A DNA stretch of 63,706 nt, filler included, from Asterionella formosa (lineage: Eukaryota): the NCBI GenBank assembly GCA_002256025.1. It is 28 parts of 28 records of this genome, joined end to end, with 100 filler letters (N's around TTAATTAATTAA, not from the genome) between each part and the next. Parts side by side here need not be neighbours in the genome. Positions count along the whole stretch, not along the records: positions 12,648 to 13,696 come from NKIB01004693.1; 27 more parts are not named here. One strand, written 5' to 3'. The translations under genes and the position numbers were made by a program. The notes beneath the pieces were generated by a model, which worked only from the letters and a program-made list of their open reading frames with translations, was not told where the DNA came from and did no database searches. Each line of letters starts with the position of its first letter. Within the stretch, counting starts at the first letter, position 1. Below are positions 1 to 63,706 of the stretch, one piece after another.

Positions 1-1050
1 TTGCATAGTTTTGAACACGCTCATTATACGGCACATCCTGTGTATACTAATATCAATTTTGATTATACATAATTCAAATATATACAATGCATGATGAGTT
101 CATAGTTTTCCACGACCTGTTGAGCTTGTTTTGTGTCAATTCTTGTACCTACAAGTCAGTGGCTGATTAAATTGAGCCCCTTAATAAACGGGAGTCATCA
201 CCAATTTTTCAAATGGTCGAAATCATACATTTATGTATATAGACATATTGACCAAAATTCATATGGCCTACCGGTAGTATTGTATAATTGCTGGTAATTA
301 CTTCCATCATGGAAATACCACAATAGTGCAGCGAAAATCTGAATATGCTCATGTGTTTAGGATCATTTGATCATATTTTTAAGATCGATTGATCATGATT
401 CTTGAAAATAAATGTTGATTGTTCATTTTCTCATCAACGACACCGTTCATCATATGATCAATATGTTATGATCAAAGTTATAGGATAAACGAATCTAAAT
501 TCATTGATTAAAGATCATAGTTTATACCGGAGTAGTCGTTGCTCATGCATGCAACCCCTTCCTCCCCTGTATACAGTACGGAAGTGATAACTCCCAAGCT
601 ACCAAATTTTTATGTCTTGTAAGAATTATCGCAGCATGCAAGCATACATGACTCCTACTGGTATATACAATGCGGGAGTGATGACCACCAGACAACCAAT
701 CCTATAGGTCCTGTAGAATTATCGCAATATGGCCGCATATCTAATGAAAGGGCGGGAGGAGTCATCCATGCTGCACCTGTAAAGTATGAAATATGGAAAT
801 GATCAAATATAGCTAGTCTACTCAAGGAGCAGTGCATCATATATGCCCAGTTATTTTAATTCCTATGAAATCTCTTGATCTGTTCTGCGCTTTTTCGCTA
901 CAATTGTTTTCATTGGCTGTTTTACTGGACAGCATTCGAATTGATTGTGCTTTGAACGAAGCAATGATCAAAGTCCACCCCATTGCAGAATGGTGAGTCT
1001 CACAACTAAGTATCAGCCAGTCGATTAAAATTGTACTGTCTTTTGTGCAC

Positions 1051-1150
1051 NNNNNNNNNNNNNNNNNNNNNNNNNNNNNNNNNNNNNNNNNNNNTTAATT
1101 AATTAANNNNNNNNNNNNNNNNNNNNNNNNNNNNNNNNNNNNNNNNNNNN
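1051..1150. other. Artificial contig-joining linker (first of 27)
   Basis: N44-TTAATTAATTAA-N44 (stops in all six frames) recurs between contigs of 1050, 1049, 1048 and 1047 bp and two of ~16.9 kb. Confidence 0.99.
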
Positions 1151-1391
1151 TACAGTTTGAGTGGTGGGATGATGACACATGATAACAAATGTTTGATTCC
1201 TTCGTCGGAGACGAATGTAGCTGATGACAACGAGTTAGTTTTGTCAGGGTTCAACATCATCGCGCACATTTTCGCTATTCCATAGTATCCTATTTCACCA
1301 ATTCTGTATTTGTGGGGATTCGTCATTGAAAGAACCACATCAGGTAAGGGTATAGTTTGACTTACATTGGTTGACTGCTGGAAGAGCTCAT
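1151..1391 (-). CDS. 5' part of an unknown spliced gene (MSSSSSQPI/IGEIGYYGIAKM...), truncated by contig end
   Basis: ATG at 1391; a GTAAGT...TACAG intron at 1365-1304 joins in frame to the 1099..1338 ORF. No family recognised. Confidence 0.4.
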
Positions 1392-3157
1392 GATGGAAAC
1401 AAAGTCTAGAGTTTGCTCGACTCCAAGTAGATTGACAATGGGATGAAAATAAATTGATTTGATGATCCTTCGTTCTACAGTATACTACCTGTTACCAGTA
1501 CCTGGTACCTGGTACCTTGTAACAAGCGAATACATAAAATCGAGAGATAACAGGACGAGTTCAGCCCTCGTGCCATTCCTGAACCCGGATGAATGCACCA
1601 GTAGGTTAGGGCTAGGGGTAGGGGAGCGATGCACAGAGTCGTTCGTTCGACAATGACAAAAATTGAGTTTAGCTACCGGTACTTACTACCCGGTACCAGA
1701 ACCAGGTTCAGGTACCAGGGAAGGTCCAGTAAAACACGTTTTTTACCTGAAAAAAAGAATAACAAAGCTAAATATCTCGATTATCGGACGGTCCTGTAAT
1801 CGAGATATTTTGGCTTTATCTATCTGCTCATAAGCGAAACCGTGTCCCACCGGAACTTCCTGGTTCTCAACCAGGTACATACCAGATATTTTAATATGAG
1901 GATCACGAGCGAGCGACTGTTCCGATCGCAGCCCCAAGAAAACACTCAGCTTTTGGCATGGCTGTTTGTAAAGCAACCCCTGGTAAGAAGAAAGAAAAAA
2001 AATAGAATTGATTACTAGACTACAGATCATGATGGCAAAAGGGTCCGGCAGACAGCAGCAAATCAATCCAACCACCATCATTCCATAGATACCAGCTAAC
2101 ATAACTTGATATATGCTATCATTACATCTCCATTAATCCACAATAAATGCACATACTACGATCATGACAATTCCATTCCACGCACTTTTGAAACTGACTT
2201 NNNNNNNNNNNNNNNNNNNNNNNNNNNNNNNNNNNNNNNNNNNNTTAATTAATTAANNNNNNNNNNNNNNNNNNNNNNNNNNNNNNNNNNNNNNNNNNNN
2301 GGCATTTATGATGGCTTTCGACGGGACCGCCTGGATTCGAGGAGACGATATTACTAAAGTCGAGCAATAGGCATGAGAAAAACTTTTTTTGCGCAGTGGC
2401 TGACTCGATTCTTGCTTTTCTTCAAAATCATACCTGCCGTTAGTAACACCCATTTTTGTTTGGAAACAAGAGTGACTACCGGAACTAAGGTTCATGTGCG
2501 ATGCAGAGGTTCTCCAGTTTTTACTACCTAGTGTTTCAGTTAGTGTTCGTTAACTCTTGCATTACACCTATCCATATACTTTAAACTGTGCATGGCGATG
2601 GCATCAACCCCTTGTTGCCACTGGTCCAAGAATAGATGGGCAAGGTAACTTGAGAACACTGTACTGGTGCCAGGGGGGTACCTAAAATGAAGTAGGTCGG
2701 TCTACCAATGTTGAATTTTATTCGTCATGTATCTACGTATGGCTGATATCATTTGTTTGTTGTTTATCGTCGTTGAGTTATTGGCAGCGTCTTGTCGTCG
2801 CCTACGGTACCGGTACCAGGTACCCAGTCAGCCATCACTACATCACCATCATACGATATGTACCGGCATCTGGCTTTGTAAAAGTCATCCAGGAGGCAGT
2901 ACATCCATCGTCCGTAATAAATATATGTGCTGCTGCTGCACCATAACATATGGTATACCTATCTACATATACTGTTAAATATATAAGAATTTATATTTTG
3001 AAGTATAGGAAGTGCATTTGCTTTATTATTCATTGCGCTTTATTATTAATTTATCATCACTCCTTTCTATCACCAAACAAATAAATATACAAATCATTGA
3101 TCTCGACTCGTCGTTGTCCGTGACTTTGACATTGAAAAGCATAGCTTGTCCTCCCAA

Positions 3158-3350
3158 ATGGAATTCAATCAAGCCGGCGTTCCGCAAGTTGGGGCTGTCA
3201 TCCCAGGCACCAATCCAGCCACTTCGGCATGCTTCCACGCGGATGGTGTTCATTTGTTTGTGGCTTCCGAAGCCGATAGTCGCCTTCGAGTGATTGATTG
3301 TCAAAAGGGACTTTCAGAACAACCTGCGATTCGTTGCGAGAGGGAGGGAG
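3158..3350 (+). CDS. WD40-repeat protein, WDR82/Swd2-like, N-terminal fragment
   Basis: ATSACFHADGVHLFVASEADSRLRVIDCQKG resembles the first WD40 blade of WDR82/Swd2; runs into contig end. Confidence 0.5.
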
Positions 3351-3450
3351 NNNNNNNNNNNNNNNNNNNNNNNNNNNNNNNNNNNNNNNNNNNNTTAATT
3401 AATTAANNNNNNNNNNNNNNNNNNNNNNNNNNNNNNNNNNNNNNNNNNNN

Positions 3451-4010
3451 CCAATATTGATGAGCCAAATGTTGATGATGATTTTATAGCGATTTCTGGG
3501 GAGAGTGAAGACAATGGTGGAGCAACATCTGCCGCTTATGCTAATTTTTCTGGTTCAAGATTTCCTCGACCTATGGTGTCCCCTCGATTTAGAGATAAGG
3601 CGCGCAGTGTCAAACAATACTGGGCCTGTTGAAAAAGTGCTTCTCTTCTTTCGACACAGTTGCTTCACAAGGCTACTCGAACTGATACTGATAACCTGCA
3701 GCAGCAACAACAACAGCAGCAACAACTGCAGCAACAGAACATGATGAACATGATGATGATGTCAATCATGGCATCATTGTTGAATCAGCATGGGGTATCT
3801 CAAACAACCACCTCCACTGACAGTGCCAATCCCACTCAGGCAATTATGAATTCAATTATTGCTTCAAACATGATTTCAATGCAGCAAACAATACAAAGCC
3901 AAAATCCAACCTCGACAGCAGGTGCCAATGCACAACAAACTTTGTCTGCCTCAACTCAATGTCAAACACCAAAAAACAACAGTGGTAGCAGTAGTAGTGA
4001 TGATGAATAA
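3451..4010 (+). CDS. C-terminal part of a Q/M-rich ORF convergent on the Harbinger transposase; probable accessory ORF of the element
   Basis: PolyQ and NMMNMMMMSIM tract; stop lies 77 bp from the transposase stop; one in-frame TGA near 3630. PIF/Harbinger elements typically carry two ORFs. Confidence 0.35.
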
Positions 4011-4087
4011 CAACCTTAAATTAATTCATTCTAATATAATGTGAAAGAAGTGGTGCTAAATAATCATGAAGGAATAATTTAGCACCA

Positions 4088-4500
4088 TTACATGGCATAT
4101 CTATTTGCATTCCTATTCAAATAGGGCATATACACTGAAGCAATTTGGTTCTGACCAACTTTGCTAGCACGAAAGTTGTAGAGCAATACAATCATTTGGA
4201 GAATTAATTTTCTCTCACCTTTTTCTTCATAACGAAATTTGTATTTGATTCTCGGAAATGATCCCTGAAGGCATCGCATTCCCCATTCCGACAGCTGTCG
4301 GATGGAGGTGGCTTGGCGATTCATACCAAATCTTTGTCGAGGATTACCATTTGCATCAACATTGTTTTGATGTGATTTCAACATTGCATTTGATTTTTTA
4401 GATGCAAATGCTGAATCCACAACTACTTTTTTGCCTGTATCCCTGTAAACTGTTTCAATCTGATCATAGATCGATGACCAAATTGCCATGGTGGAGTCAT
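4088..4500 (-). mobile_element. PIF/Harbinger DDE transposase (DDE_Tnp_4-like), C-terminal half
   Basis: Motifs VVVDSAF, NRQATSIRQLSEWGMRCLQGSFPRI and LLYNFR match the second Asp and the Glu region of Harbinger transposases. Confidence 0.85.
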
Positions 4501-4600
4501 NNNNNNNNNNNNNNNNNNNNNNNNNNNNNNNNNNNNNNNNNNNNTTAATTAATTAANNNNNNNNNNNNNNNNNNNNNNNNNNNNNNNNNNNNNNNNNNNN

Positions 4601-4875
4601 ACTATGAGAATTCCTGTAGGAAAGGATGTGTCGAGCATACACATTAGGATGATGTGGTATGTCGAGCATCAACAGGGGAGGGTGTCAGAATGTGTCTGTT
4701 AGGCTGTTGATGTCGACAGGTGTCCGAAGACTAGGTAGTCTGAGGAATGTCTAAACGGAAATAGACAGGATTTATATAGCAGAAGAATCTGCAGACGAGC
4801 GGCGTGAGAAAGATCTTGACCGGTCATTCCAGGGCAGTACTGGAGCGCGCTAGAGTAGCGCCATATATTTCAACA
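4601..4875 (+). mobile_element. 3' end of an LTR retrotransposon (copia-like): PPT plus LTR 4683-4875
   Basis: Purine tract GGGGAGGG directly before TGTCAG (4683); ends TTTCAACA (4875), giving TG...CA termini like the 27964 copia LTR. Confidence 0.6.
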
Positions 4876-5109
4876 TAGGTTGAGATGCACAACATGCCGG
4901 TTCTGGTACCAGGTACCAGTAGCTTAGTAGCTACTACTATTACCTACTAGTATACCGGTAGCATCGTAACAACATGCATGTCATGATCATTGTCTAAGCA
5001 TACCTGGTACCGGTATTAGCTACTGCACCGGGTAACAGCATTTAGGTATGACATTATGATGCAGTAAGTACCAGTATGAAGTCATGAAACGAACCTCGTA
5101 CATAGCTAA

Positions 5110-5350
5110 GGGCCGTTCTTATCATTCTGTTATTTGTTGTCATTGGTGTATCATCGCCGAAATATGATACAAAAATGGCGGTTTGGTTTTTTTTTGTGTA
5201 TCACCAACGGTTTTTTTGGTCTGATCACCGGTGTATCATGGGTGTATCACTGATACAGTTTTTGGACCCCTGACCAATGCTGTATCACTGATCAAGCCGT
5301 TGATCACTGTGTATCACGTCCGTTGCCACTGATAAAATAACTGTAAATAC
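5110..5350 (+). mobile_element. PIF/Harbinger element end (TIR plus subterminal TGATAC/GTATCA repeats)
   Basis: TAA|GGGCCGTTCTTATCATT; homologous in inverted orientation to 54172-54403. Confidence 0.65.
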
Positions 5351-5516
5351 GCAAGCACAACACTATTAAATATTGCGCCAACTATTTTTTGTTATATATA
5401 TACTACGGTACTCTGTATACATTACCTTTCAGCTTCGTGAGTCATACAAGAATCAGTAGTCCGCTCATCTCTATACCAATCTTCCGACATCGACTATATC
5501 TCGATTAATTGGCGCA

Positions 5517-5650
5517 ATGAGCAGCAAAGTAGTGGGTACGGCTGAAACTTCTGATGCTGCCTCTATTCGCATTGATTCGGAAGAGAAGCAATGCATTGTA
5601 GCTGATGAGGACGTCGAAGATATTGTTGAGTTGTCTACTGCTGATCCAAC
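5517..5650 (+). CDS. N-terminus of an unknown protein
   Basis: ATG-initiated acidic ORF open to contig end; no family recognised. Confidence 0.35.
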
Positions 5651-5750
5651 NNNNNNNNNNNNNNNNNNNNNNNNNNNNNNNNNNNNNNNNNNNNTTAATT
5701 AATTAANNNNNNNNNNNNNNNNNNNNNNNNNNNNNNNNNNNNNNNNNNNN

Positions 5751-6380
5751 AATCTGCTCTTTGACATTCTTCGTCAAAATGTCTGCTGGATTGTTTTCTG
5801 ATCTTAGAAAAACAATATGCAACTCACCCTCATCTATCATGTTCTTGACATGATGAAACTTAATATCAATGTGTTTTGTTCTTGTTCCAAGTTGTTGATT
5901 CTTCGCTGTGAATATTGCACCTGTATTATCTTCACGTAAAATGCTTGGTAGGATATTTTTACCACCTGTCACTTCGTTCAGTAACATTGCAATAAATTTG
6001 ATCTCTTGAGCACATTGCGACATTGCAACGTATTCTGCTTCTGTGCTTGATAACGTAACGGATGACTGGCCCTTTGATTGCCAACTGATCAACGCACCAC
6101 CAATGGTAACCAGAAAACCCGTAGTACTTTTCCGGCTTACCTTATTAGCAGCCCAGTCACTATCAACATAAGCAATAACCCGTAATTCCTTAGGTTTTCG
6201 AATCTTGAGAACTCTGTCCAATTTGCTTGATAAGAATCCAACAACTCGTGAAATTCCATCCCAGTGTTCTTCGCCTGGACAGCTTAAATACGAAGATAAT
6301 TCACGTACTGCATTGGCACAGTCCGGGGAATCTTTCTTAGTAGACCATAATAATTTCCCAACAATCTTGCGATATTCATC
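5751..6380 (-). mobile_element. Ty1/copia RT C-terminus plus RNase H fragment
   Basis: YVDSDWA, SVTLSSTEAEYVA, EDNTGAI, RTKHIDIKFH, NPADILTK; same family as the 27964-32968 element. Confidence 0.92.
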
Positions 6381-6900
6381 TACAACGCCGATTACTGGTA
6401 CAGCCGCCACAAAAAAAACGCTAGTCAAATATGATCACCCAAATTAATTATTTGGGTGGCCCAATATGACGAATTTAGCTACGTACATAATTTAAGGGTA
6501 TGACATCACAAAAAAATATGATGCATCATACAATATATATGGACGGAGTGAACTTAAATAGTTTCGACAACTTCCATAATTATTTTAGAAACCCACATAA
6601 TTTTTGGGGCCAACTGACAATATTTTCTGGCGACACGAAGAAAAATTTGTTCAGTAATAATCTCTATAATACAGTACTTTTCTCGACAATTCGCAACATT
6701 TCCGTTCACAAATATTCTTCACTCTGACTACCATTAATTCTGTTAGTTTGCTCCCATTTTATCTTTACTTTGATCACATTAATACCTCAAGGTTAAACAA
6801 NNNNNNNNNNNNNNNNNNNNNNNNNNNNNNNNNNNNNNNNNNNNTTAATTAATTAANNNNNNNNNNNNNNNNNNNNNNNNNNNNNNNNNNNNNNNNNNNN

Positions 6901-7950
6901 ATGACTACACGACTATATTTGGAAAGGAACCAAAGAAAGCCTCAACGCCGGGATTCCCGGGAACGGTCCTAAGTAAGAACCGAGGAGAGACGATCAAGAA
7001 TAAGGAATATCGCTCCCTCGTTGGAAAGATACTTTACTTCGTGAAGAAAATATCGCCAGTATGCGCCAACGCATGTCGTGAATTGTCACAGCACCTCGAC
7101 AACCCAGGCGAAACGCACTGGCAAGCATTGGAACGCCTACTCGGGTATTTGTGTCTACATGGGGACATTGCATGCAGAATGAAACTACGTGCGCCCAACG
7201 AGCTACGTATACAAGATGTTGTGGACAGCGCCTTCGCCTCTAATCCTGATACACGAAAAAGTGTCAGCGGTTATTTAGGCACGATCGGAGGGTGCGCCCT
7301 AATTCACTGGATATCAAAAGGACAGGATATCGTAACGCAATCAAGTACCGAGTGTGAATATGTCGCACTCAGTAACGGCTCAAAGGAAACTGTCTTCGCA
7401 ACGAATCTACTGGGCGAAATAACCACTATCGTGATGCCTAGTCTAATGGGTGAGGACAATACCGGTGCGATTTATTTAACGAAAAATCATCAGGTCGGGG
7501 CACGTACAAAACACATCGACGTTAGATACCACTATGTACGAGAACAAGTCGAAAACGGAACGATTAAGGTTGACTACGTCAATACGGAAAAGAATCCAGC
7601 AGATGTTCTAACTAAAAATGTCACGGACAAGATTATGATCATGCACGGATATGCGATCCAAAACGGGATGATGGATTGTTGGAACAAGGAGAGTGTTAAA
7701 GTGAGCTCATCTATGTAGTTAGGACTCGGAGTCAAACGAGTCAAACGATTCGAATGAGTCCACTTTGATGTACCAAGCTCTCATCAACCACACATTATAC
7801 TTTGCTACTCCGAATATAATGAGCCGGACAATATAAGCTATTTCGGAAGACCGATAGTTTGAAATGAATGATCATGGTTAAATACCTATGATCAGTAAGT
7901 GTGAGATAGACATGGGTCTATCTATGATTGTATGTTCCTAGAAATGCAAA
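6901..7950 (+). mobile_element. Ty1/copia 3' end: RT/RNase H (to 7718), PPT, 3' LTR from 7694
   Basis: VDSAFA, SSTECEY, EDNTGAI, RTKHIDVRYH, NPADVLTK; AAGGAGAG followed by TGTTAAAG. Confidence 0.9.
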
Positions 7951-10086
7951 NNNNNNNNNNNNNNNNNNNNNNNNNNNNNNNNNNNNNNNNNNNNTTAATT
8001 AATTAANNNNNNNNNNNNNNNNNNNNNNNNNNNNNNNNNNNNNNNNNNNNGATGGTGAAGAAAGGTTTTAGAGTCAGGTTCCACAGTACGTATTTTGTAC
8101 ATTGTATACCTAGGGCGGTCGTTTTGAGAAAAGGTTCATGAAGGACATTGTCAGTACATGCGAGATGTGTAGAAGTACCATCTTAAAGTTATGGATACAA
8201 TAGACAATAGTCCAGCCAAATGTTTCGTCGTATAATATTGTATTACATTTGTAGTGATTTGCAGTACGGGCCTGCCTACTGTTGTGAAGACTGAAACTGA
8301 AACTGAAACTGAAACCAAAACCGCATGCTAACTCTAGCATTCGTGCTCACTCGTAAAACGGTGGGTAATAGGGAGTATCGTGCTGCATTTTCTTGCAGTG
8401 TGCCGCAGACCTTGCCGTAGTGAAAACTCGGCAGAAAGACCGCGTGGTTGCCTGTAGAGTCACAAGAACAACGGCGGTTGCAACAGCACAGCTAACACCG
8501 ACAGACACTGTCCTCACAGAGCGAAAGCTTGTGTAGTTCTGTCCCGTGTTGGCGTTGTGATCGACGTATTCGTAGTGGGTCTTAGAGGTGATTGGGAGGT
8601 AAAATCTGTATCAGTGTAGGCTGTTGTCCCGAAATATGCTGCCAAGGTGTGCCTTGCTGTTGTGGCTCGTGCATATCGAAGTAGGATGTTGGTTTACTGT
8701 TGCGCTATGCGTACCAGTATGAAAAAGGAATTCGCACGGTGAAGGCAAGGTTTGGCGCAAGTGCAAGTAAATTGTCAAGTACTCTACTCTACGTAGTTTC
8801 GCAGTGTTTGCCGTGGTGTTTGCAGTGTTACTAATGTTATGAAATGTATTATAGAAATGTAATATAATGAATATTCATTAGACACACCGTTAAAAAACCC
8901 CATCAAGCACATAAGAAATGCGATTGATGAAAGTGATTGTTTACTGGCATATGACCAGATCTGGTTTCCCGTGTAATGAGGCTACCAGTTGTACAGAGAG
9001 CCGCTACTTGTTCGGCGTGAAGCCCAGCGTGGTATTCTCTGTTTGGTGGTAGCCTGGGTACGCTCAAGTTGGCCTACGAACGAATATATGGTACCGGCGT
9101 NNNNNNNNNNNNNNNNNNNNNNNNNNNNNNNNNNNNNNNNNNNNTTAATTAATTAANNNNNNNNNNNNNNNNNNNNNNNNNNNNNNNNNNNNNNNNNNNN
9201 TCTGTCCTTCAGCACACACAGGGGGGACTGATCACTTACCAGTCACCTGTAGGTCTCTGCAAGGCTAATCAATCGTGGTTGGTGACGCAACTCAAAGTTC
9301 CTTGACAATTTTTTACAGTTGACTACCGTAACCGCTATTACAATGTTGTAGAAATACTCTCTAATACCTTTATACATATATTTAAAAGGTGATGCCAGCT
9401 GAATGGAGTAAAAATTAAATTAGCTTTTTTATTTCATTTCTCGTCGACGGCAACCTTTGAGACCAAATGATACGGAAGTAACGCTAGCTAATTGACGAGT
9501 TCAGAGCACGATCATTATTGGTTAGCACATAAATCGCTACAACATTGCTTGAATAATTATGTTCGTATCTAGCATTTTTATCCCAAAACGTGAATTTACT
9601 CGATTTAACGTTGACTCTCAGTTCAAAACCTTTCAAACGTTGACTCTCAGTTTTTAGGTGGTACCAGTACCAGGTACCAGGTACCGTACTATTACCGCAA
9701 GGGACCAGGACCAGGTAGTAAGTAGTACCGGTATATTGTCTTGTTGTCTGTTATTTTTTGGTTAGGTTCATGCCTTATTTCTGCCTTCGGTGGCAACGGG
9801 GAATCAACGATAACTGTAACGTCAGAAAACAGCATTTTCTTTATATTTGGTTGTACTACAATTTTGAAGTAAGGCTTTATCTAAGTGCTGTTATGTATTA
9901 CATGGTATGGGCTACCTTCCTAGGAGCCCTACGATAGGTGATCCATCGTAAGAAAACTGACTTTTGCGACTTCCTACATCACATAGCCGCCCAACCAATG
10001 CCTACAAACGGTGTAGCATCCAACCAAACAACGGCATGTCTGGGGCTATGAAATAAATCCAATTAAAATTTGCACATCTGACCATC

Positions 10087-10249
10087 CTATATTGTACTGA
10101 TATCGACATGGACATTTCTCAAGGCTGCTAAATATACAGGATCATTCACAATCTCAGGATACTCTTGAAGCAAGGTTTTGAGGACTTGTTTGGCAGGCAC
10201 CTTATCGAGCAAAGCCTGTTTCAAAGCAGCGACTCGTTCTTCAGTTTTG
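10087..10249 (-). CDS. C-terminus of an unknown protein
   Basis: Open frame from contig end (KTEERVAALKQALLDK...VDISTI*) followed by AT-rich sequence. Confidence 0.35.
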
Positions 10250-10349
10250 NNNNNNNNNNNNNNNNNNNNNNNNNNNNNNNNNNNNNNNNNNNNTTAATTA
10301 ATTAANNNNNNNNNNNNNNNNNNNNNNNNNNNNNNNNNNNNNNNNNNNN

Positions 10350-10534
10350 CGAAATAATCCTTTTTCAAAAGCTTGTCATAGTCTGTCCGAAAACAATTGA
10401 GATTGGATGCTTTTCCCACCTTTGATCCTCCTCGCTCCCTTGTTTCTTTCTTGCTTGGCCTTCTCGCTTTGCTTCCGCATAATGCGAAAGTGGAAGAAGC
10501 GCTCGACATCTGATGAGTCGCTATCATTGCTCAT
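10350..10534 (-). pseudogene. Frameshifted N-terminus of a Pong/Harbinger-type (Plant_tran-like) transposase
   Basis: Acidic start MSNDSDSSD, then in another frame GGSKVGKASNLNCFRTDYDKLLKKDYF, resembling the GS..GR..N..R......L..DYF motif. Confidence 0.45.
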
Positions 10535-12383
10535 TTTCGCTGTGTCGAAACAAAAGTCATATTTATTGGTAATAATAAAGAAGCCACAATTCTCTACGAA
10601 CAATATTCACGTACATAGTTGTAATATTCTTTGATGGGCAGTACCAGAGAGGAGTAGTATTGCTAGCTGTTTAAGAATAAGGTGTGTGTGTGGCTACTTC
10701 ATGAATTAAAAGCGATACACATGAAACTACAGTCTCCCTTTAATTCTATGGGCTAAAAATTTAGGCTCGAGATTTGACTTATAAAGGATTTGGTCAATGC
10801 GGTGGGGCAAACGAGAAAATTTCGACTTTTGATAAAAAGTTTCTCAACCACCAAGTGACGTGTATTGATATTTTAAACTGCAATTGGCTTTGGTATTTGT
10901 TCGATGCAGTGGTGATGCTCTAATAGGAGCGATATATAGAATAAGTTTGGCAGCAAATACCAATTCTATTTCAAATTTAAATATTGCTTTGGACTGGTAA
11001 TACCAATGTGGAAAACAAACTGGTGATCATTTTCAAAGGTAAATTTCAGAATCCAAAGTTGTAAATTATTTTGCAATTACAACCGATTTAATTCTCAAAT
11101 TGGAATTTTGTTTTGGATTAGTGATACATGAAAATAATTTCAGCTTCGACTGTTGAATTACCTCTCAGGCCAAGGAGCAACATCGCCATCCCAAATTTCA
11201 TTGGCATTGCTCATGTTGTTGATTGTTCTTCCTACATGATGACCAGTAATAATACTAAAATTACAAATTAGTTTCTTTTAAAGCCCATTTGTACTCCCCT
11301 TTTTCTATAGGCAAGCATTCATTGTACTACCTGCTAAGAAAACCAGTTTTGCTAGTAGTGTAGGTGAGTCTTCATGAATACTCTGACCACCTCCTAGGNN
11401 NNNNNNNNNNNNNNNNNNNNNNNNNNNNNNNNNNNNNNNNNNTTAATTAATTAANNNNNNNNNNNNNNNNNNNNNNNNNNNNNNNNNNNNNNNNNNNNTG
11501 AGCTTTGAATGGAATAAGTGGTACTAATATCATATATTTCAGTCTTGAGTAAGATTGTGAAACATGACATGAAAACCATTAAGAGTGATCTTGATGACTA
11601 GAATAGTGCATTTTTTAGGTGATGGGCTCATTGGTAAATTGTTTATTTGTTGTCCATGGATGAAATTAGCTACCGGTAGTCACCGCAAATATCTTTACTT
11701 TATCTGCAAATGAAGGTGCGTGTCTTAAATGAATTATCCACGAGAGCAGGATCTTAGTTGAACTTTGAAATGAAATATTTGAAAACATCAAATAATTCAG
11801 TCTCGAGTTCAATGTTTACTACCGAAACTTCACATATAACCGTTAAAACTAACATTACTTATGGACGAGTGGCATTTAATTCATGTGAAGTCACGACATA
11901 ATTAACCTCCTACAGATTAAATTTCGAAAAGTGGCCTATTTGGGGGCTGATTAGATGTACAGTACATGTTCGAAGTTTTTATAGGTAAAGATCCTACCGG
12001 TATGTAGTACATAGTAACAGAAAGTTGCCGTACTATGTGATGAAACAAAAACTTTAGCTTGTTTTACCCAATATTAAATTGTTTATTTAAGCAAAATGAC
12101 CACAACTTGCTCTAGTATCATATGGTCTAGAAAATGAGCACGATCAAAAATGGATGTCCTAATGACTAAAACATATAAATAATAATGATAAATCATGTTA
12201 TACACCCATCGTCCTCACCATGACACAATTGTCGCACTTTTGATTGTTCCCGGGAGAAATGTGCCCCAATAATTGTTCATGAGCCTACATAATATAGATT
12301 TAAAGATCAATAGATTACTCAACATTTGACACTCCGTGGTCCATACCGGTAATCATTATATGCATCAACACTAGAAGCGGGCA

Positions 12384-12547
12384 ATGGTCAGCCCCCCTCT
12401 CCTCCTGCTACTTGCAGCCATGCTACTCGTCTCTCCGGTGAATGGAGATGCTGTTGTTGGCAACGAACCAAGAGTGTACGAGCTACCCAAAGGACGACGA
12501 AAGAACAGAGGAGGCACTGCTGTGGTTACAAATCCATCTCCCCCCAT
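12384..12547 (+). CDS. Secreted protein, N-terminal fragment
   Basis: Hydrophobic signal-peptide-like start MVSPPLLLLLAAMLLVSPVNG; open to contig end. Confidence 0.5.
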
Positions 12548-13189
12548 NNNNNNNNNNNNNNNNNNNNNNNNNNNNNNNNNNNNNNNNNNNNTTAATTAAT
12601 TAANNNNNNNNNNNNNNNNNNNNNNNNNNNNNNNNNNNNNNNNNNNNCAAAAACTTGCCACCAACATCAGATGTATCGATATCATCGTGCGTCCGACGAA
12701 ATATGGACGATGCGACTACATGAATACCTCGAGAAGACAAGCAATCCAACAATCAACCGCATCCGTTAGGCAAAGAATCGCTACTGGCGTCATCGCGGAA
12801 CTGATTTCGCTTCAAACCGGTCATGATGGACGACGATTGGCATGGTGAAAGGTGAATTGCCGGAGTCCACTTTTCAGGAGACGAACAAAAACGAGGTGAA
12901 TTCTAGATATAAATTATTAGAATCTGAATAGTATATAAAAAGGTTTCCTTAAGTAGACCCCTTGCCGATTTCGGCAATCCCAGGGCTGGAAAACCGAGGG
13001 GCAGGTGGTGTCTGTTGTCTTGCCAAAATGCGAACACATAAAATATATATAAAATATATTTTAATGATGGGCAATACCGGACCTTTGGCAATTTTGGAGG
13101 TGACGATAGGAAATATATGAAATATATTTAATAAGATGGGCAATAATAGTAAGCAAAAAATCACATTTATGCTTTATTTGTAGGCAGTA

Positions 13190-13505
13190 GGTAAGCGAAT
13201 GACGCGACGATAGCTCGAGCGGGAATTGCCTCAACAATACCCTTCTCGGCGGCTACTTGCCTTCTCGTATACATGTGTATTCGGGTGGGGTGGCGCGAGT
13301 AGGTTGACCGTACGAGTGGCGCCCCCGGCGCTGCGAGCCTCGAACACATGTATACTCGCAGGCAAGAGACCACCTCGGGCGTGTAATGCCTTCAGGGGGA
13401 TCGGTCTGTCTGACAACTTCGACTTATGCATCCCGGTATTTTCTCGCCCAAAATTAGCAATGCTACTTACTGTGGACCTTTACTTCACCCAGTCCTCTGC
13501 TGTGG
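13190..13505. repeat. Dispersed structured element, copy 1
   Basis: 40-nt core 13292-13331 is 38/40 identical to 57212-57251; enclosed by a long stem (GTATACATGTGT 13267-13278 / ACACATGTATAC 13344-13355). Confidence 0.7.
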
Positions 13506-13556
13506 TTGTCTAGCTGTTAGAGCCTTGACCTACAGGTATCCTCCAGTCAACTCAAG

Positions 13557-13696
13557 ATGGCGAAAATCAAATCATTGACGAAGAAGAAACCAAAGAACGT
13601 CAGCATCACGTTGATTCTAGTGATTTTTATTTCCCTGTGCTTTGCCATGCTTGCCACTGCCATCTATATGCTTCATGCACAGATGTCCACTCATGA
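13557..13696 (+). CDS. Type II membrane-anchored protein, N-terminal fragment
   Basis: Basic N-terminus followed by one hydrophobic helix (ITLILVIFISLCFAMLATAIYML). Confidence 0.45.
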
Positions 13697-13796
13697 NNNN
13701 NNNNNNNNNNNNNNNNNNNNNNNNNNNNNNNNNNNNNNNNTTAATTAATTAANNNNNNNNNNNNNNNNNNNNNNNNNNNNNNNNNNNNNNNNNNNN

Positions 13797-14292
13797 ATTA
13801 CAGATATGTAATTGATATTGGGATATCAATGTCGATAAGTGATAATTGACAAATGACTACGTCGTGATAATTTCCGTCGTCGTTCTTGCGATTACAAGGT
13901 TGTTGATGAGGTTTTAATCCTATTGGATAATCCTACTACCTTGGATAACCATGGACGAGATCCTTATTCTATTTATTCAAGTATATGCCAATGGTCCAGT
14001 TACTTTTCAACAAACTATGCATACTACGGACTGAATTAATATCCATTACATCAAACCTTTTCAAAGGTAAAAGGTTTTCCCTTGGTGTGGGAGAGTGAGC
14101 GATCTTGCGCATCAATACAGATGTATATAGGGTTAGTGTTATATCATATATGTATAAGAACTCAATAATGAGAGAACTCGACTAACCCTCATTGTATACT
14201 TTGGTGTCGACTTGGAGAACGAGTTACACACAAGGATTAACAAATAAGCTCATATATTCAACAAATACTACTACTTCTAGTTAGATACTTCA
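13797..14292 (+). mobile_element. Ty3/Gypsy 3' end: degenerate integrase C-terminus, PPT, 197-bp LTR (14096-14292)
   Basis: NFRRRSCDYKVVDEVL...VYANGPV...INIHYIKPF resembles the GPY/F integrase tail; GGTGTGGGAGAG precedes TGAGCG...ACTTCA; LTR recurs at 24649 and 54726. Confidence 0.9.
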
Positions 14293-14945
14293 CCAGGTAC
14301 CCTGTATACCTCAGCCACTGCTTGTACTGGCAGTAATCTACGTATCAGGACCCCAGGAGAGTGCCAGCTACCGATACCTGGTACCTGGTACCAGGTACTC
14401 AGATTCCAAGAGCTACGGACATACTATCTACATAAGAGTGCTGGTACCAGGTACCAGGTACCCGATAGTCAAGCCGTTGACCAGTGTAAATGCTGTGGGA
14501 GTCTAACTGGTACCTGGTACCAGGTACCGTCGATAGACTTTTCCTCACCGTTAAACAACGTTATTGAGCGGAACTCCCTCTCCGCACGAATCAAAAGGAT
14601 CTACATGAATTGTCGCTCAATGTAGAATTGTACACGTTCCCTGTCCTAATCTGTACTCTGGAACATCATGCAGCACCTTCAAGCAAAAAAGGATTTATTC
14701 TTTGCTTCACAGCCAGCGTAAAATCATAAATAGAATTGTGTGCACCTCACATTTTTGTTCATTGACCTCGTCTAAACCATGACAAACAAAGAAACCAATC
14801 GTTCCTATGACCTTGTGGAAGACACGGAAGCCGCCTATGTTGACANNNNNNNNNNNNNNNNNNNNNNNNNNNNNNNNNNNNNNNNNNNNTTAATTAATTA
14901 ANNNNNNNNNNNNNNNNNNNNNNNNNNNNNNNNNNNNNNNNNNNN

Positions 14946-15830
14946 GGCCTTTTATTGGTGGAGAAAGATGGTTTGGAATTTTTGCAACCACAGCAGCACT
15001 GATGTTCAGTCCACAGCAAGCACCGAGATTTTACAAACCTTCCTGATGACCAATTTGATCAATATATGTTCATTCTGAGAATATCGCCATTCGCCATGAC
15101 GGTATTGCTCTCGTGGACATCGAATACTATGCTGGATATAAATTGGCCTTAAATTGGTGGAGAAAGGAGGAGGTTTGGAATTCTTGTTGCCACAGCACTG
15201 ATGATCAGTCCACAAGCATCCGAAAATTTACACATCCGGAGGCCTCCTTTGATCAATATACGTTCGTTCTGAGCATATGAACATTCGACACGACTGCATT
15301 GATTTTGTATACATCAAGTACTATGCTAGATAGAAATCTGCCTTAAATTGGTTGAGAAGGGTTGTTTGGAATTTTTGTTGCTACTGCACTAATGATCAAG
15401 CTACAAGTACCGAAAATTTACACACCATCCTGATGAGCAATTTGATCAATGTATGTTCGTTCTGAGCGAGCATATCGACATTCGAAATATCGGCATTGAT
15501 ATCTCGTATAAATCGAATACTATGCTAGATAGAAATTGACAATGAATTGGTAGAGAAAGATGAATTGGAAGCTTGGTTGTTAAAGCAGCCAGTGGTCCTA
15601 AAATTTACACATCCTGATGCCTCCTTTGGACAATATACGTTCGTTCTGAGCATATCGACATTCGACAAGAAGCCTTTGATTTCGGGTACATCAAATAATA
15701 TATTAGATAGAAATCAGCATCAAATTGGTTGAGAAAGAAACGAATTGGAATTTAGGTTGCTACAGCACTGGTCATCAGTCCACAGCAAGCACCGAAAATT
15801 TACGCATCCTGATGACGAATTTGATCAATA
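14946..15830. repeat. Tandem array, ~190-200-bp unit, ~4.5 diverged copies
   Basis: Recurring AAATTGGT..AGAA, CCGAAAATTTACACATCC, TTTGATCAATATACGTTCGTTCTGAGCATAT and TACTATGCTAGATAGAAAT; units start near 14947, 15146, 15340, 15540 and 15718. Confidence 0.9.
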
Positions 15831-16781
15831 CTGACTAAGCATAGACTGCGCCAGCTATTTCTGAAGTACAATGTACAAAAATTTAGTACAAAATGAATGT
15901 TGGCGAGGAGGACCGTCCGCGCCAGTTTTCTTAACGAAAAGCAGCTGCTGGAATGAAAGGAACAAAATATCACATTCATGGTAAAATGAAATTANNNNNN
16001 NNNNNNNNNNNNNNNNNNNNNNNNNNNNNNNNNNNNNNTTAATTAATTAANNNNNNNNNNNNNNNNNNNNNNNNNNNNNNNNNNNNNNNNNNNNTGGTGG
16101 CCCAGCCATAATTGAGTCTATGCATGTATGATTCGAGAATTGATCAACACATAGCACGTATCATGACCTTGTATGTATGAGTACAAGAACTGTAAACAGA
16201 CATACAACGGTGTTGACTACCAGGGTACCGGTACACTCATACTATATGACTAGCGGGGAATCCGAATTGGGATCTGTTAACAGGTACGGAGTACGAGTAC
16301 CGGTACATAGTTTCCGTGGCTTGTTTGATAAGGAGCCCACGACTGCATTTTCGCTGCACGCACAACTGCTCCCTGCTGCCCGACGGAGGCGAAGATTCGT
16401 TCTTCAAGAATCGCACGTAGTACAGTACCTGGTACCCTGGTACCTGTATTTACAGAAATCGAGGTAGTGCGTATGAATATACCTGTCATATGTACTGGTT
16501 GCCGAGAGACGAGGGGCAGCATCAGTGTTCCAATGCACGACAACCATTAGTGTCCACACACGCATACATTATGTCAGTCAACAAAGGAGGCGACAGATAA
16601 GTAAGTCCAGTTCTCATACTAAATTATGTACTAATGAATATAGCGGTAATCATCATACTTTCACTCAATCACAAATTCCAACAACGAACTGAAGCGAATC
16701 GTCCTTCACGTCTGACCTAATAACAGCAAAGGAGCGATATGCAAGTAAGAGTATTCTCCAAAAGACAGAAAGCAAGCAACG

Positions 16782-17291
16782 ATGACACCCGCTCATCACG
16801 AAGAACTGAACAACAATGGAAGCGATGAAATGGACGTGGCTCTGATGTTCGCAGGACCAATCACAGCTACTTCTTTCAAACTAGACGCCTGGTCCGCTCC
16901 TTCGTGTCTGCCTAAAAATCCTCTACCGATGGAACAGAAACAGTTGGCTAACGCAGAGCGACCAACGTCGTGGTATCATACGTCTGATGATGATGACTCT
17001 CAATCGTGTGATTGGTCTGTGGATTCATCGGAGGACGACCCTATTGTGGAAGATGCGAATCAGAAGGAAAATATCTCCGAAGAGATTCGGTTTGACTTTC
17101 GCTTGAGCCAATCATTGTCTTTTTCGGAAAATGATGAATGTCCCTGCAGAGTCCGGTTTTGTAGCAGTATTCGTATTCGACACTATGAAAAGAGTGATCC
17201 AGAAGATATGGTCCATCTCTATTACTCAGCCCACGAGTTGCAGCGAATGATTGATTCCCACAGAGCTGAAGAGGAGACAGTCAGCAACTGA
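16782..17291 (+). CDS. Hypothetical protein, 169 aa
   Basis: Complete ORF, acidic and low-complexity, with an RVRF (RVxF-like) motif followed by LYYSAHEL; convergent with CRBN. Confidence 0.6.
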   Translation: MTPAHHEELNNNGSDEMDVALMFAGPITATSFKLDAWSAPSCLPKNPLPMEQKQLANAERPTSWYHTSDDDDSQSCDWSVDSSEDDPIVEDANQKENISEEIRFDFRLSQSLSFSENDECPCRVRFCSSIRIRHYEKSDPEDMVHLYYSAHELQRMIDSHRAEEETVSN

Positions 17292-17753
17292 GCTTCAGCC
17301 GGATTTTGTTGCACTTTAAAACCCGTCTAAAGAAGGAATGCCAGTGCCCTTCAAACCTTGCAAAATGCACGCAATGACCGAACCTAATTTTGTGGAAATT
17401 CCTTGCTCAGCTTGGTGCGCACTTGTCCATAAAAGTTCAAAACAAAATGGCTCAATCTTAGCAAACCCATAATCATGCTTGCACTTGATCTAGAGCCAAA
17501 AAATCATTGACACAGAGTGTAACGAACCAGCTGCAGTTATGTATGTCTGTAGTGCTAACTAATTACTAATTTCCTGAAAGGATCAAACAGTATCAACTAC
17601 ATTATGACCTTCAATAGATTGCATTAAACATTTATCTCGGTAGCTTGTTACAAATAAATATTGATTGCAAACTATTTGGGTTGGCCGATACCGAGACCAT
17701 AACAAAAGTTATTCACTTAGCTTTACAGGGACTACCGGTAGTCATAAAAGTCG

Positions 17754-19184
17754 TCAAGGAATAATAACACGCATTGTCACTGATGCTGCACTTAACCCCC
17801 AAAACAGTTCAAGTTGATCCGCAGTCAACAAGTCCTCTCCCATCACTCGTTCAAATTTCCACCCCAAATGCGAGTGACAAAAACGGCAATAGGCAATTGT
17901 CCACGAGTATCCAGGGAACCAACTATCTTTCGTTTCCTTACCACCAGTGTACCATAAATGTTGTTCAGAAACGGCCCGTAATGTGATTGTTTGATGAATC
18001 ACTCCATATTCGTTCACATACGCTCCTGACGTTCCTTCAGAACCAGCGACGGTAAACATATCTGTAGCAGAAGATAACTTGGTACTGCATAGTTTGCACA
18101 AAACATATGTTTGCTGTCGTTCTTGTTCTACCACTTTGTCATAAATATACCGTAGCCTCTCAACAGTGCCACCGGTTTTCAAAATGTATAGCTTGTCATG
18201 TTCTGACAGAGCCATATTGGAGGCCATGTAAAAGGAAAACGCCATTGGCTCGTCAGATGGTGGATTCAGATTCCAAGGCATTCTCAGCAGGACCGACTTG
18301 ATCTGGTCGACCAACCTCCATGGCCACACCATCCGATAGCAAAAGGAAGGAATAGCTGTCATCATAGACAAGGACGCCATAATGCCATCTTGACGCTGTA
18401 GACTGGATGATTGGGAACACATTGGCCTTTGAATGGGTGGTCGCTTTAATTCATCTTCAAATATTTCTTGTATTTGATAGAATTTCAAACCTACCAGGTC
18501 GTCGTCATTGTGGTATCTGCCATCTTGATCTGCAACGCCGCCTACAATACGACATCGTCTCGTTCCCAACGCAGTCACAATAAGTTCGTCATATTCATCC
18601 ACAACTTCTTCGTCACCATGTGTATACGTAACGGTCACAATGGTTCCAACACGTCCCAACAATGGGTCTCGTTCTATGGACGAGTCTCTTCGAATTCCAT
18701 TTTCATTCAATGGAATTGGAGGTTCGTCGTCGTTTACCAACAAACGTTGGTCTATAACATGCAAGCGAGATGCCCTCCTCGTCCAGCTTGATCGTTGACG
18801 ATGCGACTGGACACGAGTTGGAATGTGTGTGAAAATTCCAATTCGCACCTCCTTCCCCACCTCTATTAGTTGGCGAACATACTGGGCCCATTGTCGATGG
18901 ACCAGTCGTAATGGCAGCGTGTTTCCTGGAAAGACCACAACTCCTGGGAGTTGGAGGACAGGGAGCGTTGTTGTTGTATGATCAGTGACGACCCATCGAT
19001 GCAATAAAATGTCTTGTGAAACAAAAAGTGAATGAGAAGCGCCAGGTAAGTAGGAATGATGCGAATAATTGGGACTGGAGTGTTGGTGTTGTGGTAAGGC
19101 GCTGGTACCACCATCGTCTAGATTCATCATGACTTCGTCGTGTTGATCCTCGCCTTCTATCTCTCCTTGATGATTTGTCAGCAT
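17754..19184 (-). CDS. CRBN: Cereblon homologue (LON-N domain plus CULT domain)
   Basis: LPVLQLPGVVVFPGNTLPL (LON-N); CKLC...AYVNEYGVIHQTITL...SWFPGYSWTIAYCRFCHSHLGWKF (two zinc CxxC pairs and the tri-Trp pocket). Intronless, 476 aa. Confidence 0.93.
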   Translation of the reverse strand: MLTNHQGEIEGEDQHDEVMMNLDDGGTSALPQHQHSSPNYSHHSYLPGASHSLFVSQDILLHRWVVTDHTTTTLPVLQLPGVVVFPGNTLPLRLVHRQWAQYVRQLIEVGKEVRIGIFTHIPTRVQSHRQRSSWTRRASRLHVIDQRLLVNDDEPPIPLNENGIRRDSSIERDPLLGRVGTIVTVTYTHGDEEVVDEYDELIVTALGTRRCRIVGGVADQDGRYHNDDDLVGLKFYQIQEIFEDELKRPPIQRPMCSQSSSLQRQDGIMASLSMMTAIPSFCYRMVWPWRLVDQIKSVLLRMPWNLNPPSDEPMAFSFYMASNMALSEHDKLYILKTGGTVERLRYIYDKVVEQERQQTYVLCKLCSTKLSSATDMFTVAGSEGTSGAYVNEYGVIHQTITLRAVSEQHLWYTGGKETKDSWFPGYSWTIAYCRFCHSHLGWKFERVMGEDLLTADQLELFWGLSAASVTMRVIIP

Positions 19185-20508
19185 GATGGGAGTCTACTGA
19201 GACTCAGTGCTATATAAGTTGAGGTGGGTCTGTTGTCATCATGGAGCACAGCGAGAATTCTTGCTTTTGTTTCAGATGATACCTAGTACTGATGACCACC
19301 AGGTACCGTATGAGAGTTCGTTCAAAACGACAACACATAGAAGTACGCACCAGGTATACCAGGTCCCAGGTACAAGACGATCACATCATGAGCACGTATG
19401 GAACACGGTGCCGTGTTTGAAGGTGCGTATGAAGTACCGGTACCAGGTCCTCCACCTGATACCTGTACTAAATGTGTCCCCGGCAACGTACCTTACCACT
19501 GGTACGGACTCTGATTTGTGACGTAACAAAACATCAATTTCTATGAGACGCATGGTACATACTACGTTGTATTTGAGTACCGGTTCAGTTGTGTTCACGA
19601 CTGACGTGATAATTACCAGGTATACAAATACAACAGCATACTACATGAATAATTTAGTTTTAAGGTCCTTCGCATTCCTCCTACCGGTACACATGTTGTC
19701 TTCGCCTTCAAATATATACTGGCATTCCAAGATATACTTTTGTTTAGCACGTACTGGCATGTCCATCAAAAGACTTGCATCTTTTTTTAGTGCACTGCAA
19801 TTTCTTTCCAACATCAATGAATATAGAGTCCACAACAACATCTTCAAGGCAAATCATTGACATCACATGGAGCACTTGTCATGTTGGATCATGGAATTGT
19901 GATGCCAGGGCAATAACTCCTTCGAATTCCTAACTTCATGTAGAAAGTATTCTATGTAAACATTGTCCCTCTTACATTTTCTGACAGTCCAACAATCTAC
20001 CAACACGATGGACAGTTTAGAGGACAATGAGAAATTTTGCTTTGAAGATCCCTAGAATTACTCTATTTTAGTATACTGATGATCAAACCAAATATTGCTC
20101 TTCAAACAGCATCAATCCAATTTCATTGCTGACAATAGTTGGCTCATTCACCATGATGCCAACCATGATTAAAACAGAGGGATAAAACTCTTGCAAAGGA
20201 AGTCAACTAAAAAGGAAAAGTGGATGATCTAAAATAATCAATTCTTTAAATAAGCTACATGACATTACAGCAGGGGACATCGAAGGATAGCTAATTCCGC
20301 CAGAAACAACAAGCACAGTTCTCCATATGCATGTCTGACTTGATGATGTGTCAGTCGCACATGATATGTGGAACGTCTCAGGTTCACGTAGTTCTTGTAC
20401 CAAGGTAGAACAACTACGTCTTGAAAATAAAATAAGGTAGTCTAATTGAAGGATTGCAGTAAAAGACGGTTTTTCTAGAAGGAAGAAATTGCTAAATCTC
20501 GTCTCATT

Positions 20509-20892
20509 TTAGTACCTCAAATTCCTCTGGGCAGGTGTTGGAGCAGCTGTTGGCCAAGGAGTTGAGACCGGCCAAGGATTTGGAGCAACTCTTGGCCAAG
20601 GATTTGGAATCGGCCAAGGATTTGGAGCAGGGGTTGGAGGAGGATCAACTGGAACCAAAGCCGCTGTTACCTTAAATGGAGCGTTGCATTCAAAGAATCC
20701 ACTTGAAGCGTTGCAGACGCATGTCTTGATAGCAGATACGCCGTGTCTGATCACCTGGTAGTTACATTCGAGACCAGGTACCGCACAGGTGATTGTTTTG
20801 GTCCTTTTGATGCGTTTACCAGGGCAGATCGGATCATTAGCGAAAGCACCGCTTGTAAAAAGGCAGATCCCTACGGCGATAAAAATCTTCAT
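20509..20892 (-). CDS. Small secreted protein with a 6-Cys domain and PNPWP repeats
   Basis: Signal peptide MKIFIAVGICLFTSGAFA (ATG 20892), Cys-rich domain, then PNPWP x3, TPWP and C-terminal RNLRY. Confidence 0.7.
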   Translation of the reverse strand: MKIFIAVGICLFTSGAFANDPICPGKRIKRTKTITCAVPGLECNYQVIRHGVSAIKTCVCNASSGFFECNAPFKVTAALVPVDPPPTPAPNPWPIPNPWPRVAPNPWPVSTPWPTAAPTPAQRNLRY

Positions 20893-22829
20893 CTTGTCGT
20901 TGTGGCAGATCACAAAATTGTCGACCTTTCGAACTTTTGTTCACTCTTTTATGTGATAGAAACATGAGACGACGACCTTGTACCAAAAAAAGCGAAACTC
21001 GCCAGATCTTTTCATTTTTGTCCAGTACATATATATATAGATTTAATGTTGAATATGACCATTGTAACCAAGATCGAGCACATCACGTATCCATTAAGCA
21101 TACCTAAATCACCACGATTTGGGATAATTAGGAAGCAATGGTACGAGTCAACGATATAACGTTTCATAGCAAGTATAAATACCGGTAGACTCAGTAATAT
21201 GACAAATACTAGTGCATGAATTTCTATTTTTACCATTGCCGGCGTCATAACATGGTTCTCTCAGCATTTGTATCTATGTTATAATGCTCGATGGAGAAAT
21301 TTCTTGCTTATATGCGTCAGACTAACAATGCTTTCAAAATTGCCCTTTACTAAAGCCTTTCTGAGCCTACTCGGATATCGGTACCAATAAAAATCCAACA
21401 GTTTGACTAGGAACATGTGTTATGCCATTTACTATAGCCCTTTTCATCAGAAAAAATTCTACAACTGGCTGCCGATAGGAGATAAGCCTTTCACCATACA
21501 CCCGCAAATAAAGGGCCTTTTTAGCTCCTTGCTTGCGTAAAATATTGTGAGAGCCTCGCGTACCGGTACGAATGCTGGAGCTCGTGACGGATGGAAATTT
21601 TGCCCCGGTAAGTCGTCTAATGGCATGTCCTGTGTGCCAATGGTTATTTAAGAAATATTTTCCTTTTCTTTTCAATATAGTCGAATATTTTAACTTCTCA
21701 CGACCCCCCTCTTTCCAAGGCGGAACCGCCGAAGTTGGTGGTACCTGGTACCATCATGGCAACTTGCATGCTGGTTTGTAGCAACAAATTGATAGGTCCA
21801 TAATGCTTGCTTTTGCCAATGATTACAAATAATACAGCTACTGTTGTGAATCAAGGAGCAGTAGATGCATTGATTATCACCACAAATTCTATATTTGTAA
21901 ATTCATTTTCTATGAATATATAGAGTGAGCGCATTGTTTGTCTTCCTAACAAATGGTGACATCAGTAGATTTTTGGATATGGCTGGACACCTCATAGGAC
22001 AGCAGGCAAATTGGCTTCCATGTGTGTCTACCTGCACCTAACAGCCTCCTTCCTATACAGCAATCCCAAATCGCTCCAGTCTCTGAGCGAACATGGTGAT
22101 GTTGAATCAAAGAGGATACACACCAGACTCCATTGCTGAGATTTTTTCCTCATCACTCTTTCTGTATGTCTTCATGCTGCACGAAATCGCAAATTGTGCC
22201 TAGTACTTCAGTAGGTTTATGAAAGATGACAGATCATAAGAGCAAGGACATTCCAGCAATGACATTTGACAATCAACAGTTAAGGTGTCAAGGATTGTGA
22301 CAACTCTGACACCAGCTGCAATGGTGGGCTTACCATCTCCTCCACCACAATCATTGCCTTTCTGACTAGCAAGCCTCCACAAAAGCTCTATCCTCCAAAT
22401 ATATATTATGTAGTATCCAAATGTCTGCAAATAGAAAACATCGTATTTGTGTTATGCATTGTATAATGACAAGCATATGATCATATAATTTCAATTTATC
22501 ACATAATATGCATGAATAATGATTATCATCATAGAGAATATGTAAGTATAAAATATAGATACATGTATTTATGTGATGCTTACCATCACACTACAACAAT
22601 CAGCAATTGCTCAATCAATTGACATTCATTACAAGCCTGTAATCGAAGTCCAAGGGCATGACAAGGTAAGCCAACATGTACTGATGAGCTTGAATAGAAA
22701 AAGGTTGTTCCTCTGATAGACATGATCTAACGCTTCCTCTTGCCCCCTTCCCTTCTCCTTCAGTGACAGGTATCGATCACTCAGTATGCCCCTTTAGCAC
22801 AGGCAGCATATATATATGCATATTTGCCT

Positions 22830-23095
22830 CTCTGCAAGCAATTTCTTCATGAGACACTTCGATGTAAACATGATGACCTCAAGGCCACTAACTCCCAGCT
22901 TGACCCATTCCTTTGCTCTCTTTCAAGATGTCAGTAAACATTGACATGATGTGTCTCAAACTTGAATCAAGGTTGACGATTTCATGTGCATCTTGCCGTC
23001 GAGTTAAATTGGTATCATCTTAAGGTAAGGTTTTGACATCAATCAACCCTCTTCTCCACAAGACTTGCATCAACCCCTTCGCCTTGCCTTCCTTG
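22830..23095 (-). pseudogene. Degenerate Tc1/IS630-like DDE transposase fragment
   Basis: Manual translation KEGKAKGLMQVLWRRGLID...SLRHIM resembles the GKxKGxxQVLxERG motif; contains stops and frameshifts. Confidence 0.5.
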
Positions 23096-23527
23096 AATTA
23101 TATATTCCTTGTCTTGTGGTTTCAATTTCATACCAGGAAAAAATTTCCGAAGCTCACATTTGTTTTTACCTTTTGACCTATGGTACAGTATGTACCACGC
23201 TAGATATACTATATCATTAGATGGTACAAGTCCTATATAACGTTAACCTTATAGGCTCTCCTATACAGACCATATACTTGTTTACTCTCACTGTAGAGAT
23301 TTACACAGTACAAACTGTGTATGTATACCACGTTAACCATAAGTGAAAGGTGTACCCTTTTACATTACGCACACGACTACCATGGAACCCATACGTAGTA
23401 CATACACATGGACTCGAGAGTGATCATGATTAGTACGTGATGCTATACACACGATTACGGTACTAGTTTGTAGCTCGTAGTACATATTGCATTATGTACC
23501 CGCAGCTATTTGTTACGTGATAACTAT

Positions 23528-24118
23528 CGGTACAGATGTATCTCTAGAATAGATGTACCAATGCTAGGCTAAAACATGACACCTAGCATGGACTCTTGAC
23601 GCCCAGTACATACCCTTCTCATCAAGACCCTTGTGAGTCTTCTTGGACTAGGAGCTAATATAGATACATTAATCATTAAGCTCATAATTACCCAGAACCT
23701 ACTTATTAAATCCCGACAACCATAGGTTTGGTGTTGGCACCTCTTAAGCAAGGTCAGTGTTTTTTATTTCACTACTAGAGACATCATGTTGGCATGAATG
23801 TCGCGCACCAGGAGTCATTGGTACAGATATATCTCTAGAATAGATGTACCAATGCTAGGCTAAAATATGACACCTAGCATGATGGACTCTTGACACCTAG
23901 TACATAGCCTTCTCATCAAGACCCTTGTGAGTCCCCTTGGACTAGGAGCTAATATGGATACTCTAATCATTAAGCTCATAATTACCCAGAACCTACTTGG
24001 TAAATCCTGACAACCGTAGGGCACCTTTGGTGTTAGCACCTCTTAAACAAGGTCAGTGTGTTTTTATTTCACTACTAGAGACATCATGTCAGCATGAATG
24101 TCGCGCACCAGGAGTCAT
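23528..24118. repeat. Two tandem ~295-bp copies, possibly inside an LTR-like unit (TGTTACG 23511 ... TTCAACA 24140)
   Basis: 23528-23818 and 23819-24118 align throughout. The LTR interpretation is weak because no TSD was found. Confidence 0.8.
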
Positions 24119-24648
24119 CCGGAATGGACCAACTTCAACAGGCTAGATTAGAAGATGTTATATTGTTCCCAGCCACTTAAAGTTGTGGTTCATAGATTCC
24201 TAGAAATCAAGGTCCTTGTTCAAGAATGATGGTTGAGTGGATAATGGAATTCTTGTCACCACAGCTTCTATTCATTAATATTGAATTGAATCCATCAGGT
24301 TGACGCTTTGAATTCCCTGTTCACTTATCGAATAGGTAAGCAGACTTATAAGTTGGATGCATATTTAGAACATCAGTTTTTTCTTCGAATTGACACATCA
24401 TATGATTGTTGTAGTTCCAGTATCTCGAAAACGTCAGCATAAAATGCCTTCTTCTAGTACCATGAGATTGCCTTGTTAGTACCACTTACTATAATTAAAT
24501 CCAGTTTTCTTCACAACTAATTAAAGTAGCCTTGTGACTCAATGCATTCATATGTGCAGTCGTAGGCAGGTAATGTATAGAGTATTCTTTTTTACTTTGT
24601 ACTACATACTGTATATTGTTTATGTCGTTGGTGACGATAGGTACCAGG

Positions 24649-27600
24649 TGAAGTATCTAACTAGAAGTAGTACTAGTATTTGTTGAATGTATGAGCTTAT
24701 TTGTTAATCCTTGTGTGTAACTCGTTCTCTAAGTCGACACCAAAGTATACAATATAAGGGTTAGTCGAGTTCTCTCATTATGGAGTTCTGATATATATGA
24801 TATAACACGAACCGTATATACATCTGTATTGATGTGCAAGATCGCTCACTCTCCCACACCAAGGGAAAACCTTTTACCTTTGAAAAGGTTTGATGTAATG
24901 AATGTTAATTCGTTCCGTACTATGCATGGTTTGTTGAAAAGTAACCGTACCATTGGTATATATGGTTGAATAATAGAATAAGGACCTCATCCATGGTCAT
25001 CCAAGGTATTAATAGAATCCAATAGGATTAAAATCTCACCAACTGTGTAATCGCAAGAACGACGACGGAAATTATCACGACGTAGACATTTGTCAATCAT
25101 CACTTGTCGACCTTGATATCCCAATATCAATTGCATATCTGTAATCAAAGGAATATTTAATATCATATCATGTTGGAAAACCCAGCCATATTCCTGGTGA
25201 AATAAACAATGTACTGGGGGGGGGGGGGATTAAATACGCAATTTCCTATAAATAGTAGCTCGAGCTGCATACATGTTGGAAAACCCAGCCATATTACTGG
25301 TGAAATACGCAATGTACTATAAATAGTAGCTCGAGCTGCATATGATGCATCTGCAAAACATGTATCCACGATATTCTGAGCTTGAAGTTCCTTGATTGGA
25401 GGATGAGCCTTTAACATAACTCGTAGACTATTACTGATAGATTGATGTAAACGTTCACGGATAGCAGTTGTTGATGGATTCTTGACTGCAACAATCCCAA
25501 TTTTAATTCCATTCAAAGCTAACATGTGTATGAAAGGAATACCAGTAAATTGACCTCCATTGTAATGTATACAACCTTTTGGACGGAGATATCTGTCTAA
25601 ACAATCCTTTTCAAATTTCACCGCAACATATTCTGATGTCTTATTATTGATTTGTGAAATTTCTGGTAAATTGGTGACTGTGATAACTCAAGTTGGAGCA
25701 CGAAATTCAATCGCTTGTGCAGCCACTGTTATCTTCCATGGAACAATGAAATCCATTGTGATTTCTGATCATTGTAGAAACAATGCATTCCTTGGTGGAA
25801 GTTCACCAAAAACCAGCACCAGGTAATTTTGTACGTTTTGACATGTTTCATATATGCTTGCTATATGTTTCACTCTTGCCTTAAAAAGTATTTCATCTTG
25901 TCATACCCACATGAGCTAATATCTGATGATACCAATTAATAATAGGATCCAATGATAGTAATGTTGGAATAACAATACGTCAAGTATCTCCTGGATTCTT
26001 CACAAAGCATATTAAATGTATATCATGAAAATTGATAAAGGGAAATTTTAACGGATGTGTTTGTTGATTGAGAATGAGATGTTTGGTTAGATTGAGAATC
26101 AATTGTATATCCAGCAATTGTCTATCATGTATTGAATTATAATCCAGAGGATATTGAATATTGTCTGCCAAGATTGGATGATTGAGGAGACAGGCAAACA
26201 GAGGTACATGTCATCTAATTCAATTGAGAAAATAGAAGTGGATGTTGATGCTGAAGGTTCGGCCCAACTAAATCAATTGATAAAGTAGAAGTGGATTTTG
26301 ATGCTGACGATTTCGGCCCAATATCATCCCCCACCAAAGACTCAAGCCTCGGGAGGCGAGAGATAGAATCTGTAATATTTGACCTTATCAGTACCTCTTC
26401 ATATCGTGAAAAGTAAGAAGATATTCTTCAGTATAAAGCCTCCACCGGAGAACACGTTGATTTTCTGTGTAGGGCAATGTAGATTAAAAAAAGATCAGTG
26501 TGAACATGTAGAACCGCATTCAATAAAATAGAGCGAAATTCTTTGAAAGTTTCTTAATTGAAAATCAGAAACATTAGTAAAAAATATGGAAAGGAAAATT
26601 ACGATCAGGATAGCTCATGAGTGTATCTGCAACTAACAATGCTTTCATTGATTCAAAAGCTTGTTGATGTATGCATAGGTAACCATACAAATGGACCAGT
26701 TCCATGTAAATACTTTTTTAATTTTGAAGACCAAAATTTGAAGTCGGTTGGAGTTTATCGATATCCCAATAAGCCAGTTTCTTCATTAGGCCATTTCATT
26801 CGGAATTGCACTGGATGACTTGTGGTTAAATACATTTATTTCAGCCATAACAGCAGCTTTCCGTATCTGTATAGTTAGCAGCTTTAATACTCCATGTGTG
26901 AATATAATCCTCGATAGATGTATCAAAATAGAATAATCCATCATGTAAATGTTCTGTATCATTGTAGAAATCAATGACATGCAGAAAAACACTGATATAT
27001 CCACCACATAGGACATATTATTTTGTACAAAATCCATCATAAATTATCCAGCTGGACAAAATGAGCAAACTCGCAGAATTTACTAAGACCAGGTACTTTT
27101 GTTGCAGGATACAAGCTGACGGATTAAATTTTGGGAGCATCATGCATGTTTTATGAAAGAGTACTGGCAAAGGAAGAAAAGATGGGATCATACCTGCTAT
27201 GCATGGTATATATTAATTATAAATGTTCGATTTACAACGAAATGTCCTTAAGTGAAATCCTTTCATAAGTTAAAGATCAGGACCCACCGCGATCAAGTAA
27301 TATTCATCTTATGTCATGTATATACAACGCAGCCACCAATCCTTGGGTCGTTAATGACATAGGAATGAAATGCAATTTAGCTTAGTATGCATTCTTAGGG
27401 AAAGAAAGAATGAGACCGGAATCAGGCCTTGAGATGTGCATATGGAATGATATATTGAATCTACATTTGCATTTTAAAATATCCTGCGTTACAATAGCGG
27501 TGATATCCAACCTGTAATTATCCTGCAAATAACCAAAGTTATTCAGGTAATGATTGATGTAAGACATATTCAATGTGCTGTCGCTCATAAATATATATAT

Positions 27601-27963
27601 ATGTATGTATATTATTAAAATCAAAGCATTGTTGCTATTGTCGTACAAACTTCTGTTAAGGCGATCTGTTCAGCATTCTGCTGGTTTTTCAGGCACATCG
27701 GCCACTAACTGACCGACAGGATTCATGACCACTAAAATTTCCTGGGCAGATTCATGAAAGTTGGCAGGTATGGCCCTTGGCACAGTACCCTAAACAGACA
27801 TCATCATAGGGTTAACCCATGGATTTGCTTGTATAAAACATGCACAGAAGAAAAGCATGAATAGGGTTAGCTGTGTTAGTATGATAATTTGCTCCGCATA
27901 GAATTTCTACACCAGAGGAACATGAACAGGAAAAGGGTTAGTAGTGTTAGTAATGTTAACTCA
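24649..27963 (-). mobile_element. Degenerate Ty3/Gypsy element (RT-RNase H-integrase, 3' LTR 24649-24848), interrupted at 27964 by a Copia
   Basis: Remnants EETGLLGY, QAFESMKALL, ETFKEFRSIL, QRVLRWRLYTEEY, RYLRPKGCIHYNGGQF and KNP...ERLHQ in Gypsy order; PPT plus LTR; 27880-27960 matches the gag-side remnant at 47895-47990. Confidence 0.85.
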
Positions 27964-30900
27964 TGTCAAGAATATTAGCCCGAGTCACATGGATTGTGGA
28001 TTCGCTTGTAATCAAACGAGTCGAATAATGCATTGCCACGTCAATCAGCTGTCTAACGAGATCAAAGATTGAAGATTTCTATGGAAATGTTAAGTGGAAA
28101 ATCGAGGAGAGTCTTTGAACGGCTTTGCAGGAAGCAAAGATGCATGGAAAGGAAACATTTAGTTTAGCTTATAATTTAATTTGAGTTTTAGATTATCAAC
28201 CGAGGAAACAGTGTGTTAATTGACAGGAAGGTCAATAAGTCTATCTAGCAGGAAGGCTGGAAGCAGGGACAAGAAGAGAGAAAGTAAGAGGTACTAGGTA
28301 GTACTACGATCACGTAAGAGTCTACGTGAAGAGAGACCCAGCTCGCAGGAAGGAGTACGGACCATTTCAACACGCTTTAAAGCGGATAGGTTTGAAAGGG
28401 TACTCAAGATGGGAATTGACGACGAATCGTCAGGAGTGCGGTTGCCAACATTTGATGGTAACGATGCCAAGTGGCACATTTGGAAAGCGAAGTTTGTGGC
28501 CTATGCCTGCTACAAAGGTTTTGAAGGAATCCTAAATTGAGATGAAGTATCACCAGGTGAGAGAGATTCAGCTGGAGTGAAGATTGTTCCGAGCGACAAC
28601 GATGAGAAGCGTGCGAAACGAAATAATACGGTTGCATATGCAAGTTTGATTATGGCATGTCAGAGTGGACCATTTGGATACGTAAATGCTGCCAGAAGTG
28701 AAGAGTTCCCCAATGGAAATGCGAAGGAAGCGTGGGACAAGTTAGTTTCTACGTGCGAGTCAAGTAATATGGCAAATGTGATTGCCTTGTCAGGTCAGTG
28801 GACAAAATGCACGATTAACGAGAATGAGAACCCCGACATTTGGTTTGTGGAGTTGGATAGAATTCGAGAACGATTGAGCCGTACGAGCTCCGCAATTTCG
28901 GATGGTGCCTATGTGGCTCACGTTGTCAACAACCTACCGGAAGTCTACAAGAGTTTGGTGGTTGGAAAATTTGGTCTCGCGAGCTCCGAGCTCACGATCC
29001 AAGAGGTCAAGAAGAATGTACGCGACTACCGGTATTATTACAATTTGTATGTGCGTGACAAAACCAAGACAAGTAAGAATAGCGAGCAGGCCTAGCGAGC
29101 AGGCCTTCTTTTCAAAAAGCAAGTTTAATGGAGACTGCAGGAAGTGTGGCAAGTATGGCCACAAGGCAGTTGATTGCCGAAGCAAGGGCAATACTACAGA
29201 AAAGAGAGAATTAACTCCCGAGCAACGGAATAAGAGAAAGAATGCGAAGTGTTATAATTGCCAGAAGATGGGGCACTATGCCAGTGAGTTCAACAATCAA
29301 CAAAATGTACCAATCAAACAGAAGGGAGAAGACGCCAACACCACTACGCAAGGAATGTTCGTGGTGACGTGTATTGAGGCAAGGTACAACGAAGAGGTAA
29401 ATCATACGTGCATGCATAAGGACCATTGGCTACTAGATAGTGGTGCTACGGTACATATATGCAATGATGAGCGCATCATGGAGGACAAGCGCGCAGTGCA
29501 TGAAACTGTTCTTGTGGGAAATGGCGCAGCAATTGTTGCGACCGTATCAGGCACGGTGACCCTTACGACGACAGACAAAGGAAAAGTGTTGAAACTCACC
29601 AATGTGCTCTATGCACCGGAGTTCACGCAGAGCATCATCAGCATTTCGAGAATTATTGACAAGGGAATCAAAGTTATGTTTGACGATGATAAGATGACAA
29701 TCAGAAACAACAACGGATTTTTGATCTGCAAACGTGATGAAACGAGGACAATTGGTGCAATGTACCATGTGCAAGGAACGCCTATTCTAAAGGAAATGGT
29801 GTTGGAGGTTGAACAAGAAAGCGAGAAGCCAACACAACAATCTATCGACTATGATAAAGAAGACAAGAATGAATGGACGAAAGTCGACGAAAAGAAGTAA
29901 ACGACGAAAGCGAAAGATGAAACGATCAAGAAAAGAAACGCGAACGAATATAATGATGTGATTGTGGAAATAAATGAAGCGCACGAAATGCTTGGACATG
30001 TGGGGGAAAAATGTCTTCGTGAGACATCGAAATTATTTGGGTGGAAACTTGTTGGAAATTTAAAGGTGTGCGCAGGATGCACAGCAGCCAAGGCGAAAGC
30101 ACGCGCAGTACCCAAGATGACGCAAGAGAAGGCTACGACACCAGGAGAAAGACTGTCTATTGATATTAGCGGACCCTACTCAAAATCCGCTGTGGGAAAT
30201 CAGTATTGGGTGATGGCCGTGGACGATTATACAAGGAAACGCTGGAGTTATTTTATCAAGAAGAAAAGTGACATCAGAACTGTCATTGGAGCGTTACTCA
30301 CAAAACTTGCCGGTGCAGGACATAAGACTAAATTTTTCCGATGTGATGATGCAGGTGAGAACTCCAAGCCACTAAAGAAAGTATGTGAAAACCAAGGTGT
30401 CAAGATGGAATTTACGGCACCTCATACTCCGCAGCACAATGGTGTTGTGGAGCGTGGTTTTGTTACAGTGCGTCAGAGAGCACTTGGTATGATGCTAAGT
30501 GCGAAGTTTACAGATGAATATCAGGGGCTATTGTGGGCAGAAGCTGTACATACTGCGACAAGATTGACAAACAGTACAGTGAATTCAGTGACTTAGAAGA
30601 GTCCTGATGATGTGTTCTATGGAGAAACGAATACAAGGCGGCCCTACAAGCTCTACAGGCAATTTGGACGTGTTGGTTGGGTTACTATAAGAGAAGGTGT
30701 CAAGAAATTAGATGCACGTTCCATCAAGTGTGTCTTTTTGGGATACTCAGATGACCACTCTCAAGATACGTATTGCATGTATAATCACGAGACAAATACA
30801 TAAAACCAGTCATCAAGCAACCAACAGGATACGGAGATATCAGTACGAGAAGATAATGAAGAATTGCATGACGATTTTTATGACAAGTTCGAACCTCGAG

Positions 30901-32968
30901 AAGTGTCCGATAATGAAGATGAAGATGATGACAAGCAAGAATTGGGGAGGAAAACTGAACAATCAACTAAGATAGATGGTACTACGAAATACGAAGATAC
31001 AGGTACCAATACCCCAATTGTGAAGGCTAAACGTGCGGAAAGTGCTCAGTCTAAGCAAGCGAAGTTGGCACGTGAAATGCGAAGATTGGACTCATCGTTC
31101 AATCCTACGAGTACGAAAATTGTGAAATTTTCAGGAGATACTGAGATGCCTGGTGTTATCAAGGAGGATGACATGAAGGAAGTTACAAAGAATACACAGA
31201 TGAATCTTGTGTACAACGCAAGTCTGGCTTCTGATCTAGGATTGCCAACAAGCTACAATGAAGCAATGGCAAGACCAGACAAGAAAGAGTGGATCAAGGC
31301 GATCAACAAAGAATATGAAAACTTCCAGTCGAGAGGAGTGTGGAAAGTTGTCAAGCGTGACACTGTTAAAAAGCGAACACTAAAAACGAGATGGGTGTTT
31401 CGAATTAAAGAAGATGTGGTAACCGGGAAGAAAATTTACAAGGCAAGATTGGTCGTGAAGGGATATGAGCAAATCCCAGGTATTGATTTTACTGAGACAT
31501 TTGCTCCAGTCGCAAGCGATGCGACAATCAAAACGGTAGTAGCAGTGACGATGTATAACGGTTGGCGAGCAGAGGCTATAGATGTGGAAGCAGCATTTCT
31601 AAATGCTGATGTCGATGAGAACATTTAAATTGAGCCCCCTCAAGCTTTGATCAGAGTCGATTCCGATACACATGTTTGCAAACTTGTGAAGGCTACGTAA
31701 GGGATAGTACAAGCTCCACAATGCTGGTCCAGGACGTTTGCGAAATGTGTCACCAATAAACCAGGTATGACAAAGAGCAAGATCGACCCTATGTTATTTA
31801 TGCACCGAAACAAGGATGGACAAATTGATGGTCTACTTGTTAATTACGTGGTTGACGGTATTGTATGTGGGACTCCAAGTGCAGTGGAGTATATGAAAAA
31901 TGTTATCAAGGAAGATTTCAATATTACCAAGCAGGGTATTGTACAGAAACACCTAGGAGTGGAATATGCTTGGAAAGAGGACAAGTATGGTGAATACTGG
32001 GAGGTGCAGATGCAGAAATTTCGTATGCAACTTCTACACGAATACGAGAAGCTGACCGGTATGAAAATTCAGTCATACACAACGCCGGGCGTACCAGGAA
32101 AGACATTGAACAAAAATGACGAAAAAGTCATTATGGAAGGAGAATATCGAAAAATTGTGGGCAAGTTATTATGGTCTACAAAGAAGGATTCGCCGGACTG
32201 TGCAAATGCGGTTCGGGAATTATCGGCTCATTTAAGCTGCCCAGGTATTTAAGCTGCCCAGGTGAAGAACAATGGCATACAGTGGCAAGAGTCATTGGTT
32301 ACCTATCCAATATGGAGGATAGAGTTCTCAAGTTACGTAAGCCAAAAGAGTTAAGAGTCATTGCCTACATGGACAGTGACTCGGCTGCTAATAAGGTTAA
32401 CAGGAAGAGCGCGACTGGCTATCTTGTAACTATTGGCGGGGCACTTATCAGTTGGCAGTCGAAGGGACAACAAACGGTTACGCTGTCCAGCACGGAAGCC
32501 GAGTATGTGGCGATGTCCCAGTGTGGACAAGAGATCAAGTTCATAGCAATGCTACTGAATGAGGTTACTGGTGGTAAGGTCATGTTACCAAGTATCCTAC
32601 GAGAAGACAATACAGGAGCTATTTTTATCGCGAAGAATCAGCAAATCGGAACCAGGACAAAACACATTGATAATAAGTATCATCATGTAAAGGACATGAT
32701 TGAGGATGAAGAATTGAGGTCGGAAGATAATTTTGCGGACATTATGACCAAGAACGTGAAGGAACAGATTCATACGAGATTGTCCGAACCAGTTCAGAGT
32801 GGAACGATGTTACAGCCTCTTGAGCGTGGCAATGGGGAGGATGTCAAGAATATTAGCCCGAGTCACAAGGATTGTGGACTCGATTGTAATCGAACGAGTC
32901 GAATATTGTATTGCCACGTCAATCAGCTGTCTAACGAGATCAGAGATTGAAGATTTCTATGGAAATGT
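27964..32968 (+). mobile_element. Near full-length, inactivated Ty1/copia retrotransposon (gag-PR-IN-RT-RH)
   Basis: 5' LTR from 27964 (end inferred at 28372); gag ATG 28409 (PTFDGNDAKWHIWKAKF); CCHC knuckles; WLLDSGAT; HEMLGH..CAGC; integrase DISGP/RCDDAGE/NGVVER; RT KARLVVKG; RNase H; PPT GGGGAGGA; 3' LTR from 32842 to contig end. Several stops and frameshifts. Confidence 0.96.
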
Positions 32969-33068
32969 NNNNNNNNNNNNNNNNNNNNNNNNNNNNNNNN
33001 NNNNNNNNNNNNTTAATTAATTAANNNNNNNNNNNNNNNNNNNNNNNNNNNNNNNNNNNNNNNNNNNN

Positions 33069-33630
33069 TGGCGCGCGGAAAAGGCCAAAAGGAAAGGCAC
33101 ACATCATGTGCCACCGATGCCAAAAGAAGGGGCACTACGCTACGGAATGCGAGGAGCCTGCACCTGTCCCTAGGAATTTGACCACCAGTACTCCTTCCAC
33201 AGCTGAAACGACATCAACCCAGTCCGCCACCACACTACTAATGGATGGTGTGCATGAGGGAGAATTCAAGGAAAATGTACACTTCCAATTTCTAAATCAA
33301 GGAGGAGTGAGTCTGAAAATTGGGCCCGATGGAAGGCTACCACATACATGTATACTATTAGACAATCAGTCAACAGTTGATGTGTTCCAAAACGCGGAAC
33401 TCCTACGCAACATCCGTGTACACACCAGTAAGATGGATATCCACTGCAACGCTGGTATAATCAGCACCCAACTCATAGGAGACCTTCATGGATATGGAAC
33501 AGTATGGTACAACCCAAAGGGAATCGCGAACATCCTGTCCCTCGCACATGTCAAGGAGCATGGATACAGGGTAACATTTGATAGCAGCCAGGGCAATGCA
33601 TTCCATGTTCACAAACCTGACGGAACCTAT
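33069..33630 (+). mobile_element. CoDi-like copia gag knuckle plus protease fragment
   Basis: CHRCQKKGHYATEC, ILLDNQSTVDVF, VWYNPKGIANILSL; cut at 33630 by a LINE fragment. Confidence 0.85.
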
Positions 33631-34084
33631 ATTCCAGATCTAAATTTATTCACGACATAGGACATGTAAATTTCCTGGCATTTACGCATAGACCATATCT
33701 CTTCCCATGCTTTGCTCCTTGATGAGTGATTTTGTGGGCACCTGACAACATGATTGAAGTCCTCGTTGAAACGAGCACACCTTGGACACTGGCCATCATT
33801 GTGTTTCTAATACTTCCTCCGTTGTTTCATTGTTGCAAACAAATCGAATTCCAGTTTGAAAAGCATCATCGGTTGCGAAATGCCAGTTATCCGTGCTCCT
33901 GCTCAATGTCTTGCCAGCCAATCCACCATTTCGAAGATTCTCTTGGTATCCCATCCATTCCAAGCGCATATATGTTGTTCTAAAGATCCCTGATAACTAG
34001 CTTCTCGTATTTGCATTGACACGTGTCCTGTGATCCACTGACCTTGAACAAACAAAGTTGCTCTGTGTCTTGGAGGTAGAATAT
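33631..34084 (-). repeat. 454-bp near-identical copy of LINE segment 37423-37876
   Basis: Direct alignment at offset 3792 with a few substitutions. Confidence 0.9.
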
Positions 34085-36926
34085 ACTTCTTTGTAACATC
34101 GCTTTTACACAAGTTTGTTATTTGTGTTACAGGTACATACTATACAATCTACACCTCCAAAAAGACTGGGACCTTAACAACTTTCACTGATCTATATTTG
34201 TACAAAAATTCATTTACTTGTTCAGTCTCTGTAGAATTTGATCTCTTATCAAAGAATACTGGCCTATAGCTATGAATGATGCACAGACCTTAAAAGGTTG
34301 AAAAATGTGAATTAATTATGAATTGGCACCAGAATGATAGAGTTCCCATTTCAACAAACTATAATGATATTTCAATTTTTTTCTATATTTATGTTGCTTT
34401 TTGTTGACATGAATTGCTCAATGCCAAAACACAAAAAGAAAGAAAGAGTACACCAATATGTATGCTAGCTACTTGCTTGTGTTCATATATGTTGAGATTG
34501 AATGTATGTTGGTGTATGGTGTATGTAGTTTGAATATTACTGATGGTACTCCTCTCCATCATGGCGAATAAGTTTGCTTCCCAGCAATTGCAATGAAAAT
34601 ATGAACAAATCCAACACTGCATCAGCCAGTCACAACATTGATGTATCCATGATTGACTTTGAGGTGGAATACGCTTTGATGACAACAGAACCACCACATG
34701 ACCCAAACAAAGATCAGATGAACGTTATGGACATGTCAATTAATGAAGAAAGCATTACTTTAGCCAGGAAACAGAAGTCAATTAACAACAAAAACCATAC
34801 AATGCAAACTGTCCGTGGTCCACCAATAGATAGAATCCATTTTTTGCATAAAAGTGTCGGTCAGGGGAGTTTGTGATCATTTCCCCAATGAGAAGTTTCT
34901 ATTTGCGTAAAAAACAAGCAGTCTATTGTTGAATGGCTTAAAGTATGTCTATAGTAAGCTGTCAAATGACCTTATCAACATTCCATAGAAATATGAACCA
35001 CGACAATTAGTTTGTACATGAAAGTTGCTACAAAACTGACGTTGAGGAATTTGTTGCATCTTGAAATGTTGTTCTTTCTCCAAGAATACTGTCGCTCAGG
35101 TTTTCTCATCTATTTCTACAAAACAAAGAAAAACTTATCTAGTCAAAGTTATCAAGCTAATCATCGCGGACTCAAAACTGTCGCTACTTTGGTCATAGTA
35201 GCTTCAAAACTGAGCAAATGACGACCAAAAACAACTTCCAGCGCCGATTTTTTTTTTGTTGTCAATACTAGTGCAAAAAATTTTATTATTGAACGATATT
35301 CTTTTCTAGGTTAGTCTACATAAATGTGCGAAATAGGAATCGCTCATTGTCAATATTCGTGAAGATATTCAACTCCATATTTTCGTCATGGTCAAGATGG
35401 AGTTGCTGTCTCATCAACCCATTCCACAGCAGGCAGCTGTACAAACACACATGCAAGTACTGGAAGTGCATACCCAGTAGTATGTATGCCAAGCATATGT
35501 ACCGGTAAAATGTAATGCTATATACGGAATGTAAGAAAGTATATACAAGGTCTGTTTCATGTATGATGTGTTCCATCTAGAAAACATAAGTACGCACATC
35601 TGATACATTATGCATCCGATTTCTCGACAAAATGTACAGCAGTACAATCATTTTTTTTTATTTTTCGATTTTCAATAAACTAAGTAAAAAGAGTCATTGA
35701 AAACAACTTAGTTAGGAAAAGTTTCTATCAATGATAGAAATTAATATTGATTTGCTACAAATTTAGTCAAAAAAAAGTTATCCCGAGTTCCCCTGACTAA
35801 CTCATTATGCATTTTCGGACACTTTTATGTAAAAAGTGTAATGGACCTTCACCAATACAATCTCAATGACAGCACGATGGCAGTAATGGATGCCTTTCCT
35901 ACAGTTTTTACAATGAGAAGAATTACAATGAACCAAACTCTATACTCCAGAACAGTCAGGCAATCATGAATATGAAGCCAAGATTTGAAAAGATTGATGA
36001 ACAGTCCTTAGCGACAACAGGAATGTCAACACAAGGTACACTACAGAAATACGACAAGGAATTGAAGCCCAGCACTCATAATACAAATAAGAGAAATGAT
36101 GCTGCATCCTTTAATGCTGTCTACAATGGAGAACTACAGTACAGGATTCCAGCAAGCATTTGCATTACCACAAGGAAGGAAAAACGAAACATATGAATCA
36201 TCAGGCAGAGAATATCCTGCTTTACTAGTGTTTTAAAATTGTTTTCAGAAGGAAGCTAGCTACAGATGATTCCATTCCAGCAATGAACACAATGCAACAC
36301 TAACTACGATGATTGAAAACAGACAAGGAATAAAATTCCAGATACCCTGATGAATGACGAGAAACACCAATTTGCCAGTCATAACAATTGGGATACAATT
36401 AGAGAAGCACCAATCACAGTATTTCACCAGCAACAATATGAGGACAGAAATCTGCCTACCCTCAAAAACAATGCAAAGATGATCATGGTACCAACATTGG
36501 TCATCAATGCAGAACAGGGGGTACCAACAGACACAAGGGACACAGTACTCGAGAACAATCACCACTTGGACAAGACAAGGAAACCAAAAAACAACATGAA
36601 TCAGGCCAGGATCATTGTCTGCTGATAAAAAGTATTGTACATAGAAGATCAGGGGTATCGTACAGTAACTGGCACAGAATTTTTCTGTCCATGATACGCA
36701 TTTTGTTATTTGTGTTACAGGTACATGATACTATATGATGTTGAAATAAATTTTTTAAAGTACGTTAAAAAAAACTAAGCTAATAATCGCACTCGTGCCT
36801 GGGGGACACAGAAAAAGAACGATGCACCATGTTATAATACCCGGTACCATGTCCTGGGATGTCGTCCGTCAAGGATTGCCCATCGAGGTGCTAGGCAGAG
36901 TTCAGCTCTACCTCCAATATCTTGAT

Positions 36927-37876
36927 CTAATCCTGGATTATTGGCCTGGATAGACGTTTTAACTTTCTTAATCCATAGTAGTTTTTGAGGTATGGTATGA
37001 TATGATTTGCGATTCTGACAAGGAAGTTGAAAGAGAAACTTGTCAGACAATGAGACTCTGTCCGCCTGGGAATACAGCTGTGTGATGATTCGATCAGCAT
37101 ATCGATCTGTTTGTCGTCTGTGACACCATAGAGGAACTGATTGCGTGATGTCCATTGCCCAATTCCAAAGTTCCAAAGTTTATTAATGAGCTTGCTAGTA
37201 GTCCATTGGTCATCGATAGTTGGGTTAGAATAGAGAAATCTTTCTTTACAATAAGACGCATTGGCCTTCCCCCATTTGACGCTAATACGGCCCCGTATTG
37301 CCTGGTCCCAACCTATGTCTTGTTGATCTATAAAGACCTCAAAGGTTGTATACCCTATGGTGTCGCTTGGAGGTGGAATATCACCCTCCCACCAAACTAT
37401 CCCTTCTGTGACCCACTTCTCAATTCCAGATCTAAATTTATTCACGACATAGGACATGTAAATTTCCCGGCATTTACGCATAGACCATATCTCTTTCCAT
37501 GCTTTGCTCCTTGATGAGTGATTTTGTGGGCACCTGACAACATGATTGAAGTCCTCGTTGAAACAAGTACACCTTGGACACCGGCCATCATTGTGTTTCT
37601 TATACTTCCTCCGTTGTTTCATTGTTGCAAACAAATCGAATTCCAGTTTGAAAAGCGTCATCGGTTGCGAAATGCCAGTTGTCCGTGCTCCTGCTCAATG
37701 TCTTGCCAGCCAATCCACCATTTCGAAGATTCTCTTGGTATCCCATCCATTCCAAGCGCATATATGTTGTTCTAAAGATCCCTGATAACTAGCTTCTCGT
37801 ATTTGCATTGACACGTGTCCTGTGATCCACTGACCTTGAACAAACAAAGTTGCTCTGTGTCTTGGAGGTAGAATAT
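36927..37876 (-). mobile_element. 5'-truncated non-LTR (LINE) ORF2 C-terminus
   Basis: WNGWD...VDW, then CPRC...EDFNHVVRC (CCHC, zf-RVT-like), QQDIGWDQAIRGRISVKW and WTSRNQFLYG; one internal stop. Confidence 0.75.
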
Positions 37877-38504
37877 CGATCACGTAAAGATGCCACTGAA
37901 TAAATGGATGATAACGAATTTTTTTGAAAGAAAAAATCTTCAAAAGTTTTGGTATATCTTGAGCAGCAGTGTATGGCGTGAATTCACTTGTCAATTTTTC
38001 ATCGAAATTGCTTTTCGCAATTTATATCTTTCTCATTTTTACTGTCTTCAGCAATCTTTTGACACGGGCAGACATTAGGACTTCCTTGGGTATGCTGTTG
38101 CATCCTCCATCCCATTGTTGTGCATGCAAATCTAGGATGGCTGATCGATATTGATTGAGTACACTATATCCAATTGGCTTGTCTGAAATCCAATCAGTGT
38201 TGGAAATTACAGATTCATAATCATCCTTTGAAAATTGTTCTTCCACAGGTTTACATTGACCTGGTCAGCCTCTGGGTCGCTGATGACGTCTTGATTGATA
38301 CCATAAAAAGCCAAAGAACTTTTCTTCTGTCACTGTTGTAGATGGGATGCCATCAACCTCGGACGGAAAGGCATAACGAGAAAAATCAAGGAATTCTGCC
38401 ATTTTTCTTCTATAGGCAAGAATGGTGTTTTCCGGACAACCAGCTTTATCGTCTGCTGCAACCTGTTTTGCTTGAGCTGCGAATTTTCCACTTGTGTATG
38501 ACAT
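37877..38504 (-). pseudogene. Crypton-like (Ndc10/GCR1-related tyrosine-recombinase element) N-terminal region, truncated
   Basis: Single frame with two stops: ENTILAYRRKMAEFLDF...VTEEKFFGFLWYQSRR...QYRSAILDLHAQQ...DEKLTSEFTPY. The catalytic domain is absent. Confidence 0.6.
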
Positions 38505-38700
38505 GCTTAGATTGGAATAAATGATATTGGTAATTTGGGAGGAGGTTGTATAGATTATGTGGTAACGAATTCAATTCAAATGAAGAAGGGATGAGACAGG
38601 CAAAGAAGAACAAGAGTTTGGTTTTGGTTGTAACAAGATGATGATAACAGCGAAATTACAAACATTCATGATCACTGCCTGTGTAAACGGTGCTACTTAT

Positions 38701-39730
38701 TGGGAGGACGTTCCTTGTTGTAATAATTATAAATTAATATTACCCAATTTCTATACTATGAGCCAGTGAATTGAGACTTTTAACAAGGTGGGTTGAATAA
38801 ATATTGATGAAGTTATAGGGGAGTCAGTATTGGAAAACCATCATTACCAAATGGTGTGGTTTTGTTATGAAATGACATAGTGACCTCATCTGGAGGACGT
38901 TCCTTGTTGTATTAATTATATATTAATAGTACCATATTCTATACAATGGGCCAGTGAATTGAGACGTTCAACAAGGTGGGTTGATTGACTCTTGATGAAG
39001 TTATAGGGGAATCAGTATTGGTAAACCATTATTACCAAATGGTGTGGTTTTGTTATGAAATGAGACCTCATCTGAAGAACGTTCCTTGTTGTATAAATTA
39101 AATATTGATAGTTTCTTATTCTATACTATTGGACAGTGAATAGAGACGTTCAACAAGGTGGGTTGATGGAGCATTGATGTAGTTATAGGAGAATCAGTAT
39201 TGGTAAACCATCATTACCAAATGATCTGGTGTGGTTATGAAATGACATAGTGACCTCATCTGGAGGATGTTTCTCCTTGCATAAATGACAGATTGATATT
39301 CCCTTATTCTATACTATGAGCTAATGAAATTAGAAGTACAAAATGGTGTGTTGATTAAATATTGATGAAGTTACAGAGGAATCAGTATTGGTAAACCATG
39401 ATTACCAAATTGAGTGGGGTTTTTGTTATGATATGACATAGTGACCTTATTGGGAGGATGTTCCTTGTTGCTGTATTAATTATATATTGATATTACCCTA
39501 TTCTATACTATGAGCCAGTGAATTGAGACGTTTAACAAGGTGGGTTGATTTAATATTGATGAAGCTATAGGGGAGTCAGTATTGGAAAACCATGATTACC
39601 AAATGGTCTGCGTGGTTTTGTTATGAATTGACATAATGACCTCATCTCGAGGATGTTCCTTGTTGTATGAATGACATATTGATAGTACCTTTTTCTTTAC
39701 TCAGTGTCGATGAATTGAGCCGTTCATCAT
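38701..39730. repeat. Tandem array, ~189-bp unit, ~5.5 copies
   Basis: Units start near 38701, 38891, 39073, 39261, 39451 and 39648 (GGAGGAYGTTCCTTGTTG...CAGTATTGG.AAACCAT.ATTACCAAAT...GACCTCATC). Confidence 0.92.
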
Positions 39731-41139
39731 GGTGTAGTCGCATCGTCCATATTTCGTCGGACAAACCAGGAAATCGATATATTTGATGTTGGTAGCAAGT
39801 TTTTGCTCCTGTCATGCATGTGATGATGCTTAACGGATATTCTCCCGGTACCGGTAGTCATCTAATCCACATACGTCCGTGGTACTAAAAACGACCATGC
39901 ATGGTTTACTAAGCTAAACTTTAACGCTTACTTTGATCACGTTATAATATTATCTCTGTAGACTCGGTATTGTTTTTACGAGACCAGAATGTTAAACTTT
40001 ATCGTTCACATATTCATTGATTTTACGTACCGTATGCCGGATTTCGTCCTCACAATTATAGTTCTCACTCTATCTTGCCTGCCTTTGCTCTATTCGGGCT
40101 TGCAATAGGCAACGTTCGTCTTTTTTTGATACCATCGTCTGCTGCTTGTTATGCTAGTTGAAGCGGATCGGTGAGTACAACAGTGAAACACTGAATGTGG
40201 GTTGAAGATCGTATTTATCGACTTTCCGATTTGATTGCTTCCGTGGTTTGTTTTGATTGCTTCCGTCGTTGTTTGTCGTTCCGCACTGTCGGTTTGTTTC
40301 GATTGTATATATCTACATAAGAACCAATGCATTCATCAATGACTAGCTACTCATTGAAGATGTGGTATTGTGCCGTTGTTGATCGTATTTGTTGATTTGT
40401 ATAGTCGTTGACAATGATGTCAATATTGCCGCCAAGCAATGCATTTCTTGTACTAACGCGCTTCATATCAGAGACTACGTATATTCAGCTAGAAAGAGTC
40501 GATAGTGCTGGAGCAGCCTGGCGATTATACTCAATCAGAATGGATTGGAATGGAATGATGATCAGGGTTGTTTGGTGGGAGGAACGAGGACTGTGGGCGG
40601 AAGGACTGCAACTTGTGGCAGCCTACTACAGGATACGCATGGTAGCAGCAACCAGACCATCTATCCAACATAACGATGCAGGTCAAATTGGGTTCAGCTT
40701 TTTCCATTCTTATTTCGTTTCTTGATTGTGTGGTGATGGATATTCAATTGCCTGTGTAAGTAGTACTACAATGTCACAATGCATACATCTCCATTGAAAC
40801 TCTTATTCTTTCTTACTTCATTTCTAACCCAAAACAATTTTTTCTATTTCTCATTTGATGCTACTTATTACATCGCATTTCATACTTTGGTTGCTCCAAA
40901 CATCATGTTCAATTTTCATTGATGTTGCATGTTACAATCATTCTCGTGTGTTTTACGCTTGTTGTACCAGCATCTCTATGCATATATTACCGTTATTCTG
41001 GTTGTCATGCTAAAATCGGCAATTTTATTGCCGAAAAATTCGATGTGCCCCATATTGCCCTTAAATTAAAATTACTTAGAGCCTAAAAATTACTTAGAAG
41101 TACCCGAATGGCAAGACAATAGCTGGAGCGGGAATTGCC

Positions 41140-41619
41140 AGGAGATTCTTTCTTGGTGCCACTTGTGCCTTCGTTGTTCTTGTTGTTCGGATGAGTGAAG
41201 CTGCCGTTTACAGCATCGCCTTTGTCGTTTGGATGAGTGTTCTTTTTCCTCTGCTTCCTTAGCTAAATGACAGAGGAAGAAGAAATCAAGATCACTACTA
41301 TCATCATTATCATCAAGTAAATCAAATGGTGACAGCATGATTCATGCAATGGTGTGTTTTTAATATAATATATAGTTTACCAGTAATTATATTTTATGTT
41401 GCTCATTATATTCGTGGAGGGATATACACATGATCTTTGCCAGCCAGGAGCTGCTGTTGAAGATCCATGTTACTCCATGATACAATGTGATCACAAATTA
41501 GTGATACAGTGACACTTTTGGAATGAATGAAATTCAGTTCAAATCGAGTTACCGTTGCTGATACATTTTCAAAATAATTCAAATTCCATGATACACGAAA
41601 AATTGGATAAGAACGGCCC
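41140..41619 (-). mobile_element. PIF/Harbinger end with a truncated transposase-like N-terminus (41338-41140)
   Basis: GATAAGAACGGCCC|TAA TIR ending 41619 with TGATAC repeats; ORF has an acidic start and RRHKWHQERISW. Confidence 0.5.
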
Positions 41620-41987
41620 TAATAAGATTGGGCCTGTATCACGGAGTTTGGGTTCACCCTTGTCTCAATTGGTTCATCCTCATTTACCAAATGAGGCAAA
41701 CTACATCCTCAGCAATAGAAATAGCTGGTCTTGGTGAACTTCATGTCATGCATCTTTGACATTAAACATCAGGTGTATGTGTTCACACAAGAGCTCAATT
41801 GGAATCCATTTCAGCTGGTAGGAACTTTCTGCGGAAATAATTTTAAAAAGCTCAAATTAACTGAGATTACGTGCCCTCATGGATCCATTGACTCATTCTT
41901 TAAATCCAGACGGTTGAGATGCTCAAACTGGAGTTGGATCTGCGAGACCACAATAAGGTACAAAGAAAAGCGATGGTCAGTTGCTTG

Positions 41988-42222
41988 GGGTTGAAAGTTT
42001 CTTGCATGGAGCTATAGAGCAAAAGTGTTAGGCCTAACGCTTTCTTCATTCACAAAGCATTTTTGCGCCCTTTTTGATATATTTTAGAAGGGTTAGGGTT
42101 CAAAGTTTCTTGCACGCAGCTATTGAGCAAAAGTGTTAGGCCTTATTTTAGAAGGATTAGGGTTCAAAGTTTCTTGCATGCAGCTATAGAGCAAAAGTGT
42201 TAGGCCTAACGCTTTCTTCATT
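41988..42222. repeat. Three local copies of a ~48-bp unit
   Basis: GGGTT.AAAGTTTCTTGCA...AGCTAT.GAGCAAAAGTGTTAGGCCT near 41988, 42096 and 42160. Confidence 0.75.
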
Positions 42223-43018
42223 CACATATGTACTCAAGCAATTTTATAGCCATTTATATACTAACCAAAATATTCATTCTTTGAATTCGTCAACTAGAGT
42301 GCAGGACGCTGAACATAGAAATAGCTACCAGGGATGCTTCTATATAAAAACGGGTTCCTTCCGGCTTGTCGTCAGGCTGATTCCAGACTCTCTTTAAGGC
42401 CCAAATTGAAAGCTTTAGCATTTCCTTCCTCTAACTTGATATACATCAATAGATAGTACTTCTCTCGTGAATCAAAGGGCTACAAATCATGAAAGGCCCT
42501 GTTATACCATACAAATGAATAAAACTGGTACTAATTGTGCCCATTTATTTGGGCACAAGTTCAATTATTGGATAGCTTTAAAATACTATAAGATATAATT
42601 GAGAATTGACTTTAATGCAAGAACTTTCTGCAAAGCAAAACCATACTGATGCATTCACAGATTGTCAACAAATTCATGATAAAAACAAGCGCACTATGAT
42701 AAAATGTGGGATGTCATGCTTTATCAGATTTTATTTGATCATCCCTAAGAGAGTACTCAATTAATGTCTCTTGAAAACGGAATTATTACATAAACATGCA
42801 TGTGACCATGGAATGAAGACATTAGTTGCTTGACAAGTCCATCATATTTTTCTTGTGGCCTAGTTCCTGCTTGATCCAGGCCACAATGAATATTATTGCA
42901 ACAGGTGAATTATTTTGGCTATTTAAATGATGTTACTACACACATAAATGGACAGCTTACAGTTTACGACCACTACAGCCATACAAAAGATGGGAGACTA
43001 GTCATTTTTGCATTCTGC

Positions 43019-45565
43019 CTACTCGATGCCAAAACCAATGCAAGAAGTGGTCACAGCCACCCTAAGTTTCTCTTCAAGCTCCTTCTTCGACTGGTAGTCA
43101 GGTAGGTCAAGGCGATTGAAACATGTATGAGCCCGTGGGTAAAAACAGGAATTTTTATCCACTCCATGAATGGCAAACTTTTTGATATTTCCATCATTTC
43201 CTTGCAGCACAGAAAACCCTCGGGATGGCACCCCTGATGTTCCAGTGACAAATTGCAGCAATCGAGCCTTGGTTTCTTGATCAAAGTCATCTCGTACAAC
43301 CTCCCAGAACCAGTTCACAATGTGATTGTACTTGCTATTTTTGTCTTCGTAAAGACCAGAATAGATTGAATTTGCTTCCCAATCAGCCATGTCCAGGTGA
43401 GGGAGACCACAGAGTAAGAGCTCTATTTCTTGGTGATCGAAAACAGACAGAGCTGGCTCAGGAATGACATCAAAGAACCCAAGAAGGAGCTCCGTCAATT
43501 GGGGACGAACTCGATCCAACATGCGATACTTAAGGTTAGCTTCCAAATAGTCAGAAATGTTTTCGTTAGTTACTTCTTTCATAGAACCACCAGGAATAAG
43601 TTCTACCTCCTTGCGAGTACCAAGAGTCTCTTCAGTAGCAGTGAAATCAAGACATGTCATTGAAACATCCTCCATATTAGAGAGCTTCTTTAGCGACTTG
43701 TAATACTCATCATCCTCATGCTCTAAATCTTGAAAGGTAATTGGCCAGCCCAGCAGATGTTTGTAGAGATGACGGACCATATGTCCTTTAATAAGTTGCC
43801 GATCAAAGAGTGCTCGGCCCATGACACGGCCAAGGAATCGATAATAGACAAGATGATCATCAGGGCAGGATATATCTGTATAATGGGAAGGAGGATTTAT
43901 TTATGATGTGAACAAAAGCACATAAATTGATACAAAACAACAACGTTACAACCATGACTCACTGCTTGCTGGATTAATGGTCATGCACATTTGATTGTGT
44001 GCCGAGGACAACCATAGTCCCCTATCTGGATCGAATAGTTGTTCTGATACATGTTCAAACCACTCCCTTGCCAACCCACCAGCATCAACACCTTGCTCCC
44101 CAGAAAATTCAAATCTCCACCTCTTGCGCATGTCATCACGACCCAATGCCATGATAGCTTCAACACTGTCATGCAACAGGACAGAACGACGTACAACTAT
44201 CTTGACATGCCCATCGTCCCAAGATCCCATGAGTTGACTACAAAGTGATTGAAACCACACTGTCTTTTCATCCAATGTTTTCCCCTGAACAGTTGCTACA
44301 TCAGCATATGACATGAGAGTGGCTGAATTCACAACCAGTTTTGAATCCACCACAGCGTCTTGTGCCGGTACCAACTCCAGTGCTCCTGTTCGCATCCTCG
44401 CATCGTTTCCTTCCAGAAATGTAATTTTCCGAACATATGCTGCATTTTGGAAGTTCACCTTTCCATCTTGTTCCAGGACAACTTCATTATTTTGAACACG
44501 AACCCACTGGAACTTCAAATCATCTACTCGAATGGTTCGTTGCCATGCGTTTCCTTCATAGCTCAGTTTTATATTCCCCACGATTTGCTGCACTGGCAAT
44601 TGAAACCTAATCTTTTGTCCTGGGTCTGTCCCAGGAGGACAAGTGACCAAAACTCGTTGTTCATTTGCCATGAGCGTGAATGGCTGCCCTGGCCGCACGC
44701 CAGCAGGGACAACTACTTCAAAGACTTGAGTCTTGGGTGCAGCCAGGGGCTCCTCTCTGACCGATGGGGGAACAATCCTTACCTTCATATTGGGTCCGGC
44801 ATTGGCAGGACATGTGACCATGAATCTCTGTCCTTCTAGTGCCACCATAAATTGCATTCCCGGATATACATTGCCTGGAATCGTGACCAAAAATGTTTGT
44901 GCAGTCCCCCCCTTTTCTTTGGCTGCTCGGTTGACTTCCACAACTTCTGGAGACATGGGTAAAGCTCCTCCTCCAGCCGGATAATCATTGGAAGCCGTGA
45001 GCGATGCAGCCTTGAGCAGAAGTGAGTTTGTTTTTGGTTCTGGTGGCAGAGTAATTTGAAGTGACTGTCCTGGCCTTGACGTTGGAGGGCATCGGACCCT
45101 CACCCGGCGAGATCCAGCGTGAACTTGAAATTCGTCTCCAGGTCTGACTCCATCAGGCACTGTGACGCGGAATACTTGGGCCGGTCCATCAGCAGTCCGA
45201 GTCACGGCATAGGCTCCTGGTCGTGACGTTTCCGAGGGTGAGCTACTCGAAATGGGTGTTGGCGTTTGTTGTTGTTGCTGCGGCTCCATCGAAATGTGCG
45301 TTCCACGAATAACGATGCGACTATTAGTTCGCGGGATTGTCGAGGGTAGCGACGACGTCGTCTCGTTGAGCCCAGGATGTATCTGATTGTGAGTGACTGG
45401 TTCTGCTGCTATACTGAGGCTACCGATATCAGGAGTTTCTTGTTGCGCTGCTGCTGCTGCTGTTTGTTGGCGCTGTTGAAGGGCACGTTGTCCAGGATAG
45501 GCCAATAGAGAGCTGTTGCTGTTGCTGTTGCTTCCGCCGCCGCCCATGATGCGGAAAATGGGCAT
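43019..45565 (-). CDS. HECT E3 ubiquitin ligase (NEDD4-like HECT, no C2/WW); exons 45565-43963 and 43875-43019
   Basis: FSGEQGVDAGGLAREWF, LLQFVTGTS and catalytic PRAHTCFNRLDLP; GTGAGT...TACAG intron 43962-43876 restores frame. First ATG taken as start. Confidence 0.95.
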
Positions 45566-47011
45566 GATTGCTAACTGCAGTTGCTGACACCTAAGGACGG
45601 ACTGAGTGAACGTTTCGATGAATGGCAACACCACTTGCTGCACATGAGCGAGGCGAAGGAGTGAACGAACAGAGATTCGATCGATCGAACGAAGCAGCAG
45701 CGGGTAAAACTATTACCGGTACTATGGTACCTGGTACTAGGGTATTGTACTTCGTAATGTAACCGGCACTGTACAAGTTAATACCACAACGTGCTGTGTG
45801 GCACTCTACTCACTACCGTTATAGGGTACACGCAAAAAAAGGCCCAACAAACCCGGTACACGACTTGACGAGCTACACGAAGTCGTGAAATAATCGATTT
45901 TTGCTGTGTTGTCGCGGTCTTGTTTCAGAAGTCGTCATCATATGCATGTCGTACCGGGAAATACAGCCATAGTAGTATGGCTGTAGCATCAATAATTCTA
46001 TATATTTGTATCTGCAAGTTGCAGTAAATGGACCATCTTCTTGCAGTCAAATAAGAAACATTTAGTCTGCAACATTATGGAATATTCAATTCGAATATTA
46101 AATTGTGCTAGTCATTGTAGTAGTATTCATTGTATATGATAATTTTTGGATCAAAAATATGATCAAGGTATGTTGTAACTAGTATGATGATTCATTAATA
46201 TTTTACCGACCTTGAAATGTAATGATAATAAGAACATTATCATCACACAATGTATATAAACTGATCAACAACATTTCCCATCTATATCATAAACCTTCTC
46301 ATATTATTTTCACTTCTCGTGATCGCCCGATGTAAATTATATCTACAATGCATCCTAAAATCAGCTTAACTCTATGCTATCATGTGAATTGTTTTATCAT
46401 ATATCTATCTTAAACATGATCATAAAAGTAATCACAAGCATTGTTTAAAATAGATTGAAATGGATTTTAATTTAACTATCAAATTTAGCATTGCTATCTA
46501 CTATGATTTTACAGGCCAGCGACCCGAAGTCTCTCTCTGCTTGGCTCAATGTATATTGTTGCTGTCTCGCCTTCCTTTATTCTGAATCATGTGTGAGGCA
46601 GTGCCAACTAATGTTTGCGACTCTTTTCCTGCTGTTAGTGTCACTCTGAACTCGCCGACTATTCCGTTGTTTGATTGGTTTTATTGTCCTACTATGCAGT
46701 TACAGTAACAATGAGAAGAAATGATTCGCTTGTGGAAGTGCAACTGGTGTGATGGTAACCGAGTGTAGCAATTATTGAACAGAGCACAGTGTAATATGCA
46801 TGTTCCGCCAGTGTAGTGTTTACACAATACATATATATAAGGAAAAACAACATGATGATGAACGTGATGGCTGGTTGTGGAGCATACCAGTATGTGATAT
46901 GCATCAACCCATACCACATATAATATTATGGTGATGTATATATCAATGCATCCGTATACATAGATCCTATTCACTATATAATACTATCATATCAATTTTT
47001 TGCTTTTACTG

Positions 47012-47545
47012 TATGGCGACATGCAATGAATGTTAAAATATGCAACAAGGCCATTTCGGCACATCTCAATTTCGACTCACTATGGCGACATGGTGCAATG
47101 AATGTTAAATATGCAACAGCTGTTTCTAAACAAATTTACGAATTCAATCGTTGACAGCTACTCATCCTTTGCTTCTTTTTTACATTGTACTTGCTAAAGT
47201 TATCGCTGTATACTTAGTATAGCCAATCCGAAAAGGAGAAGGCCATTGCGGCACATCTCAATTTTGAGTCAGCACAACTATGATGGCGACATGCAATGAA
47301 TGTTAAAATAGCATGTAACAGCTGTTTCTAAACAAATTTACAAATTCAACTGTTGACTGATACTCATCCTTTGCTTCTTTTTCTACATTGTACTTGCTAG
47401 ACTTATCGCTGTAGACTATTTGTAGCCGCTCCGAAAAGGAGAAGGCCATTGCGGCACATTATCTCAATTTCAAGTCAGCACGACTACAGCGACATGCAAT
47501 GAATGTTAAAATATGCAACAGCTGTTTCTAATCAAATGTACGAAT
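47012..47545. repeat. Tandem array, ~200-bp unit, ~2.7 copies
   Basis: AAGGCCATT.CGGCACAT...GCGACATGCAATGAATGTTAAAATA...CAGCTGTTTCTAA recurs near 47047, 47239 and 47442. Confidence 0.85.
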
Positions 47546-47879
47546 TCTATTGTGGAAAGCTTCTTTGCCAGTTCAGATCAAAGAAATATGTCGGAGCGGA
47601 CAAGATAATAAGTGAATCGGAATTGGCGACTCTTTCTTTGCTTCATTCATGGTGAAAGCAGCATAATTTCACTTTTATACTGTCATGATGGCTAGTTGGT
47701 CAACATATATTGTCGCGAACACAAATAATAATCACATAATAATTCGATAAGTGACGGAAAAAGTAACATAATATTTTCGAAAAGTAGCATAAATTCGTCA
47801 CTTTAGGAATAAATTCGAAAAATTGCCGTAAATGGCGCCATATATTTTAACCCATGAATTTGTAGAAAACATGCACGCA

Positions 47880-48967
47880 AGGAAAACATGAGCAGAGTTA
47901 GCTGTCAGTATGATAATTCGCTCTGCGTAGAATTTCCACGCAAGAGGAACAGGAACAGGGTTAGTAGTGTTAGTAATCATGTTAATTTGACAGGCCTTAG
48001 GTTTGGCCATTGTTTCGCTATCCCATGTATGGCCGGCAGCATTAAAATTGCATGTGCTCTGCCATTACCACTTAGTAGTTTAAAATTACCGCATACAAAT
48101 TGACACTTGACATCCTTTTTCCCTTGATACAACAAATGACTGCATTCAGCAATTCGAAGATGACCTTTTGTTAAAAATCGACACTAGTCACGCTTGTTTT
48201 CTTGATGTATCACAGGATTCTCTTCAACTTCAAAACACTATTCTTGCCTTCAGCGATGCGAAGACGATGTTGTGTTATGCATAGTAGAACTCATACTTGC
48301 AGATGTGCTTGAGATGATCTTTGAATGATTGTTGACTCTTGAAGTAAGTCAAAATCAACAAGCGAATCATTTGTTTTATGTTCTTATCATTTTTCCCTTT
48401 AAACTCTTGCTGCCACACATCGGGCATTAAGTAAATGACAATCAACCTCAAATCGTCGTTGGCCAAGACCTCCTGATCTCCTTCTGGATGAGGCATCATG
48501 AGCTTGAGGAGATTATTTAAATTCTTGAGACAGGCAGCAAAGTCCATCAATACCATGTTGAAATGTTTTATCGAGTATTATCATGGCATCCACAGATGCT
48601 GACTCTCAAAGATATCATGAGGAAGATAACCCTCCAGGCACATCACCATGAATTTTTTTAGACTGTCATGGGACTGAGCATCTGGTTGTATTGCAGCACT
48701 CATCCAATCAGACAAGGCGATATCTGTGAGGCATCTTTTGTTGCAGTAGAAGAACAAGCAAGTAATCTGCTGGACTGAACAAGGTACATGTGTTAGCCAT
48801 GTCACAGGATTTACTGAAATCAGTCAACAAGCTTCCACTGAGTGTCCATTGATCATATTTTTGTTAAAAGACTCAAAACATCGACCTAGTAGGGATACAC
48901 AAAGAGGTCTGAGTCTTAATGTTTAGCATGTTGTTCTCCTTCATCAAGCAATGGTACCACTGGGACT
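47880..48967 (-). mobile_element. Degenerate Gypsy leader/gag remnant related to the 197-bp-LTR family
   Basis: 48920-48970 matches the sequence just inside the 5' LTR (54629-54675); 47895-47990 matches 27865-27960; gag-like LKNLNNLL...DDLRLIV..LMPDVWQQEF. Confidence 0.6.
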
Positions 48968-49499
48968 TGACGTATTCGAAAGCGTCCACCGGGCCAGTGG
49001 ATGCTTTCGAATACGTCATTGTCACATTTGGGCAATATTTTGTTCTAAGTTATTAAAAAAAATATTTCATCAGCTTATATGCAAACCACCTTTTTTCTCA
49101 AATTCTCTGTCATCATTCATACTCTTGCCTTATCAGCCATTTGAATGAGTGAGAAACACCAGCCAATGTGTAAATTTTCATTGCTGCATCATCAGCATCA
49201 AGAAGCAACAAAAACAAAAATTGTCCCTGCATGTAATCCCAACCATGCCTACTCCATCCAATCTTCTGGCAGAGTTTGAAACTACACAGTATCTGTTTGG
49301 AGGATAGAGCTTTGGTTGTGCAAAGATTGTGGAGGAGAAGGTAAGCCCATTGCTGCTGGTGTCAGAGTACTTATCACAATCCTCGGCACCTTCATTGTTG
49401 ATTGTCAACTGTCATTGCTAGAATGTCCTCTACATGGTTTGAGTGCTGGTTAATGAATGCAATAGTCTGGAAGGAAAAGCACATGTCTGTAGCCAGCCT

Positions 49500-49653
49500 A
49501 AACCTTTGAATATTCGTGATGCTTTAGGGTGATACGAATTCTATCAAATTTTTTCTTGAGAATGAATATTTTCATTTTAAATCGAATACCGGTAGCCGTT
49601 GCATGATACTTTTCTAAATATTTTGATACCCTATCCAAAATGATGAGAACCCC
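49500..49653 (-). mobile_element. Degenerate PIF/Harbinger element end
   Basis: Reverse complement aligns with 53482-53630. Confidence 0.6.
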
Positions 49654-49790
49654 TGAGTTTTTAGATGGTATTGGTACCAGTACCACCACCGGTATCATAG
49701 TCACAACAGGGCTCACTTTTGTTTCAAGATTGATACGAGGTTGCCCTCTTTTCACTTCCATTTATTTGGACTTCCCTATCAGATACCATC

Positions 49791-49936
49791 ATGTCGACAA
49801 GAACGAAGGTTTGGTTCCAGTTGTTTCTTGGACGCAAAGCACAAGTGCCCTTGTATGTCACTTTGAATCCGAATGATGACGTTGCAGACTTGATGGATGC
49901 CGTGAAGATTAAATGTGAAAATAGTTTAAGTACCAT
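49791..49936 (+). CDS. Crinkler (CRN)-like N-terminal ubiquitin-like header, truncated by contig end
   Basis: KVWFQLF...DDVADLMDAVKIKC..SL; paralogous to 52353. Confidence 0.65.
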
Positions 49937-50201
49937 NNNNNNNNNNNNNNNNNNNNNNNNNNNNNNNNNNNNNNNNNNNNTTAATTAATTAANNNNNNNN
50001 NNNNNNNNNNNNNNNNNNNNNNNNNNNNNNNNNNNNGTTAAGTTGTTTTCGATGTTGCCAGTCCTTGTAAAATTTTCGTCTGCACAAGTAATTTTGTGAC
50101 GAGTTCCTTGAGTCTACATTCAAGTGAACAACGAACAATAAGCAGTACGTGCTAAGGATATGCAATAGGATTACTTTTAGAAAATTGAATCGACTCCATA
50201 T

Positions 50202-50828
50202 CTATGCACTGGTGGAAGCCTTAAGGTAGGCAATGAGATCCTTGCGCTCGGCAGGCTTCTTGATTCCAGCGAATACCATCTTGGTACCCTATATACATGG
50301 ACGGAGTGGAAAATGTCGAGAAACACGGAGAAATAAGGTGTGAGTCAAAGTTCGGGTTGACAACACTTTTTGTCATATTTCTTATCGCCCAAAACGGAAC
50401 TCCAACAGACAGTTGATGGAATTCAATAAAGGAAAAATGCAAGAATGGTAAAATGGCAACCACTCAAAATGTCTTCACAACGGAATGGATTCACTCTGGC
50501 CAACATTGCCACCACAGCATGCCTATGCCTCCGATGCACCAAGACACGCACGCAAAGACGAACAAAAGGGCGTAACACTGCGTACCTTGATGTACTTCTT
50601 AGGGTTCTCCAAGTATTCAAAGAGCGTTTCGTCTCCCCAAGTAATTCCCGACTTTTTGTTGGCACTTGAGTAGGAGTATCCATCCGCCTGACCGGATTGA
50701 CGACCAAAGAATCCATGAAGATTCGGTCCCTGCTTGTGAGCACCCCCGGCTTCCACAGTGTGACACTGCGAGCACTTGGTCTTGAAGACCTTGGCTCCCT
50801 TCTTTTCATTTCCGTCTTCCTTAGCCAT
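50202..50828 (-). CDS. CYC1: Mitochondrial cytochrome c, 109 aa; exons 50828-50586 and 50288-50202
   Basis: CSQCH heme motif, [33 protein letters not shown]...TATAG intron 50585-50289. Confidence 0.97.
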
Positions 50829-51414
50829 GGTGATAACGACGAGTTTCAAATAAATGCAATTGCAAGTTTATGAACGATTTCTTATGGCCTCTTTTTTGTT
50901 TAGAGAAGGCGATTTGCATACTGACTTCGTGCATGGCTGTGTTTTTCCCACTTGCGCCACATGTATCATTGCGTGCTATTTCTCGCTCGCTGACGGTGCA
51001 AAAAACTGTGAAGATTTTGCACGGTGGGGGAGGAGACTGGCGATTCTTGGGTATCGGATCTCAGTGGAAATGAACGTGAAAATANNNNNNNNNNNNNNNN
51101 NNNNNNNNNNNNNNNNNNNNNNNNNNNNTTAATTAATTAANNNNNNNNNNNNNNNNNNNNNNNNNNNNNNNNNNNNNNNNNNNNATTTGTGTTTGTGTTA
51201 ACCTAATTTTTTACAGGTAGTAATAGCAGTGTAATACATACATAAAATTGTGGTTATTCATGTATGACTTCACATATTTTCCTGAAATATTTCAAGACTT
51301 GTTTCCTCATTCATACCCAAAATGGCTTGCTCTTCTTGCCAAAATGGGTATTCATAGTATACATATACAGATCAATCATCCTAATGGTATGTATATATAT
51401 ATGTACATCAATCA

Positions 51415-51489
51415 GGGGAATAGCTTATTGGTAATTGGTTACCAGTAGCTAACCTTCCAAGGTGGTGGGTTCGATTCCTGCATTCTCCA
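51415..51489 (+). pseudogene. tRNA-Gly(TCC)-like pseudogene or SINE head
   Basis: Acceptor GGGGAAT/ATTCTCC, A-box-like TAGCTTATTGG, CTTCCAA anticodon-like loop, B box GGTTCGATTCC; D and anticodon stems poorly paired. Confidence 0.5.
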
Positions 51490-52352
51490 CAGGCTCTGTT
51501 CATGTAGTCCCTTGGGTTCCAGGTGGTGAGGCAGACAACAAGCAGGTCTAAAAGTGCAACTTAACCTCCACAATTGTCGAGTTCTTCAAAAATAACATGA
51601 TACCATAAATTTTTTTAATAATCTATGTACATCAACCATCTTCCCTTTCTATTGCAATCATTTTGGCTGTGTGAACAGGAGAAGTGTCATTAGGAGGGTC
51701 CAGTAATAGTGACATTGCTCTAGCTCTTTTTTCCTGATGATACCAACATACCAGCGCATAGTATAAACAAGCAGTTGTCACTTACTTCCCAAATACCAGG
51801 TACCCCGAACTACTGTAACAGTACCTCCTGGTTCCGGTACCTGGTTACCCCGGTACGAGGATATCATTAGGCCAAAGCGAGCACAAAAGGTGCGCGCAGT
51901 TTAGAATTTTAATGCTGTTAACCCGGACACGTACGTGTTACTAGCATATTACCTTCCATGTATAATTATTTTCTGTATTTGAAGATCAAAATGACTACCA
52001 GTACGACTATCATCGATGTACCGTGGTAAGTCTCATGTTACGAGGTAACCATACTGAACATGTGTAAGTACCAGTGTACAAACGCAGGGAGAGAACGGCT
52101 TCACTACTTCCACAAGCCGTTTCTGCAAACAGTTGATCGATTGGCCATAAATACAGAGGGCGAGTTCTCAGTCATTGTCATGTCGATCGCTTCTGATGTT
52201 ATCGCTTCTGAGGTTATCGATTGGGATGAAGCNNNNNNNNNNNNNNNNNNNNNNNNNNNNNNNNNNNNNNNNNNNNTTAATTAATTAANNNNNNNNNNNN
52301 NNNNNNNNNNNNNNNNNNNNNNNNNNNNNNNNCCACCATCAGTTAGAAAACA

Positions 52353-53380
52353 ATGAAGGTTTGGTTCCAGTTGTTTCTTGGAAACGCAGGACTATTGCCA
52401 GTTTATGTCACGTTGAAGAAGAATGATGTCATTGCTGACTTGATGGAAGCTGTGAAGATCAAATGTGGTGACAATCTTCAAGGTGTTTCTCCAACGCAAA
52501 TCCGTGTGTACCCACCTGGAACTCAAGTGCCGGTTCCTGAGGGAGCTGATGATCCAACCTTGAATCCTGGAGGTCTGGTTGTTCATCTGAATTGGGGAAC
52601 TAGCAGCAAGAATGCGTTCGTGATTGTTGCACCTGATATTGGTACGTGTTTTGATCTCATGGAATACCTTCTATTGTATTGTAGGTCACAGCTCCTAATA
52701 CTTACGTATTATTTCGTATCATTTATCCCATACAAATACTCGCTACTGTTGAAAAAACCAAGGAGCGACGAAACGCCAGAAACCAAATTATGAGCAGGAC
52801 GTTGCCTCCTTAATAAAGGTTGTAGACGAGAGGCTCAAACTTCAATTTTATGACTTGAACAAGGAGCGGAATCAAGATTATGACCAGGAGAAAGCCTCGT
52901 CCTTAATATTGCTTATAGAGGAGAAGCTCAACGTTCATTTCAAGCGCTTGCAGGCGGATCAGCAAGTGCGAAGCATTCCAAGGACAATGCATATCTACAT
53001 GATAGATCCGAAAGAGGTTCCTTCTATTCCTACTTTACCTCCTTCTGTTCCTACTTTAACTCCTAATGATCCTACTTTATTCGCTTTTTCCCCAACTGAT
53101 AGTTACTGGATTGAAAATGTCCAACGGGTGCGGTTCGACGACTGTGTAAGTAGGGGAATCTTATATCGCCCTAAAATTGTGAAGGAAATGATGAAAATGA
53201 TTGAAGATGCCTTCGAGACAATGCGTCGGACTGGAATCATGATCAAAGGACCGGATGGAATTGGCAAGTCACACTCACTTGTCAACTTGGTTCGTAACCT
53301 GCAATATAACAGCAGCTGCAAGTACCTCGTAACTTTCATTCCAGACTGTCAACAATGGAAGGATGTTAACGATTTGTACA
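52353..53380 (+). pseudogene. Crinkler-like gene: ubiquitin-like header plus P-loop NTPase; probably disabled, 3' truncated
   Basis: VWFQL...IADLMEAVK...IRVYPPG...GTSSKNAFVIVAP header; donor GTACGT at 52642; downstream frame has Walker A GPDGIGKS. The putative acceptor reads TACAA and there is a TGA at 52750. Confidence 0.7.
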
Positions 53381-53481
53381 NNNNNNNNNNNNNNNNNNNN
53401 NNNNNNNNNNNNNNNNNNNNNNNNTTAATTAATTAANNNNNNNNNNNNNNNNNNNNNNNNNNNNNNNNNNNNNNNNNNNNA

Positions 53482-54403
53482 GGGTCGTTCTTATCATTTT
53501 CGATTTGGTATCATTTTTTTTGAAAAAGTATCATGTAACGGCTACTCGATTTAAACCGAAAAAATCCATTCTCCACAAAAATAAAAATGAAATTGTATCA
53601 CCAAAAAGTATCACGAAAATTCAACGGTTACGGGCTGGCTACAAACATGTGCTTTTCCTTCCTGACTACCGGTACATAATGGTACCAAACCAGTCCTCAA
53701 ACCATGCAAGAAATCTACGCGAATTATGTATATGGACTACTATAGTCAATGGTATTTGCACATGTATTTGTTGTAGTCACGTGATCATTTTCGTATTCTA
53801 TTGCCTAGTACGTGCTGGACGAGAGATAGTAGAATGTACCGGTAGTGACAGCCAAAGCCAAAGTATTTGCACAGCTAGTATATGTCGTAGTCACGTGATC
53901 ATTTTCGTATTCTATTGCCTATTACCTTGTCATGAATTCCCGGACCAGGTACCAGGGTACCAGGTACCTGTAATTAGATAGCGGGTATGTCTCTATGCAC
54001 ATGACTCAATCTGTTCAATTCTCGACTCAGTGGTTGTCGTTCTTTGGTGTTGTGGCTGAACATTACCACACACGGCCGCTATAATGATTGTACCGGTATT
54101 GTGCATCTTTGATGCACACCATAATATTTTTGTGTATATTATCTAGATGTCAATAAAAGTACTGCCCTGCAGGCGTATTTTCCGTTATTTTATTAGTGAC
54201 AACGGAAATGATACCCGTGTGAAAACGTCAGTATCACTGATACCGTTTTTGGAGGGGGCAAAAAAAGGTATCAATTTTGTATCAATGATACAAAATTGAT
54301 ACCATCAAGTTACCGTTGCTGATACCGTGTTTTGATACCAACCGTCATTTTTTGCCCACAACCCGGAAATGATACAGCAAATTCGGAATGATAAGAACGA
54401 CCC
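53482..54403. mobile_element. Non-autonomous PIF/Harbinger element (MITE-like), 922 bp
   Basis: Perfect 17-bp TIRs GGGTCGTTCTTATCATT / AATGATAAGAACGACCC, followed by TTA; many TGATAC subterminal repeats; 37-bp palindrome at 54267-54303. Confidence 0.75.
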
Positions 54404-54628
54404 TTACATCTACATGAAATATACAAAAATTATTATGGTGTGGATCAAAGAAGAACCATACAATCATTATAGCGGCCGTGTGTGGCAATGTTCACCCACA
54501 ACACCAAAGAACGACAACCACAGAGTTGNNNNNNNNNNNNNNNNNNNNNNNNNNNNNNNNNNNNNNNNNNNNTTAATTAATTAANNNNNNNNNNNNNNNN
54601 NNNNNNNNNNNNNNNNNNNNNNNNNNNN

Positions 54629-54922
54629 ATGTTTAGTATGTTGTTATCCTTCATCAATGGGACCACTGGAACTTGAGAGGACATCAACAATATTAATTCT
54701 AATTGGACTCTTTTTGAATTCAAAGTGAAGTATCTAACTAGAAGTAGTAGTATTTGTTGAATATATGAGCTTATTTGTTAATCCTTGTGTGTAACTCGTT
54801 CTCTAAGTCGACACCAAAGTATACAATGAGGGTTAGTCGAGTTCTCTCATTATTGAGTTCTGATACATATATGATATAACACTAACCCTATATACATCTG
54901 TATTGATGCGCAAGATCGCTCA
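54629..54922 (-). mobile_element. Gypsy 5' LTR (54726-54922) plus 97 bp of leader
   Basis: Two substitutions relative to the 14096-14292 LTR; leader matches 48920-48970. Confidence 0.9.
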
Positions 54923-55776
54923 CCAGGTACCAGATAGTTTCATCCTGTACTACCGGTAGTCCATTGTTATGAATCAAGATCATGTACTACCGGGTACTGA
55001 TACCGATAAACCGCTACTCTTGTGCTCCGGTACCTGGTACCGGTACCACGGTACTGATTTACATATGCCTTTGGGCGTGGGGTAATTTTGAAATTACATT
55101 CAGCAACTATGTAGGAATAAAAATGTTTTACACGAACCATGAGCATACATATTGGCATACCGGCATGTACTGTACCCCTGATTTATATATGTGTTTTGGC
55201 GTCGAGCAAAATCATGTCTACATACAGCAACTCAGATAGAGTATGAACGTTTAAATATCAATAATTTTTTTAAACGGAACTCTATCAATCTGGGGCCGAT
55301 TTCTACTTAATTCTTCAAATATTCAAATGGACACTCGAATCATGGGAATTCATAGAAGCAAACTCCCTGTTCCCTGCCGTATTCTCCAACATACCGGGGA
55401 CCTTCAGCTCCCGGACGAGGAGTCGAACTTGAGTACGCCTGCCGGCGGCAAATTTCAGTTGCTAAAAGACTGCAACGTGCTGGTAGCAGGTGCTACAGCA
55501 TATACTAAATGACAATTGAGGAACCAGGTACCAGGTACCGCTACCGGAGATTTTCTTCTGCGTGCGGGCGTCCTGGTACTTTGATGAAAAGTGGTCCCCT
55601 ATGCATATTCGCGATTTATTGCCGGTATGCACGCTGAATGACAATCTTGAAGCAAACCGGGATGATGTCTTCTACGNNNNNNNNNNNNNNNNNNNNNNNN
55701 NNNNNNNNNNNNNNNNNNNNTTAATTAATTAANNNNNNNNNNNNNNNNNNNNNNNNNNNNNNNNNNNNNNNNNNNN

Positions 55777-56824
55777 AGCTCATCATCCGATGGGGACGGT
55801 AGCCAGATGGAACGGAACCCGGCAGGGGCCACCACCCTTGCCAGGTTCCTGATGAGCGTTGTTAGCCTTCGTGCTAACATAATCAGGTCCCGTTGGGGGT
55901 CTTACGCAAGTGAGGCATTTGACGGGGTCCCACACACCTCCACGGGCCAACGCCCCGACGGGTAGGGCAGACCGCGTACTGGTCAAGACTGGGGCTGCAC
56001 ACAGGTTTTTAGTGAGTGAAAGTCTCACACTACCTCGCCCAGGTGAGAGGGGCGGGGTGCCTCACCGGACACTGGGACATGATTGGATGACGGGGTGCCT
56101 CAAACACATTCCTGAACACGTGAACTGGTGGGAGGAGTTTGAATCCTCCCATGATGCCCCCCAAGCACCCCACAACGACGGGGCAGGCGGGCAAAGCGGC
56201 CGGATAGGTTTTCTCCTGGCGCCTTGGAACAGCCCAAAAAAAAAAAAATGTGGCAAAACTAGGTGGGTGGGATAGGATTCTTGACGCTATGGGTGGCATG
56301 CACTGGAGTTCTGTCTCCTACCCCACTCCCACCCGAGTATTCACTATCGTGACTACTCGCGGGACCTCTCTCTAAGCCTGGCAGGTCGAGATGCGGTTCC
56401 GGGCACGGGGAGACCAAAAAAGTGCCGAAACAAAAATGTGCTTCGACAAATTATAGGAATCGACGGAGTGTCGTTCCACCCGCAGCTCCTCGGGGGCTGA
56501 ACCAAGAAATTGGGACAGCTGAATTTGTGCAGGAGACAGGAGATTCTGCCAGAACAGCGTTCGTGGGCCCTTTCCAAGGGGGGACACAAGGAGAGGAGGA
56601 AAAGGAACCTGGAGGAGAGAGAAGCATGGGAAGAACACAGGGTGGTGACCAGAGAGTAGGGGAGAACAGGGGACCACATGGGGAGTTTCCAACACGACTC
56701 CCGGCGCGGCTCATACGACAGGATGCAGTCCGAAATGACCAAGTCCAGTTGTGTGTTTGGGGGGAAGAGGGCAGTCTCACTATATTCTGGGAACGCCTCT
56801 CTTACCTCTGTCGTGCATCGACGA
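55777..56824 (+). other. GC-rich, hairpin-rich contig; possibly the 5' region of a retroelement
   Basis: Visibly more GC-rich than its neighbours, with several stem-loops and an A13 run; no recognisable domain. Confidence 0.25.
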
Positions 56825-57134
56825 NNNNNNNNNNNNNNNNNNNNNNNNNNNNNNNNNNNNNNNNNNNNTTAATTAATTAANNNNNNNNNNNNNNNNNNNN
56901 NNNNNNNNNNNNNNNNNNNNNNNNATTGAAAATATCGATGGTAGTTTGGCAGTCCAAAAACGGAGCAAATGAAATTGACAAAATATGTTTTATTTGATGG
57001 GCAATTGCAGGATTTAGTAATCCAAAAACTGTACGTATGAAATATTTGTTTCTTTAATATGAAGGGCAATTGCCTACTTCGCATCCAACATACAAACTAT
57101 GTAAAATAGGTTTTCAATGTTAACAGAAAGAGCA

Positions 57135-57570
57135 ATGTAGTGGCGAAAAGCGCGCCGATAGCTAGGCGGGAGGAGTCTACCTACTCCTAATCTTGTGTGC
57201 TCGGCTTGGGAGGCGCGAGTAGGTTGACCGAACAAGTGGCGCCCCCGGCGCGCCTCCCAAGCCTCGAACACAAGAATACTGACAGGCGGTCTCCACCCTC
57301 AGTCGTATCTTACCAGGTACCCCCTGGTACCAGTACCCTGGTACCTGGTACCTTCAGTAGCGGTGGGTGAACATATCTTACGGCTATATGTATAATATGT
57401 ATGCTCTCTGCCTACATACAGGATGTTAAAAGGTCTCGTACTCCTTCCCATCTGACGGATTCCTCTTATGTAGGACTTACCTGTTATACCACTAGTATTG
57501 TTATATTCTTTCTGCTGCTAGCCTTCGTGCTAGTTTTCGCTATTGACCTTACTCTGTCAATTCTCACTGT
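57135..57570. repeat. Dispersed structured element, copy 2
   Basis: Perfect 15-bp stem GGCTTGGGAGGCGCG (57203-57217) / CGCGCCTCCCAAGCC (57249-57263) plus TCTTGTGT/ACACAAGA around the conserved core. Confidence 0.7.
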
Positions 57571-60095
57571 TTCTTAATTATAAGCTTAAACTAAAACTAG
57601 GTTTCAATCCCATTCGTCACACTTCGAGAACCTGTTCTTCGTGTTCCCTTTTCGTTGATGCAAACATTCTTCTGATTGATCTAAGACATCAATCTCGTTA
57701 GCAAGCTTCTTGACATGGGAATGCACCATTTGACTCATTGGACTATAGTCGAGTCCACAGTCCTTGTGACTCATTATAGCCATTGATACTATATTCTTGA
57801 CAACCGGGTACAGGTAGAAGAATTACACAAATGCTCATGAATCGAAGATTAGAAATTTCCCATTACCATGATAACAAACCATGATAAAATGATTATTAAT
57901 TTTCGATTTTGTACAATTGTTTAACACTTTTATTAGTTACTTAGATAGAATACATGTGTCGCTAGCAAGTANNNNNNNNNNNNNNNNNNNNNNNNNNNNN
58001 NNNNNNNNNNNNNNNTTAATTAATTAANNNNNNNNNNNNNNNNNNNNNNNNNNNNNNNNNNNNNNNNNNNNGTGGTGAACTTGTATTATTCTCTATGCAT
58101 ATATACTAGCTTTACCATGTCATTATGAGTTGGGGAACAAAGTCTACAAAGTTTTCTATGCAAGAATATGGGTGATGAATCCCCGAAATTATGAAATTTC
58201 CGTGATCTGCGATTTTCTACTTCTTCATCTGTTGGTGAATCTTGGCAGCATTCCAGACTTCAGGAAGCTTTTAAGTCTGGAATGCAACCAAGCCTTGCAG
58301 AGAGATGAAGAAGTTGAAAATCGAAATGACAGCCAGCAATTGACCCCTCATTTTGGATCACTGCTTGATTGGCATCATGAAACAAAATTAATTTAGCTTT
58401 TACAACACAGGACTTTTTTCAATGGTTTTCAATTGCCCAATGGATCAACCAACAATTGAAGCAAAAAATGTTGCATCTGTATTTAGGAGTACATACATAG
58501 GAATACAGTACATATGTACATACCAGCAAACCGTCAGTCACTAAACCCTGTGTTGTATTCGATGCAGTATGTATGATATGTGGCATCTTGCGGTGCATAA
58601 AGATAATATGCAGATGGAAAAGTGATATGGCACACACACGGATTAAAGATTCAATTCTGATGGACACAGCAAAGCAAACATCGTGCCGTTGCATCATACG
58701 TAGTGACATCAAAAAGTGCATATACCGTATTTTTATGCTTTTATTCATTTATGTACCACTGATGCTGAGGATAGGATCATCGCAACAATCATTCATGGTG
58801 TACCAGGTAGCAAAACCACCGGTATGTACACAACTGCTGAGTATCATGACCGGTATCCGCCGTAGCATAAATGGTTTACGTAGGTAATGTATTACAAAGG
58901 CAAATGAACCGATCTTACCGGTAGTTAATTAATGGTGATAGCTGAAGCATTGTTTCTACTACACAGCAAGATCACGACAAGAAATGCACGCTATGGTACA
59001 TTGGTGGCCACTATTTGTTGCATTGCTTGGCCGGTCTCGTTCTCATCTCGGAATCAAGAATGTTTCAGGAATTACAAACCTTAACGCCGGCGCCCCAATT
59101 ATTTTACAACAAAATAGCNNNNNNNNNNNNNNNNNNNNNNNNNNNNNNNNNNNNNNNNNNNNTTAATTAATTAANNNNNNNNNNNNNNNNNNNNNNNNNN
59201 NNNNNNNNNNNNNNNNNNAGAAGAGCAAGAGCTCATTAATTGGCAGCCAAGCATTTTAAGCTGGGCTAACTCAGACTCTAACATGGCTTCTACGCATATA
59301 GCATCGGCCTTGTATGGTGACACTAAGAAATCTTTGACGCAGGGGTCAACAAGCAGCCGGCACATCAAAATGATCGGGAGGGAGGATACCATCTACACAC
59401 CACAGCTCATGCAACCTAGTACTCGACAGAAAAAAGACTATCCAAGTGCAGCCTAGATAGAAGCAGCTGGGAAACATTCTACAAATACCTTGTTCTACAG
59501 TAACCAAGAATATAGAAGTTAAACACAGAAAATCTAATTGTGAGTGTGAGTCGTCAAGTCCCACACAGCCCTAGACAACCACTAGTTCATGATTTTCGCA
59601 TTTTTAGAGTTTGTTCAACATTTTTAGGCACTAAGCCTATAAGAACAATGGCGAGGCAAGGATATCGCCCAAGGCAAATGTGGCGAGGAAAACATTTGGC
59701 ATACAACCATTCACCAGTAGATGGTCTCTATTTGAAAGTGAAATGATCAGGATAGTGCACCTATCAAGTGAATATGGCAACTATTATGATACAGTCCTTG
59801 AAAGTACTCCCACCAGATAAGACAGGATAATTTGTAAATCTTGTCCTATATTATGGGTGCTTCTCGAAGTGCAAGCAATAATGATTTTCACATGTGTCAG
59901 CTAAAGGATGACATTGAACATTCTGTGGTGTTGGTGTTTGCCTGTAGGTCACCCATAATAATGGACCTGGGTAGTATTTCTTGGATACAACTGCTATAAC
60001 TTCTTTGGTATCATTGAAAAAAGTTCATTTCTTAAAGAAATATTCGATCTGGTTCACGTGCAATACAATTGAAAGTTTAGCTACTCTACTATTGT

Positions 60096-60265
60096 CTAAA
60101 CCTTTCGCTTCTTGTAGCGGACACGGCAGTCCCCTTTAGGTCCAACAACCATGGCAGCGTAATTAATCTCGGGCATTTCTGGGGCGATTCGCTCAATCTG
60201 GTACTCACGGAACAAAATACTCAAAATAGTCTTTACCTGCATAAAGGCAAAGTTTTGGCCCATAC
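60096..60265 (-). CDS. CYP51: Sterol 14-alpha-demethylase C-terminus (not in ORF track)
   Basis: Manual translation (C)MGQNFAFMQVKTILSILFREYQIERIAPEMPEINYAAMVVGPKGDCRVRYKKRKV*: heme Cys plus the CYP51-typical MVVG...VRYKKR tail. Confidence 0.85.
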
Positions 60266-60365
60266 NNNNNNNNNNNNNNNNNNNNNNNNNNNNNNNNNNN
60301 NNNNNNNNNTTAATTAATTAANNNNNNNNNNNNNNNNNNNNNNNNNNNNNNNNNNNNNNNNNNNN

Positions 60366-61412
60366 GCCTTTCTCCTGGACTGAGCTCATTGCCATTGTCA
60401 TCATGTGTAGGTACTCCTCGTGAATCAAACTTTGTGTACTTCGGATGTTTCATTGCCTTCCGATGCCTCTGTTCAGTGGGATCAAATCCCTCTTCGCTAG
60501 CACCAAAGAGTGCCCAATTAGGAGTTTCTGCTGTGTAGTCCTCAACAGCAAAGTTAAATGATGGATTCTCGGCGTATTTGGCCGCCAACTTGTTGAACTT
60601 GTCGTAATCAATCCAAGTTCTCCATGTTCGCACTCCTGTGACTGGATCATCATTGGCAAACTGATCAACTCGGGCCAACAAAACACTACAGGAATGTTTG
60701 TGCTCACAAGCAAGGCCGTATTCTGGAAGAGAATTGTCACTGTCCCGGAGCTTGGCGAGCTCTTGTTGAAGTCGCTTTGTCAGATCAGCGACTTCATGAT
60801 GCCATGGACTGTTGCTCATGTTAAGGTTAGAAGCATCAGATTTTCCACAGAAAGTTACACCCTTAACCTCCACCAAGGAAACATGTCCTAGGGCAATCAA
60901 CATTGCATACCCTTCAACTTCATCAGAGTTCCAGCCCTTTACAACAGTGAGACGGGCTACGGTCCGTTGGCCCTTGCCTTTGAGACACACGAGCGATTCC
61001 TTAAGACGATCCCAAGCATCACTGAAAAGTGGTCGGTCGATTGCAATCAAACTCTCTTGCGTAGGTGCATCAACGCTCACATACAACTGAGTAATTGGTC
61101 TGATTTGGCTGATAGCAGCTGGATGTTGCCCATTAGTAACCAGGAAGGTTGATATGTTTCGGCTGTGCAAGTCGCCAAGCAGTTCATCAATTCGAGGGTA
61201 CATGATGGGCTCGCCAACCAGGCTCAAGGCACAATGTCTCACAGTGTGTGCTTCGCGCCATCGATCCATTTTCACCCCTGGAATTCCCTTTGTCTCCTTG
61301 ATCATCTGCACATGCATCTTGATTGCTGCGTCAACAATCTCAAAGGGGTCATCTGTTTTCCATCTCCACTCCTTGCCAACTGGATTCTTATGATGCCTCC
61401 AACAAAAGACGC
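60366..61412 (-). CDS. TYW1: Radical-SAM tRNA 4-demethylwyosine synthase, internal fragment
   Basis: (C)VFCWRHHKNPVG, HCALSLVGEPIMYP, STFLVTNGQHP, TQLYVSVDA, VEVKGVTFCG, ACEHKHSC; open across the whole contig. Confidence 0.94.
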
Positions 61413-62659
61413 NNNNNNNNNNNNNNNNNNNNNNNNNNNNNNNNNNNNNNNNNNNNTTAATTAATTAANNNNNNNNNNNNNNNNNNNNNNNNNNNNNNNN
61501 NNNNNNNNNNNNAGAAAGACAACAATATGTCACCAAATGCACCCATGAACTACATCCAGACTGGCAACCATGTCCTGTTTCAATATTTCCAACTCCTTAC
61601 TGGATAAATGGGACAAACTTTATTTACTTTCCCAATCACACCTACAATTTTGGAACTCTTTGGTGACAAGGCATGGACTGCTTCTTCCGGATTAGCAACC
61701 ATGTCTTGAGTTGCCTTTGATTTACATTTTGCTTTTGCTTTGGAAGGGGGAGATTTTATATCAAGTCTATCAGATTCGATAGACTCAATTAGGTGCTCTG
61801 AGGAAGTCGATGGGGTTAGGCTGTCCTATATATTGCCTCTGATGTTGCCGATAAAGAGATTTCTTAAAACAATGGGATAGTACAATGTTGTTAAGCAAAG
61901 TTACAAATTGTTATTTCGAGCCCCCTGCTTGCTATTCAAGGTTTATGTGATGCTACTATTTCCTGAATGAAATGAAGCTACTTTCTGATTAGTGATGTTG
62001 CGGCTCTAAGTCTGCAGCATACTACAAACGTGCTTGCCAATAGCTAGTCAATGAGAATGGAAGACCCATGATTAAGGCCATGAGCAACAAACTGCGTCGC
62101 CATCGGGTCCATCTTCACTTTGATCCACATCTCATCTTGAAGAACAGATTCGAAATACGGATCGATGTTCGCAATGGGCGAATTATGATCAAAACGTACT
62201 ATCTTCTTGATTTCGGTTGGAATTGGAATCGGGTATGGCCTTCAATGCATCGTTCTCCAATTCTGTTGTATAAATTGACCAAAGCTTTTGATTTCGAGTA
62301 ACAAACAAACAATCAAACTTCGCCAGCAAAATTCCCCATCAATATCGAGACCATATCATTTTTTATAAGACTGAGATCATCGTCGTCCCCGCAAGAAGGT
62401 AGCTCGTAAGGGATTGTTCAACAAACGCACATGGCTTGTAAGAAATTCGATTACTGATATGCAAATGGAGAGACAATGACGAATACTACTGGTACAAGAA
62501 TTGGATCAAAGCATGTACCGGTAGAGCATTCAAATCGGAATGGCAACAAGGAAGGCACCNNNNNNNNNNNNNNNNNNNNNNNNNNNNNNNNNNNNNNNNN
62601 NNNTTAATTAATTAANNNNNNNNNNNNNNNNNNNNNNNNNNNNNNNNNNNNNNNNNNNN

Positions 62660-63706
62660 AAATGGTTAATAACATTCGAATGTCAACCAACGGAAGCATG
62701 CACCTGGCCACAAATGGTGGATCCATGGTAACTAATATGAAGGCTGATCTTCCAGAATGCGGAGAAGTATGGTTTAATGAAAAGGCTATCACAAATATCT
62801 TCAGTTATGCCGAAATGGCAGATAGGTACAGAATTACCTACGACTCTGAGAAAGAAGATGCATTCATTGTTCATTTGCCTGACAAAACAGTTCGATTTGA
62901 AAGAATTGGGATGAACTTATATGTATTCAAGCCAACTACAAGAATTAGAGCGGAGAATGCTCAAATGTTAAATACACTTGAAGAAAACAAAACATTTTAC
63001 ACTGAACGTCAATTTCAGAGAGCTAAGCGAGCTCGTGATCTATTTCATGCCTTGGGTACACCATCAATTAATGATTTCAAGGCAATAATTCGTATGAATA
63101 CGATCAACAATAATCCAGTGACTACCGATGATATCAAAATTGCAGAGAAAATTTTTGGACCTGACATCGGAACACTAAAAGGCAAGACAACTCGTCGCAA
63201 GCCGCTGCCAGTCGTGAACGACTACATCGAGATTCCTAAGGAGCTTATCCAAGCTCAACGTGAAGTAACTCTTTGCATGGACGGAATGAAAGTCAATGGA
63301 CAATCATTTCTCACAACAATTTCTCGAAACATTATGTATAGGACAGCGCAATGGGTCAAGAATCAGACAGCTGAAGTCTATCGAGATGCTTTGATTCAGG
63401 TATTCCGTGTTTATAATACCGGAGGATTTAAAATTACAACAATCCACTGTGACAACGAGTTTCGACCTTTGATGGAACAAATTTCCAATGAATTTCAAGT
63501 CACTATGAACTACGCAAACCCACAAGAACATGTTCCCGAAGCGGAGCGAAATAATCGAGTGATTAAAGAACGCGTGCGCGCAGCTTATCATCGATTACCT
63601 TTCAAACATTTGCCGCGACTGATGATTAAGATTCTAGTGACAGAATCTGCAAGGAAACTGAATTTCTTTCCGGCAAAGAACGGGATATCCCCGTATTACA
63701 GTCCTC
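62660..63706 (+). mobile_element. CoDi-like copia polyprotein fragment (protease end plus integrase core), uninterrupted
   Basis: Frame starting at 62662 is open to window end: VWFNEKAITNIFS, AKRARDL..ALGTPS, IFGPDIGTLKGKTTR, LCMDGMKVN, HCDNEF, EHVPEAERNNRVIKER. Confidence 0.92.

Follow-up and report, generated by a model that had tools for sequence, protein, structure and literature searches.

The attC sites of integrons and the attachment site of CTX phage are read as a folded single strand, and TnpB/Fanzor elements carry guide RNAs at their right end. Among eukaryotic transposons, the portions of the Helitron2/Helentron (HLE2) literature considered here (PMC3627910, PMC4067079, PMC11417382) describe a left repeat at the 5' end and a right inverted repeat followed by a 3' stem-loop, together with T-T insertion, repeats of 8-18 nt and palindromes of 5-20 bp. 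Replitrons, elements of algae and plants with a Y1 Rep HUH protein, have a right-end palindrome of 11 bp, and the author of the Replitron paper detected no Replitron protein in diatoms. Cryptons, according to the part of their description used here (PMC3212892), have terminal direct repeats of 4-6 bp and circular intermediates, and their non-autonomous derivatives far outnumber the autonomous elements.

We compared with these systems an element of the diatom Asterionella formosa, found in a window of 63,706 nucleotides (the whole stretch of DNA that was analysed). Since the window strings together unrelated contigs of ca. 1 kb, the two copies at issue, at 12648-13395 (first copy) and 56946-57357 (second copy), sit on different contigs. 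An earlier note had drawn attention to a nearly invariant core on a paired stem in both. Our best reading, held with about even confidence, is that the hairpin containing this core is the right-end signal of a very abundant, protein-less diatom DNA transposon, probably moved by an HUH enzyme of the HLE2 type. The features to which we refer are the following:

12648-13395, plus strand: first copy of a high-copy, non-coding dispersed element, partial (from X1 depth and loose ends)
13040-13180, plus strand: variable internal region with two GATGGGCAAT boxes (13066-13075 and 13135-13144) in A/T-rich repeats
13196-13230, plus strand: right subterminal inverted repeat (upstream block), directly before the hairpin (30/35 to 41105-41139)
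13237-13390, plus strand: terminal hairpin of the first copy, rearranged
13288-13337, plus strand: apex segment including the core (13292-13331), in reverse orientation to its stem as judged against the canonical form
13391-13395, plus strand: right terminus TTCAG (from the loose-end consensus)
13396-13696, plus strand: single-copy flank outside the element, with a gene start (ATG at 13558; from depth and ORF)
56946-57357, plus strand: second copy, of a diverged subfamily, with boxes at 56996 and 57061, block at 57144-57172, hairpin at 57169-57314 and terminus TTCAG at 57353-57357
57203-57262, plus strand: inner stem of the second copy, a perfect 14-bp stem around the apex (core 57212-57251)
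57315-57352, plus strand: GGTACC-rich tract of 38 nt inserted between the hairpin of the second copy and its TTCAG terminus
39733-41139, minus strand: left part of another copy, beginning with the inverted repeat at 41139-41105
37828-38504, minus strand: pseudogene fragment of a Crypton-type tyrosine recombinase, a possible partner enzyme (from a protein search)

Within the window, nhmmer and blastn matched only the two copies, 39733-39805 and 41098-41172. A metagenome scan with a pattern derived from the core gave three relatives (L001-L003), all of one sublineage, and scans of genome-contig and viral-contig collections with the core pattern gave 0 loci each. Four public runs were also compared, X1 (DNA), X3, X15 and X17, all as assembled contigs. 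From X1, 36,369 contigs were placed on the stretch. Their summed depth, which pools the contigs of all organisms in the run and is thus not a strict copy number, was 0.02-3.6 million over 12648-13417 versus 580-4,305 over 13418-13696, and the depth of 12648-13395 was ca. 1000-fold above that of 13418-13696. Loose ends occur behind 13395 in 4/4 runs. The sequence is a very high-copy repeat, and the proposed membership in a dispersed mobile family is supported. The first copy is only partial because its left end falls beyond the contig start, and it has no reading frame of more than 99 codons and none that is conserved. Over 13040-13180 the X1 depth falls to 0.02-0.74 million, so this region varies among copies. 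The GATGGGCAAT motif does occur twice upstream of each copy, as had been noticed, at 13066 and 13135 and at 56996 and 57061 (with one mismatch at 57061), and the boxes are found in L001-L003 as well as in the second copy. Tandem Repeats Finder reported only two short A/T repeats in the first copy, which makes a weak case for central repeats.

At the right end, relatives read TTCAGCA(AT) across the boundary and the first copy reads TTCAGGG; the loose-end consensus reads CAAT.., CAATT.. and CAAAA... Two downstream hairpins (13440-13505) that had been assigned to the element are outside it: they have 4-bp stems, are non-homologous between the copies and lie past the end at ca. 13395. Because they stand beyond the element end, in DNA of ca. 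1000-fold lower depth, the feature ends at 13395 and not at 13505. RNA contigs from two studies span 13389-13696. We also considered a tandem-repeat or circular unit of 2.1 kb, suggested by a joint of right to left end in L001, and rejected it on the differing flanks after 13395 (agreement 0.4-0.57); since these flanks differ among copies, the family is dispersed. At the other side, the 73 nt at the contig start, 12648-12720, have an 89% match on the opposite strand, at 39805-39733, in keeping with the earlier note, and 41138-40720 is 90% identical to the DNA 3' of the hairpin in L001.

The core is 40 nt long and 38/40 identical between 13292-13331 and 57212-57251, with one T/A and one G/A difference. 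A 27-nt pattern derived from it hits the window just twice, at 13297-13323 and 57217-57243; 100 shuffles gave an expectation of 0.00. As had been claimed, the enclosing arms differ in sequence and yet pair in each copy, and both copies fold as long stems. The middle stem forms 11/12 pairs in the first copy and 10/12 in the second, the outer stem 11/15 in both with one G-T counted, and all the stem pairs of the two copies except one are Watson-Crick. Conservation between subfamilies is higher in the core than in the rest: against 38/40 in the core, the stem arms agree at 6-10 of 12-15 positions (8/12 and 10/12 in the arms of the middle stem, 6/15 and 7/15 in those of the outer stem). Compensating changes maintain the stem, and covariation is present, because 4/27 pairs changed on both sides and are still paired, with 79.6% of cells paired versus 29.6-51.9% when the partners are slid; it is nevertheless thin, since few additional copies were found and it rests on two lineages. 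The 50-nt core of the first copy alone folds no better than shuffles (z +0.31 and +1.07); the inner stem of the second copy folds better than shuffles (z -3.9 and -4.2). The upstream block, GCGAA..CGATAGCT..GCGGGA, is indeed common to both copies (34/56 alignment columns, counted by hand), and its third, partial copy is real, at 41105-41139 (85.7% over 35 nt, 30/35).

The core is the apex of a canonical, rod-like hairpin of 192 nt and not a free-standing non-coding RNA. Intact hairpins occur in L001 and L003 and consist of five stem segments, between which one strand carries five phased CGAG/CGAG sites. In L001 that strand has 10 CGAG and 0 CTCG, in mirror-symmetric spacing (15, 12, 11, 13, 17, 12, 12, 12 and 15), and L003 has 9 CGAG. 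These mismatch sites allow tandem G.A pairs on one strand and leave pyrimidine mismatches on the other, and minimum free energies differ accordingly, with -106.3/-104.4 kcal/mol on the CGAG strand versus -83.1/-82.7 on the opposite one under RNA parameters, and -49.9 versus -43.5 under DNA parameters. The first copy retains mismatch sites at 13245, 13264 and 13280 and at 13339, 13355 and 13374, which read CTCG/TTCG on the plus strand and CGAG/CGAA on the minus strand. CTCG is dense at a single spot of the 63.7-kb window, 13155-13374 (6 in 220 nt), and its sister motif CGAG averages ca. 0.5 per 220 nt in the window. Because G.A pairs are possible on one strand only, the design marks that strand and points to folded single-stranded DNA. 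Moreover, the hairpin is flanked by inverted repeats, the upstream block in L001 being complementary at 27/32 positions to the DNA after the hairpin. The fold across the L001 junction reaches -77 kcal/mol, versus -41.0 +/- 3.7 for shuffles (z -9.8), and where elements or ends are joined, block, hairpin and block fold as one rod of ca. 240 nt.

Both window copies are rearranged, incomplete versions of this canonical hairpin: in each, the apex is flipped with respect to the stem, and a descending arm is absent. The 50 nt of 13288-13337 in the first copy are identical to L002 (100%) in the orientation opposite to that of the flanks. The opposite-strand joint at 13288-13336 appears in 4/4 runs (24 contigs in X1, 1 in X3, 3 in X15 and 8 in X17), and joints that skip 73-83 nt between the arms of the middle stem appear in X1, X3 and X15. 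Thus, the apex in both orientations and apex-less copies are found in all or most of the four runs. The two copies come from 1-kb contigs of a repeat, for which an assembly chimera is possible, yet the breakpoints share only ca. 2 nt. A polymerase that switched template inside the quasi-palindrome, independently in the two copies, may have produced the inverted apex and the lost arm, at different breakpoints, and copies with the whole interior deleted could be a companion product of the same switching.

The likeness to HLE2 elements and their non-autonomous HINE/DINE-1 derivatives lies in the order of parts: a left terminal inverted repeat comes first, then a body that is non-coding and holds internal repeats, then a subterminal inverted repeat on the right, and last a stem-loop close to the 3' end. 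Both HLE2 and the diatom family also include high-copy non-autonomous families and head-to-tail joined ends. The inverted repeats are present, the right one directly upstream of the 3' stem-loop (27/32 in L001; 30/35 between the first copy and 41105-41139), and the stem-loop follows the right repeat and precedes the 3' end (13237-13390, with the end at ca. 13395). However, the diatom repeats are 32-35 nt long, versus 8-18 nt in HLE2, and the hairpin, with 165-192 nt and five phased G.A sites, is about tenfold larger than a palindrome of 5-20 bp. The boundary seen is a fixed TCAGCA-like motif, where HLE2 elements insert between T and T. If the end is taken as ..TCAGCAAT, the next base is T in L001, L003 and the X15 consensus and A in the X1 consensus; in the first copy, TTCAG is followed by GGGG. 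The strand with the hairpin at its 3' end has CTCG/CTCG, and the G.A-capable strand has the hairpin at its 5' end, which, going by the HLE2 layouts in the portions of the literature considered here, fits only an 'HLE2-reverse' arrangement. Neither the left end of the window copy nor that of L001 folds better than shuffles (z +1.16 and +0.69), and no 5' hairpin of the Helitron2 type, involving the left repeat, is seen in them. Likewise, by Pfam there is no Rep/helicase, Helitron_like_N, PIF1 or TnpB in 42 of the 43 reading frames of at least 110 codons in the window, which is a tiny sample. Replitrons are probably similar in their short direct repeats at or near both ends, right-end palindrome and copy-and-paste mobility, and differ in the 11-bp size of that palindrome and in their Rep, none of which was found in this window.

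In the reading that we prefer, the hairpin would mark the end of the element for its recognition or for termination, and would be read as folded single-stranded DNA. The apex may be a sequence-specific contact and hence near-invariant between subfamilies, and the stems would be the structural part; needing only to pair, they could drift by compensating changes. Judged by the order of parts, an HUH rolling-circle transposase of the Helitron2/Helentron kind is the most likely enzyme, and we favour it, with a Crypton-type tyrosine recombinase as a serious rival. The earlier suggestion of a hairpin for an HUH enzyme or a tyrosine recombinase comes close to this. On the other side, the fixed 6-nt boundary (TCAGCA) and the Crypton gene close by would be better matched by a tyrosine recombinase than by HLE2, and the apex could be functional in neither orientation or in both, or the two window copies could simply be dead.

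It is possible, though our confidence falls well short of even, that the element is instead a non-autonomous derivative of a Crypton-type tyrosine-recombinase transposon that excises as a circle and integrates at TCAGCA (TGCTGA on the other strand). The joined inverted blocks, paired across the hairpin, would then be the recombination site, perhaps read as a folded single strand. The diatom family probably shares with CryptonF/CryptonS a short fixed boundary motif and joined ends, as well as abundant non-autonomous derivatives, and a Crypton-type gene stands next to a left end in this window. The right boundary is TCAGCA in L001, in L003 and in the loose-end consensus of X1, X15 and X17, and in L001 the right end is joined to the left end through one TCAGCA. 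The Crypton pseudogene shares its strand with the left-end copy at 41139 and is located 2.6 kb inside it, and the first 73 nt of the first copy match the DNA just before a tandem array and the Crypton gene, with homology ending exactly after these 73 nt, as it would in an internal-deletion derivative. The pseudogene matches residues 1-225 of the 838-aa protein P0002 (PF16787 NDC10_II and PF12550 GCR1_C), with 93% over residues 1-191 and two in-frame stops within the matched part; only the protein search recognises the fragment, Pfam at E<=10 failing to do so, and the viral-contig collection gave no relatives of the Crypton protein. Against this origin, the Cryptons covered by the description used here (PMC3212892) are without terminal inverted repeats and hairpins, whereas the diatom element has inverted blocks of 32-35 nt. 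The left boundary in the window is CTGGCA (3/6 versus TCAGCA), the right one of the first copy is TCAGGG, and the left-end copy near the Crypton gene lacks its 3' part and hence a right end to compare. The 16.9-kb contig is, moreover, a transposon nest, with a retroelement gag at its start and a 300-nt direct repeat pair that cuts the Crypton gene, so the adjacency may be due to chance. Strand-marking mismatches are typical of single-strand enzymes, among which tyrosine recombinases figure only exceptionally. We consider it unlikely that a eukaryotic transposon here uses the hairpin, folded as a single strand, as its site of recombination or replication, with G.A sites as strand markers and a protein-binding tip. 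Such a site would be a counterpart of attC and the CTX phage site if the neighbouring Crypton recombinase is the enzyme, or of the flip/flop ends of parvoviruses if the recurrent apex inversions arise by hairpin-primed copying and not by accident; either, if true, would be a mode of transposition not known from eukaryotic elements.

The new non-coding RNA, ribozyme or guide/scaffold RNA that had been proposed is unsupported, since Rfam gives no match, the apex is present in either orientation among copies, and the two window copies are rearranged. Rfam gave 0 matches over the whole window at gathering thresholds and, at E<=10 over the two copies, matches at chance level only (E 2.6-9.3), all of them outside the core, and ARAGORN found 0 tRNA or tmRNA genes in the window. 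The SRP Alu domain, loop E/sarcin-ricin, tRNA A/B boxes and a telomerase template, which were considered by eye, had the support of no tool and were dropped in view of the repeat status and the inversion. We regard as quite improbable a structured RNA, be it a Pol III-type small RNA with GATGGGCAAT boxes, a transposon guide or scaffold RNA or a precursor of small silencing RNA. The stretch is present in metatranscriptome contigs of two studies, and depth in X15 is 961-5,052 in the bins of 13208-13382 versus 74-203 in those of 12788-13207 (leaving out bin 13033-13067, at 13.5, which was skipped as a repeat). However, X17 has no such enrichment, and RNA-library contigs do not show transcription, strand or ends: the runs are stored as contigs, so transcript strand, ends and level are not readable from X15 and X17. 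Conserved boxes and an A/T-rich stretch do lie upstream of the block in both copies, but of all parts of the family the box region is the least conserved, and no part is tRNA-like. The structure ends at the right end of the element, as TnpB/Fanzor guide RNAs do, but the frames scanned in the window include no TnpB/Fanzor gene. The hairpin of the first copy folds alike on both strands (-68.9 and -68.8 kcal/mol), and the presence of the same 50 nt in both orientations relative to the stem, and their lack in some copies, argues against a sequence-specific RNA. A cut-and-paste element of the foldback/MITE type, with a DDE transposase and the long palindrome as its inverted repeats, is very improbable. 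Inverted repeats surround a palindromic centre in L001 and a DDE_Tnp_4 fragment lies at 4091-4498, but the element is asymmetric, with a hairpin at one end only and arms that share just the 32-35-nt block; the boundaries available show no target-site duplication, and the ends are found joined head to tail.

The finding is mainly corrective, in that this is not a new class of RNA. Elements of this kind, with a covarying stem and an invariant loop, mimic structured RNA genes, and can thus mislead screens for non-coding RNA and break short-read assemblies. They also bear on how a genome keeps or breaks its long quasi-palindromes, since flips, losses of arms and deletions of whole hairpins are all observed. 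If our best reading is true, one of the main repeat families in this common freshwater diatom carries an end signal that is unusual in size (ca. 190 nt) and in design, with a conserved tip and purine-purine mismatches at five regularly spaced sites, and it would offer a natural system for how single-strand transposases and recombinases read the structure of DNA as opposed to its sequence.

The core pattern, for which chance predicts no site, occurs at exactly two in the window, 13297-13323 and 57217-57243, and the 40-nt cores of these copies differ at two positions. The feature is real and non-random. What it represents is the tip of a transposon terminal hairpin, flipped and truncated, and not a new RNA. 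The contigs concerned are the following:

12648-13696, contig with the first copy (c1, element 12648-13395)
56925-57971, contig with the second copy (c2, element 56946-57357)

The 63.7-kb window consists of contigs chained through runs of N plus the spacer TTAATTAATTAA, most of ca. 1.05 kb and two of 16.9 kb. In a Pfam scan the window proteins show eukaryotic domains (HECT, cereblon-like, copia-type retroelement), and the sequencing runs containing the c1 stretch are mostly freshwater metagenomes. The window also holds a cereblon-like protein gene with LON substrate-binding and Yippee/Mis18 domains in a single uninterrupted frame (17754-19184, minus strand), a copia-type retrotransposon with gag, zinc knuckle, Pol beta-barrel, integrase and RVT_2, its frames in several broken pieces (28541-32950, plus strand), and a fragment of a Harbinger-type DDE transposase (DDE_Tnp_4; 4091-4498, minus strand).

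Contigs from four public runs were mapped onto the contig of c1, with 36,369 contigs placed for the DNA run X1. Summed depth in X1, which by the tool's own warning is not copy number, was 0.02-3.6 million over 12648-13417 versus 580-4,305 over 13418-13696, but the roughly thousandfold drop at a single position indicates where a very abundant dispersed repeat ends. Loose ends lay just behind 13395 in all four runs, with a low agreement (0.4-0.57) indicating that the flanks vary from copy to copy. The depth step and the differing flanks bear out the mobile dispersed family that the earlier note had supposed. What lies at c1 is a high-copy element rather than a gene; it contains no frame longer than 99 codons, no tRNA-like part and no Rfam match. 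The two downstream hairpins once counted as part of the feature are single-copy DNA past the element end. A gene starts at 13558-13696 (plus strand), 160 nt past that end, with a product whose lysine-rich N-terminus and following hydrophobic stretch resemble a signal anchor; 13389-13696 is covered by RNA contigs from two studies. In c2, a GGTACC-rich tract (57315-57352) separates the hairpin from the terminus, and such tracts occur at 12 other sites over many contigs (e.g. 1497, 9666, 14373-14534 and 55029).

Scanning metagenome contigs for the core yielded three loci, L001 to L003, with 85-93% identity to c1 over ca. 600-700 nt and a hairpin of 192 nt. On the strand opposite to the window's plus strand, this hairpin contains CGAG ten times (nine times in L003) and CTCG not at all, with a mirror-symmetric CGAG spacing of 15, 12, 11, 13, 17, 12, 12, 12 and 15. 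The CGAG strand is predicted to fold into a single rod in which five CGAG/CGAG pairs form 2x2 internal loops, with energies of -106.3/-104.4 kcal/mol versus -83.1/-82.7 for the other strand under RNA parameters, and of -49.9 versus -43.5 under DNA parameters. The nearly invariant core corresponds to the stretch between the fourth and the sixth CGAG, the apex of the rod.

Both window copies fold into a long stem enclosing the core, and the description of a near-identical core on differing but pairing stems holds. Identity between c1 and c2 is 38/40 in the core, 8/12 and 10/12 in the middle-stem arms, and only 6/15 and 7/15 in the outer-stem arms; the upstream block reported as common to both is real (34 of 56 alignment columns alike), as are the paired GATGGGCAAT boxes upstream. 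In a four-sequence alignment (c1, c2, L001 and L003) of 27 outer- and middle-stem pairs, 79.6% of the stem cells were paired, against 29.6-51.9% with slid partners. Double-sided changes that keep pairing were found in 4 of the 27 pairs, a number reached in 3 of 500 shuffles; the expected covariation is there, but all four compensated pairs set c2 against the other three sequences, which leaves two lineages as the basis of the test. The outer mismatch sites of c2 are not CGAG, which places it in a diverged subfamily where the apex has nevertheless persisted. What is kept is pairing in the stems and sequence in the apex.

Neither window copy retains the canonical arrangement. The 50-nt segment 13288-13337 of c1 matches L002 at 100% identity but runs on the other strand from its flanks. 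The CGAG strand of the c1 stem carries five CGAG in its outer part and three CTCG in its inner part; that of c2 carries two CGAG and one CTCG. In both, the ascending arm is present in flipped orientation together with the tip and some of the return, and the descending arm is absent, with a loss, read off the alignments, of ca. 28 nt in c1 and ca. 23 nt in c2 at differing breakpoints that share only ca. 2 nt. Because of the flipped apex and the missing arm, c1 folds equally on both strands (-68.9 versus -68.8 kcal/mol); its isolated core folds no better than shuffles. Joints linking 13288 and 13336 on opposite strands appeared in 24 contigs of X1, one of X3, three of X15 and eight of X17, so this assembly is not alone in showing the inversion. 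The X3 joint contig has a depth of 23.3 versus a total of ca. 27 there, and the closeness of these values indicates that the canonical orientation dominates in that sample. Other joints, in X1, X3 and X15, skip 73-83 nt between the middle-stem arms and are copies without the whole hairpin interior. Finally, a 4-nt block, GCGA, in L002 (115-118) replaces TCTC of c1 (13264-13267; L001 is like c1) and turns one hairpin mismatch site into perfect pairing, which suggests that the palindrome was corrected in a single step and not by point mutations. Polymerase template switching in quasi-palindromes gives rise to inversions that cost one arm, to deletions of entire hairpins and to block corrections; c1 and c2 would be two independent products of such switching.

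The hairpin comes immediately after the 32-35-nt block. In L001 the reverse complement of this block (27/32) opens the DNA past the hairpin, which then continues at 90% identity into window positions 41138-40720, and the 281-nt block-hairpin-block forms one rod of ca. 240 nt (-77 kcal/mol versus -41.0 +/- 3.7 for shuffles, z -9.8). We take L001 for a junction of a right end with a left end, and position 41139 for a left end within the window; the third partial copy reported near here does exist, at 41105-41139. TCAGCA (TGCTGA on the other strand) is found at the L001 junction, at the L003 boundary and in the loose-end consensus of X1, X15 and X17; deviating boundaries are TCAGGG in c1 and CTGGCA at the left boundary in the window.

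Inward from 41139, on the same strand, 1.4 kb of element DNA leads to a 188-bp tandem array and then to a gene start:

38716-39734, tandem array of five to six units (period ca. 188 bp, 67-90% alike), between the left part of the element and the Crypton gene start
37828-38504, minus strand, pseudogene fragment of a Crypton-type tyrosine recombinase, equivalent to residues 1-225 of P0002, with two in-frame stops in the matched part

P0002 is a Crypton-type tyrosine recombinase of 838 aa with NDC10_II and GCR1_C domains; the fragment's translation (stops as X) is 93% identical to it over residues 1-191, and Pfam did not recognise the fragment itself. DNA between 300-nt direct repeats interrupts the gene after residue 225, and the contig that carries it is a nest of transposons with the right part missing. 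These repeats (33631-33930 and 37423-37722; 97% identical, 3.8 kb apart) look like an LTR pair, and a 255-codon frame between them (36927-37694, minus strand) has no Pfam match. The previously noted match of the c1 contig start (12648-12720) to 39805-39733 is genuine, and the homology of c1 to this contig ends exactly at the array start. This fits an internal-deletion derivative and hints at a possible link to the Crypton gene.

As to what reads the hairpin, we see about an even chance that it is an end signal whose DNA is recognised, single-stranded and folded, by an enzyme of the HUH rolling-circle type. According to Bao and Jurka 2013 (PMC3627910), Thomas et al. 2014 (PMC4067079) and the HELIANO paper (PMC11417382), Helitron2/Helentron transposons have a left terminal repeat and, just before a 3' stem-loop, a right subterminal repeat, with internal tandem repeats in non-autonomous forms, T-T insertion and a 'reverse' variant with the stem-loop at the 5' end. 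The likeness to our element is in the order of parts; its scale does not match the repeats of 8-18 nt and palindromes of 5-20 bp in those papers. A 5' hairpin is not seen, the left ends of the window copy and of L001 folding no better than shuffles (z +1.16 and +0.69). As to a T-T site, the base after the right end, on one placing of that end, is T in L001, L003 and the X15 consensus but A in the X1 consensus, and c1 continues with GGGG. [quoted passage not shown] No Rep/helicase domain was detected in the window among frames of at least 110 codons (42 of 43 scanned).

That a Crypton-type recombinase acts on the folded junction is a tentative alternative: according to PMC3212892, Cryptons have direct repeats of 4-6 bp at their termini, circular forms and numerous non-autonomous derivatives, in which the element may resemble them, but they are without inverted repeats, whereas the element has inverted blocks. 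An RNA role for the hairpin is very unlikely; the stretch is present in RNA contigs of two studies, with hairpin bins enriched in one, but such contigs show neither strand, ends nor transcription, and c1 lacks both an Rfam match and a tRNA-like part. The new ncRNA class suggested at the outset resolves into the tip of a transposon terminal hairpin, rearranged in both window copies and without Rfam match. A DDE foldback element would be a slightly less likely account still.

The HUH reading is our preferred one. The hairpin design of this family is unusual and, as far as one full-text search on diatom, Helitron and hairpin goes, undescribed, no such hairpin being found in the titles and abstract openings by which the results were judged. 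New here are the conservation of the apex, the finding that it has been inverted or lost, the pairing of repeats across joined ends, and the adjoining Crypton gene.

Follow-up and report, generated by a model that had tools for sequence, protein, structure and literature searches.

A Ty3/Gypsy retrotransposon family of the diatom Asterionella formosa joins its host DNA in one recurrent register, and we hold with high confidence that its preference for the target GGTA-CCWGG-TACC is real. The preference is strong but not absolute, and it holds across subfamilies whose long terminal repeats (LTRs) are 76–85% alike. The explanation that we favor as a whole, a high-copy lineage that integrates preferentially at this site with its integrase reading the site, is probably correct.

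LTR copies and host junctions in the window

The window, that is, the whole 63,706-nucleotide stretch that was analyzed, consists of 28 diatom contigs chained by linkers of the form N44-TTAATTAATTAA-N44; each of its LTR/host junctions sits within one contig, and none spans a linker. With copy 1 as the query, BLAST of the window returned exactly three LTR copies of a 197–200-bp TG...CA family, all reading TGAGCG...ACTTCA and all single LTRs, with an element's pair never found together. Copy 1 (197 bp; 14096–14292, plus strand), copy 2 (200 bp, 92.6% like copy 1; 24649–24848, minus strand) and copy 3 (197 bp, 99.0% like copy 1; 54726–54922, minus strand) were delimited by reading the sequence and by BLAST. 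The LTRs of copies 1 and 2 are 3′ ones, each coming after the polypurine tract (PPT) GGTGTGGGAGAG and an integrase C-terminal remnant. The tract, also read directly, abuts copy 1 at 14084–14095 (plus strand) and precedes copy 2 as the reverse complement at 24849–24860 (minus strand); 9 metagenome loci, out of the 20 described below, have it in the same or a variant form. Copy 3 is a 5′ LTR. Its inner side reads CTTTGAATTCAAAAAGAGTCC, the beginning of a leader on the primer-binding site (PBS) side (54629–54725, minus strand; cut by the contig start), and at 15 of the 20 metagenome loci CTTTGAATTCAAAAAGAGTCC likewise comes after the LTR. These features bear out the original prediction of two 3′ LTRs and one 5′ LTR.

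The window LTRs belong to a degenerate Ty3/Gypsy element. Copy 1 retains the degenerate 3′ end of pol with the integrase C-terminal GPY/F region (13797–14083, plus strand), which is cut by the contig start. In tblastn, residues 402–489 of protein P0121 matched 13797–14067 in two frames, so this remnant is frameshifted, and its three-frame translation has stops. With P0121 and P0125, tblastn located the degenerate copy 2 pol at 24877–26669 (minus strand); it extends from the RT/RNase H end into the integrase and stops 28 bp short of the polypurine tract, and the ORF at 25166–25687 is 68% identical to P0121. A remnant of the 5′ leader and gag start (27660–27770, minus strand) was recognized by eye against the L005 sequence downstream of the PBS. 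Since its PBS and 5′ LTR are missing, copy 2 is 5′-truncated and internally deleted. Beyond it lies a Copia element identified by its domains (28541–32950, plus strand), whose contig offers no LTR edge that can be defined. In sequencing run X1, read depth was in the millions in LTR bins versus thousands in unique flank, ratios that suggest a very high copy number and are not themselves a copy number.

The minus-strand order of copy 2 in tblastn, namely RT/RNase H end (26669–25896), integrase (25960–24877) and then 3′ LTR, together with the polypurine tract and an H2C2/rve integrase, upholds the assignment to the Gypsy family. P0121 spans the RNase H tail, H2C2 and rve to a stop, and its Pfam scan at E ≤ 0.1 returned only Integrase_H2C2, zf-H2C2, rve and rve_3, with a GPY/F module at the protein end; the integrase parts are H2C2, DDE and GPY/F. 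Inspection of the integrase C terminus, which had been proposed earlier, thus ended at the GPY/F module, and neither a chromodomain, by which chromoviruses are recognized, nor another added domain was detected in the P0121 integrase at the same threshold. The pol relatives carry PF00078, PF17919/PF17917 and PF17921, the nearest named ones being those of Nitzschia inconspicua and Amphora coffeaeformis. The post-LTR sequence CTTTGAATTCAAAAAGAGTCC has no TGG of the tRNA-type PBS, and Tf1-like self-priming is not evident because the LTR has no complement of at least 7 bases to it.

At copy 1, ...ACTTCA (ending at 14292) is followed by CCAGGTACC (14293–14301), a host half-site made up of the putative duplication CCAGG and TACC, which was read in the sequence and in 56 contigs of run X1. 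At copy 2, the half-site GGTACCAGG (24640–24648; CCTGGTACC in element orientation) is followed by TGAAGT (from 24649), and at copy 3, ...CGCTCA (ending at 54922) is followed by CCAGGTACC (54923–54931), which in element orientation reads GGTACCTGG and stands before the LTR. This re-reading confirmed a single register at 14292/14293, 24648/24649 and 54922/54923: outward of all three LTRs stands the nonamer CCWGGTACC, with the element-orientation pentamers CCAGG, CCTGG and CCTGG for copies 1, 2 and 3, exactly as predicted. Past the nonamer, the window flanks are unrelated. The oriented nonamer has a background of 4.2e-4 per position (51 window sites on both strands, the three junctions included), and the chance that three of three window junctions carry it is ~7e-11. 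The 13-mer GGTACCWGGTACC occurs 14 times in the window, compared with 0.00 expected from shuffles.

Junctions outside the window

We scanned metagenome contigs with an exact 19-mer, the last 19 bases of the LTR, and 20 loci matched. One of them, L004, is a chance bacterial match with the same sequence as L021, a hit in a bacterial MAG that was the single match, likewise by chance, in the scan of a genome-contig collection; the LTR-end scan of viral contigs gave no match. Host junctions are visible at 7 of the 20 metagenome loci, all seven beginning CC-W-x-G-T, and 12 of the 20 show internal LTR edges only. Among the latter, eight have PPT, LTR and PBS in succession, three have LTR and PBS but lose the start of the LTR to the end of the contig, and at L007, where PPT and LTR are present, the contig stops one letter past the LTR.

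These internal edges bear directly on whether the nonamer could be part of the element, its LTR or terminal repeat being longer than delimited, or have been inherited within a larger duplicated host repeat. Recurrence by itself would fit either case. Reverse transcription makes both LTRs of an element identical, so an element-borne nonamer would have to stand at internal edges as well; it is absent from all three internal edges of the window, as had been stated, and there and at the 12 metagenome loci the edges are the PPT followed by TGAGCG and ACTTCA followed by CTTTGAATTC, never the nonamer. As to an inherited host repeat, the flanks of the explicit junctions are unrelated beyond 9–25 bases. 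We therefore give this explanation almost no credence. Since the flanks differ past the motif, the insertions are independent, in agreement with the earlier claim.

Across the 10 explicit junctions (three in the window and seven in the metagenome loci), the match to CCWGGTACC was 9/9 at five, 8/9 at three, 7/9 at one and 5/9 at one, with 10, 10, 10, 7, 10, 10, 9, 7 and 8 matches at the successive positions; the probability of at least five exact matches in 10 is ~3e-15 at the background of 4.2e-4. L012 and L017, which belong to the subfamilies with LTRs 76–85% like copy 1, match at 8/9 each, and the 3′ junctions L003, L018 and L020 have merely 21–56 terminal bases in common with the LTR. Specificity is not absolute, since L003 matches at 7/9 and L005, a young copy with an LTR 97.5% like copy 1, at 5/9. 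The claim of a site-specific element thus holds as a strong preference, at both LTR ends and in independent data, but not as strict specificity.

Sequencing runs gave the same picture. Among the loose ends listed (six rows per run), X1 had 40 contig ends lying ahead of the LTR, their consensus being ...ACCAGGTACCTG(+G), and 56 contig ends that match the LTR and CCAGGTACC through 14301 and diverge after it (AGGTACCAGGTACC...); these figures count contigs, not loci. Non-canonical junctions also exist, because some X1 contigs have other letters (TACC, CTA, TAAAGTACCTT) between array and LTR start. Among the loose ends listed for X12, there was one 5′ junction, ...GGTACCTG plus G followed by TGAGCG, and one 3′ contig whose match runs through 14301, 1 of its 38 aligned letters differing; no weight is given to the flank stretches that X12 leaves uncovered. 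Several data sets and subfamilies therefore show the junction register, and do so at both ends of the LTR; 5′ junctions end in CCWGG while 3′ junctions begin with it, on different elements. From this arrangement we infer a 5-bp CCWGG target duplication.

Random insertion, with only the copies in harmless array DNA surviving or being assembled, would fit the non-coding character of the arrays and the fact that only assembled contigs are seen. Regional selection, however, would be unable to fix a base-exact register at both LTR ends, and young LTRs (97.5–99.5% like copy 1) are already in register, as at L016, a single-unit site that matches at 9/9. The pattern also recurs across assemblies and sequencing runs of several studies. 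We consider an origin without targeting very improbable.

The target word in the host genome

The host flank of copy 1 contains unused target sites in the form of three short (GGTACCW)n arrays (14375–14398, 14443–14462 and 14507–14528); in the last of them, run X12 differs in length by 7 letters at 14516. The host DNA next to copy 3 has a GGTACC array as well (55029–55047). No other 7-mers of the window are as over-represented as the TACC(W)GGTA words: TACCGGT occurs 62 times versus 4.4 expected, and ACCWGGT and GTACCAG are 5–6-fold over-represented. The arrays fall within a wider over-represented palindrome family comprising TACCGGTA and TACCWGGTA. This family is depleted in ORFs of at least 150 aa (4/53 versus 14.1 expected, p = 9e-4) and is found 100–500 bp upstream of the ATG of a cereblon-like gene and 150–175 bp upstream of a HECT gene. 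Being foremost among the over-represented words of the genome sample and lying upstream of genes, the family is in itself an unexplained host feature.

The arrays look more like a cis-regulatory word or a microsatellite than transposon footprints, because the motifs are depleted in long ORFs and stand upstream of genes. Their earlier description as the footprints of another transposon found no backing in the window, where a scan revealed no TIR-bounded element with flanking heptamer duplications and a single array-to-array match. CCWGGCCWGG, the doubled pentamer that would be the trace of precise element loss, had 0 occurrences. The accompanying idea of a renewable landing site does not follow, because insertion splits the 13-mer that it uses.

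A regulatory role of these words would suit tethering, in which a dimeric host protein bound to promoter TACC(W)GGTA palindromes positions an integrase with little preference of its own, as Sap1 directs Tf1 and TFIIIB directs Ty3. Tethered elements can give near base-exact patterns, as Tf1 does with Sap1, and the over-representation of the motif family, its depletion in ORFs and its position upstream of two genes are all as tethering would have them. In addition, TACCGGTA is given as a high-confidence promoter motif (M94) of the stramenopile Phytophthora infestans in the part of the source available (PMC3597505). Other features of the junctions fit tethering poorly: the cuts fall at the dyad center of the motif, in DNA that would be hidden under a bound protein; the duplicated bases are themselves conserved rather than varying; and single-unit sites without a neighboring unit (24640–24648 and L016) are used as well. 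Known tethered elements go in beside the factor, and we know of no candidate host factor for the motif. Tethering thus strikes us as a serious but less likely explanation, at somewhat better than one chance in four.

Proposed reading of the site and comparison with known systems

In the mechanism that we propose, a high-copy diatom Ty3/Gypsy lineage would integrate preferentially at GGTA-CCWGG-TACC by two strand transfers on either side of the central W, separated by 5 bp, which would place the element between GGTACCWGG and CCWGGTACC with a presumed duplication of CCWGG. The target would be one unit pair of the short (GGTACCW)n arrays abundant in non-coding gene-upstream DNA, and a two-fold symmetric integrase complex may read the site itself, as has been shown in Drosophila for the ZAM integrase, which is described as directly binding and nicking its palindromic target (PMC2527525, in part). 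Direct reading is favored because the register is base-exact, the cuts are centered on the palindrome dyad and single-unit sites are used too; that the integrase alone reads the site has, on this analysis, an even chance or slightly better. The unoccupied allele at 14292/14293 would be expected to read GGTACCAGGTACC. BLAST of the three host flanks against the window and the metagenome loci yielded no allelic contig. Matches in X2 record 21 and X4 record 31 start at 14292, the latter after 17 unmatched letters; these would fit an empty allele ...GGTA followed by CCAGGTACC and are only a hint of one.

A further possibility is that the nested palindromes (GGTACC, CCWGG and the 13-mer) take up a bent or cruciform-like structure whose center any integrase would prefer, in which case the preference would lie in the DNA and not in this element family. 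The weak palindromic preferences of LTR elements have indeed been attributed to bending of the DNA and to integrase multimers in the available portions of two reports (PMC6911290, PMC5408687). That general effect is weak, with palindromes at insertion sites only 0.1–0.3 bases longer than in shuffled sequence for most plant families tested (PMC6911290, in part), whereas 8 of the 10 junctions here match at least eight of nine bases. A purely structural cause is accordingly improbable in our judgment.

If the integrase does read the site, the trait would have been kept while the subfamily LTRs diverged to 76–85% identity, host regulatory arrays would serve as landing pads that set LTR promoters next to genes, and the element may offer a natural site-directed integration vector for diatoms.

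Target-specific non-LTR retrotransposons, among which microsatellite-specific families exist, and Dada DNA transposons resemble the diatom element in inserting repeatedly at one multicopy sequence that offers a harmless landing site; they are of another element class and differ in their enzyme, which is either an endonuclease coupled to target-primed reverse transcription or a transposase of the DDE type. Tf1 of S. pombe and Ty3 of S. cerevisiae share the Ty3/Gypsy class and a 5-bp duplication (putative in the diatom element), but are tethered by host factors and leave the duplicated sequence unconserved, in contrast to the conserved diatom junctions. Both are described as choosing transcription start sites or positions upstream of genes and thereby sparing coding sequence (PMC5408687, in part). 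Retroviruses and Tos17 likewise have a symmetric consensus around a 5-bp duplication, ascribed to integrase multimers; according to the parts available of PMC6911290 and PMC5408687, the Tos17 consensus ANGTT-TSD-AACNT is weak and retroviruses are also weakly palindromic. Theirs is a statistical bias over thousands of sites, whereas half of the explicit diatom junctions match at 9/9. GyDi, the diatom Ty3/Gypsy group of Maumus et al. (2009), shares the diatom origin with the present element, whose pol has diatom relatives, and the GyDi description (PMC2806351) reports, in the portion available, heterogeneous target duplications and no target preference. Literature searches with the exact 13-mer and 11-mers returned primer-type matches only, none relevant, and searches on diatoms and target preference, diatom transposable element papers included, found no report of targeting, which agrees with the original statement that no earlier description was known.

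The background given with that prediction, that LTR integrases usually have weak sequence preference, omitted the sequence-specific Gypsy elements of Drosophila. Comparable target precision in Gypsy-type elements has so far been described only in these fruit-fly relatives, with much shorter targets: among the errantiviruses and their two-ORF derivatives, ZAM and Tirant use CGCG, gypsy TATA, and Idefix, 17.6 and 297 ATAT (PMC5408687, in part), and the ZAM target is given as 5′-CGCGCg-3′ (PMC2527525, in part). Errantiviruses are like the diatom element in belonging to the Ty3/Gypsy superfamily and in having a palindromic target that contains the duplication. They differ in their insect hosts, in targets of 4–6 bp and in a palindromic duplication of 4 bp, in place of which the diatom element has the pentamer CCWGG, a putative 5-bp duplication, with conserved outer GGTA/TACC, 9 constrained bases per side and 13 in total. 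The diatom element also has no known env gene, its copies being incomplete, and its target lies in heptamer micro-arrays. [quoted passage not shown] It would also offer a second, independent system for how an integrase complex reads DNA sequence. We tentatively suggest, at rather less than even confidence, that the integrase reads the 13-bp palindrome GGTACCWGGTACC and that this would be the longest and most stringent known target of an LTR retroelement, as well as the first case beyond the insect errantiviruses.

Host junctions in the window and in metagenome loci

Exactly three LTR copies are present in the window, and re-reading of its sequence located their host junctions exactly where the original prediction had put them. 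Copy 1 (14096–14292, plus strand) and copy 2 (24649–24848, minus strand) are 3' LTRs, each preceded by the purine tract GGTGTGGGAGAG and a frameshifted integrase C-terminus, and copy 3 (54726–54922, minus strand) is a 5' LTR whose inner side is CTTTGAATTCAAAAAGAGTCC. Going outward from each LTR, the adjoining host bases are CCAGGTACC at copies 1 and 3 and CCTGGTACC at copy 2, with every junction inside one single contig. With an oriented background of 4.2e-4 per window position for the nonamer CCWGGTACC, three of three by chance has a probability of about 7e-11. As also predicted, the nonamer is absent from the internal LTR edges of these copies, which contradicts the explanation that it is part of the element; we regard that explanation as excluded for practical purposes.

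The window of 63,706 bases comprises 26 contigs of 1047–1050 bp and two longer ones of roughly 16.9 kb (16095–32968 and 33069–49936), with a GC content of 40.7%. Since its 28 contigs are joined by linkers of the form N44-TTAATTAATTAA-N44 (for example, 1051–1150, 15995–16094, and 32969–33068), adjacent pieces are not genomic neighbors. The genes are eukaryotic and include those for a cereblon-like LON/Yippee protein, a HECT ligase, and cytochrome c, together with a TYW1 piece (60367–61410, minus strand). Metagenome relatives of the TYW1 piece are 99% and 90% identical, and its named relatives, at 74–78%, are diatoms only (Synedra, Fistulifera, Cylindrotheca, Nitzschia, and Mayamaea), indicating that the host is a diatom. 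The 1049-bp contig around the finding appears in 20 run rows from 13 studies, labeled as algae, freshwater or lake-water metagenomes, or with two coded organism names.

Scanning metagenome contigs with the last 19 LTR bases yielded 20 loci, one of which (L004) was a chance match, identical in sequence to a contig (L021) from a bacterial MAG. In 15 of the 20 loci, CTTTGAATTCAAAAAGAGTCC, labeled PBS here, directly follows the LTR: eight read polypurine tract (PPT), LTR, PBS (L001, L002, L006, L008, L010, L011, L013, and L015), three read LTR, PBS with the LTR start lost at a contig end (L009, L014, and L019), and four read host, LTR, PBS (L005, L012, L016, and L017). L007 reads PPT, LTR and stops one letter past the LTR, and three loci (L003, L018, and L020) pass from an LTR end into host sequence, having just 21–56 terminal bases in common with the LTR. 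In the first eight, the order is pol end, PPT, LTR, PBS, leader, so that the element is closed on one LTR; collapse during assembly, tandem elements, or circles with one LTR may be the cause.

Strength of the site preference

Ten explicit junctions, three from the window and seven from the metagenome loci, were read outward from the LTR and scored against CCWGGTACC. The match was 9/9 for the three window copies, L016, and L018; 8/9 for L012, L017, and L020; 7/9 for L003; and 5/9 for L005. By position, 10, 10, 10, 7, 10, 10, 9, 7, and 8 of the 10 junctions agreed with the motif, and the probability of at least five exact matches in ten junctions is about 3e-15. The flanks outside the motif are unrelated between junctions, and the insertions are therefore independent. 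Since L012 and L017 lie at 8/9 sites despite LTRs only 76% and 85% identical to copy 1, respectively, the preference is common to diverged subfamilies.

Logan contigs from four sequencing runs were also aligned to the contig at 13797–14845 (X1, 28,955; X2, 1,078; X4, 54; and X12, 10). In X1, the summed word depth was 2.8–5.4 million over the LTR versus 1.7–5.3 thousand in the unique flank, a ratio that is not itself a copy number but evidently reflects a highly abundant family. At least 95 X1 contigs extend beyond the LTR on the PBS side. At least 40 carry unmatched letters before the LTR start, with a consensus ending in ACCAGGTACCTG, which together with the matched G of 14095 gives GGTACCTGG directly before TGAGCG. 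At least 56 match the LTR and the following CCAGGTACC up to 14301 and diverge only afterwards, the consensus continuing with AGGTACCAGGTACC. Among the X12 matches listed, one contig has 178 unmatched letters ending in GTACCAGGTACCAGGGTACCTG (plus G) before the LTR, and another matches to 14301 with one mismatch within 38 aligned letters and continues with TGGTACCCGAATACCGG. Runs X2 and X4 contain contigs whose match starts exactly at 14292, one with 17 unmatched letters before it, which may hint at an unoccupied allele, GGTA followed by CCAGGTACC, coexisting with the insertion.

Together, these results confirm and extend the observation on the basis of a dozen junctions read explicitly and the consensuses of contig ends. 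The claim that this Gypsy element is site-specific for GGTA-CCWGG-TACC thus holds as a preference, supported by the ten junctions and the runs, but not as strict specificity: L005, a young LTR 97.5% like copy 1, occupies the 5/9 site, and in a few X1 contigs other letters separate the array from the LTR start. Since neither a complete element nor a solo LTR turned up in the window, run contigs, or metagenome loci, we infer the 5-bp CCWGG duplication from the mirror-image junctions and the 5-bp stagger usual for the Ty3/Gypsy superfamily.

The element and its target arrays

The coding sequence identifies the element as Ty3/Gypsy by homology and domain order. An ORF at 25166–25687 (minus strand) shares 68% identity with P0121, a metagenome protein of 489 residues in which an RNase H tail is followed by an H2C2 zinc finger, a DDE core, a GPY/F-type C-terminus, and a stop. 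RVT_1, RT_RNaseH_2, and Integrase_H2C2 are present in longer relatives (≤56% identity), of which those with names belong to two diatoms, Nitzschia inconspicua and Amphora coffeaeformis, and the minus-strand order in the window is RT/RNase H, integrase, 3' LTR. No chromodomain or other added domain was detected in P0121 at E ≤ 0.1; in contrast to chromoviruses, the element lacks a chromodomain and falls outside that group in the chromovirus test. Both window copies with coding sequence are degenerate there, with frameshifts and stops. The CTTTGAATTCAAAAAGAGTCC sequence (54705–54725, minus strand, and in loci within L001–L019) includes a 12-base palindrome; neither TGG after the 5' LTR nor a complement of that sequence in the LTR was found. 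Copy 2 has an internal deletion and a 5' truncation near 27770, beside a Copia-type element (28541–32950, plus strand; gag, zinc knuckles, Pol beta-barrel, integrase, and RVT_2). The Copia element has stops between its ORFs, adjoins the truncated Gypsy copy, and reaches the contig end.

The target is strongly over-represented: the window has 14 copies of GGTACCWGGTACC versus 0 in shuffles, and 61 of GGTACC versus about 9 expected. Sites are arranged as short period-7 arrays. At 14516, seven letters, one (GGTACCW) unit, are missing in the sole X12 contig covering the array, indicating that arrays differ in length from one population to another, much as microsatellites do. The top over-represented window 7-mers are TACCGGT/ACCGGTA (62 versus 4.4 expected), followed by rotations of ACCWGGT and GTACCAG (5–6 fold), a ranking that places the arrays in the palindrome family TACC(W)GGTA. 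TACCGGTA and its kin TACCWGGTA rank as the most over-represented words window-wide (for example, at 269, 1674, 2808, 16226, and 45714). Family sites are depleted inside ORFs of at least 150 aa (4/53 versus 14.1 expected, p = 9e-4); the cereblon-like gene has several of them 100–500 bp upstream of its ATG, and the HECT gene has two, 150–175 bp upstream of its own. According to PMC3597505, TACCGGTA is a high-confidence promoter motif (M94) of Phytophthora infestans, an oomycete and, like diatoms, a stramenopile, a match that may offer a lead to, rather than a test of, a promoter role. Longer tandem repeats lie at 14994–15830 (period 194, 4.3 copies), 38703–39734 (period 188, 5.5 copies), and 47094–47547 (period 203, 2.3 copies).

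The proposal that the arrays are footprints of another transposon gained no support: no element with inverted termini and flanking heptamer repeats was found, and the doubled pentamer CCWGGCCWGG occurs 0 times, each a weak test in so small a window. A PIF/Harbinger-type DDE transposase fragment is present at 4091–4498 (minus strand; DDE_Tnp_4, E = 2.6e-6).

Target choice and comparison with known systems

The junction register is base-exact at both LTR ends, contradicting the idea that selection alone accounts for the pattern, which can for practical purposes be set aside. Single units without a neighboring unit also serve as sites (24640–24648 and L016). Because of this single-unit use and the base-exact symmetric register, we favor recognition of the target by the integrase complex itself, at about an even chance or slightly better. 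A two-fold symmetric complex would read both half-sites, GGTA/TACC outside and CC/GG inside, and the cuts would be symmetric about the central W of the 13-bp palindrome. Tethering by a motif-binding host protein ranks second and seems rather unlikely: a protein sitting on the palindrome should mask the cut point and shift insertion sideways, the use of lone units speaks against it, and the element does not fit the variable duplication of a tethered pattern. Third comes a general attraction of integrases to the DNA shape of the target. Direct recognition by an integrase has a precedent in ZAM, for which the biochemical results in PMC2527525 show it.

Literature searches on the subject and exact-string matching of the target turned up no description of this targeting, and a 2025 preprint covering the transposons of diatoms says nothing of a target preference. 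The passages of Maumus et al. 2009 (PMC2806351) on diatom duplications describe them as heterogeneous and report no targeting. For plant LTR elements and retroviruses, the comparisons in PMC6911290 give weak palindromic biases only, such as ANGTT-TSD-AACNT for Tos17. The finding would surprise specialists and is directly testable. Drosophila Gypsy elements integrate sequence-specifically at palindromes, in gypsy (TATA), ZAM (CGCG), and Idefix (ATAT) groups according to the review PMC5408687, which regards such integration as exclusive to errantiviruses. The diatom element differs from these in its longer constrained site (13 bases overall, with 9 constrained on either side), its putative 5-bp duplication, its host lineage, and the occurrence of its target as arrays, and we therefore classify it as a Ty3/Gypsy element with an apparently new form of sequence-specific targeting.
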